Shown: in pieces, positions 1 to 64,000 of the stretch | Position numbering within the stretch: the first letter of the stretch is position 1 | How the letters are laid out: every line of letters begins with the position of its first letter | Assembly: GCA_043228905.1 (NCBI GenBank) | Contig: JBHGNT010000016.1 | Span: forward strand, 7,192,001 to 7,256,000 | Length of the DNA: 64,000 nucleotides | Direction of reading: 5' to 3' | From: Azolla caroliniana | Taxonomy: Eukaryota; Plantae; Polypodiophyta | The notes under the pieces: model-generated | Seen by the model: the letters and a program-made list of their open reading frames with translations, nothing else | What the model was told of the DNA's origin: nothing | Database searches by the model: none | Made by a program: the position numbers and the translations under genes

Positions 1-2
1 AT

Positions 3-3000
3 AGAGCTTCGTTACCTCCATTAGAAGCAGACACAAGACTTATTGCAAAAGCAAAGAGAATATTTGAGAAGCATGTGCTATGCTTGCCAAACAGAAACAT
101 GATGATGCTTGAAGACCATCAGATCAACAGTGGATTTCCTGTGCAGATGGACCCTAGTAGAACAGAAATGCTTTTTAAGAGGAAGATCTTCATTGAAGAT
201 TTAAGCGTACTTCCTGAAGATGTACAAAAAGCAGTAGAAAACTTTGACTATGTACAGGTCAGTATTAAACATTTCCAACAGGATGGAAAATTTGAAGGCA
301 GCAATCCATTGTGTAATAATGTGTGCTTATCAAAATGCATAATACACAAGGAATGATGCTAAGATATTGTTGTAATTTCACCAGATGCATTTTCTTTTTA
401 ATTTCATTTCCATTGTTTATGGATACACCTCTGTTTGATATGTTTTCTCAATGTTAGTAGTGTGATTAGGTAGATGATCTCTTTGATTCAGTTAGAGATT
501 GAAATTGGGAAATATGCTCACAAAGCTATGTAGGAGAAGTTTGGCTAATTGAGCCATCCAGAGTATGAAGTAGGGGAGATACTATTGCATAGAGGAATAT
601 GAAGACCAATGATGCTTGCATGTTCTCATGGAAATCAAGATACATAGAAGTTGCTGAAAGGGAATATTGTGGTTACAAAAAGCACATCAACAAGGAACCC
701 TCACACACCTTTTTCAGTATCATAGTATCTGTATATCCTCAGCCAAATGTTTTTTGCTGGCTGTTTTTCACTTAGATCTTTGCCACAGTTCATTTTTAGT
801 GTTTAGATCTATACTAAAGGCAGGTTCTAAGGTTTCAGAACGTACTGTAAATTGTTTTGAGGGATTAGACCATAGTGTTATAATGTATTATGTGTGATCT
901 GTTATTCAGATCATTTTGCCATTGGCTGCCTCAAAATTACATACGGTTGTGAGTCCACTGGAACTTCAAAAAATGAATGCTGCCATCATTTATCTTGTCT
1001 TAATGAGGATTAGCTTCAAAATACCCAAATTATCTACTTCAATTTATCACTCTCAGAACTATACCGAAGTTCATATAGAATACAGTTTGAAATTAATAGT
1101 TGTCTGAATTACAATCTCTAGATTCATTCCTGCATAGTATATTATTGTCAATCAGGTAAGACCTTATGCTTTTAATCGGGAGTTTTGACAACAATTTTTT
1201 CTTTGCTTCAATACACACTGTGTCATACTCATAATATAGCTGTACTTGAATGACTTTAGCTTGCTTCAGACAGTTAGAGATGTTGTATATGGTGTATATC
1301 CTCTTGAAGAACACGATGCGGTGATGCTTGGTGCCTTACAACTTCGAGCTGATTCAGGATTCTTTAAAAATTTAGATGATGCACTCACGTAAGTGGATTA
1401 GGTCTCATTAACTAATAATGGTTGTAACTTAACAAAGTTTTTTTTGTGGTATAAAGTTGCAATGAATTTCTTAGTTACAGAACAAATAGGACAGAGAGAA
1501 GCCAGGGGAAGTCCTTTGATAGGGAGGCTCTTTGTAACTCATATTGAACTCTAGATAGAATTTTTTGGCGAATATATTATTATTATTATGAACCTCTTCC
1601 CATCAGTTAGAGATTAAGATAGGTGGATATACATCCACACCGCTAAACAAAAGGGTTTGTCAATTGTGTCATCGGGGAGTAGAATCTGAAAAACAAGCTT
1701 TTTTTATCGAAATAAGATGGAGATACTATTGCCTCTTTGGCCAAGGCTTTGGCCCACTATCCAAAGTAATGGAATATGAGGACCAATGGTGCTTGGGGCT
1801 TTTCTTGCTAGAACTCAATAGACATGAGGCAGAAGCTGGTGGACGACAATACAATCACACAAGCTCTTCAACAAAGAACAATCATAACTTTCTTGATCCT
1901 CGTCATTCCTACTCATGAGGGAGAAGTTGTTGGACAACAATACAATAACACAAGCTCATCAACAAAGAACAATCAAAACTTTCTTTATCCTCGTCATTCC
2001 TACTCATGCTACAAGTCAATCAAGGGCTACTCAAATGGTCTCTTGACCAAGACATTGCAAAGGGGTTACAATTGATTGGGCAATAACAATTTTCCGTGCA
2101 CATAGGCCTGACCTCATGAACCACGATCTCACCACCCTTGTCATTGACAGATAAAGGCCATTATCTCCTGCCATAGCAAGTGCTTCCCTCATTTTGGAGA
2201 CCTCTCCATTCTGGATTGACCTATGCTAGAGATTTTTCGAAAACAAAAATTTCAATATATGTGACTTGAGAATCTTACATGTACCAATTACAAGATTCTT
2301 TCTTTAGTCTTGTTTTATCTTATCTACTTTTTTTTTGTTACTTAGTAACATTTATTTTGATTTGTTGTTCTCAAAGACAAGATAGCACTTGGATGTAATA
2401 TCTTATTTGGTCTTATAGGTCATTTTGCCAATCCTCAAGAGTGGAGGCCCCATGATGCTGAGCAACTATAGGACAATCATGATTGGTCATTACTTGGCTG
2501 AACAATATGGCTATATCCTACAGTGAGGATTGAGTATATGGGCAGAGCGTAATGGCTGCCGTTCTGCTGGACAAACAGGTTTTCAGAAGGGGTTTCACAA
2601 CCCAAGCCGTTATCGAGGATAGAGACCATAATAAGAGGATTTATTGCTACTTTGTGGATTTCCGAAAAGCTTTTGACATTAGGTCGCGTGCCTGACTTAT
2701 GCAATGGCTAGAAGCCCGTGGTGTCCCTGTAGGTATGCAATGAGGAATCTATGCACTGTATGAATCAGTGTCAGGAAAATTGTGGTCTCCCAATGGTTTG
2801 TCAAAGGCTGTAGCAAACAGAATTGGAGTAAAATAATGATGCCCACTATCACCCTCTCTATTCAGTCTCTATATAGATGAGGTATGACATCAGATAGAGA
2901 GATTCAGAGGTTCGGTAGCATGCCTAGCTGTATAGCCATACAAATATTACTAAATGCTGATTTATGACTCTTGGGAGGGACTACAAAGATATGTAAACAC

Positions 3001-6000
3001 CTTAAAATTATTTTATATGAACGAAGTTTTGTTGATAAACATGGATAAAACTAAAGTGATGGTGTTGAACAACACTCAAGCGTGCGTAACAAGATCAGAA
3101 CTAGAATTATTCTTGGGAAATGAAGAGGTGAGACAATGTGCACATTTGCAGTTCCAAGAGCCACAAACTAAACAGTGGCTATCTGATACCCTTGTCACAC
3201 CAATTCATCTCTATGGAATAGAAATATGGGAACTTAACAAAGGCAAACAACTGGAAAGATTTAGAGAGACCTTTAGTCTCAGTGATTGCTAGCATGATAA
3301 AGAGCAAATCATCACTGCCCCATGATATATTCCAGGCAGAGATGGGTGAAGCCACTATAATCATCAAGGCATTATTTTGATAAGTGACATGTATTCAACA
3401 ACTTTGGGAGCTCCCTAAACAAAGGTACTCAAGGTTGGGACTTATGTCATTAAAACAACTTGTTGAACATGGAGATGCTCATTGTTGGTATGCTGAAATG
3501 TGACAATGGTTCAAGTCACATGGCATAAGCGTAAATGCACTCCTCTTGTTCCAATATAGCTTGGATTGTCCCCATCTAAACATGATCAAAGTGGAGAAGT
3601 ATAGAGTGATCTGAACTGATATTATTAACTTGGAAAATGCATGGATCATCCCCAAAATATCACTTGGTAGGAAGATGGTCCACTATAAGAAACTTTTACA
3701 CACATGGGAGGATGGATTCATCATCAGGCCATCTTATGTGAACACACATCTATCCTATGTGCTGCAGTGTGATAGGGCAGTAGCGAACTTCATCACACCA
3801 GTTAGAGATTGAGGTAGGTAGATATGCGCGAATACCTCTAGAAGAAAGAATTTGCCAATTGCGTCATCAAGGAGTGGAATTTGAAGAACACTATGTTTGT
3901 CACTGTAGTGTTTTTTATGAAATAAGAGGGAGATACCATTGCCTCTTTAAACAAGGCTTTGGCCTACTACCCAAGGTAATGGAATATGTGGACCAACAAT
4001 GCAACTTTATAGCCACACAAGCTCATCAACAAAGAACAATCACAACTTTATTTAGTCCCATCACTCTCACTCATGCTACAAGTCAATCTAGGGCTATAAA
4101 AGTGGGCTTCCAACCAAGACATAACAAAGGTGTTACAATAAACGGGTCAATAGAAATTTGTTGTGCACTTAGGTCCCAGCTCATGGACCACGATCTCACC
4201 ACCCTTGTCATTGGCAGACAAAGGTCATTGTCTCCCACCATTGAAAGTGCTTCCCTCGTTCGGAGACCTCTCCATTCTGGATCTCTCTATGCTAGAGATC
4301 TTTTGAAGACAAAAATTACAATATATCTGACAGATCCGATAACAAGATTCTTTAGTCTCTTTTCATGTAATTTACTGTTTTTACATAGTAGCATTTATTT
4401 ATTTTTGATTTGTTGTTCCCAAAGATGACACTTATCTTATTTACTGTTTTTATCTTAGTGACATTTACGATGTAAGCTGTTGTTTGGTCTTATAGGCCAT
4501 TTTGGCCTCTCTTAAAAGAGGTAGGCTTCCTCTTCCAAGGGTGTTGAGGTTGTAGTCAAAGGGGTAACAATAGATCAGGCAATAGTAAGTTGTTGTGCAT
4601 GTAGGCTTCAGCCCCGGCCCCATTGACTACAACCTCAACACCCTTGGAAGAGGAAGAGAAAAGAATACTTCAATATACTATTAGGAAAACAATACCATCT
4701 TCTTAAACTCTAAAATAATAACCCGAAATAACTAATTTAACCTCAATGACACTGGTTGAAAATAGTCTTTCCGTCTTCACGCTTTCTTCTACTAAGCTTC
4801 TTCTCACTTCTTCTAATCTTCTTATTCGTCCTTCCTCCCAATTGCAAAGAATACCATCCAATTTATAGGTTTTTAGTTGCGTTATTCTTTCATTTTTCTT
4901 TTCTTTTCTTTTTACATATCCTCGAGTTTATGTGAGGCGTTTTTTTATATCATTATTTCTGCTTTGTCATCCCAAATTTATCATACAAGAAAGCTCTCTT
5001 TGTCAGCTTTCTTACTAATCTTTTCTTTTGAAATTTGGATATGAGATGAAGAAGTTATGACCTTCAAGTTCCTTCCTCCATTAATACTTGATCATTTCAT
5101 ATTGTCCTTTGTTAGACCTCTTAGCATCCAACATGTTTGCAACAGTCTTTTCTTATGAACAAAGACTGAATTCACAGTATCCAATCACATCCCACTAGTC
5201 CAATGAGCCTTGGCTCTCAGAGAGCATTAACACTTTTTCGTACTCACTCACACAAGCTAGTTGTTGAGGTGGCAACATAGCATTATCACCCAAATATGAA
5301 GACGTGCAAGGAAGAAAACCTAGTGAGGATGAATATCACTTATCACATGCTCAGTGTATAAGGTAATTCGCGAGAAGGTATGATAATGTAAGTGTCATAC
5401 TCAAATGTCCACCAAGAAAGGTGAGCCTATGAGTGCTAGCATTATTTTCATATCGTGTTTTTACTAGAGTAGGAACCCTCGCAACAAGATGATATGTTGA
5501 TTTGGTTCCATAGGTCAGAGTGGCCTACTCATGGCAATAAAACATCTATTTGTTCTGCTCTATTGCTCTCTTGGTGAAAGTAAAGCTAAAATGGTGGTAT
5601 TATTGATTACTGCTCTTTTTATGCTCTACAATCTAGTTCAGGTTCTATCTTTTTATTAAGGGATTCATTGTATTTATTTTTGCATGAGTGTGTCAGCTGC
5701 TAATGATTTTACTTGGCTAGGGTCTCGACACAAGGGAAAAGGGTATGAGGAATCATGGCACTTATATGGAATGATATCTATAGCTCATATTGTTGTAAAC
5801 CAATTGTCTCATGGGCCAAATTTGGCCTTAGAAGACGTTAATATATCTTTCTTTCTTTTCTTTCTTTCTTTCATCACAACTTATGTTGGGAGGCAACTAA
5901 CTGAATGGACTTTTTTCATGAATGATGAATATATGTTTCAAATAGGGATGAGATTATTCGAAAATTTGGACCAAAAATCTATGTAGAAGGAAGTGAAAGA

Positions 6001-9000
6001 GAATGGAAAACTGCATTGGTAAGAACTGCTGCAGCGCTGCCTCCTGAAGCTGATATGTCTAACTGCATCAGTGACTACATAGATTTCTTACGAAGCCGCT
6101 GTAGCCTCTATGGATCAAGTTGGTATTATGTACAGGTATGTTGATTATCTATTTACTTATCCATTATGACTAAGGCTAGATGACAAATGTTAGGGATTTT
6201 GTGCAGCAAAAGGCTGATCCAAGGCTACCACATGAGATGTTTGTTTGCATCAACACTGCAGGTGTCTACTTTGTGAAAGTTAAGACAAAGGTTAGGCTTA
6301 TTTACCTTTTCGCAACTAAGAAAGAAAGATATAAGAGGCTATAAGACCAAACAAGAGATTACATCTTAAAATGTTGTCTCATCTTTGAGAACAGCAAACA
6401 TAACTCAGTAAAAAGAGTAGATTGAAATAGAATTAAGACGTGGCTAAGCAAAAAAGTAAATGGAAATAGAATTAAGACATGACTAAAGAATCTTGTCATC
6501 TATACATGTAAGATTCAGTATATTGTACTTTTTGGCCTTCAAAGGATCACTAACATAGGTCAATCCAGAATGGAGAGGTCTCTGAAGTGAGGAAAGCACC
6601 TAACAGAAAATATATGTTTGGGGTGATAGATTAAGTATCAGGATCTCAATGAATTATAGGCATAGCTATTCATACACATATGTGCTTGTTGCTTATTTTC
6701 ACGCTGCATAAGAATTGGGTAAAACCTATTCTTTGTTTAATCATTCATGTTCCAATTGTACCTTTTTTTGCTCTTTTTTTACCAATTTTCACACAGTTTG
6801 CTCTTTTTTTGTTGGAAACAAAGATTAATAGTTGGACAAATATTTACAATCATTTATAAACTACTTAGGCTCCTATTATGTGACGAATCCTGTGGTATGA
6901 ATTTCTGGTTGGGAAGAACCTCTAGCACAGAAATGTATATTTTGCTTCTAGAATTGTGCTACAGATGAAAATACTGAGCCGTGGTTTAAACGGCGATAAA
7001 GTGAAAATTGTTAAGCCAATAAAGGCTCAAACTGAACTAAACCAAACCCTTGAAATTCCAAGCCCAGGAAATCATTTACAAATTTCTAAAACTTACCAAA
7101 TCGAACCAAACCAGTTGAGCCATTAAGTCACGATTTCACGGTTCAGCTTTGCTAAAACTAAAAGTTGTTGATTCCCATGAACAAGACCCAATTAATGCAG
7201 CTGCCCTTGTTCATACTGCATTGTTAGTTAGCTCCGTCACTTTCTCATTTGCTCTATTTCTCAGAATGATTACTTCTACTGAAGCCTCAGAATCACTTTG
7301 CCAAGCTGCAAGGAATAGACTCCAGAAGGTTTTTAAAAAATGTTAGGGAACTGAGCTGTGAAAGGATGTTGAAGACCTCATTGCCAAATTCTTATTTTTC
7401 ACCTTCTTCGTTTAAAAAGAGATTGTATAAAGGTTATTTGTTTGATCTGCGCAATAAATTTTAGTTGTTTTATGTAGTGGTATAAATTGAGTCATAATTA
7501 TACATAACAATAAAGTTCTTGTTTTCTCTTACAGGAACAACTTCTGCATATGCAATTTACGGAGATTTGTAGCTGGGGTTATTCTGTATTTTCATTTTCA
7601 CTAGTAACTGGAAACATGTAAGGACAACAGAACGTGCTGATATTATAGTACATAAGGAAATATCCTCCAAAATCTCTGGTTGCATTCACATTGATGAGTG
7701 AATATAGCCATCTTTATATTACAACATTACTTAATGGGAACGTGGACAACCAATTCTATTAGTAAAAGACAACTTTCACTTCTAGGAAAGTTCATTGAAA
7801 CTCATCCATATTTTGAAAAGTCCAATCAATTTGAAAAGTAAATCTATATTTGAAGAAACTCAGCTCCTATTCATAACTTTCGCATATTCTCTTAGGATGA
7901 GTCAATATTGTCAATTCATGATGTGAGAAATAATGAATTAAAGCAAATTCTTAAAAGATTTATCCAAGCATCATGATTTCAAGATTTTTGAGGTTTTGTG
8001 TTGAATTGTGTGTGCACATCTATCAAAAAGTTTACTGATTTTGTCTTTGTATTCTCAGGACATATAGTCATGACCACCGATTGATAACAACACAGGTAGA
8101 TATTGTGTTTGCAAAAATACAAATCAAAAACATATTATTACTTCATATAAGTGAAATGGTTGATAGTTATTATAACAACATGAATCATCTGGAAAAACTA
8201 ACATCGAAAGAGAATAACCAAAAGAGAAAGAAAGAAGAAAGTTATATTAATGTCTTTTAAGAAGCCAAGCTACCTCCATGTTATTATGAAACAAGTTGTT
8301 TTAATGACATATATGCCAGTCTGAACTCCCAATTACATTGAATTATGTCATGGGAAATAAGGTTTCTCCACATCTTTCTAGCTATGTGCCTATTAAGGCT
8401 CTGTAGAGAAGAGTTGGTGCTACAATTGTATCAAACCACCACAATTTAGTTTGTGGTCTTGGAACTAGGTATGCGTACATTGTCTTTCAAGGCCCCAAGG
8501 GCTCCATATCCATGAGAAAGTTAAGACAGGCACCCTGCCATAGGAAGAACTCTGGCCCCTATGAATTTTACTTCTACATATTTGTAGGATCATGTGTAAG
8601 GCCACTTTTTCCTGTCCAAAGAAGAATCCCAGTTCTGATCTTGTTACTCATACTTGATTGATGTTAAACACAATCACTTTAGTTTTATTGAGATTGACTG
8701 TCAAATGTCTTTCGTGAGAAAATGTAACATCTATTGAAGAGAGGCCAAAATGGCCCATGAGAGAGATGCCCTTTGAACATTACTTGGGATTGGCATGTCC
8801 CACTACTTCCCATCCTTCTTTCTGGGGTTTTCCATGGTATTAGATGCTCCATTGTGGGATAGCAAAGCTTAACCTATGGATTATGCAGCCAGAACCTTCA
8901 TAGAACAAGCATCAGGGAAACAAAGATCAATGCACCAAAGGTAACTCAGCAAAGAGAAGGAATAATGTAATCAAAGAATCGCTTTCAGCAGAAATTAGGG

Positions 9001-9530
9001 ACATGGCATTACAGGAAATGACATTAACACAGAAATGGGAAAGTTGTATTTGTGTCTTCCTTCTTTTATTGGATTCCTTAATCAAGCATAGGTCTATGAG
9101 ATCTACAAAGATTACAACTGCTCACATTAATTGTCAGTGAGAGATGAAAATGTTATATGTTATAATATTAATCAAGCATTTAAACAAGGAAAGACTATGC
9201 CTAATTAAGTATCTAAGCCTACAGAATCGGATCAACCATGAATCCTCAACTCAGTAGCTCTCTCTGTAAGATTATCTTATGGAATGGAGCACTGCTTAGA
9301 TATTGACCCCTATGTAAGACTGGATCGCATATATTACATCCTACCAATAATCCATCTCATCTTTATATAATAGAATTATTGGTGCTTGAGAATGAATGCA
9401 TAAGCTTATTATCAATTTATCTATGTTAATATCAAGTCATGTTGAACTCAAATACGAAATGCCTTCCTTGTCTCAGGGTGCAGAAATAGGAGAAACATTG
9501 CAGATGTACATAAATAGGCTACAATTTTGA
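3..9530 (+). CDS. 3' part of a multi-exon gene encoding a C-terminal FERM domain (MyTH4-FERM myosin-tail/KCBP-like FERM); 5' end lies outside the window
   Basis: Phase-consistent GT-AG exons: <=5..257, 1270..1388, 5946..6135, 6207..6290, 7535..7617, 8059..8095, 9477..9530 (TGA). Joined protein: ...MLFKRKIFIEDLSVLPEDVQKAVENFDYVQ|TVRDVVYGVYPLEEHDAVMLGALQLRADSG...LT|DEIIRKFGPKIYVEGSEREWKTALVR...DYIDFLRSRCSLYGSSWYYVQ|QKADPRLPHEMFVCINTAGVYFVKVKTK|EQLLHMQFTEICSWGYSVFSFSLVTGNM|TYSHDHRLITTQ|GAEIGETLQMYINRLQF*. Matches FERM F2 (YVQxxxDxxxGxYP...A.LxALQ) and F3 (YG.xxF.V, lGIN..GV.F, I..WG, T.QG.EI...LQ.YI) motifs. Confidence 0.85.
485..720 (+). mobile_element. LINE 3'-end fragment in intron 1 of the FERM gene
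   Basis: Similar to 1600-1880 and 3795-4050 (cagttagagattga..., gggagatactattg, ggaatatg..gaccaatg, cacatcaacaaggaac). Confidence 0.6.
1598..2460 (+). mobile_element. 5'-truncated LINE copy (C-terminal zinc-finger region plus 3' tail) with an internal 91-bp tandem duplication
   Basis: Collinear with 3795-4500 (HQLEI.IG.Y...CQLCHRGVESE...EIRWRYYCLF.QGFG). The duplication unit starts at 1823 and 1914. Confidence 0.75.
2490..4510 (+). mobile_element. Degenerate non-LTR retrotransposon (LINE; RT plus CCHC-like C-terminus, RTE-X/CR1-like by motif style)
   Basis: Broken RT motifs CYFVDFRKAFD (~2645-2680) and GVK**CPLSPSLFSLYIDE (~2825-2882); C-terminal GRYARIPLEERICQLRHQGVEFEEHYVCHC (~3815-3905); multiple stops and frameshifts. 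Confidence 0.8.
4526..4656. repeat. Perfect 34-bp inverted repeat (hairpin)
   Basis: cttcctcttccaagggtgttgaggttgtagtcaa (4526-4559) is the exact reverse complement of 4623-4656. Confidence 0.95.
6335..6600 (-). mobile_element. Antisense copy of the LINE 3' tail in intron 4 of the FERM gene
   Basis: ggtcaatccagaatggagaggtctc is the reverse complement of gagacctctccattctggattgacc (~2197-2221); ctataagaccaaa vs tttggtcttatag (~2407). Confidence 0.75.
6978..7148. repeat. AACCG/CGGTT-rich MITE-like fragment
   Basis: Clustered aaccaaacc/cgaacc/cggttc motifs, like 13832-13948, 26710-27151 and 37427-37682. Confidence 0.45.
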
Positions 9531-11780
9531 TATGGCCTACAATATTAGCATAATCCTCTCCAATTTTGATAATGCAAGTTTGGTTTCAGGTTTGTTGTAA
9601 AACATGGCATCGATTGTGGTTCCACATATGTCCATGAAACAGGATTCTTTTGAATACTTGTTTACCTCGAAATGTAGCCTATTTTTATGTATTGAAGGTC
9701 TTTATTCTTGGTTATTTTTACATCAAAATATAAAAAGCTTTAACACCATTACTTGTTTTCTTTTACATGCGAACTAAATTCATTCAGTTTAAGCAAAGCA
9801 AGCTTTACTGATGTTTGAGAACACCGTTGCCTGTTCTTCCTGTAATACATGCGAGTCAGATTAATTTCAATCTAGCCAAAGTTTAAGAAATGAATATATG
9901 AATTGGTGATGCTTGATAACACCATTGCACATCATATTTGTTTAAGTGTATATGTTGGATTGGGTTTTCAATGTGCATTTTCTAAGGCGCTCCGGTAGTT
10001 AATTCATTATATTTTTATTTCTATTGGAAACCTCTGAATGTGAAGCGGAAATTACAATGGATGCAAGGTAGCAATGATATCCAAGATGGTGAAATTTAAT
10101 GCCTAGCACACTCACATTGTTGCTACTTATACAGATTGTTATGGAAAATTAGAGATTCGATCTTATTTTTTAATCTGATTCGAAGATGATCCACAAAATG
10201 TAAGGAATTAAGTGGAGCTCTCTTATTTTTGGATGAAGACATTGAATACCATGGAATCATACAGAAGTATTTGCTCTTTCTCAATCATCACATCTTGATC
10301 ATGAATAAGTTCTAATTACAAGGAAATTTGGTCATCAGCAAATTGTAGGTCTCTTATGAACATGTGCTCTGGATTGTGGAGCTTGAAAATCCAAGGTTAC
10401 CCACTGCACAAATGAGATGAGTATAACAAGTGCTATGGTGTCAAAGCATTGTCGTTGCACATCACTCAGGAAATTCAAATATAGAGTGTTTGCATTTCCC
10501 TGTTGTGGATCATTGACTAGTGCATAAAATTGTTATTGGCAGGAAAACTAGGGTATCTGGCTTTTGTTCGATGAAAATGAAAAACTGATCCATTATGGAT
10601 TCATGACTTGAGATTATTAAATCTAATGTTTTATGTACAAAACCTTAATGTTTTTAGTTGGATATCACACATTAAATTAAGGGTTTAAAACAATACAATT
10701 GCCTTTTTAAAGTAGTGTAAGGTATGTGATGTAAGCATTGAGGTAGGTGGGCTATAACACTGTAGCACGCATCATAGTTTCTTCACCTTTTAAATGTTTT
10801 GAGACTGTTGCTTCCAGAACCGTAAGTCTTCACAAACACCAAAGAAAGTACTCTTAAAATAGATACAATGGGTACCAACAGTACTCATACTTATGAGATG
10901 AGCCTTATTGTTGATTGAACTGTGGCAACTTTATGAGAATGAATATATATTCCAATGTCATTTCACTGTGGATAAACTCAATTGGGCAGTGTGGGAAGAA
11001 TGTGTAAGGAAACTTTACTGCATATAGATGAAGCACAATTGAGAAGAGAATTGCAAAATACTCATTTATAATGAATGTAACATGTTAGTATCTGCTGGAA
11101 CAAGCGAGACCTCATATTTGCAGTAATCGTGCTGTGTTGCTAGCGAGTAGCATCACCCATGTTTTTATTCTTGATGCTCCTAGCATACTTGTTAATCACA
11201 TAATATGTGGAATTGATAAATATAAAATGACCATTTTTTCTGAAATTTTTTAATGGAATCTTATAGCACAAATGTTCGTCCATTCCTTCAATGGATAATA
11301 TTTAACCCATCTCTCTGGCTGTACGCTTAGTGGTTTACACTGCAGCATCAAAGTCATAATTTTGAGAGACCCCAATGTTTGATCCTCGCCACCATGGGCT
11401 AGGACCCCATCCCATAGATTATAATTGGTCTCCTATGAACATTATAAAGATATCTATCTATCTATGAACCCATTGTGCCATAAAGCAACAGCAGTGTTTC
11501 TACATGTGTATGATTTTTGTTTCACTCCAAACAAATGCTTGAGAATTCTATACATTGTTAGTACCCAATTTCTCCATTTGGTAGCATATAATATATATAT
11601 ATATATATATGCATAAACACAATTCGTTGCCAATATTCCAATCTTCACCATGTTAAGAGGCAATTTTCTTGCCTTTATGCTTGGTTTCTTCTATCCAATA
11701 CATCACTTCACTGGCAGTTCTCTCACCATACTTGTATGTGGACTTGATATATAACTTTCTGCCCTTTTATACTTGTTCCC

Positions 11781-12131
11781 ACCTTAGCATTCCATTTCCA
11801 ATTTTCTGGCTTTCGATGCTTCATTCCTCACTCTCATTGCCTTGATCTTCATAGCAACCTTCAGCATATTAGCATCCACATACATATTTGCCATACTTGT
11901 TTCCACCTTAGCACTCCATTTCCAATTTTCTGGCTTTCCATGCTTCATTCCTCATTCGCATTGCCTTGATCTTCATAGCATCCTTCCGCATATTAGCATC
12001 CACGTACATATTTCCCAACCTTAGCACTCCATTTCCAATTTTCTGGCTTTCCATGCTTCATTCCTCACTCTCATTGCCTCAATCTTCATCGCATCCTTCT
12101 GCATATTAGCATCCACATACATATTTGCCAT
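11781..12131 (-). repeat. Three tandem copies of the PPR gene 3' end, including the stop codon
   Basis: Units begin accttagca(c/t)tccatttccaattttctggcttt at 11781, 11905 and 12018 (periods 124 and 113 bp). Confidence 0.9.
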
Positions 12132-13790
12132 GCACACATAAGCCCCAGCTTCTTTATCATCTAGCTTTATCACTTCCTCGAATGCATGCCTTCCTAGCTC
12201 CAAATTCCGCCATTTGCGGCATGATCCTAGGACAGTAAGCCATAACACAACATTTGGATGAAAGGTTGTCTTCTTCATTGTAGCAATAGCCCTCTCTATT
12301 TGGCCAGCACGGCCAAGGAGGTCGACCATGCAAGTATGGTGTTCAATTGTGGGTGTGATGCCAGAGTCTTTTGTCATGAACTCAAAATATGTATGACCCC
12401 TCTCGATCAACCCAGCATGGCTACATGCATTCAATACACTTACAAAAGTGATCGAATTCGGTTTCCCACCTTCTCTTCTCATTCGTTCAAAAAGGCACAG
12501 CACATCCTCAATCTCTCCAAGCCTGGCATGCCCCGTGATTAGAGAGTTCCACAAGACTACATCTCGAACTGGAAGAGTATCGAAGATCCCATGTGCTTTA
12601 GCTAACAATCCACATTTGGCATACATGTCAACTAAAGCAGTGCCGAGAACCACATCCTTTTCAAGAAGATCCTTTCGGGTGATGTAGTTATGGATCTCTA
12701 TGCCTTTATCTTTAGCTCCAATTAGGCCACATGCTTTCAAACTGGAGGAGAGAGTGATAGAATTGGGAGAGATACGATCACGTCTCATTTGTTCTAGACA
12801 TTTTAGAGCTTCCTCACCATATCCATGTTGGACATACCCTGCAATTAATGCAGTCCAAGTAACCACATCTCGAACTAATAACTCATCAAACACATCCTTA
12901 GCTCTTCTAAGCAAACCACACTTAGCATACATATCAATGAGAGCATTGCCGAGCACAAGGTCTCCTTTCAATAACAATCCTTGTTTAGATATTTCGGCAT
13001 GTATTTCCTTACCCACATATATAGCCCCAATGCTTGCACACGCTTTGAGGCTACATGTGAAAGTATAAGAATTGGGAGAGACTCCTTCAAGTCTCATCTT
13101 TTCAAAGCAAAGGAGAGCTTCTTCACATCTTTGATGTTGGACGTATCCTCCTATCAAGGCAGTCCATATGACTACATCCCTTACAGGAAGAGAAATCAAT
13201 ACATGATGAGCTTTCTCAATCAATCCGCACTTAGCATACATATCTACTAATGCACTGCCCAAAAAGCAGTTTTTTGACAGAAACCCTAATTTAGCCATAT
13301 GGGCATGCAGCTTAGATCCTGTTTCTATGTCTTTTAGCTTGGCACAGACCTTGAGTAAAGATACAAAATTATACTCATCTGGGTGTATAGGGACATTCGC
13401 ATCTTTTCCATTTCTTTTCATTTCCGCATTTGCTTTCTCTTTTTCATTCGATTCTTCATCGTCTTGCATTTTCTTATACAACATCAGGGCATACGCGGGC
13501 TGACCACATCTGATATATCCATGGATGAGAGAATTCCAAGAAGACGCGCTCTTGAAAAGCATGTGATCGAAGGTTTTCTGAGCATTGGACAAGAAATCGG
13601 GGTCTGCAAGCAGAGAGACGAGGCGATTCCCAAATGCTCGATGAGATGTTGGGAACCCTGTTTTCTCAAGGATTGAAAGGAAGCAGAGGGCATGGATCGT
13701 CGGCTGTGTTGAGTCTGAGGTATAATGGAAGGTAATTTTAGCTGCAGTTTGAACCAAAAACACACCAAAAAAAAAACTAAAACCCTTCAT
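12021..13790 (-). CDS. PLS-class pentatricopeptide repeat protein, E subtype (no DYW domain); probable organellar RNA-editing specificity factor
   Basis: 589-aa ORF with P-L-S triplets (ALVDMYAKCG..A..VFD.L.VRDVVxWTALI.GY.QHG, TFxxxLKACxxIGA), followed by S2/E1/E2-like HHTCMVDLLGRAG...WLTVLGSCRKW...AYVCMANMY. No PG box or HxE/CxxC. The exact start is uncertain because an acceptor-like ttcaaactgcag lies near 13743. Confidence 0.92.
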   Translation of the reverse strand: MKGFSFFFGVFLVQTAAKITFHYTSDSTQPTIHALCFLSILEKTGFPTSHRAFGNRLVSLLADPDFLSNAQKTFDHMLFKSASSWNSLIHGYIRCGQPAYALMLYKKMQDDEESNEKEKANAEMKRNGKDANVPIHPDEYNFVSLLKVCAKLKDIETGSKLHAHMAKLGFLSKNCFLGSALVDMYAKCGLIEKAHHVLISLPVRDVVIWTALIGGYVQHQRCEEALLCFEKMRLEGVSPNSYTFTCSLKACASIGAIYVGKEIHAEISKQGLLLKGDLVLGNALIDMYAKCGLLRRAKDVFDELLVRDVVTWTALIAGYVQHGYGEEALKCLEQMRRDRISPNSITLSSSLKACGLIGAKDKGIEIHNYITRKDLLEKDVVLGTALVDMYAKCGLLAKAHGIFDTLPVRDVVLWNSLITGHARLGEIEDVLCLFERMRREGGKPNSITFVSVLNACSHAGLIERGHTYFEFMTKDSGITPTIEHHTCMVDLLGRAGQIERAIATMKKTTFHPNVVLWLTVLGSCRKWRNLELGRHAFEEVIKLDDKEAGAYVCMANMYVDANMQKDAMKIEAMRVRNEAWKARKLEMEC

Positions 13791-13831
13791 TCATTCATCC
13801 ATCCATGCACTCTCCAATCCAATTAACACTC

Positions 13832-13948
13832 GGCAACGGTTCGGTTTGAACCCAACCGAACCTGAAACCATGGCTTAACGGCTTCACGGTTTCAACCGTT
13901 CGGTTCAGTTCAAGTTCAGGTTTTTGTAAACGATTCGGTTTTGGTTCA
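13832..13948. repeat. CGGTT/AACCG-rich MITE-like fragment immediately upstream of the PPR ORF
   Basis: Repeated cggttcggttt / aaccgaacc motifs. Confidence 0.5.
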
Positions 13949-14450
13949 TTCATTTCATATTCACTCACTCACTCATGCGCTCATTGGAGTCCAATGTTTG
14001 ATTCTTTTATCAGAAAGAATTCATCATTGTTAGAATTCCAACCAATTCCGGCTTATTGAAATGGACGCATTTTTTAGCATTCCCTCCGATGTCTTTTTAA
14101 CCTCTTCATGAGCCAGAAGAAGAAGGCATGAGTCTTGCACGTATGCACTCTCTCTAGTGCAGATGGAAAACCCATAAAAAGACTCTTACAAACTTATTAT
14201 GCTCATATGCAACCTTTACTTGAGTGTGCTCATATTTTCATGCAATCGACATATCATCGTTAACCACTTGTGGACTCTTCCTAGAGAAGAAAGTTTATGT
14301 TGGGTTTATAGTTTGTACATTGGATTGCAACACTTTGCAATATTGTTTGGAACATGAAAAAGAACATTTGTTTTGGTGAAAATGATTTATATTGGGTCTA
14401 CCTTTCCTCTCAAAAGACTTCCTTCCGTTAATACATGTGTCGCCTCAAGG

Positions 14451-15004
14451 TGTCTCGCATTGAGGGCACATCTTTATTCCACAGGGAATCCCTACCCTTT
14501 TCATATTCGTTGTTGAGGGGCTTGGATCGTCATATACCCAACTAGTGTGATTTGGGGGAGAGCGGTCATCAATTGTCCTAGAGTTGCTAGCATCATCTAC
14601 TCTAATCTCGCAAACCCTGATTCGCCTTTCTCACATTCTAACTTAAGCAAGAGGTTAATTGGAGCCTCATTAGAGCTTAATTGTTATTAATAAAACAAAG
14701 CCACACAATAAAATAGTAATCACACCTCAATTAAATTAGTTATCACAATAAATGCAAATAAGGGAGCAATTAAGGTTTGGCTAGTTAGCCTTAACTTTAA
14801 TTAAGGAAGGCCCTAAAGAGTCATAAAAATTGGCTTTCATAGCTTTGGTAGGGTTTGCCCTTTTCACACAAGGGTAAGCCTCTTGGCCTTTAGATCTCTT
14901 CCCTTTCCTTAGTTTATTCCCTTCACTTGGTCCTTTGTGTCCTTCAATGTCTTCATTAGCCATGTTATGCATGGGAGGTGCTTAACAATGCTTGAAGGGT
15001 GACA
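14451..15004. mobile_element. Possible old solo LTR
   Basis: Starts tgtctc, ends gtgaca. aggtg follows the end and overlaps the start (imperfect TSD). Confidence 0.3.
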
Positions 15005-15840
15005 AGGTGATCCATTATGCTATGGTGTTTTCTTAGCCCAAGTGCTTATCTTTGATTCTTATTATACATCTAAATAGTTTTTCCATAAGCAAGTAGACAA
15101 TAATTGTTTGCACTATTCACATCTCCACCTTTATATAAAGGTTTGATCCGATTAGTACACCAAACATAAGGCATGTTACATTGGAATGCATCATTAAACC
15201 TATCATGTAAAGAATCGGGTATGATTCTTGTGTAGCGAAATAGATGTGAACTGTGTGTGTGTGTATAAGAGAGAGAGTGTGAGTGAAAGAGACAAGGAGT
15301 AAGACACAGAGTATACGCAAGGTAGATTATATTAACAAAGGAGAAAGACTCAACTAAATACAAGGTGGGAGGAGGGTGCTTTATATAGTCACCCTCTCTC
15401 TTCATTAACTACAACACTCATGGAGCATGGGGAATGTGAAAGCTCATAAGTTATGTGTCATAGAATATGATTCTATGACTCATACTAAATGCTAGAATAC
15501 AAAGAGGTGACATAATGGTGACTCTTGACCGTTGGAGTGTCTATTCACTCTCAAGGTGAGTTCACACACTAGACCAAGTTGAGCTTGATTCTCAACACGC
15601 CCCCTCAAGCTCAAGTCGGGTCGGTTTCAGACGGTATCCGAAATCCACTTCGACTCGCGTTCTGGAGTCAGCATTGACTCGCATTTATGCGGAGTTGCGG
15701 AATCCGTGCTCCAGCTTGCGTTGTGCGTAGTTGCGAAGTTTGTGCTTTGGCTTGCATCTTTCTTTGCGGCTCTTCACGGTAGATCGGCTCTTCGCGGCTT
15801 CGTTGTGTGGTTGCGTAATCCACATGTTATTGCGTAGTGT

Positions 15841-15951
15841 GCGCGGTTTGCGGAATCCACGCGTTATTGCGTAATGTGCGCGGTTTGCGGAATCCACGCG
15901 TTATTGCGTAATGTGCGCGGTTTGAGGAATCCACGCGTTATTGCGTAATGT
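15841..15951. repeat. 37-bp tandem repeat x3 (plus a partial copy) in the copia A 3' region
   Basis: gcgcggtttgcggaatccacgcgttattgcgtaatgt at 15841, 15878 and 15915. Confidence 0.95.
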
Positions 15952-18900
15952 CTTCAGTACTCCCCCTCAAGCTTGGCAGGTCAAGGATCGTCAATCCGAG
16001 ATCGGTCATGAATTGCCATAGCTTGTCAGCTCCTAAGGCTTTAGTGAAGATGTCGGTTGTTTGAAGATTGGTGCTAATGTGTTGTAGGTCAACATCGCCA
16101 TCTAGAACACGCTCTCGGATGAAGTGATAGTGCACTTCGATGTGCTTTGTCCGCGCGTGGAACACCGGGTTCCGAGCCAGATAGATACTACTCATGTTGT
16201 CGTAGTAAAGGGAAGTCGGATCCTTGATGGGTACACCCAGATCCTTGAGTATCCTTTTGAGCCATACGGCTTCACATGCGGCCACTACCGCGCCCCTGTA
16301 TTCCGCCTCTGTGCTCGGAAGAGCGACGGTTGGTTGCTTTTTGCTACTCCAGGATATTGCTCCGTTGCCGAGGGAGAAAACAAATCCGCAGGTTGATCTT
16401 CTATTGGCTTTGTAGTCGGCCCAATCGGCGTCTATGTACCCCTCGAGTTGTATTGGCATCACAAACTTGTAGAGGATGGCGCAATCCATTGTGCCGCTCA
16501 CGTATCGTAGAACTCGTTTAGCGCATTCCAAGTGAGTATCACGCGGTGTTTGCATGAATTGGCTAAGGAGACCGACCGGATAACTGAGATCGGGACGAGT
16601 GATCGTGAGGTAGATGAGACTCCCAATGAGTTGCCGATACTGAGTCGGCTCACACGCTTTGGTGCCGGAGTTCGCATCTAGTTTGAGATTGCGATCGAGC
16701 GGGGTTGCCGCGGATTTGCACTCAGCCATCCCGAACTTGTATAACAAGTTGAGGATGTAGTGCCCTTGAGAGATCATGATTCCGTTTGGAGTCCGAATTA
16801 CCTCTATGCCGAGGAAGTCGTGGAGCTCCTTCATGTCCGTCATATCGAACTTGTCGGAAAGGAGGGATTTGACCTTATTGATTTCGACGAGATGCTCACC
16901 TCCAATGACTAGGTCATCCACATATAAGATGATGAAGATCGGACTTGCGGAATCGCTTCATATGTAGAGGGAGTTGTCCGATTTTGACATACGGAAGCCG
17001 ATTTGATGAAGATATTGCGTTATCTTCGAATGCCAAGCACGCAGTGCTTGCTTGAGGCCATAGAGTGGCTTCTTGAGTCGGCATACAGCTTTCGGATGGG
17101 TGCTCGAGTTGAAGCCGGGTGGTTGTATCATCTACACCTCCTCTTCTAATTCGTCTTGTAGAGGGAGTTGTCCGATTTTGACATACGGAAGCCGATTTGA
17201 TGAAGATATTGCGTTATCTTCGAATGCCAAGCACGCGGTGCTTGCTTGAGGCCGTAGAGTGGCTTCTTGAGTCGGCATACAGCTTTCGGATGGGTGCTCG
17301 AGTTGAAGCCGGATGGTTGTATCATGTACACCTCCTCGTCTAATTCGTCTTGTAGAAAGGCGTTCTTGACATCCATTTGATGGAGGTGCCACCCTTTCAT
17401 CGTGGCAAGCGCAATTACGGTCCGTACCGTCGTCATCTTTGCCATCGGGGCAAAGGTCTCTTCGTAGTAAACTCCGTGCGTTTGTGCGTAGCCTTTCACT
17501 ATGAGTTGCACTTTGTAGCGGTTGACAGAACCATCAGCGTTGTACTTCACTTTGTAAATCCATCTGCATCCGATCGCCTTTTTATGTGGTGAGGTGGGAA
17601 CGAGATCCCACATCTCGTTCTTGCGTAGTGCCTGCATCTCCTCGTTCATGGCTTCGATCCATCGTGGATCCTTGGCTGCTTCGGAAAATGTTTTCGGCTC
17701 GCGTACTGTCGCCACCTTCATCATAAAGGCATAATGATATGCCATGTAGTCGTTGTAGCCGAATCGGTTGACCGGATTCTTTTCACGGGTGGAGCGACAG
17801 AGCTTTTCATTTGCAGAGATGAGGGCTTTCTTAGCTCCGATTGGTACATCGAAGCCGCCAAACTCACTGTCGAGTGAGTGAGTCAACTCATCGTCGTCGA
17901 AGCGATCGTCTTCGTATTCCGCCATTTTCGCCTTGCCTTTGTCCATCTTCGGCCTAGGCTGTGATGTGCTTTGATCGCTCAAAGGCTCTTGTGGTCCCCT
18001 TAGTCGGGTCGTGATCGGACTTTCTTCAAACATGCGCGTAAGGCTATCTTCATCCTCTATCTCTTGTTCCGCGGATTCCGGGTCGAGCGGAGTCGGAGTC
18101 GAAGTTGTCTCTGGTGCGTACCAGGATGCGGACTCGTCAAACACGACGTCTCGACTTACTCGAGATTTTCGAGTTGAGGGGTTGTAGCACTTGTACCCCT
18201 TTTGCTCCAGTGAGTATCCTACAATGATACATTTCTCCGACTTCGGGTCAAGCTTTTGACACTTCTCGTCGGGGATGTGCACGTACGCTATCGCGCCGAA
18301 TATTTGGATGTGCGATAGGTTCAGCCTCTTTCCGAAGTATTTTTCGTGCGGAGTGACCTCGTGCACCGGTTCATTAGGTAGACAGTCGTATTTGCAGCTT
18401 CGGCCCAATAAGACTTGGGCATATGCTTCTCGTTCATCATGGCCCGCACTACTTCGAGGATGTGCCGATTTTTGCACTCGGCTACTTCGTTTTGTTGCGG
18501 AGTGTGTCGGCAAGTGAATTCTCGCTGAATTCCTTCCTTTCAGAGATACCCCGTGAAATCGTCCAAGAAGTACTCCTTGCCGCCATCCGATTGAAGGCAT
18601 CGTACATGTCGGCCCGTGGCTTTCTCGACTTCATTCTTGAATTTTTGGAAGTGTTCGAACACTTCGCTCTTTTGCCGCATCAGGTAGATCCAAGTGTGCC
18701 TGGAGAAGTCATCGATGAAGAGCACGTAATATCGGCATCCACCGAATATAGCCATCTGCGCCGGTTCCCATACGTCGGAATGGATTACGTCGAGTAGACC
18801 TTTGCTCACGTTCCGCTCTTTCGGAAATGGGTGTCAGTGTTGCTTGCCAAATTGGCACGCTTCGCATACACCTTCAATCTCCTTCTCTTTGAATGTCAGG

Positions 18901-20453
18901 AGTCCGACGACGACTCCTTTCGATTTCATTGCTTTGAGTTTGTTGAGATTGATGTGGCCGATTCGCTTGTGCCATAGCTCTATGTCAAAGTCGACTTTCG
19001 TGCTTTTTGCGAACATGGCGGATTTTATCTTGTGTGAATCGAGAATGAACATTCGGCCCTCTCTTCTTCCGCGCGCGATGATTCGGCCCTCTTTTTCGAT
19101 GAAGCACCCTTCTTGGTTGAATCGTACTTGCATCCCTTGCTCAACCATCTGGCCAACCGAGACCAAATTCTTCATGATGGTGGGAACATGCAAGACATTT
19201 TTAATGCATGTTTGCTTGCCTCTTTCGTCGAACGGAACATTGCCGATGTGCCGAATCGGGTGCGTAGTGTCATCACCAGTTTCGACATAACCGGGTCGCT
19301 CCGGCTCTCGAAGTTCGAGAAACCATTCTTTATGAGATGTCATATGGTTTGAGGCTCCAGAGTCAACAAACCATACGTCTTCTGGATTGAGGGCACTAGG
19401 TGAGGTAGAGGCCGACATAGAGTTTGCTCTATGTTTCATCATGAACATTCCGCCACGGTCGGAGTTGTGTGCGTACATTCTACCACGATTTTCGTAGTCA
19501 GAGTTGTGCCCGTACATTCCGCTATACTCTTCGTAGTTAGAATTGTGCGCGTAATTCGTGAGTTGTCGGCTTGTCGGCTTGTGGAAGCCGATTCGTGTAT
19601 CTTCTTTCAGCACTCTTCTTCGTGGTGGCTGAACTTTCCACAATATCCACATTCGGTTGCGTTTTGACGGCTCGGGCCGAAGTGGAAGCTCCCCCTTCTT
19701 GCGAAGGTTCCTCGTTAGCTTCCGTTTTGCGGCCGAAATTGGGAGTTGTTGTCGTAGGTCAGACCTCGTCCGCCTTGTCCTTGGTTGAATCGGCCTCTCG
19801 CTCGTCCGTGTCCTCTTCCGCCGTTCAAGTGCATGTAGAGCATGTGGTCTTCCGACTCATTGCTCCTTGTACGCACGTGGTTTTCTTCAACCAATAGCAT
19901 TGATTGGAGCTCGAAGAAGGAGGGAGATTTCTCTCGTGCTAGAACGGCGGTTCGCATCGCGCCGAACCATGGTGCGAGGCCGCCGAGGCATATTTGCACC
20001 ATCTCATCATCATCGATACTTACGCTTATCGAGCCGAGCGAGTCGCAAAGCTCCTTGATCTTCAAGGTGTATGTCGTGATGGACATGTCCCTTTGTTGAA
20101 TGTTGTTCAACTCTTGGCGGAGTTGAAGCCTTCTTGCGGTTGTGTTCGCCGCGAAAATCTTTCGTAGATTTTCCCATGCTTCCTTCGGCGCCTTGGCTTT
20201 GCGAATGTAGCCAAGCATGTGATCGTGAACACATGTCGCCAAGCAATACATCACGCGGCTTGCGGCTTGCTCCCATGTCGCGTATCCGTGCTCGGCGGGT
20301 CGGTCTTCGTGCGGGTCGGTCTTCGTGCTCTCCTTTGATGTAGCTCTAATAGCCTTGTCCGACAAGGTATTGGTGCATCTTGTACTCCCAAGATACAAAG
20401 TTGTTTCGATCCAACTTCTCGGTAGGGAGAGCGCTCCCCATTTGAGTATTCAT
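15938..20453 (-). pseudogene. Copia A gag-pol (gag, PR, INT, RT, RNase H), frameshifted
   Basis: Fragments: gag 19715-20398; PR WFVDSGASNHMT and GAG-pre-integrase LWHKRIGH...CEAC in 18834-19652; INT HSDVW...FIDDFSR 18540-18809; RT 17146-~17700; YVDD..RNase H 15938-16921. Confidence 0.92.
16963..17356. repeat. 194-bp tandem duplication inside the copia A RT
   Basis: Bounded by tgtaga at 16963, 17157 and 17351; the two copies are nearly identical. Confidence 0.93.
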
Positions 20454-23047
20454 TATGTCGATTCTTCTTCTTCTTCTTCTCTCTTCGAATGCGAGCTATG
20501 TAACGAAGCTATGATAGCGATGAGCCGGTTCTTGGTCATCGACGTAGAGCACAACACACGATCACAATGAGACGAATGGGCTAGATCGAGCTACCAAACC
20601 GCTCTGATACCATGTAAAGAATCAGGTATGATTCTTGTGTAGCGGAAATAGATGTGAACTGTGTGTGTGCGTGTGTGTGTGTAAGAGAGAGTGAGTGAGT
20701 GAAAGAGACAAGGAGTAAGACACAAAGTATACGCAAGGTAGATTATATTAACAAAGGAGAAAGACTCAACTAAATACAAGGTGGGAGGAGGGTGCTTTAT
20801 ATAGTCACCCTCTCTCTTCATTAACTACAACACTCATGGAGCATGGGGAATGTGAAAGCTCATAAGTTATGTGTCGTAGAATATGATTCTATGACTCATA
20901 CTAAATGCTAGAATACAAAGAGGTGACATAATGGTGACTCTTGACCGTTGGAGTGTCTATTCACTCTCAAGGTGAGTTCACACACTAGACCAAGTTGAGC
21001 TTGATTCTCAACATATCACTTATCTATGCATGTGATTCCTTTCCTGTCCATCTGAGAATTTCGACCTTTATACATTAATGATCTCTCTTACCTTTTGAGA
21101 GGCCAAATTCTTAAGCTAGATGCATATATGTTCAATTGTAAACAAAGGAGGCATATCCGAAAGAGAACCATAACTTATTATCTTCTCAATGTTTAATTAT
21201 TCATGTAAGTTCTTACAATGCATAAACAAGTCACCATAATTATCAACATGTTTCCTCGTTAGGATTTTCTAAAATCTAGTGCATGCATGTGCTTGCTTTT
21301 GTGTTTGGATAATTTGTTGAGTAACTTCCCATATTCTTCTTTCTTTGAATAAGTTTTTTGTGCTCATACAAATGCTTTTGATAAATTTCCTTATCCTTGA
21401 GTATATCCCAACTCATAAGACACTTTTGAGCTTCATGGTATACATCATCAAATGGTTTTTTTGTCAAACTACATTTCTTGTTGTCCTTGCGAGGTATGTG
21501 TTTGGCCAAAAACCATTTGTTTGTGCATGAGAAAATGAGTTTCTTGAAATCTTCCCGTTTGCACTCTACAATTGCACCATGTTGTAATTTTGTCATTTGT
21601 AACATATACTCAACCATATTGGAATACATGAGTGGTCATTTTAGGTCTATGCTCAAATATGGTTCACATTCACCAATTGAGATCAAAGCATAAAGTCCTA
21701 TGATTAGGATTTGGTTTCCCATTCACCTATTGAGAGAGAGAGAGATATATATATATATATTTTATCATTATTGACTGAGGTCAAATATGACATATGAGAC
21801 AAAAAATATTACATTTCACTTTATACATGTGAAAGTGAGTAGTGACTCTCCAAGTTCAATAACTTTACCAATGAATTTTGCAATTGAGAGTGCACACTGT
21901 GATTGTGAGATAAATTCATGCAAGGTTTGGGTTTGGTGGTGTGGAAAGCATAGTTGAATGTGATCAAAGGCACACACACACACGCACGCACGCACGCACA
22001 CACATTAATGAAAGATCTATAGGTTAGGTTTCCAAGAGATAAAGAACTACCAAAAGTGGGTTTTGTGGGTTTTACAATATTTTATGTCTTTCTCTCTTAC
22101 CTTCTTTTAGTAGCATTTACACCTATATTCTTAGCACTAATGTCAATATAATCATTGTTCAAGACAATGAGACATGAAGTTATGGCAAGTACTTAACCCT
22201 TACAAAGACACGAGTAATAGATGGTGGTTATAATGAATTCATTCAACCACAAGGTCACATGCAAAGTAGTGAGTTTGTTAGATTTTGTTGAAATAGTTCA
22301 TATAGGACTTGAGATTAATGTCGAATACGACGAGCGTTCCATAAAAATAATTGACAAACTTTGCAAGTTACTTAGTATCTTGTATGAGACTTGAGTCTTG
22401 CATGGAGGGTTAGTCACCTACAATTCATGCCTAATTCAAGTGAAAGGAAGCTTGACCTACATCCCAACTCACAAACCATTTTGAATGAGCCAAATACACT
22501 TGCATCTAGTGTTGTTCATGAGGATAAACACGACCCGGTTTCCTAGGGATTGTTTGCATTAATGACATTGTTCCCATAGCCACGCCATGCATTGGTCATC
22601 CAATGGGCTATAATGTAGATCTCTATAAATGTAGGTTGAAAATGTAAAAAGTAGGAAAAGGCACTTTTGGAATTTGACAATTAGTCAACTTTCTAAACAT
22701 CTATAAATCATTTGTAATGTAAGAAGGCCATTGGCATGCTTATTAAGGAGGTTCTTAGAATTAAGTAGCAAGCAAGGTTCATCCAAGATGATGGAGGCAT
22801 ACATGTATTGTGTAAAGGTAACGATATTAACTAATTGCATTGCCCTTTGAGTAAACCTTAAGCATTGAATGTAAAGTTTACAATTGGGTAGTTGATAACT
22901 AACAATACATACATGAATCTCATATGTGAATGTTAATAGGTTATGCACCTCAACATTACGAATTATAGATTGGATATAGATGGGCTCTTTTATGGGGCCC
23001 TGAAGATCTTACAAAAAAAAAGCATAAGTTTTGTTACATGTCAATCA

Positions 23048-23542
23048 TGTTAGTGTTAGTGCTTGCCCACAACCGAGTCTTCAACTCTCGATTGAAGAAG
23101 TAAACAGAAGATAACAATGCACTTGACAAGATAGAAGAGACAACACCAGATGTTAACATGGAAAACCCTGATCGAGATAAACCACGGGAGCCCACAGACT
23201 CCAACTATCACTATGAGAGAGAAGGGATACAATAGAATGAGACCTCGAGCTCTGTACCTTCGCCAACATGCGGTTACAACAGAAAAAGCTTTCTGTCTAT
23301 CTCTCTCTGTGTACAACAAGAATAATAATACCAACACACATAACAATATTGCCCTAGTTATATTTATACTTATATAACTTTGGGTTATTTACAAATATGA
23401 CCTCGAACAACCACATTGGAATATATATACATATACTAATCTATGGCCGGATACTAATTAGATCCATCCGATCTAGTTCCTTCCTTCGGCTCGTCCGATC
23501 CGGCTCCTCCGGTTCTCATCCGGAGGGACCGAATTCCCAACA
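23048..23542. mobile_element. Solo LTR (495 bp), related to the copia C LTR family
   Basis: tgttag...cccaaca flanked by TSD AATCA (23043-23047 / 23543-23547). Shares ccacaaccgag, tggaaaaccc, accacgg and catccggagggacc...ccaaca with LTR 61549-62173. Confidence 0.88.
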
Positions 23543-25716
23543 AATCACTATCTTGGGAAGCTTTTAGAATTGACATGCCATTTACATCCCACATTCTTAA
23601 TTGGTTTGTGTTATTTAACATGGGTTGAGAGATATCATGGATGGTGTAAGAGGAAGCTTCTGACACGACGGGAAGGCATGAATGGTGAACATAGCAAATT
23701 GACAATTAAACAAAATATTGCTTGACAAAAGTTCAACGCCACTTAAATAAACTAGACACCCAAATACAATATGAGCATAGTTTTCAAGAAAGGGAAACAT
23801 TTCAATAGAAAACATCTCAATGAATGAATGTTACGAGTAAAAAAACAAATGCAATACATATCTCTTGAAATCTAAGTCATAAATATATGAATGGCCCCAT
23901 GTCAACACAATTTAAAAACTTAGTTTATCAACCAAAAGTTATTGAGCATGAGGTATATAAAATCTTTTAGCAATGAACACATCGTCAATGTTTACTTGAA
24001 AAATGATCATATTCACTAAATCTTAGACAAATTTGAAACCAATATAGTCTGATGCACTACCATAATTAATGGCACAAAGACTTCAAAAATCTACACACAA
24101 TTATTACCCGGGATGGTGGGCATGCACACTTTCTTATAAAGATCAATCCAAATTGCAAAGTTTTGAATCCATTTAATCTCACACATAATGAGCAAATTGC
24201 ATATACCATCACGTCACATTCAATTAAAATATGAGCTTTGAGGAAAATAATGTGAGGAAGTTGAGGGATAATCCTTAATTTGGATTAAGAACAAATCAAG
24301 GGAAGAAGAAGGTGACAAGATATGTGTACGAAAAGCATGTCAATCACCTAAACCCAATGAAGATAGAAAAACAATTTGTGAAGCCTTTGACTAACGAGGC
24401 TTATAATTTTTTGAAAAGGATGCAAATTTTCAACATGAAACGAGGATTTATCAAAAAATGGAGTTAATGTGCATTTCGTTGTGTCTAGTTTCAACACACT
24501 CAAATGCTCATTTTCACAAAGTAAAATGACCAATTTCAAGGTGTCAAGTTTCAATAGACAATCAATGCGCATTTTCACTAGTCCACATGAGCATTTTGAG
24601 GTAACCATGCCACACTCTTTTGATTCTAGCTACTTTATATTTAAATTGAATACTAATGAATTAGAAGTAATGTTAAAAAATCAAAGGCTTGTTGTGAGAT
24701 AGACCCTACACACTAAAGGATTCGTTCATATGAGCGTCGGAAACGCGACAAGTACAAAGAATTTTATTCCTTTTGAGATTAAGGCACTTGGGTGAATCGC
24801 ATGCCATAACTAACAAGGTGTTAAAAAGAAATGCCAATAACTATTGATGTTTAGAAGTTCCTTAAAACACGTGTTTTGACAGAGTGAAAACTTATTTTTT
24901 ACATGAAAGCACGAAGCTACATGAATATTATTGATACAAAACAATTTCCTTTCCAACTCATGTTAAGATCCCATAGCTATACAACGTTGACATGGGTTTA
25001 GGGGTGAGTTTTGCAAAGTGAGCACCACTATAACTATTATGCTTATTAGTTGAGAGCCTAGAAAAGCTAGGGCTACTGTAGTATTGACGCAATGTACATG
25101 CATATATATTTCAGAGGGAAACCTTATCTAAGTTTTCAAGTAGTCTTACAAAACTAGAGAATGTTTTTGCAAGTTGCAATGACCTCCATGTACTTAGCTC
25201 ACCCAGAGAATCTTGTCATACAACTAAAGTTTGATGAAAGATAAATTGTTTTACATATAAAACACATGGCATACTCGGTGCTCACAAATGATGTAGTTGT
25301 TTTGACTCATACACAAATGTATCGGTGCTATACATCACTCCGATGATCTAGGGTTTAATTTACAATTGTCTTCCATGATACTAGAGAACATTAAGAAATA
25401 CATTGACACTATAACATTGACAAATGGTGCTAGATTTCTAGGATGGTATTAGCAACCTAGAGTTTGTGGGCATTGTGGTGTGAACGTTACTAAAGCTTAT
25501 TGTCTAATTGTAAACCAACTTGCAAAAGAGTTTAGAAAAGCTACAATTGCTCTATTATTGACACAAAATATGCTCAGATGGTATATGTTTGTAAGGAGGA
25601 TCTTATCTACTATTGCGATAAATTTGATGCTAAGATATTCTTCTCCAATGAAATTGAATTCTGAAGGATCTTAAACAATGTCTACAAAGCATGACATGTG
25701 CACATATAAGCACACG

Positions 25717-25969
25717 TACACTCCCCATAGATTCTCCCCATGTATGATGCATATGAAACTAACTCTGAAGAAGCTCACCGAGCACAACATGTTAACATCT
25801 ATATATTTTGGTGCATACATACACACCAAGTACCTACCTACACTCCCCATAGATTCTCCCCATGTATGATGCATGTGAAACAAAATTTGAAGAAGCTCAC
25901 GAAGCACAACATGTTAACATGTATCTATATATTTTGGTGCATACATACACACCAAGTACCTACCTACAC
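25717..25969. repeat. ~122-126 bp tandem duplication
   Basis: tacactccccatagattctccccatgtatgatgca at 25717 and 25839; third boundary tacac at 25965. Confidence 0.9.
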
Positions 25970-26337
25970 ACCTGAAAAACCTCAATGTATTTTGATGCAG
26001 CTCATGAGATGAAAGCTTGGAAAACAAGGAACATTCTTCGGAAGTTGCATGTTTATTGATTGATTGATGCATATGCGCACACACGTAAAACCCAAACTCG
26101 TACAAATGGAATGGATTGAGAGAGTGATTGTGACACATGTAGAAAAACCCATGTGCTAACCCACCCCACCCTTTAAAATGAATGGAGGTGAGAGTTTGCT
26201 ATAGAGGGCCATGATGAATGGAAGAGGAGGAGGTGTTCGGCACCAAGATACAACTACATACTCGAAACCTTGAAAAAAACAAATGGTAAAGAGAAGGTGA
26301 TCTTCTACATCTCTTTTTTATTATATTTTTTATAATG

Positions 26338-26470
26338 GGCTCGAGACCCAATTTTCTCACCTCTCTATTGCTCCATATATATCCACTTAATTTACTAGAC
26401 ACAACTCTAGTAGAATGTAGGGGTTGAACCCTTGACCTTCGGGTCTTCAATGGGCAACCTTACCAACTAT
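26338..26470 (-). mobile_element. tRNA-derived SINE-like repeat
   Basis: Revcomp tagttggtaaggttgcccattgaagacccgaaggtcaagggttcaacccctac... has A-box/B-box-like motifs and matches the 37005-37140 copy. Confidence 0.6.
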
Positions 26471-26709
26471 TCTCCTCTCTTCTCCAAGTTGCAATTTATT
26501 TTATTCCAAATAAGACTTAAAATATCTTAAAGCTCTATGCGCGTGTTGTTGTCCCACCGAAAGGTTTTTTTTTCCCCAAAAACCCCACTCAAAGTTTTTA
26601 ATGTTAGTAAAATGAAAGAAGAAAATGAAAATAAATAGTAATAATAATATTATAGAAAAATAAAATCAGAATATGATACATGAAAGGGCAAACGAAGGGC
26701 CGGGGTAGC

Positions 26710-27151
26710 AATGGGCACGGTTTCGGCTCAAACCGAACTGAACCGTTAAGCCATGGTTTAGCAGTTTATTGGTTCCAAAAAATAATAATGGTTTAGTTTG
26801 GTTTGGATTTTCGATAAACGGTTTGGGTTCGGTTCTAAAACTCGGGTTTATAGATTTGGTTTAAAGGTTTATAGGTTTTTGGTTAAATTTTTTTTTTTAC
26901 CTTAATAGTTTATTAATTTAATGGTTTTAATTAATTTAATAAACTTAACTTAAATGCTTATTTAATTTAATGTATTTTTGTTTATTTAAATATTTATTTA
27001 GCTTGACTGAAATGGTTAGGTTTAAATTTTTTATTAAATGGTTTGGTTTGGTTTCAAATTTTCCATAAACGGTTTGGTTTGGTTTTTGTTTGATATAAAC
27101 GGTTCGGTTTCGGTTTCTTTACCTTGAAACCGAAATCGAACTGTGCCCATT
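26710..27151. mobile_element. MITE-like element with terminal inverted repeats, ~1.1 kb upstream of the TBC gene
   Basis: Starts aatgggcacggtt and ends aactgtgcccatt (12/13 inverted match); subterminal cggtt/aaccg arrays; AT-rich core. No clear TSD. Confidence 0.65.
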
Positions 27152-27342
27152 ATGTTGTCGGGGTATGAAATTAAAAAAATAAAATAAAATAAAAAACAGA
27201 AAAAAAAAGAAAACCAAAACCAATAGGCTATAGCAAAAAAAAAAAAAAACAAAAAAAAACAAAAGAATAAAAAAAAAACAAAAAATAGAAAAAAAAAATA
27301 AAAAGAAAACAGGGAGGAGAAGGGGACTTAGAGAAGACAGGA

Positions 27343-27460
27343 GAAGAAGAAGAAGAAGAAGAAGAAGAAGAAGAAGAAGAAGCCATTCATTCATTGAATC
27401 ATTCCCCTGTTTCTCCTTCATATCTTTCTTTCTTTATTTTTTGGGTTCCCTTCGATCGCC

Positions 27461-27500
<40 letters not shown>

Positions 27501-27610
27501 ACGAACGATGTGACGTGATGAGATGTAATGTAATGTTTATGTAATGATAATGCGACTGCACGACCATGACAATCCATACATATGTACATACATACATACA
27601 TACATACATA
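27343..27610. repeat. Microsatellite cluster (GAA)n, (CA)n, (TACA)n
   Basis: Directly visible at 27343-27381, 27463-27498 and ~27586-27610. Confidence 0.9.
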
Positions 27611-28243
27611 CAACCCATCCATCATCATCAATCATCTAATGAAATGAACAGAAAGACCCATCCATCATCTGACATAATCCATCCATCCTCTGTTTTGTTT
27701 TTACACATATAATAATCAATCACAACATACATACATACATATATATACATATACATACATTTTCATTCTCTTTTCCATCCCTTCCATGTTTGCAGGCGGC
27801 TCTGTTCCTTCTCCGACCCAAACCGCAGGTCTTATACAGATCCAGGAAAGAAGGAAAGAAAGGTCTTCCTTTCCTACCCCCTTTTTTTGTTCTTTTTCTT
27901 TTTTTAACAAACACATGCGGAGAGAGAGAGAGAGAGAAGATCTGCCTTTTCCCTTCGATTACACACACCCTTACTCTGCAACCCTGCAAAAATCACCTCA
28001 AAAGAAAGAAAGAGAAGAAGATTGCCAACAATCACACCAAATCCATAATCACATCATACAAACAATAAATCAAGGGAAGAAAAGAAAGAAAGGGGATCAT
28101 TTTCTCCCCCCCTCTGGTTTGAGGCCGAGAAACCCAAATTTAGGGGGGGTTAAGCAAAACTGAGTCTTTTTGGGTTGTTGTCAATTTTTTTGGGGGGCAT
28201 TGGGGATCGGAGAAGACAGGACGGACGGACGGACGGTAGAGGA

Positions 28244-31200
28244 ATGAGAGGAGCAGGCGATGACCCAGAGGCAGAGCAGCAAAGGTCCTACGCGGCTGAA
28301 TTCGAACCTGGTCCAATCCCACCCCTCAGGCCAGTGGATAGGTATGGATTCCTCAAATCAGATCAGTCAGCGGGAATTGCCACAACTGCTTCAGCTGCTA
28401 CCACACCTCTTCCTCCTCCAGAGGTCTCCTCCAAATCCAAGCCAAGAAATGATAGAGACAGGCACGCCAAAATATCCCTTATCCTCACTTGATTCTCTCT
28501 CATAATGTATTCTGGCCTTTGCTTTATTGATTTTTCTTGTATTCGTATGTTTATATCGATTAATATGTATGAAATGTATAGAGGAAGGTAGAGTAATGTC
28601 TGTTATTGCATAGACCTTCTTATGTAACAGGCATTTCATTTTATGTATGTATTTAAAATGTATGGAGAGGTATAGGGAAAGGTAGATTAAGCTTCTTATC
28701 TCATATGGTTTCCTGGTATTCACTGCGATTTGCATTTTGTTTTTAGTCTTTGTAGTCTTTTGATTGATTGGATATAATGTTTTTGTTGGTTTGGTGTGTG
28801 GATATACAGTTAGCATGTATGGAGATATATAGAATGAAGAAAAAAAGAAAGATGCTTTCATGTCTCATGTTCTACAATACCGAATGAGATGCATGGATAT
28901 GTAAAGAATGAAGGCAAAAAGAAAGATCTCTTCACCTCTCTTAAGAGAGAAAATGTCCTATAAGGCTGAATGAGATATCACATTTGAAAAAATGTTGTCA
29001 TCTCCAGGAACAAACAAAACAAAACAAGGTAGGTACCTCTAGCAGCATATAATGCCCACTTAGATGAATTCAATTTTTTACCTAAAAAGGTCGCAGAAAT
29101 GGGCCAATCCATGATGGAGACATATATGAAATGAGGAAAACACCTTTAGTACTGTTGATAATGGCCTCGATTTCTCGATAACAAGGAATATGAAGCTGTG
29201 GTCCAAATAGACAGTGGCCTATGTGCATAGCAAATTGCTATAGTCCAATTTGTTGTAATCCCTTCTGATGCGGTGGTTGAGGTCCTACTTGTGTAGCCTT
29301 TGATTTATCTATACCTTGGGAAGGAGAGGTGAGATGATAGTGATAAAGGAGTTTGCAAGGGCTCTTTGTTGGTGTAGTTTGGTAGTCATATTGTTTGTCT
29401 TTCAACAACTTCTCTCATGTCTCTTGGTTGTTAACAAGAACAGTCCCAAACATCATTGGTCTTTGTATTCCATTATCTTGCAGAGTGGGTCAAAGCCTTT
29501 TGCAAAGAGGCAGTGCTATCCTTTCTTATTTGATTAAAAACAGTGCAATGTCTAACATAATGTTCCTCTGATTCCATATACCAATGACACGATTGGCAGA
29601 TCCGTTCTTCCATAACTTTGCGTGCATATCTGTCTGTCTCCATCTCTTACTGATGTGAAAAGGTGTTGAGATGGCCTGCCCTATCACACTTCAGAGTGCA
29701 CAAGGGAGATTTGTATCCATAATAGAAAGAAGTGATGATAAATCCATGATGCTACATGTGAAAATATAGAACCTTATAGTTGGCCATCCTCCTTCTAAGC
29801 GGCATTAAGAAAGGTAGATCCAATCCCCTTACCCCAAATGATTTCAATGTATTTTTGTCTTCATTTATTGTTCATTTTATGTCTCAGTATACCAAGTTAC
29901 CATGCATAAAGATGTATAGATAAAGGTCTTATCTCATATGGTCCGTTTTGATCCTTTCAATGTATTCTTTGTCTTTGTATTCTTGATGTTTTGGATGTTT
30001 TTATTTGAGTTTTGTGTTTGGTTGTCCTGTCTGAAGATATCATATGGTTTCTTTGCGATCATTGCAATTCCCAATGTATAAATAGTCTTTGTTTCTTTTG
30101 ATTTTATGATGGATATTTTCTTTTGATGTCAAAGAATAATAGAGATCTGATAAAGGTAGGATAACAGTCCCTTGCCTCATATGCATTCCGCATGATCCTT
30201 TATTTGTAATCTTTGTTTTCTTTTGATGTTCTGTTTTCTTTTGTTAGTCAGAATAATATCTAATGACTCATGTATGAAGAAGATAGCCGAAATCCTTGTT
30301 TACTTTCTATGTGGTGCTTCCAATGTATTCCAATTTCGTCTCTTTATTTTCTTCATTTTATGAATACATAGTTTTCATTTTGCATGTACGATATCTAATT
30401 AGCATGTATGGTGATGTGTAGCTTATTTCTATATTGAATTGCAGGGAGGAGAAAAGACTACGAAAATGGCGTAAAATGATTGGAGTTGGGGGCGCTGATT
30501 GGAAGCATTATGCAAGAAGGAAACCTAATGTTGTGAAAAGGCGAATCAGGAAAGGAATCCCTGACTGTTTAAGAGGATTAGTTTGGCAATTGATATCCGG
30601 AAGCAGAGATTTGTTGTTGATGCATCAGGGTGTTTATGAGGTATTTTACTACTTTTAATGTTCAAACCTCGTGGGTTCTTCTAAAAATTTTCCAGTTTAT
30701 TCTGCAATGTATTTTACAGTGGCAAAGTTAATTTGCTATAAGCTTATGAGGTTCAACCTTGGATACTATAGAAATGTAGTAGTGATATGAAAAGGTCAAT
30801 ATGTATGCTCATTTGATACTGTGTGCGCTATGTGCATATGCATCTGTGTATATATAGTTTGACATACATACTACTTTGTAGGTGTGTGTGATATATATTA
30901 TTATGATTTTATTCAAGTAATTGACATGATCGATCGAGTACTAGGACTTATAGAAGGTTGATTGTAGTGCATGATGAAAATTTTCATTCGTAAGAAGCAA
31001 AGAATAAGCATGCTATTTTACTGATTTTGTCACTCATGAGTTTTTCATTTTTTTAAAGTTGATACGATTGCTGTGGACATATATTATGTATGTTCTCTAA
31101 TAGAGAACTCAATCGAAAAGCTATAATTAGGTTCAAATGGATACTTTTGATAAATAGGGAGCATAATTCATCATGCGCATTCAATCATGTAGTAATGCTG

Positions 31201-34200
31201 ATATGAAGAATGAAAATACCTGTATTAATGTCATATATAACTTGCAAAAGCGTGATATTAGTGGGTCTTTGTTTTGGCAGCAACTGGTCTTATATGAGAC
31301 ATCCGCAGCTGAACTAGACATCATCCGAGACATTTCAAGAACATTTCCTTCACATGTGTTTTTCCAACAAAGACACGGCCCAGGCCAAAGATCGCTGTAT
31401 AATGTCTTGAAGGCTTACTCTGTGTATGATCGAGCTGTAGGTTATGTTCAGGTAATATAACAATGTCAGATGTGCTTTTAAAAAAGATACATTTTCATAG
31501 TTATGGACTTTACCTTTTTCAGTAGTTTTTGAACATGAAAAGATGATGTTTTTTGACATTTTTGAAGAGAAGTTTTGATGGAATGGTGATGATTTTTTGT
31601 CAGGGAATGGGTTTTTTGGCGGGGTTACTCCTCCTATACATGAGTGAAGAAGATGCTTTTTGGTTACTAGTAGCATTGCTAAAAGGTGCGGTTCATGCTC
31701 CAATGGAAGGCCTTTATTTGGTGAGAGACACTATATGTCATCATCTCAGGACCTCTACTTTTTAGTTTGTCATTTGCTGGTATCATTATTTTGTTTCTTG
31801 TCAGATGATTGCATAGGATGTAGAATTGACTATTCTTTATCTTGATCTAAAGCTAATAACTATAAACTCAATCCAACATTGTCTAGTCCTTTGTTCTATC
31901 TCTCTCCCGAGGACACACTGGACAGAAGCTGAATGTTTTCACCGGGGGACTGGTGTGCTAAATGGTTGGAAATCTATCACTTGTTGGGCATCAATCTACT
32001 CTTTTTATCTCTAGATCTAGGAAGCTAGCAAATAAATGTATGTTTACAAGTGCCAAAAAATCTATTAGACGTTGTGTTTAAAATACCCTGGCATATTTCC
32101 CAAGAGAATAATTGCGTTTCCATATAGGTGTAGGGTTCCCCATAATAATAATAACAATAACCTCTGCCATCTCTATAGACAGCCCCATATTTTCCTTCTG
32201 TTTCACTTAGCACTGATGGCATGTGTTCTCTTTACAGTGTGTTACTTGAGATTAGAGCATGTGATATTCATCTAGGGTATACGCATATTGTCGCCCTTTA
32301 ATGCCCTTCTCTCGGTTAGGAAAGCTTGCTTCTTCTCCATGTCCATGAAACAGATGATTTAAGACCTCTTGGTCAAGAATCATTTATTGGGTCTTCTGAC
32401 CCTCCACGCTGCAGCATTTGGTATGTATCTGATGTTGCGATCCTTACTCTGAGATTCCTGGCCTTTTTTGTAAGGTTTCCTTTTTTCTGCTTATTGATAA
32501 CCTGTGCTTGTTCTTTAGACTTAGCAATCATGATTACTCTGCTCCTCGTAGACATCTATAATAATTGGCTTTTCCCAAGTATGACCCTCTCAGTTAATGT
32601 AGTTATACACTATGACTGTTTATGATGTATAAGGTATTTCTTCATCAATATCTAGGAAATGCATACATTAATTACTTCATCCATGTTTACTCAAATGTTT
32701 TGCCAGCAACTAGAGAATCACAATTTTGGGACATAGACAATGTTAAATAAGAGTAACCAGTTCCTGAAAATCTGGTGGTAGATGTTACAAGCTATCCATA
32801 TAGGAACACATTCTGGTATGCCTTTGTATGATCTTACCACTATATAGCGGCCGGTAGTAAAACAAACAAAAGTACTTATATTTTTCTGTGTATAATAGGT
32901 TAGAAAGGCATTTAATTTAAGATTTCTTAAACCAGGTCTGTAGAGGCAAAGATTTTGATTCTCCAAACCTTCCAACGTGAGATAGCAAAACTAATCTAAA
33001 TGCTATAATAATATGGAGCATCATCATTAAGTTTTATGAATACATTTATAAGGGAGTATATTCTAAGTTTATAAGACAGTATTATCGTAGGCCCTGGAAT
33101 TAGTGGTTGGTTGGAGTGCAAGCCCTGAGCCATCTAGGCATGTTGGTTTTTCCAATGTAAATTAATGGGTAGATTTGTACTTAATTTTTATTTAGGATCC
33201 AGAATATTCTAGTAATTATTCATTAAAGAAGGGAAAAAAAGTCAAAGTAATCTGGGAAATTTTCTTTCTTCTTTATAAAAAAATTCATTTGTAGTCTCCT
33301 TTTTTATTTATTGATAAAATTGTTTATTTTATTTTCAATTTAATTTTATGATTGTTCTAGGTTGGGCTTCCTCTTGTTCAACAATACCTCTTCCAATTTG
33401 AGAGGCTTGTGAAGGAACAATTGCCAAAACTTGGGGCCCATTTTGATAGAGAACTGATAAACCCAAGCATGTATGCGAGCCAGTGGTTTATCACTGTATT
33501 TTCTTATTCTTTTCCCTTCCCTCTAGCACTCCGCATATGGGATGTTTTTCTTTCTGAGGTTAGTCAATTCCACTTACAACATATATTTCTTTTCCTTTCT
33601 TTTCGAAAGTCTCTCATTTAAGTTGCATTTGGTATTACACACACAATTTTTTTGATCGATTGATTGGTTGTGAATCCAGGGTGTAAAGATAATTTTCAAA
33701 GTTGGGTTGGCTGTTCTCAAGTATTGCCATGATGATCTAGTAAGCTTTTCCAATAACGAGAAAATGACTATATAAAAGGGAATGGAAAAAGCTTAAAAAA
33801 GCCAAAAAATGCAATAGCAAGCAAAAAACAGAAGTTAAAAAAAATAAAAAAAAAATAATTTATTATTCGTTTTTTTATTGAGGACATTCTCATTATTTGT
33901 TTACATGTTCTTGCTTGATGACATTGATTTAGTCATGTGGTGATTTCTCTATTTCCAAAATGTAAATTCTCGAATCTAGTTTTTCAAAAATGCAATTATA
34001 GATTTTCATGATGATTGTTTCTAAGGCAATCTCGAGTATTTGAAATGCCTCACGTAGGGCCTAATTAAATGTGATGTTATGCATGTTCAGAAGGATGTAG
34101 AAATCATTTGTGGGTTCATTGCATCTGGTTTATAAAAACAATGCCAAACTGCAGAATCCACCATATTTGTGTTGAATAAAGGGGATGCTTATCCTTTTAT

Positions 34201-34709
34201 ATACTAACCTTAAACTTGAGCAGTTGGGAACCTTAAACTGATGATCCTGTGCATTCGTTCAGGTGAAGCTTCCTTTTGAGAAGTTAATACATGCGTTGCG
34301 TAACTTTCCTGACGATGCCTTGTGTCCAGACACTTTGTTGCCCATGGCATTCTCAATCAAGGTATTACAGTTTTCTTTAAAAACTCCATAAAATTCTTTC
34401 ACTCATACACAAATAGGCCTCAGGTATAATTTAGAAGATCAAGAAAAATGTATCCACGAGTGGAGTGCTATATATATCTATGTGATTAAGTATTGCACAA
34501 TTGATTTTGTTTTCCTTCTTTAATTTTATTATTGTTAAATCTTTTTCTTCTTAATTCACATTATAAATAGTTACGCTATTTAAAAACATATTCAGGTTTC
34601 AAAAAGGTTGGAAGAGTTGAGAGTTGAATATGAGCAAATGAAGAACCCTCCATTGGAGACTCAAAATTTGAAGGTAAACAAACAACGTGGCTTGCCGAGG
34701 ATGTGTTAA
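28244..34709 (+). CDS. TBC-domain Rab GTPase-activating protein (EVI5-like; plant Ypt/Rab-GAP gyp1p superfamily)
   Basis: Exons 28244..28461 (GC donor), 30445..30640, 31281..31451, 31604..31720, 33361..33558, 33680..33739, 34263..34361, 34596..34709 (TAA; a further splice at 34673 is possible). Motifs DRYGF, RKGIPDCLRGLVW, IIRDISRTFP (Arg finger), GYVQGM (Gln finger), EEDAFWLL, YASQWFITVFS, LRIWDVFL. Confidence 0.95.
32690..32990 (-). mobile_element. Degenerate LINE 3' fragment in TBC intron 4
   Basis: Minus-strand remnants ...TGRY...C..C...LLFN.. resemble the LINE C-terminal zinc-finger region; heavily degraded. Confidence 0.35.
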
Positions 34710-36596
34710 AAGAGGGGCAGGGAAAGCAAAAGCAAAAGCAAGAGCTTTCAATTCACATGAGCCAATCTCTTTGCTGTAAAAATGGATATGAGCATTCAAA
34801 ATCTTGTAGTGCTAGGGAGATCCTTTATTTAACACCATTAAATGAAAGGGTCTTTTCCAATAAGGGCGTGAGCTCTCGTGGGTTTCTTTCTTCAAAAAAT
34901 ATTCGCTTATATATTATTCTTTTGTGATAGCTCAAGTCTTGAACTGTGCTCCGAAGTCCACCATTATTAAATACAAATGTTCTCCTGTTCAACTCCATGA
35001 AAAAAACATATGATAGTTTTTATTTTTCGAAACTTCTGACAGTTGAATTTTATACAGTGCAAATGAAGTTAAAACTGTTGGTTGGATTATTCTCGAAGTT
35101 ATGGAAGGGATGACCTAAAATTTTCCATCAACACGACGGGCGAATGCTCAATTGTAGATGACATGACACAACAATGGGAGAACATAACAAACCAAAACCC
35201 TAATCTCTAAGATGTTTCTCAACAGTCCCAACTATAAATTCAAGCAAATGCCATGCTAGTTAAAAATTCTACGTAAAACACATTATTCTTTCTATGTTCA
35301 AGTGGCAGAAATAAAAGAAAACAATCTGAGTATTTTCAATTGTAGCTATTTAAAATTGCATGTAGGGACATTTAGGAAGCAAACTATGATTTGTGGTAGC
35401 AAAATCATTGCAGATTGGCAGCAAACTAGTATCATTTTTATCGCTTGCACATTCACAATTTGTTTGTATGTAAAAATTATGTTTTCAGAGACATGAAAAA
35501 GGTGAGAGCAATAAAATATTCAATTTCCCATGTCTCTATCCCTTGCTTCTTGTTTTGCTTGATGGGACTTGGAGAATGATGTATTGTTTGTATGATTATG
35601 TAGCTATTTGCTAGAGCTCATTGAATAAGATGTATATATGTGTGTTTAACGTATGATGCCTTGTGAATGGTATGTATAATACCTCATGAATAATATTTTG
35701 TAAGAGAATAACTTTATGAAAAATAGGCGTGATCAATTTGTTCAAACCCAAGTAGAAAAGCAAAATGCGATGAAAGTCTCCGATGTAGTATTAGAGGGGC
35801 CATCCATTGTAGTAAGTGTATGATTCATAGTTGTGCTAACAAAGAGAATAGCATTAGGTTTTCAACTAATAAAGAGTTTCTTGCATTCTTTTTTGGTAAT
35901 CATGAGGAATTCAAGATGATTGCTTTTGTGGTGGTTGTTGAGCAGTATGTGTTTCTCGATCATATGGCTTTTGATGTGTTGTGCATGTGTGATCTTTCTT
36001 GTCTAGGCAGGAGTGAGTAGGTTGATGTGATTTAGGTCTCTTAGATGTAGGGTTTCATGGATTACATCTCATGATTGTGTTCGTTTCACTATGCGAGGTT
36101 AGGTAAACATAAGAAGGGTTGTAGAAGCTTATTGTGGAGCTCATGATTGCCAAACTCATATTCCCTCTCAGAACAACACCATTTTCTCAAACAAATTCAA
36201 TCAACCCCCCACCTTGGTTCAAGAACTTGTGTATGTGATCTAAGATACCTTTAAAAGGGTAGCACAATCATTACATAATTCCCATTGTGTTTTCTACATA
36301 CAAAATCGTTAGTGTTGGACCATAAAGATACACAAATTGCAATAAGAAATTTGGTGCTATTGTACATTTACAAAAGAAACTTTGCATATTGATGTAGATC
36401 TTTTTCATCCATAGAAGAGTGACTATACATTTGTATATCCTCTTATATCCTTAAGATACATGACATGGAATATTTTTGTGCATTAAGTTGCAAACTTCTT
36501 TTATGAGCGTTCATGTCACCAAAGACAATAAGGTCCTCCTTGCCTTTGAACTCTTGTATACTAATTCTAGCATTATGTTGCTATCCATTACAATTC

Positions 36597-36640
<44 letters not shown>

Positions 36641-36644
<4 letters not shown>

Positions 36645-37170
36645 TGGTCATGGGTTCAACTCCTACATTCCACAGAGGCATCTAATGAAATAAGAGATAT
36701 TGATAGAGTAATAGAGAGGTGAGGAAATTGGATTTTGAACCCAAGATGCAATGCTATTAATGTAAATGACTTACCACTAGGGTAAGCTAATTACAATAAA
36801 AAGATAAAGAAAGAGAGAGATAGAGAGATGGTCATGGGTTCAACTCCTACCAATGGCATCTAGTGAAATAAGAGATATCTATGGAGTAATAAAGAGGTGA
36901 AGAAATTGGGTTTCAAATCCAAGATGTAGTATTAGTAGTGTAAACAACTTACCACTAAGGTAAGCTAATTACGATAAAAAGACAACGAAAAAGAGCCTAG
37001 ATGGATGTAGCTTTGTTGGTAAGGTTGCCCAATGGAGACTAGGTGGTTGTGGGCTCAATCCGTACATTTCATAGTGGCATCTAGTGAAATAAGAGATATT
37101 GATAGAGTAATAGAGAGGTGAGAAAATTTTGGTTTCAAACCTAAGATGTATTGCTAGTAGTGTAAACCTT
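36641..37170 (+). mobile_element. Three tandem tRNA-derived SINE-like units flanked by (GA)n
   Basis: Unit core ggtcatgggttcaactcctac...ggcatctagtgaaataagagatat...gagtaatagagaggtga...ccaagatg...cttaccacta at ~36646, ~36830 and ~37040. The third unit has a full tRNA-like head from ~37005. Confidence 0.65.
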
Positions 37171-37426
37171 TAATTATCATAAGAGAGAGAGAGAGAGAGA
37201 GAGAGTTTGAAAATGCATCCTCTTTTAATTCCTAGTTTTATTTTCTTCTAATGTTGAAAGAGTTTGAATTAATGTTGGGTCTAGAATTTCAACTTGCCAT
37301 GTTTTACATCCAATGGGTGGTGGAATTTTAGTTTGGAGTAACCTTTTTGAGTCATAAGTTTGAGATACAAAACTTGGATTCACGGTTTCACCATATACTT
37401 AATTCATCATGTGATTAAGATTTAGT

Positions 37427-37682
37427 AACGGTCCGGTTTCGGCTTAACTAGTTTGGGAATTTTCAAACTTGAACCGAATTGGCTCCTAAACTGGTTTACC
37501 AAACTGATTAGCCTTAACTAGTTTGGGAATTGGTTTAGCCCAAAACGGTCCGGTTCGGCTTGAGCCATCCCAAACCGAACTCAAAAGCTCAATCCTGAAC
37601 TGAACTGAATCAAATTGAATTGTCAAACTACTTAAAAATGGTTTAATGGCTCAGTTTAGGCTTGGGCCGAGCCACGACCGAC
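37427..37682. repeat. CGGTT/AACCG-rich MITE-like element with an internal duplication
   Basis: acggtccggtt x2, ttaactagtttgggaatt x2, aactgaa arrays. Confidence 0.5.
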
Positions 37683-38919
37683 TCTTACTTGTGATAAAGT
37701 AGTTGTAAAGAAGATAATTGAAACTAGTATATTCGGAAGATAATTTGCACTGTTATAGTTGTACACCACATGGACATTGATGACAAGGTATAACTTATCA
37801 AAAATCAAAGAAGACTCATATATAATTATCCCTTTGGTCTTAAACTCGTATCTCATGGTTAGCTCAATAGAATTTTAAAAATTAATTGATTAGTCACTTC
37901 AAATATAACTACTATAATCTAAATTGTATATATGTTTCATGTGATACTTGTCTCTTTTGAAATTCATATTTGCTCAAATATCCTTCAACCTCTTTGGTAC
38001 CTTATAACCCTTTTCTTCTCCTGAACTTATGTACCAAACCAAGCTTCATTAGGTAATAGTAAATACTCACCTTTCCTAAAATCATACTTTCCTTTTTTGC
38101 ATTGATATATTTTTTAGCTATGCTATACTTTTGTACTATTTGGGTCCATGTTGAGCTTATCCAATTTGGGGTTTTCAAATACATGGGTGTCTAGTAGTAA
38201 GTGAAACATGAAATGTTTAAACATTTACCCCTTGTTCTATTGATTAAGGACAGAAATGTTAATGCAAAAATAACAACTTATAACTCCATAATTTATAACT
38301 AATAGATAATAGTGTTGAATACGAACCTTTGATCTATGTTTATTTACATTTAGAACATTTTATGATCAATAAATCAAACAAGGTACCAAAAGATTGCCTA
38401 CATTGAATAAACATGGATTAACATAATTTGTACCATTGTAAGGATATCATAAATATCCTTTGGTACACATGCAAGATAATGCCTTTGTTCCAACATAAAA
38501 CAAAATCCTCTATTCACAATCTCCACATGATGAACTCATATTTGATAAAAAAAAGACTCTAGTTAAAATAGGTTATAACTCTAGGTAATATAGGTTGGTT
38601 GGGAGGAAGGGTAGGGATGCTAATGTAGCAAAGTTGAAAATTAGAAGAGGGCCTAATGATTACATGTCCATGACTCTAGGAAAAACTCACGTGTTGATTC
38701 CACCATTGTAATAGCTCGGTGCTTTTCTTCATGTGTACTTCTTAGTCAACGACTTTCTGGACCTCTGTAAGATTGACATTATAAGTTATTGATTAGTTTA
38801 ATGACAAAACAATGAACATTTTTGTTCTAAACTAAGTGTATAAAATAACTATCTACTTTTATCAAAATAACAATAAAAAGATGTTATACCAAAGATGGAA
38901 GGGGAACACATTACTCGTC

Positions 38920-39142
38920 TGTTCCATATATGGTATATAACATTTAGTTGTTGCAAACTAATACAATATATCTTCAAGTCTGTCACATAAGCTTAGGCTT
39001 CACAAACGTTTGGGCACATCATCATGGGTATGGATATCTTCTAGTTTGTTCCATATATGGTATATAACATTTAGCTTGTTGTAAACTAATCCGATATATC
39101 TTCAAGTCTGTCACATAAGCTTAGGCTTCACAAGCTTTTGGG
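38920..39142. repeat. ~95-bp direct repeat pair (period ~128 bp)
   Basis: tgttccatatatggtatataacatttag...tcttcaagtctgtcacataagcttaggcttcacaa at ~38920 and ~39048. Confidence 0.9.
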
Positions 39143-42100
39143 TGAGTTGTTGAAGAAGTCAAAGGGAATAGAACATTGGGTTGGGGGATCTCCTAATAAT
39201 AAATAAACAAAGAAAACCTTAGGGGTTTGAACTAGGAGGGACAACTAGGAAGACGTCTCGATACAATGGAAAGTCTTGTGGTTCAGAACCATACATGGGG
39301 CAACATAAAGAGAAGTTTGGAAAAGAAATTAGGTAAAACCAGTTTCTTCTTCGAGCTTTACACGTGGCTATGCACATTGATTAGGGTTGGACGGCAAGGC
39401 GGGTGGTGGGAAAACGTTGGAACTTTTATGTATGAAAGGCAAAAGTAACAAAACGTGATGTGAGAGAACTTATGAAGAATAAAATGTGATTCTACAAGTC
39501 ATATGCAATAATGATAAACATGTTATGAATTCAAGACTTCATTTCCATGTGCAAGCTTGTAATCCTAGATTTAAGACTAAAGTAACACATGTCATATATT
39601 GGTTTCTCATTTCATATAATAGAAGCCACTTGTTGCATGACAAGAGCCACCAAACACTCTTGTGGTTGGCTAAGTTTTCTGTGAGGGCATGAACAACCTT
39701 CAATAAGATAATATAGGAGCTTGAGCTTGTGGTCGGACATGAACTACTTGCGAACGCTAACCTACTTAAAACACCACCTTGTTTAGTTGTTACTTGTCTT
39801 TTGATTAGTTGGTTAACCAGTGCACTCATCAAGGAACAACAAAGGACCACAATAGACAAGCCAACGATAAATTAGGCATTGTCGAACACATTTTGGAGCC
39901 AATCAAAATTACACAAACATACATTGAGCACATTAATGTTTGAATTAGAAGGTGGCGACGAATGAATATAACTACATATGTAAGCTTAACCTTTGGTTAG
40001 GTAGCATTGGGCTAAGGCTTAGCACAATGGTGAGACTAGATTGGGCTTTGTCTTGGAATTAATAGTAAGATTTTTAAGAAACTTAAAAGTCAATATAGAG
40101 AGAGAATTTGAGAGAGAGAGAGAGAGAGTACTCATTTTGGATGGGGTTGGGACTGCTAGGAACTCTATGATATCGAGTTGTATGCCACACAAGCCTAGAA
40201 GCCAAATGTTGAGCTTGTGGGGTACTCGCAATACGTGCACGAACCAGATGGCGAGTTGATTTAATGGGTTCAACCTTCTTCAACTCCAAATCTGCATGAG
40301 AAAACTGATGATCATTGGATGGCATATAAGCTATCTTGCTTGCACCCATGAATGCACATACTACAACACTGAGGATCACGAAGATGGCGACTATGAGAAC
40401 GAGCGACCTCATTGCTACTAATATGTTGTCGAAGAAGTTTCAAAAATTATGAGGTGATAGGTGAGTAGATTTACTAAGTGTGGTAGATAGAATATATTTT
40501 TTAAGCTAGACTTGTAGAAGATAGTTGTTGAGGCTAATGTAGATGGCTTTCAACCACAAAATTATGAGGTAAATGAGACTTAATGGGGTAAGAGACAAGA
40601 TGTTCAAGTTAAGTAGGGTGCGATATGAAGAGTCTTTGAGGATTAGGGTTTATGTTTTATAAGTTTGAAGTAATGAGAGTTGGGGAATTGGGGTTTTAGT
40701 TTGGTAATGAGAATGTTGAAGATTAGTCTCAAGGTGGATGAGATGAAAGGGTAAATAATGGGATGCATTTACCTTAAGGATCAATAGACTTCTGAATCTA
40801 TAGATGGTCTTGCATTACTGATAAATAGTTTTGTGTATTATTGTCCTTTTGGCTTCACATAGTTAGCTTTGAATCAAACTTATTTGTCAATATGAGTGAA
40901 TTTGGATATTGAGATATAGTAAGATTGTAACTAATGAATTCATGTCCTTAAATTAACTCAAAAATATTACTAGTCTAGTTTTGACATGTCTTTATCTTTT
41001 TGTCATTCTCCTCTTCCAAACTTTTTGTCTGCACTCTAAGGAACATTTAAAGAACAAATCAATGGGTTCCCCACCATGACAAACATCTCTTACATCATGA
41101 CGCTATAGCAACACGGATACCAAATATTTGTGCGGCTTGTACTATCCCAAGAATCCCATGCCATTGAGAATACCATCTAGTAAGGAATTCATCATCCCCA
41201 GAATATTTGTGCTATAATGTGCATTCTAGTACCAATATCATTGTGCCATCCCAAGGAGACATATGCATAAGTTATGTGGCCATGCCCTTTACATAAACAT
41301 ATATTACTATAACATACACTTTACCCTCTCGAGGAGACACATTTTTTTTGCAGGGAGACCTTCTATAAGTGATGATGTCCCAATGTGATATACTAGCCAG
41401 ATTTATCTATTGTTTTGAAATGCTAAATATTAGCGGCATTTTCATCCATACCAAAGACCCATTAATACATTTAATGATAACTAATAAAATATCATCCTAC
41501 AAGACCACATTTCTTGAGACATGAAAAACGTTTTATGAAACATAAACTAGCGGTATTGCTAAGAACAATGTAGACAACAACGCCACATATCTAGGCATTA
41601 GGGAAAAATAGATTGTGGTGATCACCATATCACAATCTTAATCGATATGCGAACCTCTTTATGTTACCTCGGAAGAAAACCATATTGATAATATCAATGA
41701 GGAGCTCAACTTCGTATACATTAATCTAAGGTATTAGTTTCAAATGTTGGCACAATAGACAAAGCCATTAGATTTTGGTTTCTCTCAACTACACTCATTT
41801 TGAGACCTCACTATTTATTTCATGTTGTAACTAGAATGACTAGCTGATGTCTAGTCATGTACCAACTCAAGGACATTCTCAAAAGTACACTTTTTGTTAA
41901 GTTGGTTTGTATACAATCTCTAGATGGAAGGTCCTACATCAGAATAGGATACCTTTTAAAACCCAAAAAAACAATCAAAGCTATATAGGTACTTCAAATT
42001 TTTTGTAAGCAATTCATTTGATGTAAAAGACAAGATAGTACAATCCTCTACAATTAGAAAGTTACATAATTCCATTAATAGGAATAGGGTTATATATGTA

Positions 42101-43144
42101 TATGATTAGTAACCTCATGATTGAACAAGAGTATAAGTGACCTAAATGACTGATCTAATTATAAGTCGACATATAAATAGCATAGAATAATTAGAGATGG
42201 TGAGACTACCACATTGTTATTGACATTAAAATGCAAGTTCATAAAAAGCTAAAAACATGTGATATGTTGTTCATACTAACACATCTAAATATAATTTTGT
42301 GTCCTTATCTTTGTATAACTAGGAAATGAGTTGCATTCCTGGAAAAATATGACACAAAATGTATTTAGGGGAAATACGAATAGTCTAGAATACCTATTGG
42401 TCATTGAGAGATTAGGATAGGATAAGCTCTCATGTTTTAAAGGTTTGAGCCAACAAAGAGCCTTATGTTAAGGTGTAAGGAGTTTTTACAGAACTATGTG
42501 CTCATGAGTTTTGATAGAATATTATTATGTATCCGCTTCTTAAATTGTTGTTGAAGCAAGGCATTTGATTTGTATATTGTGTTTGAAAGGTCCATTTGTT
42601 GGTTCAAGGCCTTCGAAAAAGTTCAACATGTATGCTTTCTTTTTTCTAAGTTACAACAAAGTTAAGAAAAAAAGGCTATCAATAATGACGGTATATTTTG
42701 GAGTAAATGTCAACGGATTGACAACTTTGTAAACTTCATATCCATAACAAAGTTATCAATAAAAGAATAGTAGATCAAATGAATTGCAGTTCTTTTATAA
42801 TGTATAATATAATATATCCATAAAAGGCTAATATGTTACTTATAAGGGCTATGGATCAAATAAAGGAACCAACATTTTTTCATTGAGGTATATTCTTTGA
42901 GTGGATATACTTTTTAGAAGGGTTTCTTGTTTTAGCATTTGTATTAACACAATTACGACATGTGTACGCTCATTCTCAAGCCATTGAAAGTGACAAAACC
43001 AACTCCTTGATTGTAGGCATACATATGTCACTACATCAAATTCCAATACCCAATCACGCACTATAAAGGAGGAACTCATAAGTCCAAAGCCTCTTCTTTT
43101 TATCTCTTATGCATAAAGGAGGAGCTCATCAAACTAGCCAATAC

Positions 43145-43415
43145 CTCATCAAACAAAGTATGATTGCATGAATGCACCAACCATGCAAGGCATGTAGAAA
43201 CTATCAACTGAAACAAGGATGGAGAACTATAATTTGTTTAAACCAAGATGCAAGGGAATCAACTTATGTCAACGTAGACAATTCCTCATCAAAGTGTGGT
43301 TGCACGAATGCACCGACCATGGAGACATGTATAGACTATCAATTGATGCACACCCTAAACTATGATTTATTTGAACCAAGATGCAAGGGAATCAATTTAT
43401 GTCAACAATAGACAA
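43145..43415. repeat. Diverged ~140-bp tandem duplication within degraded TE-like sequence
   Basis: ctcatcaaa...gaatgcacc.accatg...aaccaagatgcaagggaatcaa.ttatgtcaac..tagaca occurs twice. Confidence 0.8.
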
Positions 43416-44487
43416 AGATTCTTACACACCCTAGGTATAGTTGAATGAATTGCCACAAAATTGTATGTTGAAAATTGCAAGGTCTTCCATTTTAAGGCTC
43501 AATTGTCTACACTTCGGCTATATGAAACTTAAACTTGTTCCTTACATAGGATTTACATAATTGTTGCTTGAAATTAGAAAAACTCAATCTGATCTCATCC
43601 ATGAGCAATTCTTTGTAGCATATGGAAAGTTGTCTACAAGTTTCAATAAACAATCAAAATTCGTTCCAGATAATTTAGAACTAATATGTGGTAAAGGGAA
43701 TTTAATGAACTAGATTGGTGTTGAATAAGATATTTCTCAGCATACAAATGCCTTGCATCAAGTTTCCTAGCAAGTTGAGAATACAATGATGATGACAATG
43801 AGCATCTCAATGCTCTACAAGAGTTTGATATGTGCAATACAAGAGGATGACATCAACCATTTATGCAAATCTTGATCAATAAAGCTACTTGTGACAATGG
43901 GGTTACCACTCAATAGTTTGGTTTACTGGTAGGTTAACTGATTTGATAATGATCCAGCAAAGCACAAGCACAAGCACAATAGAAATGATCAAATATCTAG
44001 ACTAACATAGATCCTTTGGCGTCTTAATTATGAGATTCATATGTTGCTTTTTGTAAATGTTGTTCTGTCACACCAAAGATTGACCCGTTGTTATTTAATC
44101 AAGGGTGTGTTCAAATCACAATTGTTGAAATCATTACCGCACACCTGAAAAAAAGAATTGTTAAGAGATTCTCATATTTTGGAATTGAACATTAAATGAT
44201 GTACTTAAAAAAACTGGCATAATTTAGGATCATTTACAATATATAATACATATATTACAACTGTTTATAGTTTGTATTGTTGTACTTTCTTTTATCAATT
44301 CTTTACAGTGTTACATGGTGATATAGAGAATGTTTTTTTGGGGGGGTAAAGCTTGGAAAACTAGAATTTCATTGAAGATGAGGAAACATTACAGATCTCC
44401 AATGGATGTTCTTTTAAAAAAAAAACCGACAGATGGATTTGGTGTGCTTCAAAACAGGCTTGCTAACGTAAAAGCATCCATTCCAGA

Positions 44488-47400
44488 TCACCCAAAATTG
44501 TCGTCACGATCACCCACCAATAGACCCACATCCTCAGACACTTGTTTATAGTGCCATTTGGCGAAGGCCAAGAACAACATAAATGTGAATAATAGCATCA
44601 CATCAAGAAGCAAATAGAAGTAGTCCAGGTGACCTTGATTGAGGTCACTTGGTATCCAAGATGTATAAGAGACAATACCTTGTACAATGAACGAGCTTAA
44701 GTAGTTACCTATTGCAAAGCCAGACAAAGATATGGCTGTGGCCAAGCTCCTCATGCTTTGTGGAGAGAAAGAGTAGTTGAAATCTAAATGCCCACATCCA
44801 AACAACACAGTCGTGCACCCTTCGAGGACATATTGCGGGATAAGCCAAAATATACTCAGCGGTACTTGATTATCATCATCATCTTCTGCTGTTGCTTTCC
44901 CCATTGAAAACCACGATTGCTCATGAGCAATCCTCAGCCTTTGTGTTTCAACCAATGCCGCAATAAAAAGCACGGACATAGCAGTCAAGAGACCTGCACC
45001 CATTCGCTCAACAGACGAAACTTCTTCATTAGGTTTGTTGCGTAAGCTCCTTTGGATCCATGGAACAATCACCCATGAATAGAGAGGAGCCCCCACCACT
45101 ACAGTTAGCAAGCTAAATAGACCCATTGAAGAAGGTGGAATCCTAAGGTGGTTTCTGAAAACTTGATTGTCCATAGTGGCTCCTTGTAGTACAAACAAGG
45201 TTCCTTTTTGTGCTAGTGCTGCTGACACCAATACTCCACACACCCAGAAGGGCATTAGCCTACATATACTCTTCACCTCCTCCACTTCCTCCATTGTGCA
45301 CAATCTCTTCATCCATCCTCGACTCCCTTTGGCTGCCTTATCCAACCATCTGTCAAAAGAAGGTTAGCCAAGAAAACCAAACGAATAGTCACACATATCA
45401 ATCCAGTGATCAATCTGCCACACATTATCAACATGGATCAAACATAACAATACATATCAATTGAATGAGAAATCTCCTATGCTATTATTCTCCATGGCCT
45501 AGAGTAGCATCCAAACCCATTGGCAAATGATATATAACCACCCAATTCTTCATTAGGATATCATGGTAACAATTGCCATTATTTGTAAACGTAAGCAACA
45601 AAAGCAAAAAGAACAATCATGTATGTCAGTTCCCATTCTATTACACTCCCAACGTGTTCGCATTCCCACCCCATTTGGACTAAGTGTATAAGCACAATGA
45701 TAAATCTAATTTTCTTTAAAACAAGGCACACAATCAATGCTACTGTTTCTTATTCTTCATACATAGTAAACAAACTGTTATGATGCACAACAGTTCATCA
45801 ACATTTATGCATTTTTGTCATTCCAAGGACAGAAAATACTTACCACTATTTGCTTGCTAAAACAAATCTCTGAGGTTTACTAACCTGAAGCTATTTGTTC
45901 GCTTCATGCAAAGATGCCCTAATGCCACGGATGTCTCGATTTCTACAAGACCCTCACTACTGAAGGGCTCTGTCACTTTCCAGTTCTGTGCAGCCGCAAA
46001 AATGACATTGCCAATAGTAAAAAGGGGGTTCTTCCCTGGAATAAACTGTCGGGTTCTCGGAATAGCTGCCAAAAACAGGAGAAGGCCAAGAATACCCGCA
46101 ATTGCTGAGATCCAGAAACCCATCTCCCATTGCCCTTCATTTTGCACATATGAGATTAAACTTATTGCAATTAACATGCCAACATTTGTTGATGCCATAT
46201 AGAGAGTGATAAAGCTGGACTTTTGTGATGGGGCCTTAAATTGATCTGCCCCCAGAGACAACATGTTGGGTGTCGTAGATGCAAACCCTAAACCCATCAA
46301 ATATAGGGATATGTAGAAGAGACTGATTTGATTAGGGGTAGCTTCTCCTGTAGCTTGTTCACAATTATGCATATCCCCACAAGATGTTTCTAACCTCTGT
46401 TGTGTGATGAGATTGGAGCTAGATACGGCAAAAAGTATTAATCCCTGCAGTATTTGTGTACAGCAAGCCTTTAGTTCCGACTTATAGCTTGATGAGCGCA
46501 GAATTAACAGGATGGTACATGTTAGAGCGTACCATGAAAGCATTACTTGTACGATGTATATATATTCCATGAATATCTACACACATGTACATGGATATCT
46601 AAATCATGTGTATGTGTATGTTTATATATTGTAGTATATACAATGTTAAATAATAGCAGATAACACTTTATGCATTGCTAACAAATGGAGAGTAACCACT
46701 TTTTCCTGAAAATGGAATCCCGTGGGTAGGCAACATTTTGAACTTTTTAAGTTATGTATGTAACAAATTTCAGTGATTCTAATTTTTGTGCTTTAAATGC
46801 ACGGGGTATCTTAACTAGGAACAGATCACGTTTTTTTATTTACTGTAGAATCTGTAGAATCTGGGATTTCTCACACATTACAGTGTCCACAATCTGGGGC
46901 CACCATTGTTTGATGTAAAAATCAAAAGCTGTATTCCTTATATTGCATACTGTTCAGCATTTCATGCCTGCAGCAAACACATGGAAATCCAATCTGTTCT
47001 TTCTTATCAACCATCTGCAGATGAGAGCTCTCTCCTGTTGTATCAGTCTTGCAACTCTTCTACTAAATTAATCCACTGCACGGAGCTTCTGGTATTTTGA
47101 TATCTTATCTTTTGTATTCATTCTTGTTTTGTGTGTCACCAATGTGTTCATTCAATCCAACCCCGAGAAATGATTAGATTCACTACATTGTTGTAGGAGT
47201 AGGATTGAGAAACATAATCTCCCCTGTTGTAGTAGTAGGACAGCTGAGTTGGATGTAAAACTAAAATCTCCGTAATTATGTGCAGAATAACATCAAGGAG
47301 TAAACATCCCGCTTCACTTTGCTTGTACAATGATCAGCATGATGTGTTAAAAAATTCAAGATTCATCGAATACATTTGCATCAAAACAATCAACCATACA

Positions 47401-48549
47401 TGTACATATGCACTTATTTCATAGGTATGCTAACATAAAATGCACAGCTTAACTGTAAAAAGAATTTCTTGATGCTTGAAACCAAAGGTTTTCAAACAAG
47501 ATTAAAAAGAGATGTCGGAACTCTCACCACTATATAAAGCATCTGGTACAAGATAATGGTCCAAAGGCGACCCAAATAGGCGTCTCCTAGACAGCCTCCA
47601 ATGAGAGAACTAATGAAGGCAGTGCCTAGCCAATTGGTGACGGCATTTGCTGCTGAAGCGTTATCCTGATGCAATATCTTCACCAAGAAGATCACTAGAT
47701 TGATTGTGCAGCCATAGATGGCAAGAGCTTGGAGAGAAGTAGACCCTGCATGATGGGATATAGACAATTAAAGGAGTTAGCTAAGCATAATGTTGATCAA
47801 AAAGCAAAATAGAGGACTTACAGATTAATTCTACATGTTATAAATGATAGTGTGTATGGGTATAGGTGTACAATCCCTATGCCTACGTATATGTCCACGC
47901 TTATGTATACGTCTATGAATACACGTAAATACGTATACCTATTTGTATCTTGCTCACAGGATAAAATGAGACAATTATACTTCTCCACATGATTTAATAA
48001 AGAAAGAAAGGAAGGGAAGGAAAAACATATATTTAGGCGACATGATTAAATAGCAGAGACATACCTTGGCCGCATCAACAATTTAAACTAATAAACTTTC
48101 TCTCAAATGATGAAATGAAGAACGAGCTAAAACATCGCAAGCAATTACATACTTAAATGGAAGAGAATAGTTTGCCTACATGAGTTAATTCAAAGGAACG
48201 GGAATTGAGAAGCAATGACCCTAATTACATGAAAGAGAAAAAAACCCGACCAAAGTGAAAGAAAATATGAACAAAAACAAGGATTTTAAAGGAATAAGAA
48301 AATCACAGAGAAAGGGAGTTTTGAGAGAAACTCACCTAAGAAGAAGAGAGCTACTGTCCAGCCACCCAAAGGCACTGTAGATGAGGAGGATGACGAACAA
48401 ACAGATCTACCCCAACAATCAAGACACTTTTCTTCTTCTTCTGCTGCTTCTTCTTCTTCTTCTTTTGGGGAAGAGATAGGCTCATTATTGTCATGAAGGA
48501 GTGGTCTATGAAGCAGGGCGAATCCTTCTTCTTCGTCTGCATCCGCCAT
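44488..48549 (-). CDS. NPF: NRT1/PTR family (NPF) transporter, NPF7-like, ~617 aa
   Basis: Exons 48549..48336, 47745..47528, 46444..45885, 45349..44488, all GT-AG and phase-consistent. Motifs NLVIFL...DNASAANAVTNWLGT...GDAYLGR, LGADQF, YVQNEGQW..GF, SFRWLDKAA, EEVEEVK, QGATMD, RMGAGL, SIFWLIPQY, SPQSMRSLA, DLNQGHLDYFY. Confidence 0.95.
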
Positions 48550-48670
48550 AGCTTCTTTGGTGGAAGAAGTCTGCAAACCGACGGACGAAATTTCGGCGAT
48601 CAATGCCCTGCTCTGCCCTGCCGTGGGACTTCGACACGATTAAAAGACACAGACAGACAGACTTCTCTGA

Positions 48671-48671
<1 letters not shown>

Positions 48672-48701
<30 letters not shown>

Positions 48702-48846
48702 TGTATGATTGTATCAGTATGTATGTATGATTGTATCAGTATGTATGTATGTATGATTGTATCGGTATGTATGTATGTATGATTGTATCAGTATGTATGT
48801 ATGTATGATTGTATCAGTATGTATGTATGTATGTATGTCTGTATGT
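48672..48846. repeat. Compound (TATG)n minisatellite with gattgtatc(a/g)g interruptions in the NPF promoter/5' region
   Basis: Five gattgtatc(a/g)g-(tatg)2-3 units, 120-300 bp upstream of the ATG. Confidence 0.9.
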
Positions 48847-49434
48847 AGCTCGTGTCTATCCGCTACCAAATCATAAATAGGGCTGGCAAGGGAATCGCGG
48901 CCACGGGACGGGCGATGCAGGTCGCTCAGCTGATGGCACGTGCGATCTGCACCGTTCGATTTGGATAAAGAAAAAACCCGCTAAAAAAAAAAGTTGCCAG
49001 AGGTCGCCCAACCCTGACTGTTGTTGCAGATCGCCCAACCATCGCAAGTCGCCCAACCAAATATATCGTTTCCACCAAAATCTTCAATTCACTCTGAATG
49101 TGAAACTTGATACTTTAAGATAACAAATCAAATAGCCTGAAACTAAAACATTGAAACTTCTCGTATTCGCGAACTTCATCATACTTAAAACATAGTCTTG
49201 ACTCTTAACAACAAATAATCATTGCCAAACATAAAACTTTACTTCAAGAAATACACAAACTTAGACCTAACAGAAAAACAAACTTTAAACTTACAACATA
49301 AATCAACTTAAAACATACTTGTTTCATAAACCTAAATACATTTGTCCTAAAACAAAATGCTTTGAACGGTCAATCAAAATTGACTAAACTAAAGATCCTA
49401 AACTAAAGTTCCTAAACAACCACTAAAGCCATGT

Positions 49435-51409
49435 TTATGGCTCATTTGGGGATGTTGGCAAAATGTGGCTACAATTCTTGCAACAATTAGCGTTCGAGTC
49501 CCCTAATCTAAAGGTCAAGGCATCACAATGGAAGCATCGAATCTTCTTTGTTGCACATATTGGCATTCGCCTCTTAGCTCGACTTGCACCTCTTTGCATT
49601 TTTCTGGTGTGTTTTGGAAGTGTTTGGGGAGCTGCCAATAAGATATTGTGAAATGTTGATTGATGCTCTTCCCTTCGTAGTAATTGCTTGTGACTGCCTT
49701 ATGGATCCATCGTCTTCTTTATCGGTTGGTTTTGGTGCACCAACACGATACCATTCAGTCTGAGTCATTTCTTCAATGGACTCCATACATGCCAAAACGG
49801 TTGCACAGTTGAGGGATCGTAACCCTTGCCTGAGACATTGAATACTTGCCCCAACCATTTGAAAATTTGACTCCCATTCCTCCATATTTGATGCCATAGG
49901 GTTTGTCTCCTCGACTAGTTCTACCTCTGTCTCCACTTCTTTTTCTGTGAAATGGTCATTGCACATATGGACCGCGTGATCTATAAAAGGTAACAATCCA
50001 TATAGATGTGGCATGTGCCTCTCAATAATCATCCGGATGCCGAGTATATGCTTACATTTACTCGCAAGCTCTTGCCAATCACAATATGAGCATTGGAGCG
50101 ATACATTATACCATAGAGTGGGAGTTGTCAAGCTCAAAATTTTAAACCAATATCGGGCCTCATCCACAATATGCACTGTTGCAATATTAGTTTCATACGT
50201 TTCGAGTATCCTCTCAGCCTCTTTAAGTCTTGACCTTTGATCCCTACAATTTGCACGGGGTGCAAATCTACCACTCTCACATATTTCTTATCATTGCTTG
50301 TACCATTCAATGACGGTCCCTCCGACACAAGTGCTAGTTTCACAGTCCCCGATTACAACATGTAGAATATTGGTAATTGGTCGGTTTATTCTTCCTCTCA
50401 AAGCAGTATATTTGATAAACTGTCAATGTCTCTCCACAATATTGGTAGTGTCAACATGTCCGTAGTTGAACATTCTACCAAACTTGGACCACAGTTTCCT
50501 CCACACACATGTCAAGCCACACAATCGTCCTTCTATATATTGCCAAACACTTGGCTTGTTTGCATATTCTACCTTTAACTCCTCACATTGGGCACTAAAT
50601 GTGGATTTCAGTAATGCATTGCATGAGTTGGCACATCCGGGGATAAAGATGGTTTCTCTCATTTGCACTTACCTTTGGCAACAAGTGATCCACCCATGCT
50701 TTTTTGGCGTGGAACCGACACGACAAAAGTCAACAATGTGTTTGCGACCTTTGCCCATTTGCAATAGTCCAACATTGATGGTCTGCTGCAACCACATTAC
50801 TTATGGCGTTATATAACGCCCAACTTTTATTGATGACTATTGCATTTGGCCTCACATTCGGCATCCTTGCAAATATGTCTCTCAAGAAAGTTTCTAATGC
50901 AACTTGCTCATGGTTTGATCTCTTGTCAGAACTACATATCATGTACCATAATGGGATACCAATTCCCATGACATTTGGGGCAATAGTTGCATATAATGGC
51001 AACCCAAATTAGTTTGTTTTAAATGTGGTGTCAATTGCCCACGAGTTGTTTATTGACAATCTCTCACACATTTCTAACATCCATTGATCTTGAATCACCA
51101 AAATAAATGGTTTCCTTGCTGGAGATCAATATTCACCAGGCAAGTAAGGTTGGACATGAGCCACCCTCCCAAGATCTCGAAGTGCATAGGCATCTTGCAT
51201 CATCAAAGACCAATCAACCTTTGACATGGAACTCCCAAAATTTAACCTATTTGCCATGTTATGGACCTCCTTTGGTATCATAAAGAACCTATAACTAACT
51301 AGGTCTAATGGACTAGCCTTGGACTTATGATATGTTTCCTTACGCATGCTCATCCGTGCCACATGCCTTGCACATCCAACATAAAAAATGTCATCTTTGC
51401 AACAACTTA
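49435..51409 (-). pseudogene. Mutator-like (MULE) transposase remnant with a SWIM zinc finger; 5' part displaced by nested LTR elements
   Basis: Minus-strand fragments DTTFKTN*FGLPLYATIAPNVMGIGIPLWYMIC (first catalytic D), PNAIVINKS, WFHAKKAW, DTTNIVERH (E), SWIM CSYCDW...KCKHILG, C-terminal CFHC...CKNC. Stops and frameshifts throughout. Confidence 0.8.
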
Positions 51410-51695
51410 TGACATTTGGGTGTGCCGGAAAATAGTATGCATCCAGTATACTTCCCGGTAATTATGTGTTGAGAACTTGAGGTTCCTTATGTCCGATGCT
51501 CGGCCACAACCGAGATTCTTTACATACACGGAAAAATAGGTAATGAAAAACGCGACACAAGAGAGGAGAAATGGTACACAGGAGGTATACGTGGAAAACC
51601 CCAAAGTAGGGGAAAAAACCACGGCAGCCCACAAGCTGCAAACTGTCACTATGCAGAAATATACAACAGTGAGATCACTGAGGCAACGACCTCGT

Positions 51696-54600
51696 TGTCG
51701 AATACATGTGTATAATGGACGTATTCACATTATCCCGTTTTGGCCATTTATGTAATTAGCATAAAGGGTAGTTGCCCTAAGTCGGTCACTATATATAGTG
51801 ACCTTGTAACCTTTTTGTAAGGTTGGATGTTGTATTATTGTTCTATTGAATAGAAAGTCTTTTGTGTCTCTCTCTCTCTCTCTCTCTGTGCAACGACCTA
51901 GTAACAGCCATACGCAGGTACAGAGAAGGAACGAATGCTTCTTGATCTTCCGCACTGACGGCCCCTTGTCTCCCAACATCTGGTATCAGAGCAGAGGTTC
52001 GGCCGTCATCACCGCCTGCACAACATTCGGTTCTTCACTTCATCACGGCCTGCACAGTATTCGCGTCATTCGAAGAAAGAGAGAAGAAGAACAAAAACGA
52101 GGTTTGCACCTCATCGCGTTAGATCCCCTTGCCTGGAGTAAGCCAGCAGGTAGCACTCCGTTCCTTGTGATCGTAACCGCTCGAGGTGAAATCCCCTTGT
52201 GCAACTTTGACAACAACCCAAATTCGTGCTTCATCTGGCTGATCGACATTCGGGAGGATCAGTCGGATCCGTCTCTCTCGTCGCTGCAGTCACCCGAAGC
52301 CGAATCGGTCCAGATAATCGGTTTCAATAATCGGTATTCGGCATATATATCCGAAGCGAACCGGGCTCACTCCGACTCGGCGACATTCGGGAAGACCAGT
52401 TGGTTCTGTCCCTCAAGTTACCGGAGTCAATTCGAGCAAGTTCCGAAGCCGAACCGACTCGGGTTCAAATCCGACTAGAACAATATCGGGTGAGCCAACC
52501 GGCTACACTCCAACGAGGTTCGTAGTCAACTCCGAACCGAGCTTCGTCAACCGAAAACCGAATTTGATGGCATCAACATCCGGCTCGTCAGAAATGAGTC
52601 TACGAAAGTTCGATGGATCGAACTTCAACTTCTGGAAGGAGCAAATGCAAGACTATCTCATAGTCAAGGGGCAAATCGATCCCATCGAAAATGAAGAACC
52701 TCCAGAAGGATACAAACCAATTGAGTGGCAGAAGCTGGACAGAATCGTCCGCGCCACGATTCGGATGCACCTATCGGAATCGGTATACTTTACGGTGCAA
52801 TCGTGTACGACAGCATTCGAACTGTGGAAAACACTGTCGGACACTTACGAAAAGAAGGTCGCCGCAACGAAGATGTTTCTGATCCGGCGCCTCTACAACT
52901 TGCGGATGAAAGAATCCGATTCGGTTCAAGCACACCTCAACGAGTACGAAAGCATAAGCTCCCAAATCTCGTCACAGGGGATGGCAATCGAGGATGAACT
53001 CAGAGCAATGATACTCATGAGTAGCCTTCCCTCTTCATGGGAAACTTTCGTCACAACCGTGTGCAACGCGTCAACCACGGCTGTTAAATACTCCGAAGTC
53101 ACGAGCGCAATCCTGACCGAAGCAGCTCGGAGAAAGTCTTTCGCCAAAGACTCAACAGACGACGCTTACGTAGTACAAGGTTCGACAGACCGATCGAACA
53201 CACGAGGAAGAGATTCCTCACGGCCGCCGAACAATCAGCGAAGACGGAGTCAGTCACGGGATAACCGAACCTGCAACTATTGCAAGAAACCCGGACACAT
53301 CAAAGCCGACTGCCGCGCACTCAAGAACAAGAACAACAAGAAGAGTGGCCGGCATGAGGAGATCAATTACGTCAGCTCCTCAGCTGATGTGCTACCAGAC
53401 GACCTGAATATACTATCAATCGAAAATCCAGTCGGATCAGAAGTTCTGCTCACGACTGAAGAATCGAGCACATGGCTCTTAGATTCGGGTGCGTCATTTC
53501 ACGTGACTCCTCATCGATCCCAATTTCGGCAATATGCGATCCGTCACTCCGACTCAGTTCGGGTCGGCAACTCACAACACTGTGACATCATCGGAATCGG
53601 CACAGTAGAGCTCAACCTTGCAGGTGGCTCTACACTTGTACTCCACAATGTCCGACATGTACCCGAGCTCTCAAGGCCATTGATCTCAGTCGGACAACTA
53701 GATGAAGACGGCATTCGTGCCGGTTTTTCTTCGGGAGGGTGGACACTCCACAGGGGGAACCTCCTGCTTGCTAGAGGACCCAAGATACACTCACTGTATC
53801 CGTTACATGTTACGCTCAGAGAGGGTAACCTGTTTTTGGTGGACATTCCTGTGTCATCACTATGGCACCGAAGATTAGGACACCTCAGCAAGGCCGGCAT
53901 CACGCACCTATCTAGAGCCGGATACATCCCCAAACTCTCCTTCTCGGACCATCAATTCTGCGAGCATTGCCAGTATGGCAAACAAGCAGCCGCATCACAC
54001 CCGACATCAGCACCAAGAGAAACGAGACCTCTCGATTTAGTCCATTCGGACGTCTGTGGCCCAATGCCGCATCAGTCTCTAGGCGGTGCCTCTTACTTCG
54101 TCACTTTTATTGACGATTCGACTCGAAAGGTGTGGGCTTATCCGATTCGCACCAAAGATCGGGTCTTCTCGATCTTCTCCGATTGGCTCGCTATGGTAGA
54201 AAATCAAACCGACCGAAAACTGAAATGCTTTCGGACCGACAATGGGGGAGAGTTCAAATCCGAAGAATTCGTCAAATTCTGCCGACAACGCGGCATCCGA
54301 CGTGAATTTACGGCACCACACAGTCCGGAGCAAAACGGGATTGCAGAACGAATGAATCGGACAATCCAAGAACGGATAGTTTCCATGCTCCAACACTCTG
54401 GACTGTCGGATGGCTTCTGGGCAGAGGCTCTACTCACGGCAGTACACATAATCAATATGTCACCAAGTAGACCTCTAGGACTTCAAATTCCTCAGGAACT
54501 TTGGATCGGCAGTAAGCCGAATTACGACAAGCTGAGGATCTTCGGATGCGAGGCGTACGCCCTTATTCCGAAAGATGATCGCCGAAAACTTGCACCTCGG

Positions 54601-57041
54601 TCCAGGAAATGCATCTTCCTTGGATATGGATCCAACGGCGAAATGGGATACCGACTCTGGGACCCCGAACGCAGACAAATCGTCCGAAGTTCGGACGTTG
54701 TGTTCAACGAGTCGGCTATGAATCCATCAGTCGAAAAACCGATCGAAGTCCGAAGGGTAACATTTTCCGATGTGCCGACCCTTCAAGAAGGCCCCGCTCT
54801 CAACACACGGTCAGCTTCACGGGTAGCTGAACCTTACACTACCGACTCGGCACAGCAGAACAATCCGCTTTCGGACCATCCGACCTCGATACCCGATGCG
54901 AGCAGTCCAATCATACCTCGACGATCCGAGAGACTGTCGCAACCTCCGGAGAGGTACTCTCCTGGAATTTTCTTCACCGACGCCGGCGAACCGACGTCTT
55001 ACGAAGAAGCATCGACATCTGTCGATTCAGCCACCTGGCATCTGGCGATGGAGTCGGAAATGCACTCCATTCGGGCAAACAAGACTTGGGATCTGGTAGA
55101 ATTACCTAGGAACCGACGTGCTCTTCCTTGCAAGTGGGTTTATCGACTAAAAGAGACGTCTGATTCGACCACCCCAAAGTACAAGGCCAGATTAGTTGCG
55201 AAGGGCTTCCGACAAGAATATGGCGTCGACTTCGACGAGATTTTTTCACCAGTGGTGAAAATGACAACCCTTCGTTTTCTGCTCGGCGTAGTGGCAGCCG
55301 ACAACTTGGAGCTGATTCAGCTAGATGTCAAAACAACATTCCTCCATGGTGATCTTGAAGAGGAAATTTATATGGAGCAGCCAAAAGGCTTCGTGGCAAC
55401 TAGCCAAGAACATCTAGTCTGCCGACTCAGGAAGAGTCTATACGGCCTCAAACAGGCACCGCGACAATGGTACAAGAAGTTCGACGACTTCATCCAATCG
55501 ATCGGCTTCTCAAAAAGCGATGAGGACCATTGTCTCTTTACCAACACAGCTCAAGATGGATCACCCATCTTCCTCATCATTTACGTGGACGACATGCTAA
55601 TTTCTGGACGCCACGCGGGCGAACTTGCCGATCTCATTCGGCAATCGCGGTTGAAGTTTGCCATGAAGGACCTCGGTCCGGCACGACACATCCTTGGCAT
55701 GAAGATTAGTCGGCATCGCGATAAACGACATCTTTTTCTGTCCCAGACCGACTATATCCGACGTGTCTTAGAACGCTTCAACATGCAATCAGCCAAATCT
55801 GCTTCAACCCCGCTCCCCATGAATCTTCGGCTCTCTCAGCGAGACTGCCCGACATCCGGTCCGGAGGGGGAAGATATGAAGTCGGTACCGTATGCACCGG
55901 CAGTCGGCTCCCTTATGTACCTGATGGTCGCGACACGGCCTGATATTTCTCATGCCGTAGGAGTCGTTAGCAGAATTATGCACAATCCTGGCCGATCGCA
56001 TTGGAACGCAGTCAAGCATGTGTTCAGATATCTGGCTGGCACAAAAGACCATGGCATTCTTTTCGGTCCGAACCGAACCTCAGGCGTAGTCGGCTACACC
56101 GACTCGGACTTTGCCGGCTGTATAGACAGTCGGAAATCAACAACCGGATACTGCTTCAAATTCGGCAATGGAGCAATCTCGTGGAAGTCGAAACTTCAGG
56201 AGTGCACAGCGACCTCAACGACCGAAGCAGAATATGTAGCTGCGTCCGACGCAGCAAAAGAAGCTTTGTGGCTCGGTCGGCTGGCGCACACGTTTCGACA
56301 AGTCGACCATGACTCGGCTCCAGTTGTCTACAGCGATAGTCAAGGTGCTGTTGCCTTGTCGAAAAATCCGGTTCACCACAACGCCTCCAAACATATCGAC
56401 GTTCGATATCACTTCGTTCGGGACTGCGTCATTTCAGGGAAAATCGGTCTAGAGAAAATATCCACAACCGACAATGTCGCAGATGGAATGACCAAGTGTC
56501 TTTCGGCAGACCGCTTTCGGTCTCTTCGGCATCAGATGGGCGTAACGACAAACCAGTCCGGTTAGAGCCGGACACAGAGCAGGATGGTTCCCGACAACCG
56601 ACATCAGTTCCTTAATGATCGGCTTCAACTGTTCCGACCCGACCAGTTCGGTCTTCTGCCTTCGGACCCTGCCGACTCGAACAAAGCTGATATGTCCGAG
56701 AACCTAAGTCTATACCTGTAATCTTAGATAACCCATGTATACGCCCATTACGGGGGAGTGTCGAATACATGTGTATAATGGACGTATTCACATTATCCCG
56801 TTTTGGCCATTTATGTAATTAGCATAAAGGGTAGTTGCCCTAAGTCGGTCACTATATATAGTGACCTTGTAACCTTTTTGTAAGGTTGGATGTTGTATTA
56901 TTGTTCTATTGAATAGAAAGTCTTTTGTGTCTCTCTCTCTCTCTCTCTCTGTGCAACGACCTAGTAACAGCCATACGCAGGTACAGAGAAGGAACGAATG
57001 CTTCTTGATCTTCCGCACTGACGGCCCCTTGTCTCCCAACA
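51696..57041 (+). mobile_element. Intact Ty1/copia element B
   Basis: 283-bp LTRs 51696-51978 and 56759-57041, apparently identical; TSD CTCGT (51691-51695 / 57042-57046); PBS tggtatcagagc 51981-51992; PPT attacgggggag 56747-56758. Confidence 0.98.
52567..56565 (+). CDS. Copia B Gag-Pol polyprotein (gag-PR-INT-RT-RH), uninterrupted ~1332 aa
   Basis: CNYCKKPGHIKADC, WLLDSGASFH, LWHRRLGH..CEHC, HSDVCGP/FIDD/RTDNGGEF/NGIAER, YGLKQAPRQW, YVDDML, GYTDSDFAG, KHIDVRYHF. Confidence 0.97.
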   Translation: MASTSGSSEMSLRKFDGSNFNFWKEQMQDYLIVKGQIDPIENEEPPEGYKPIEWQKLDRIVRATIRMHLSESVYFTVQSCTTAFELWKTLSDTYEKKVAATKMFLIRRLYNLRMKESDSVQAHLNEYESISSQISSQGMAIEDELRAMILMSSLPSSWETFVTTVCNASTTAVKYSEVTSAILTEAARRKSFAKDSTDDAYVVQGSTDRSNTRGRDSSRPPNNQRRRSQSRDNRTCNYCKKPGHIKADCRALKNKNNKKSGRHEEINYVSSSADVLPDDLNILSIENPVGSEVLLTTEESSTWLLDSGASFHVTPHRSQFRQYAIRHSDSVRVGNSQHCDIIGIGTVELNLAGGSTLVLHNVRHVPELSRPLISVGQLDEDGIRAGFSSGGWTLHRGNLLLARGPKIHSLYPLHVTLREGNLFLVDIPVSSLWHRRLGHLSKAGITHLSRAGYIPKLSFSDHQFCEHCQYGKQAAASHPTSAPRETRPLDLVHSDVCGPMPHQSLGGASYFVTFIDDSTRKVWAYPIRTKDRVFSIFSDWLAMVENQTDRKLKCFRTDNGGEFKSEEFVKFCRQRGIRREFTAPHSPEQNGIAERMNRTIQERIVSMLQHSGLSDGFWAEALLTAVHIINMSPSRPLGLQIPQELWIGSKPNYDKLRIFGCEAYALIPKDDRRKLAPRSRKCIFLGYGSNGEMGYRLWDPERRQIVRSSDVVFNESAMNPSVEKPIEVRRVTFSDVPTLQEGPALNTRSASRVAEPYTTDSAQQNNPLSDHPTSIPDASSPIIPRRSERLSQPPERYSPGIFFTDAGEPTSYEEASTSVDSATWHLAMESEMHSIRANKTWDLVELPRNRRALPCKWVYRLKETSDSTTPKYKARLVAKGFRQEYGVDFDEIFSPVVKMTTLRFLLGVVAADNLELIQLDVKTTFLHGDLEEEIYMEQPKGFVATSQEHLVCRLRKSLYGLKQAPRQWYKKFDDFIQSIGFSKSDEDHCLFTNTAQDGSPIFLIIYVDDMLISGRHAGELADLIRQSRLKFAMKDLGPARHILGMKISRHRDKRHLFLSQTDYIRRVLERFNMQSAKSASTPLPMNLRLSQRDCPTSGPEGEDMKSVPYAPAVGSLMYLMVATRPDISHAVGVVSRIMHNPGRSHWNAVKHVFRYLAGTKDHGILFGPNRTSGVVGYTDSDFAGCIDSRKSTTGYCFKFGNGAISWKSKLQECTATSTTEAEYVAASDAAKEALWLGRLAHTFRQVDHDSAPVVYSDSQGAVALSKNPVHHNASKHIDVRYHFVRDCVISGKIGLEKISTTDNVADGMTKCLSADRFRSLRHQMGVTTNQSG

Positions 57042-57454
57042 CTCGTGTCCACAGATCTTCGCCACAGGCGGCGGTTACAACAGAGGCAACGACCTCGTCT
57101 CTCTCTCTTTCTCTGTACAGTTACACTCTCTAATTTCTTCTTGCACCAACAAGAAGGAATAACAACAAGAATGACAACACACATTAAAAGTTTGCCCTAA
57201 GTCATATTTATACTAATATGACTTTTCGGCTATTTACAAAATGTAGCCTCGATGGGCTCCATCCGGCTCTCCGCAGTCGGGTACTCCTCGTCCGGTTCAT
57301 ACCGGGCTTGCACCATCTGACTCTCCGCAGTCGGGTACTCCTCATCCGGTTCTCCGTCTCGGCCGAGGCCTGTCGGCCTCGGCCGAGTTTGTTCGTCGGC
57401 ACTGTTCTTCTCTCTTCCCATCCGGAGGGACCTGTCTTCCAACAAACTCCCCCT

Positions 57455-60400
57455 TCACTCCGGCATGGGGTGTCTTTCCAGCCCGATCCTCTTCCGGCAT
57501 GCGTCCAGCTTGTCGGGTGTCAGCACTTTGGTCAGCATATCTGACCCGTTCTCAGCTATGTGGATCTTCGCCAAAGCGAACTCCTGGTCATCTACCCTTT
57601 CCCGGATCCAGTGATACCTCCGCTGGATGTGCTTCGTCCGGGAATGGTAGGCCGCATTCTTAGCAAGGTGGATGGCACTTTGACTGTCGCAGTAGAGTCG
57701 GTATTCCTCTTGCCGGATACCGAGCTCCCCGATGAAGTCCTTCATCCATAATATTTCCTTGCCGGCTTCCACAGCCGCCATGTACTCCGCCTCTGTGGTT
57801 GACAATGCAACCGTCTTCTGCAGCCTCGACTGCCACGAAACAGCTCCCCCTGCATATGTCATCACATATCCGGATGTAGACCGGCTGGTATCCACATCAG
57901 CCGACATATCCGAATCGGTGAAACCGTCCAGTTGAGGTTTTCCGGAGCCGAATCGGAGACACATATTTGAAGTGCCCTTCAAATACCGGAGTATCCATTT
58001 GACCGCGTTCCAATGCTCCTTGCCAGGATTACTCATGAACCGGCTCACCACTCCGACTGCGTATCCAATGTCCGGTCGGGTACAGACCATTGCGTACATC
58101 AAGCTCCCGACGGCAGAGGCATATGGGATCTTCGTCATATCTGCCTTCTCTCCTTTTGTCTTCGGGCTTTGCTTGCCGGACAACTTGCAGTTTGCCGGTA
58201 GTGACGATCCGACCGGTTTTGCATCTGACATGTTGAACCGGTGAAGCACCTTTGTCACATACTTCTCCTGTGACAGCCATAGTTGCTTCACTGACCGGTC
58301 CCGAATGATGTGCATCCCCAACATCTGTCTTGCTGGACCCAAGTCCTTCATTGAGAAGGTCCGATTGAGAGCCTTCTTCAGCATCCGTATTTTTCCTTGG
58401 TCTCGTCCGACGATCAACATGTCATCCACGTACAGGAGGAGTATCAGGAAGTCCCCTCCTTCGAACTTCTTCACAAACACGCAGTGATCGGCCTGCGTCT
58501 TGTGGTACCCTTGATCGGTCATGAAGGAGTCGAACTTCCGATACCATTGCCGGGGAGCCTGCTTCAGTCCGTACAGGCTCTTCTTTAACCGGCATACCAG
58601 GTGTTCCTTCCCTTTCTCCACAAATCCTTCCGGTTGCTGCATGTAGATTTCCTCTTCGAGGTCGCCGTGGAGGAATGCCGTCTTCACGTCCAGCTGCTCT
58701 ACCTCGAGATCCATGCTTGCTGCTATACTCAGCACCGTCCGGATGGAGGTCATCTTTACTACCGGGGCGAATATTTCGTCGAAGTCCACGCCCTTCTTCT
58801 GCTGGAACCCCTTCACCACGATCCTGGCTTTGTATCTTGGGGGGTTGCCGGCATCTCCCGGTTTCAACTTGAATACCCACTTGTTTCGGAGTGCCCGCTT
58901 TCCTTTCGGCAGCTCCACCAATTCGTACGTATGGTTCTCATGCAGGGAATCCATCTCATCCTGCATGGCACTTAACCATTTTCGGCTGTGGGTGTCTTCC
59001 TTTGCTTCTTCGAAGCTTTCCGGCTCCCCCTCATCGGTTAGCAGGACATGCTCTGCTTCCGGAAATCTCCGGGGCGCCCTTCTCTCTCTGAGAGGATATC
59101 TACGTCTTCGGGCTTCGGTAATCGGTTCCTCCATTTGCTCTTCATCCGAATCCGATTCGGGATCTTGACCGGTTCCGGTTTCAGCTTCCTCTACTTCTTC
59201 TTCTGCCGGTTCGGTATCCTCACCGTAACCGGCTGGTTCCTCGAGTGCTAACCGGTCTCTTGCCGGTTGGGTCTGCTCATTGTAGAGTCTATCCTTACCG
59301 GTCGACTCGGAGTTCACTATCTTCTTCTCCGACTACCAGTCGGCGAGCGTCTTGTCCTCCATGAAGATAATATCTCGACTCCGGAATACCTTCTTGTCGA
59401 CCGGGTCCCACACTCGGTAGCCGAACTCGTCGTCACCGTAACCGAGGAATATGCATGGCCGGGTCTTTGGATCTAGCTTTCCTCTCCGGTCCTTTGCTAC
59501 ATGCACGTACGCAAGACACCCGAACACCCTTAGATGCCGGTAGGACACTTCCTTACCGGTCCATACTCTCTGTGGCGTGTCTCCGTCCAGGGGTACTGAG
59601 GGTGATCTGTTTATCACGTATGTCGCCGTCGACAGTGCCTCAGCCCAAAACTTCTTGGGTAGTTTTGCATGCGCTAGCATACTCCGGACCCTCTCCATTA
59701 TGGTCCGGTTCATCCTCTCGGCCAGTCCGTTTAGCTCCGGCGTCTTCGGCACGGTAAATTCGAGCCGGATTCCCTTCGAGCGGCAATACTCCTCGAACTG
59801 CCCCCGGTACTCACCTCCGTTATCTGCTCGAACCGCCTTCAGCTTGCGGCCGGTTTCTCTTTCCACTCTCGCGTGGAGCTCTTTGAAGACGGATAACACC
59901 TGATCCTTCGTCTTCAGCGGTGTGGCCCACAGCTTCCGGCTGTGGTCATCTATGAACGTCACGAAGTACTGCGCTCCGGCATGTGACTTCGTGTCTACTT
60001 GACAAACATCCGTATGCACCAACTCCAGTGGTGCATTACGTCTCATCGGTGGCCTTGGTCGGAAGGAGGTCCGGTTCTGCTTACCGGCCAGACAATCAGT
60101 GCACTTCTCTAAGTGCACGTTCTTCACTGGAATGAGGTTGTCGTCTGCAAGCCTCTTCATCCCCTTCTCACTCATGTGACATAGCCTCTTGTGCCACAGC
60201 TCACCGACAGTGTCGGAAGCCAAGTTCACTTCTTCCGGACATAACCGGGCATACATCAGGTACAATGTGTTTTCCTTCCGGGCCCGAGCCACAATCAGGC
60301 TCCCTTTGCTGAACTTCATGACACCGTTCCGGATGCTACCCGTGTAGCCTTCATCATCCAGCCGACCGGCTGATATCAGGTTCAGACGAACTTCCGGAAC

Positions 60401-61516
60401 GTGTCAGACATCTTTCAACAGCAACTTGCATCCGGTTGGTGTTGTCAGCCACACGTCTCCTATGCCGACAATTCGGCATGTTCCTTCATTCCCCATCCGG
60501 ACACAGCCGTGATCACCGGCTGAGTAGGATGAGAAGCATTTCCGGTCCGGGGTAAGGTGGAACGACGCTCCGGAGTCTACCACCCAGGTCATCTCATCGC
60601 CGACATGGTTTAGCTCATTCTCCTCAGTGATGAGCATCAACTCCTCTTCACTTGCCGCAATTGCCGTCGTTCCCTTCCGGTCCGGCCCCCTCCGGTCTTT
60701 ACCGTTCCGGTCTGTACCGTTCCGGTTCGGGGTTTGCTTCGAATCGGTACAGTCGGTTTCCTTGTCTTTACGGAAATGCCGACAGTTCTTTTGGAAGTGT
60801 CCCGGCTTGCCGCAATAGAAGCAAGTAGGCCTCCCCCTTGACTTAGATCGTGTCCCCGACTTCTCCCGGTTCTGGGGACTACGGTTTCTATGTCTTCCGC
60901 GTTCCGATTCGGTAAGGAGCGCTTTGGAGTCGGAGCTCGTATCTTTGTCTTTCCGACGAGCCTCCTCATCTAGCAAGCTCGACTTTACTCTTGCTAGGGA
61001 TAGCCGTTTTCCTTCCGGCCCGGTGTTGCCCAAGGTAACAACTAACGTCTCCCAGCTATCCGGGAGGGAACCGAGCAGGAGTAGCGCTAGGACCTCATCG
61101 GCAAGAGGTACTTCCAATGACGTTGCCTGGTGAATCAGCCCCTGGAAGGCATTCATATGCTCCGCCATGCTGGAGCCATCTTGGTACCGGAGTCTTACAA
61201 GCTTCCGGAATACCGACGCCTGATTGACAACATTTTTGTTCTGGAACATTGTGCCGATCTTCTCCCAGAGCTCATGAGCCTTACTCTCTTCATTGAAGTT
61301 GTTGTACAGGCTCATGTCGATGAAGCACCGTATGTACGCCGTTGTCTTCATGTGCATCACCTCCCATATCGCGGCGTCGATTTTGTCCGGTCTCTTGTCC
61401 CCGAACTGAACCGGCAGCCAGAGGTCTTTAACCACGAGCATGTCCCTCATCTTCGACTTCCACACTGAATAGTTGGAGCCGGTGAGCTTGAACATGCCGC
61501 CAAACGATTCGTCCAT
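57455..61516 (-). pseudogene. Copia C gag-pol polyprotein, single frame with two premature stops
   Basis: ATG at 61516 (MDESFGG). CCHC CFYCGKPGHFQKNC, PR WVVDSGASFH, INT HTDVC/FIDD/RADNGGEY, RT YVDD, RNase H. In-frame TGA at 60404-60406 (DV*HVP) and TAG at 59333-59335. Confidence 0.95.
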
Positions 61517-62736
61517 TTTTTTTGTGTCGATTTCGCTCTGATACCACTTGTTGAGAACTTGAGGTTCCTTATGTCCGATGCTCGGCCACAACCGAGATTC
61601 TTTACATACACAGAAAAATAGGTAATGAAAAACGCGACACAAGAGAGGAGAAATGGTACACAGGAGGTATACGTGGAAAACCCCAAAGTAGGGGAAAAAA
61701 CCACGGCAGCCCACAAGCTGCAAACTCACTATGCAGAAATATACAACAGTGAGATCACTGAGGCAACGACCTCGTGTCCACAGATCTTCGCCACAGGCGG
61801 CGGTTACAACAGAGGCAACGACCTCGTCTCTCTCTCTTTCTCTGTACAGTTACACTCTCTAATTTCTTCTTGCACCAACAAGAAGGAATAACAACAAGAA
61901 TGACAACACACATTAAAAGTTTGCCCTAAGTCATATTTATACTAATATGACTTTTCGGCTATTTACAAAATGTAGCCTCGATGGGCTCCATCCGGCTCTC
62001 CGCAGTCGGGTACTCCTCGTCCGGTTCATACCGGGCTTGCACCATCTGACTCTCCGCAGTCGGGTACTCCTCATCCGGTTCTCCGTCTCGGCCGAGGCCT
62101 GTTGGCCTCGGCCGAGTTTGTTCGTCGGCACTGTTCTTCTCTCTTCCCATCCGGAGGGACCTGTCTTCCAACATTATGTGAGTAGTTAAGCAATAAAAGA
62201 TTATGTGATTTGTATGTGTATGTGTGTGAGAGGAAGAGAGAGAGAGGAAGATACACTTATGAACAATAATATAAATGTGGGATGATTAACGGGAGTGTAT
62301 ATTGAAAAGCATTGTCAAATACAAAAATACCCACAATGAGGTATATATACATCTCATGTGCAAAGGTGCACATGTGTGAGTAGAATATAGGTACAAAGGT
62401 GTAAGTCCTATATTAAATGAACATGGGAGTGGAGGATCTACAATGTATCCCACTGAAGTACAAAATCCTATTTAAGGCTTTAAGGTCAACACACAAACTA
62501 GATCCTATCTAGGTAACTACTAAGTTATGTGTGTTGACTGACTAAATAAATCTAGTTGAGCTTGATATCTCAATGCGCCCCCTCAAACTCAGGTGTGAAG
62601 CATTCAATGTCTGCTTTGGCTTTTGTCAGCTTTGTTGGCTTCTGTCCAGCCTTCAACTTTCTGAGGCAGTCTCGGTTCCTCTTGTTACAAAGGCGCTCTG
62701 GCTCTTCTGTGTGCACACTCACAGTGGATCGTGATG

Positions 62737-64000
62737 TGTTGGATAGTTCAGTGCTCAAGACAGAAAGGAAGGGGGAAGGAGGCTTACCTCTGTGTAGCAA
62801 ACAAAAAAGCTTCTTCTATTTCATTACACGCAGAGCTCAACTCGCTCTGTCAGTTTTTTGTTTTTTGTTCTTACAACTACTCTCACTTACAATTTACTAT
62901 TCTTAGTTTTTACCTAAGTATATAAGTGACTTATATATGTAGCTAATTAGTTGTTAGTAGCTAAATAGTTGTGCATAGCTAAATAGTTGTTTCACTTTTA
63001 TGTCCACTAGTAGCTAATTAGCTAATTAGCTACTATAGCTTATTTCTCAATAAGCATCACATACCTTTGTTGAGATTGCTTCTCAACATTCCCCCTCAAG
63101 CTCAACTTATCCTTTCTTGGGATCATGTTCAATATTCTTTTCTTCATGCTTTTCAGCTACCATGCCGATGGTTATAACTCCCATCATGTCTCTAAACTGT
63201 GTATGTTTTTCCATGCTCAATCCGTTCGTAAGAATATCAGCCACTTGCTGATTTGTACTTACATACAACAGATCCACTTCTCTATCAATCACTTTTTCTC
63301 TAACAAAGTGATAATGCACTTCAATGTGCTTTGTTCTTGCATGGAACACTGGGTTTTTTGCTAGCTGAATGCTGCTCATATTGTCACACCAACTTGTGAT
63401 TGCACCATCTATATACTCTCCCAAATCAGAAAGCGATCTTTTGATCCATACCTCTTCACAGGTGGCTATTGCAGCTCCTCTATATTCAACTTCAGTACTT
63501 GATAGTGCAACAATAGCTTGTTTCTTGCTACTCCATGGAATAATTGCACTTCCCAATGTAAGCATATATCCACTTGTGGATCTTCTATCAGTTTGGCTTC
63601 CATTCCAATCAACATTTGTATATCCTTCCAACTTTATGTCCAGATCAACCCTGTAAAACAATCCCTAATTTTGAGTAGCTTTTACATACCATGAGGCTGC
63701 CCGCCATAGAACTGTACATGTTTACATCTTCTATTTTGGCTCCCAAATCAGCCCTCAATTTGTAGTTCTTATCTAGTGGTATACCAATAGGTTTGCATCC
63801 AAGCATACCATACTTCTTTAACATAGTTGTTGCATACTGTTTTTGCAACATATATATACCACTTTCAATTCTGATCATCTCAATGCCAAGAAAGTATCTC
63901 AGCTCTCCCAAATCCTTCATATGAAATTGCAATTCAAGATTTTTTTTCAACTTGCTTATTTCATCCATAGAATCACCTTCAATGATTAAATCATCAACAT
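62737..64000 (-). mobile_element. Copia E: 3' LTR (62737-63088), PPT and degenerate RT/RNase H, running off the window
   Basis: tgttgg...ctcaaca ends followed by PPT revcomp ttccccctcaag. Minus-strand VDDLII...MKDLGELRYFLGIE (63645-64000) and RNase H RRSTSGY...WSSKKQ...KHIEVHYHF (63107-63661), with frameshift/deletion. Confidence 0.8.

Follow-up and report, generated by a model that had tools for sequence, protein, structure and literature searches.

Do plants possess a MyTH4-FERM protein other than KCBP? Plant papers treat this kinesin as the carrier of the module in plants (PMC1434745 for Arabidopsis and PMC4574192, both in excerpt). In Arabidopsis, MyTH4 and FERM are found only in KCBP, which also shows that the module was already present in green algae (PMC1434745, in excerpt). 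In vitro, the KCBP MyTH4 domain binds microtubules and the FERM domain binds F-actin (excerpt of PMC4574192), and in moss KCBP the FERM-C part is needed for cargo transport (excerpt of 10.1101/629733).

The question is raised by a 64,000-nucleotide stretch of the Azolla caroliniana contig JBHGNT010000016.1, hereafter the window, to which all positions refer. A preliminary description of this DNA proposed a spliced gene that ends in a FERM domain resembling a myosin tail, and considered an unconventional motor among its possible products. Here we follow up this proposal through the exons, the transcripts, the orthologues and the predicted structure.

Seven exons of a spliced gene among repeats

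The gene lies on the forward strand (Table 1), its 5′ part upstream of the window. Once joined, the seven exons give 273 open codons and a single stop, and all six introns run from GT to AG in compatible phases in the window sequence. Each of the three one-base shifts of the chain that were tried contains 11–16 stops, and when segments bounded by AG..GT and matched to the five internal lengths were picked at random from the rest of the window, 31 of 100,000 draws stayed open throughout. The joined product matches residues 972–1249 of the Ceratopteris protein KP509_04G017100 (KAH7438491.1; P0006) with 195 of 278 identities (70%, E 2e-141). The seven exons of a spliced gene are thus real, as the preliminary description had it.

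Table 1. Coordinates and content of the gene parts in the window.
Feature	Position	Strand	Content
coding exon 1	3..257	+	end of FERM lobe F1 with long insert, F1-F2 linker; 5′ open
coding exon 2	1270..1388	+	first helices of FERM F2; FERM_M E 0.012
intron 2, 4.6 kb	1389..5945	+	decayed non-LTR retroelement and high-copy repeats
coding exon 3	5946..6135	+	remainder of F2 and start of F3; 84% to P0006; contigs in X2, X3, X4
coding exon 4	6207..6290	+	F3 (PTB-like) strands
coding exon 5	7535..7617	+	F3 core with FTEICSW motif; IRS/PTB E 0.043
coding exon 6, 37 nt	8059..8095	+	final F3 strand
final coding exon 7	9477..9530	+	F3 C-terminal helix, then TGA 9528-9530
probable 3′ UTR, end unmapped	9531..9822	+	contigs X4 record 30, X2 records 14 and 15

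The chain had been read as an F2-F3 assembly throughout. F2 and F3 are indeed there up to the stop, but exon 1 belongs to the end of F1 and the following linker, including an F1 strand that corresponds to residues 420–425 of the moss model. It matches Ceratopteris P0001 at 56% and P0002 at 94%, and P0002 runs on in frame upstream. Exon 2 keeps the register of the moss protein without a gap. The HMM search of the peptide that had been suggested returned FERM_M and IRS/PTB (Table 1). Two other matches, P0003 and P0004, are repeat proteins and were dropped as due to chance.

The introns had been described as filled with LINEs. This applies to intron 2, which contains a decayed reverse transcriptase (RVT_1 match at 2522–3004, E 6.8e-6, in one of seven frames tried), internal repeats and high repeat depth in read contigs; the other introns contain repeats that are high-copy by depth and of unclassified type.

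Transcripts and the splicing of exon 2

Contigs from four runs, X1 to X4, bear on the junctions; their RNA nature is only guessed, and X1 is probably DNA. Spliced transcript appears in three of the four runs, from three studies, and contig depth cannot rank expression. Exons 3–7 are supported as spliced because the 448 nt of X2 record 13 are their exact sum. At the 3′ end, X4 record 30 aligns at 9474–9619 with 76 unaligned letters before the acceptor, and X2 records 14 and 15 span 9501–9822.

Both X2 and X3 have contigs over exon 1. In X3, exon 2 is skipped: exon 1 is joined to exon 3, which shifts the frame and leads to a stop at codon 87; the reads showed no other junction from exon 1. Exon 2 in X2 is aligned from 1259 and fits an out-of-frame acceptor at 1260, whose use would give a stop at codon 91. 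The in-frame 257/1270 junction occurs in none of the four runs, in contigs that drop rarer forms. The frameshifting skip may possibly act as a control on the amount of full-length protein.

The Ceratopteris model has six extra residues at the exon 1–2 boundary that are absent from the moss protein and the Azolla gene. They prompted a candidate 18-nt micro-exon at 1138–1155 (AG..GTAAG, in frame), which was rejected because the moss protein lacks any insert there and X2, X3 and X4 give no cover at 1084–1254.

A motorless family in ferns and a moss

Orthologues were identified in Ceratopteris (KP509_04G017100), Ceratodon (M758_6G204800 and KC19_6G214100, from two assemblies) and Adiantum (GOP47_0000415), alike to the Azolla gene in identity, intron positions and stop. 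Over F2-F3 the identity to the moss protein P0009 is 45%. Three intron positions are common to the Azolla and Ceratodon genes: the moss isoform breaks after residue 582 at the 3′ intron position of exon 4, after residue 610 in accordance with exon 5, and after residues 622/623 in accordance with exon 6. The Adiantum model is without the middle of the protein and departs from the family alignment at the end of exon 6. The orthologue proteins end within two residues of the Azolla stop position.

What precedes the FERM domain? Pfam assigns MyTH4, RA_2 (F1), FERM_M and IRS/PTB (F3) to both P0006 and P0009, up to their last residues, and nothing else. The MyTH4 that was to be scanned for is therefore found upstream of FERM in the orthologues, while the window itself contains only the FERM part. 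The N-termini of the five orthologue models are of low complexity (44–55% S/P/Q/E/D) and motor-free from the model start. P-loop, IQ and kinesin motifs are absent from all five, and no myosin head is detected by Pfam in the models from Ceratopteris and the two Ceratodon assemblies. The fern and moss orthologues thus start with low-complexity sequence, continue with MyTH4 and close with a FERM domain of three lobes, without a motor. Going by these relatives, the upstream exons of Azolla would carry MyTH4 and no motor. The idea of an unconventional motor is unsupported, because the full-length models have neither motor domain nor IQ motif.

The placement of FERM at the extreme C-terminus is borne out: in the window and in the orthologues the stop follows directly after F3, with no coiled coil, kinesin-14 motor or calmodulin-binding domain behind it. 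A kinesin motor past 9530 was sought and none was found, with X4 record 30 reading 89 nt beyond the stop; a motif scan of the downstream sequence gave four isolated short matches only, and a convergent PPR gene begins about 2.5 kb downstream. KCBP is likewise a plant protein in which an N-terminal segment precedes a MyTH4-FERM tandem (PMC4574192, in excerpt), but its chain goes on with a coiled coil, a kinesin motor and a calmodulin-binding domain. This is likely a second plant MyTH4-FERM family beside KCBP.

Presence in seed-free plants, as anticipated, holds for ferns and a moss, to which all named plant matches belong. No liverwort, lycophyte, cycad, Ginkgo or algal match came up in the searches run, which are insensitive: the MyTH4-F1 search missed the moss orthologue though its length was in range. 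Public annotations already predict the gene as 'hypothetical' or 'FERM domain-containing', uncharacterised, and a literature search that covered few subscription papers found no paper on a motorless plant MyTH4-FERM family. Among the rows listed of 12 supplements of PMC13434465, Ceric.04G017100 appears only in a GO table; the gene was not found in the nine supplementary files of PMC9477723.

Animals have motorless MyTH4-FERM proteins, PLEKHH1-3 and MAX-1, with one or more PH domains before the MyTH4-FERM. These resemble the plant family in the C-terminal position of the module, the lack of a motor and a putative scaffold role; unlike them, P0006 and P0009 give no Pfam match to PH. A cluster of PKHH3 fragments ranked third in the cluster search.

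Likeness to myosin VII

The F3 lobe had been said to resemble the FERM of myosin VII, and among solved structures this is what we find. The best sequence matches are to the myosin VII C-terminal cassette: for P0006 it is 5mv7 (E 1e-33; E 1.5e-9 for F2-F3 alone). An AlphaFold model of P0009, computed from a 25-row alignment, reached a mean pLDDT of 73, with values below 50 for residues 1–112; an input of three rows gave a pLDDT of 40. The C-terminal MyTH4-FERM supramodule fold of myosins (classes VII, X, XV, XXII and XXV) is present in this model. In Foldseek all its matches listed above rank 16 are myosin MyTH4-FERM cassettes, the best being the C-terminal cassette of Myo7b (5xbf, E 1.5e-24), and the best VIA-align match is Dictyostelium Myo7 MF2 (5ejs, Z 25.7, rmsd 5.4, 441 aligned). 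'Closest to myosin VII' is not relative to KCBP, whose tail was not among the entries listed in the PDB comparison. Myosins VIIa and VIIb and Dictyostelium Myo7 MF2 resemble the plant family in sequence, fold and a FERM at the C-terminus; unlike them, the plant proteins lack a head, IQ motifs, an SH3 domain and a second cassette, and they differ in their low identity (~24%), a long F1 insert and a long low-complexity N-terminus.

A metagenome scan confirmed 34 of 130 pattern matches. Thirty are stand-alone FERM proteins that resemble the talin head, or parts of such proteins, a biased set because they were selected by a shared F3 pattern; three (L031–L033) are genomic pieces of close relatives, and one (L034) looks like chance. 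L031–L033 keep the splice sites of exon 5, with no exon gaps, and L032 those of exon 6. Divergence between exon and intron was not significant in three related fragments (p 0.44, 0.23, 0.12). None of the 73 and 52 pattern matches in viral contigs was confirmed, nor any of the 69 in prokaryote genomes.

Proposed role and alternative explanations

The protein is neither a full KCBP nor a myosin but likely a motorless adaptor. In the reading we favour, at a probability of about 0.62, the seven exons close a motorless MyTH4-FERM gene whose product would be a static adaptor between cytoskeletal filaments and the tails of membrane proteins, either in the cell cortex or on the surface of an organelle. 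If KCBP and the tails of myosins VII and X are a guide, F3 would bind cargo peptides or lipids, possibly also F-actin, and MyTH4 would contact microtubules. Conserved microtubule binding is the weaker assumption in ferns because the MyTH4 region is net acidic there (net charge −6 in Ceratopteris versus +7 in moss). The disordered N-terminus might serve as a spacer or localisation arm. A second, motorless family from mosses to ferns would add a candidate linker of microtubules, actin and membranes, and it allows the origin of the myosin-like tail of KCBP to be tested in a phylogeny. Ceratopteris and mosses are open to genome editing, so the role can be tested directly with knockouts and tagged lines.

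The same architecture could possibly have a job specific to flagellated sperm, where in spermatids it would fasten basal bodies or the microtubule spline to actin or the membrane, and have been lost together with motile sperm. The confinement of named plant matches to ferns and a moss and the Arabidopsis survey cited above would agree with this, and the out-of-frame splice forms in the runs are what one would expect if the gene were silenced in all but a few cells. However, spliced transcript in three studies does not point to a rare cell type, within what contig depth can tell; and the searches, which retrieved no liverwort, lycophyte, cycad, Ginkgo or algal match either, are too insensitive to show absence from other plants.

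A more elaborate version, which we hold to be doubtful, regards the gene as a motorless relic of a green-lineage myosin-VII-type tail, sister to or donor of the MyTH4-FERM module whose fusion to a kinesin gave KCBP. Only plants whose sperm swim would have kept it, and there the inclusion of exon 2 in particular cells would switch on a linker from the spermatid microtubule spline to the membrane or actin cortex.

Could the family instead descend from KCBP by loss of the coiled coil and kinesin motor, followed by fast divergence? Duplication and truncation are a simple route, the plant MyTH4-FERM protein described so far is KCBP, in which a short N-terminal segment likewise precedes MyTH4 (PMC4574192, in excerpt), and no KCBP tail stood in the comparison behind the likeness to myosin VII. 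Yet this origin is unlikely. Arabidopsis and moss KCBP share 93% identity in FERM-C (10.1101/629733, in excerpt), far above the fern-to-moss value of the motorless family over F2-F3. An exhaustive HMMER search with exon 1 gave four matches among 1.84 billion proteins, none of them KCBP; the MyTH4-F1 region has its best non-plant match in an insect myosin VIIa, and that search, of low sensitivity, brought up no KCBP among 1,817 candidates at E<=1e-10. F3 also aligns nearly gap-free with the F3 of Myo7b.

Horizontal gain by an early land plant from a non-plant eukaryote, be it an amoebozoan, oomycete or animal myosin tail, appears improbable. MyTH4-FERM myosins are described as amorphean, with ciliate myosin XIV as the sole bikont case in a survey that included five plants and four chlorophytes (PMC3942036, in excerpt), and the nearest Atlas cluster without myosin-head, IQ or PH members is mostly oomycete where known (12 of 116 members), which is a lead only. 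But non-plant relatives are only about 21–30% identical, and in a tree that took eight of the 30 metagenome FERMs and one insect myosin VII as two separate cassettes, with no KCBP, the plant sequences form one group (support 100/99) without a supported sister group (63/35, long branches). Vertical descent with loss suffices, because KCBP places the module already in green algae (PMC1434745, in excerpt).

That we see the tail of an unrecognised plant myosin, its head further upstream and split off in the gene models, is very improbable: the layout and sequence are those of the myosin-VII C-terminal cassette and the 5′ end of the gene lies outside the window, but the Ceratopteris and Ceratodon models start motor-free and without IQ, an acidic stretch before MyTH4 is common to Adiantum and Ceratopteris (35%), and the survey of PMC3942036, in excerpt, speaks against a plant case. 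Equally remote is a gene decaying in the Azolla lineage with mostly unproductive transcripts, as the stops after the exon 2 skip and acceptor 1260 and the unseen in-frame junction might suggest; the contigs drop rarer forms, the exons are free of stops and frameshifts, exon 2 is still highly similar to Ceratopteris, and the at least 17 exonic differences listed in the runs include 12 at third positions, nine silent changes and no stops.

Gene structure and transcripts

The stretch was proposed in the preliminary description to hide a spliced FERM gene, and boundary testing on the window bears this out: all six introns have GT..AG borders, and the seven joined exons give 273 open codons before the stop. 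Of 100,000 random draws of length-matched segments bounded by splice sites, 31 yielded such a chain. Single-exon matches are weak (FERM_M, E 0.012; IRS/PTB, E 0.043). A decayed reverse transcriptase lies inside intron 2. An 18-nt in-frame segment resembling a micro-exon, with AG before and GTAAG after it, was rejected: neither reads nor homology back it.

Features of the window
Feature	Position	Strand	Remark
FERM gene, exon 1	3-257
Rejected micro-exon	1138-1155
Exon 2	1270-1388
Exon 3	5946-6135
Exon 4	6207-6290
Exon 5	7535-7617
Exon 6	8059-8095
Exon 7	9477-9530		includes TGA 9528-9530
Self-copies	~11760-12140		near-tandem
PPR gene	12021-13790	-	intronless, PLS/E-class
Copia-type element	15938-20449	-	broken
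NPF/POT (PTR2) transporter ORF	44488-45363	-	E 1.3e-36
Further ORF	45857-46576	-	-
Copia-type LTR retrotransposon	52318-56565	+	gag-pol frame open for 1,415 codons
Copia-type LTR retrotransposon	57455-61849	-

Four sequencing runs (X1-X4) were placed on the window as contigs; they are presumed to be RNA, and X1 behaves as DNA. In X2, contig 13 starts at 5946 and its 448 nt are the exact sum of exons 3-7, while the following contig begins 30 nt upstream of 9530; because repeats filled the joint table, this support for splicing is arithmetic. X2 also contains exon 2, linked by an overlap to exon 3 and placed from 1259 after 29 letters of unassigned origin. An acceptor at 1260, which would be out of frame, may be used as well. 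The in-frame 257/1270 junction appears in none of the four runs. It has backing from homology: the register agrees with that of the moss protein, and Ceratopteris conserves exon 2. The sole exon-1 junction seen among the runs skips exon 2. Contig 16 of X3 joins exon 1 directly to exon 3, shifting the frame to a stop at codon 87, and contig 29 of X4 starts two letters ahead of exon 3, as expected from such a skip. The short Ceratopteris isoform terminates at the exon 1-2 boundary too, and exon-2 skipping is possibly regulated unproductive splicing.

Does the transcript continue into a kinesin motor beyond 9530? Contig 30 of X4, with 76 unplaced letters ahead of the last acceptor, extends unspliced to 9619; the molecule therefore crosses the stop without splicing to a motor.

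Orthologues and age

Searching with exon 1 returned one of 197 candidates, Ceratopteris KP509_04G017100, whose longer isoform (1,251 aa) aligns with the entire exon chain (195/278 identities). Its F2-F3 lobes returned six of 473: Adiantum GOP47_0000415, Ceratodon M758_6G204800 (639 aa) and four unnamed fragments. KC19_6G214100 models the counterpart of M758_6G204800 in a second Ceratodon assembly. Moss isoforms with retained introns part from the principal sequence at three points, after residues 582, 610 and 622/623, by alignment the positions of window introns 4, 5 and 6; the comparison covers these three, introns 1-3 having no moss isoform break. The plant sequences form a single group in the tree (support 100/99). 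The gene therefore dates at least to the moss-fern split. Named plant members are ferns and one moss genus, and one search missed the moss orthologue itself, so non-matches elsewhere do not equal absence.

In the public Adiantum model, late F2 follows straight on the pre-MyTH4 region, and MyTH4, F1 and the final exon are lacking, probably through mis-annotation.

Architecture

Both the long Ceratopteris isoform (E 3.5e-27) and the moss protein (E 3.8e-31) carry a MyTH4 domain, together with RA_2 (lobe F1), FERM_M and an IRS/PTB domain (lobe F3) that extends to the final residues. The window chain likewise ends at its TGA, in agreement with the earlier placement of FERM at the extreme C-terminus. 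Ahead of MyTH4, Ceratopteris has an acidic low-complexity stretch of ~690 residues and Ceratodon a glutamine-rich one of 110; we infer the same N-terminal portion upstream in Azolla. The suggestion of an unconventional motor is not supported, as a motif scan found no P-loop, IQ or kinesin motif in five of five orthologue models. That the family combines MyTH4 and a C-terminal FERM with no motor is highly probable.

AlphaFold gives low confidence to residues 1-112 of the moss protein and models the remainder as MyTH4 and three FERM lobes. In the Foldseek ranking, myosin MyTH4-FERM cassettes come ahead of talin, KRIT1 and ERM proteins, and the top VIA-align match is Dictyostelium Myo7 MF2 (Z 25.7, rmsd 5.4, 441 aligned). 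By sequence, the closest solved relatives are the Myo7b and Myo7a C-terminal cassettes, also with F2-F3 alone. The myosin-VII likeness noted earlier for F3 is therefore recovered among solved structures; as the matches listed include no KCBP tail, the comparisons do not tell whether KCBP or myosin VII is nearer.

Relation to known systems

KCBP has a motor after its FERM and MyTH4-FERM myosins have a head, whereas the plant family has neither and so belongs to neither group. Animals have motorless MyTH4-FERM proteins (PLEKHH), and perhaps oomycetes do; eukaryotes thus already offer examples of this architecture. Within the literature searched, where coverage of subscription papers is thin, no description of the present family was found. 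Published accounts place MyTH4 and FERM in Arabidopsis in KCBP only (PMC1434745), list four moss KCBPs (PMC3472504) and, among bikont myosins, credit both domains to ciliate myosin XIV alone (PMC3942036); term look-ups in PMC3663805 and 10.1101/2024.08.27.609851 gave nothing relevant to the family. The gene is real and likely represents a second, motorless MyTH4-FERM family of seed-free plants, apparently undescribed, with a myosin-VII-like cassette.

Could it be a truncated KCBP? Such an origin is disfavoured: FERM-C identity is 93% among KCBPs (10.1101/629733) against 45% between fern and moss here, and no KCBP was among the matches in protein searches with the family's sequence. Neither horizontal transfer nor a sperm-linked role, both raised in the preliminary description, has direct support; the tree gives the plant group no supported sister (63/35).

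Proposed role

By analogy with KCBP and MyTH4-FERM myosin tails, the protein is predicted to act as a static linker, its cassette on a disordered arm tethering rather than transporting. KCBP binds microtubules through MyTH4 and F-actin through FERM (PMC4574192), moss KCBP requires FERM-C for holding cargo, and FERM lobes of myosin VII and X bind cargo peptides (10.1101/629733). The net charge of the MyTH4 region is -6 in the fern and +7 in the moss; given this acidity, microtubule binding may not be conserved in the fern, which makes cargo binding by FERM the safer thing to predict. We put architecture and linker role together at about 0.6.

Neighbouring genes and related sequences

The PPR gene lies downstream of and convergent with the FERM gene, and its 3' end is followed by the self-copies. 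The two copia elements at 52318-56565 and 57455-61849 face each other; the broken one is a third. On metagenome contigs, 30 sequences (L001-L030) form a conserved family of talin-head-like FERM proteins that stand alone, are ~320 residues long and carry acidic tails; they have an F3 motif in common with the plant protein.
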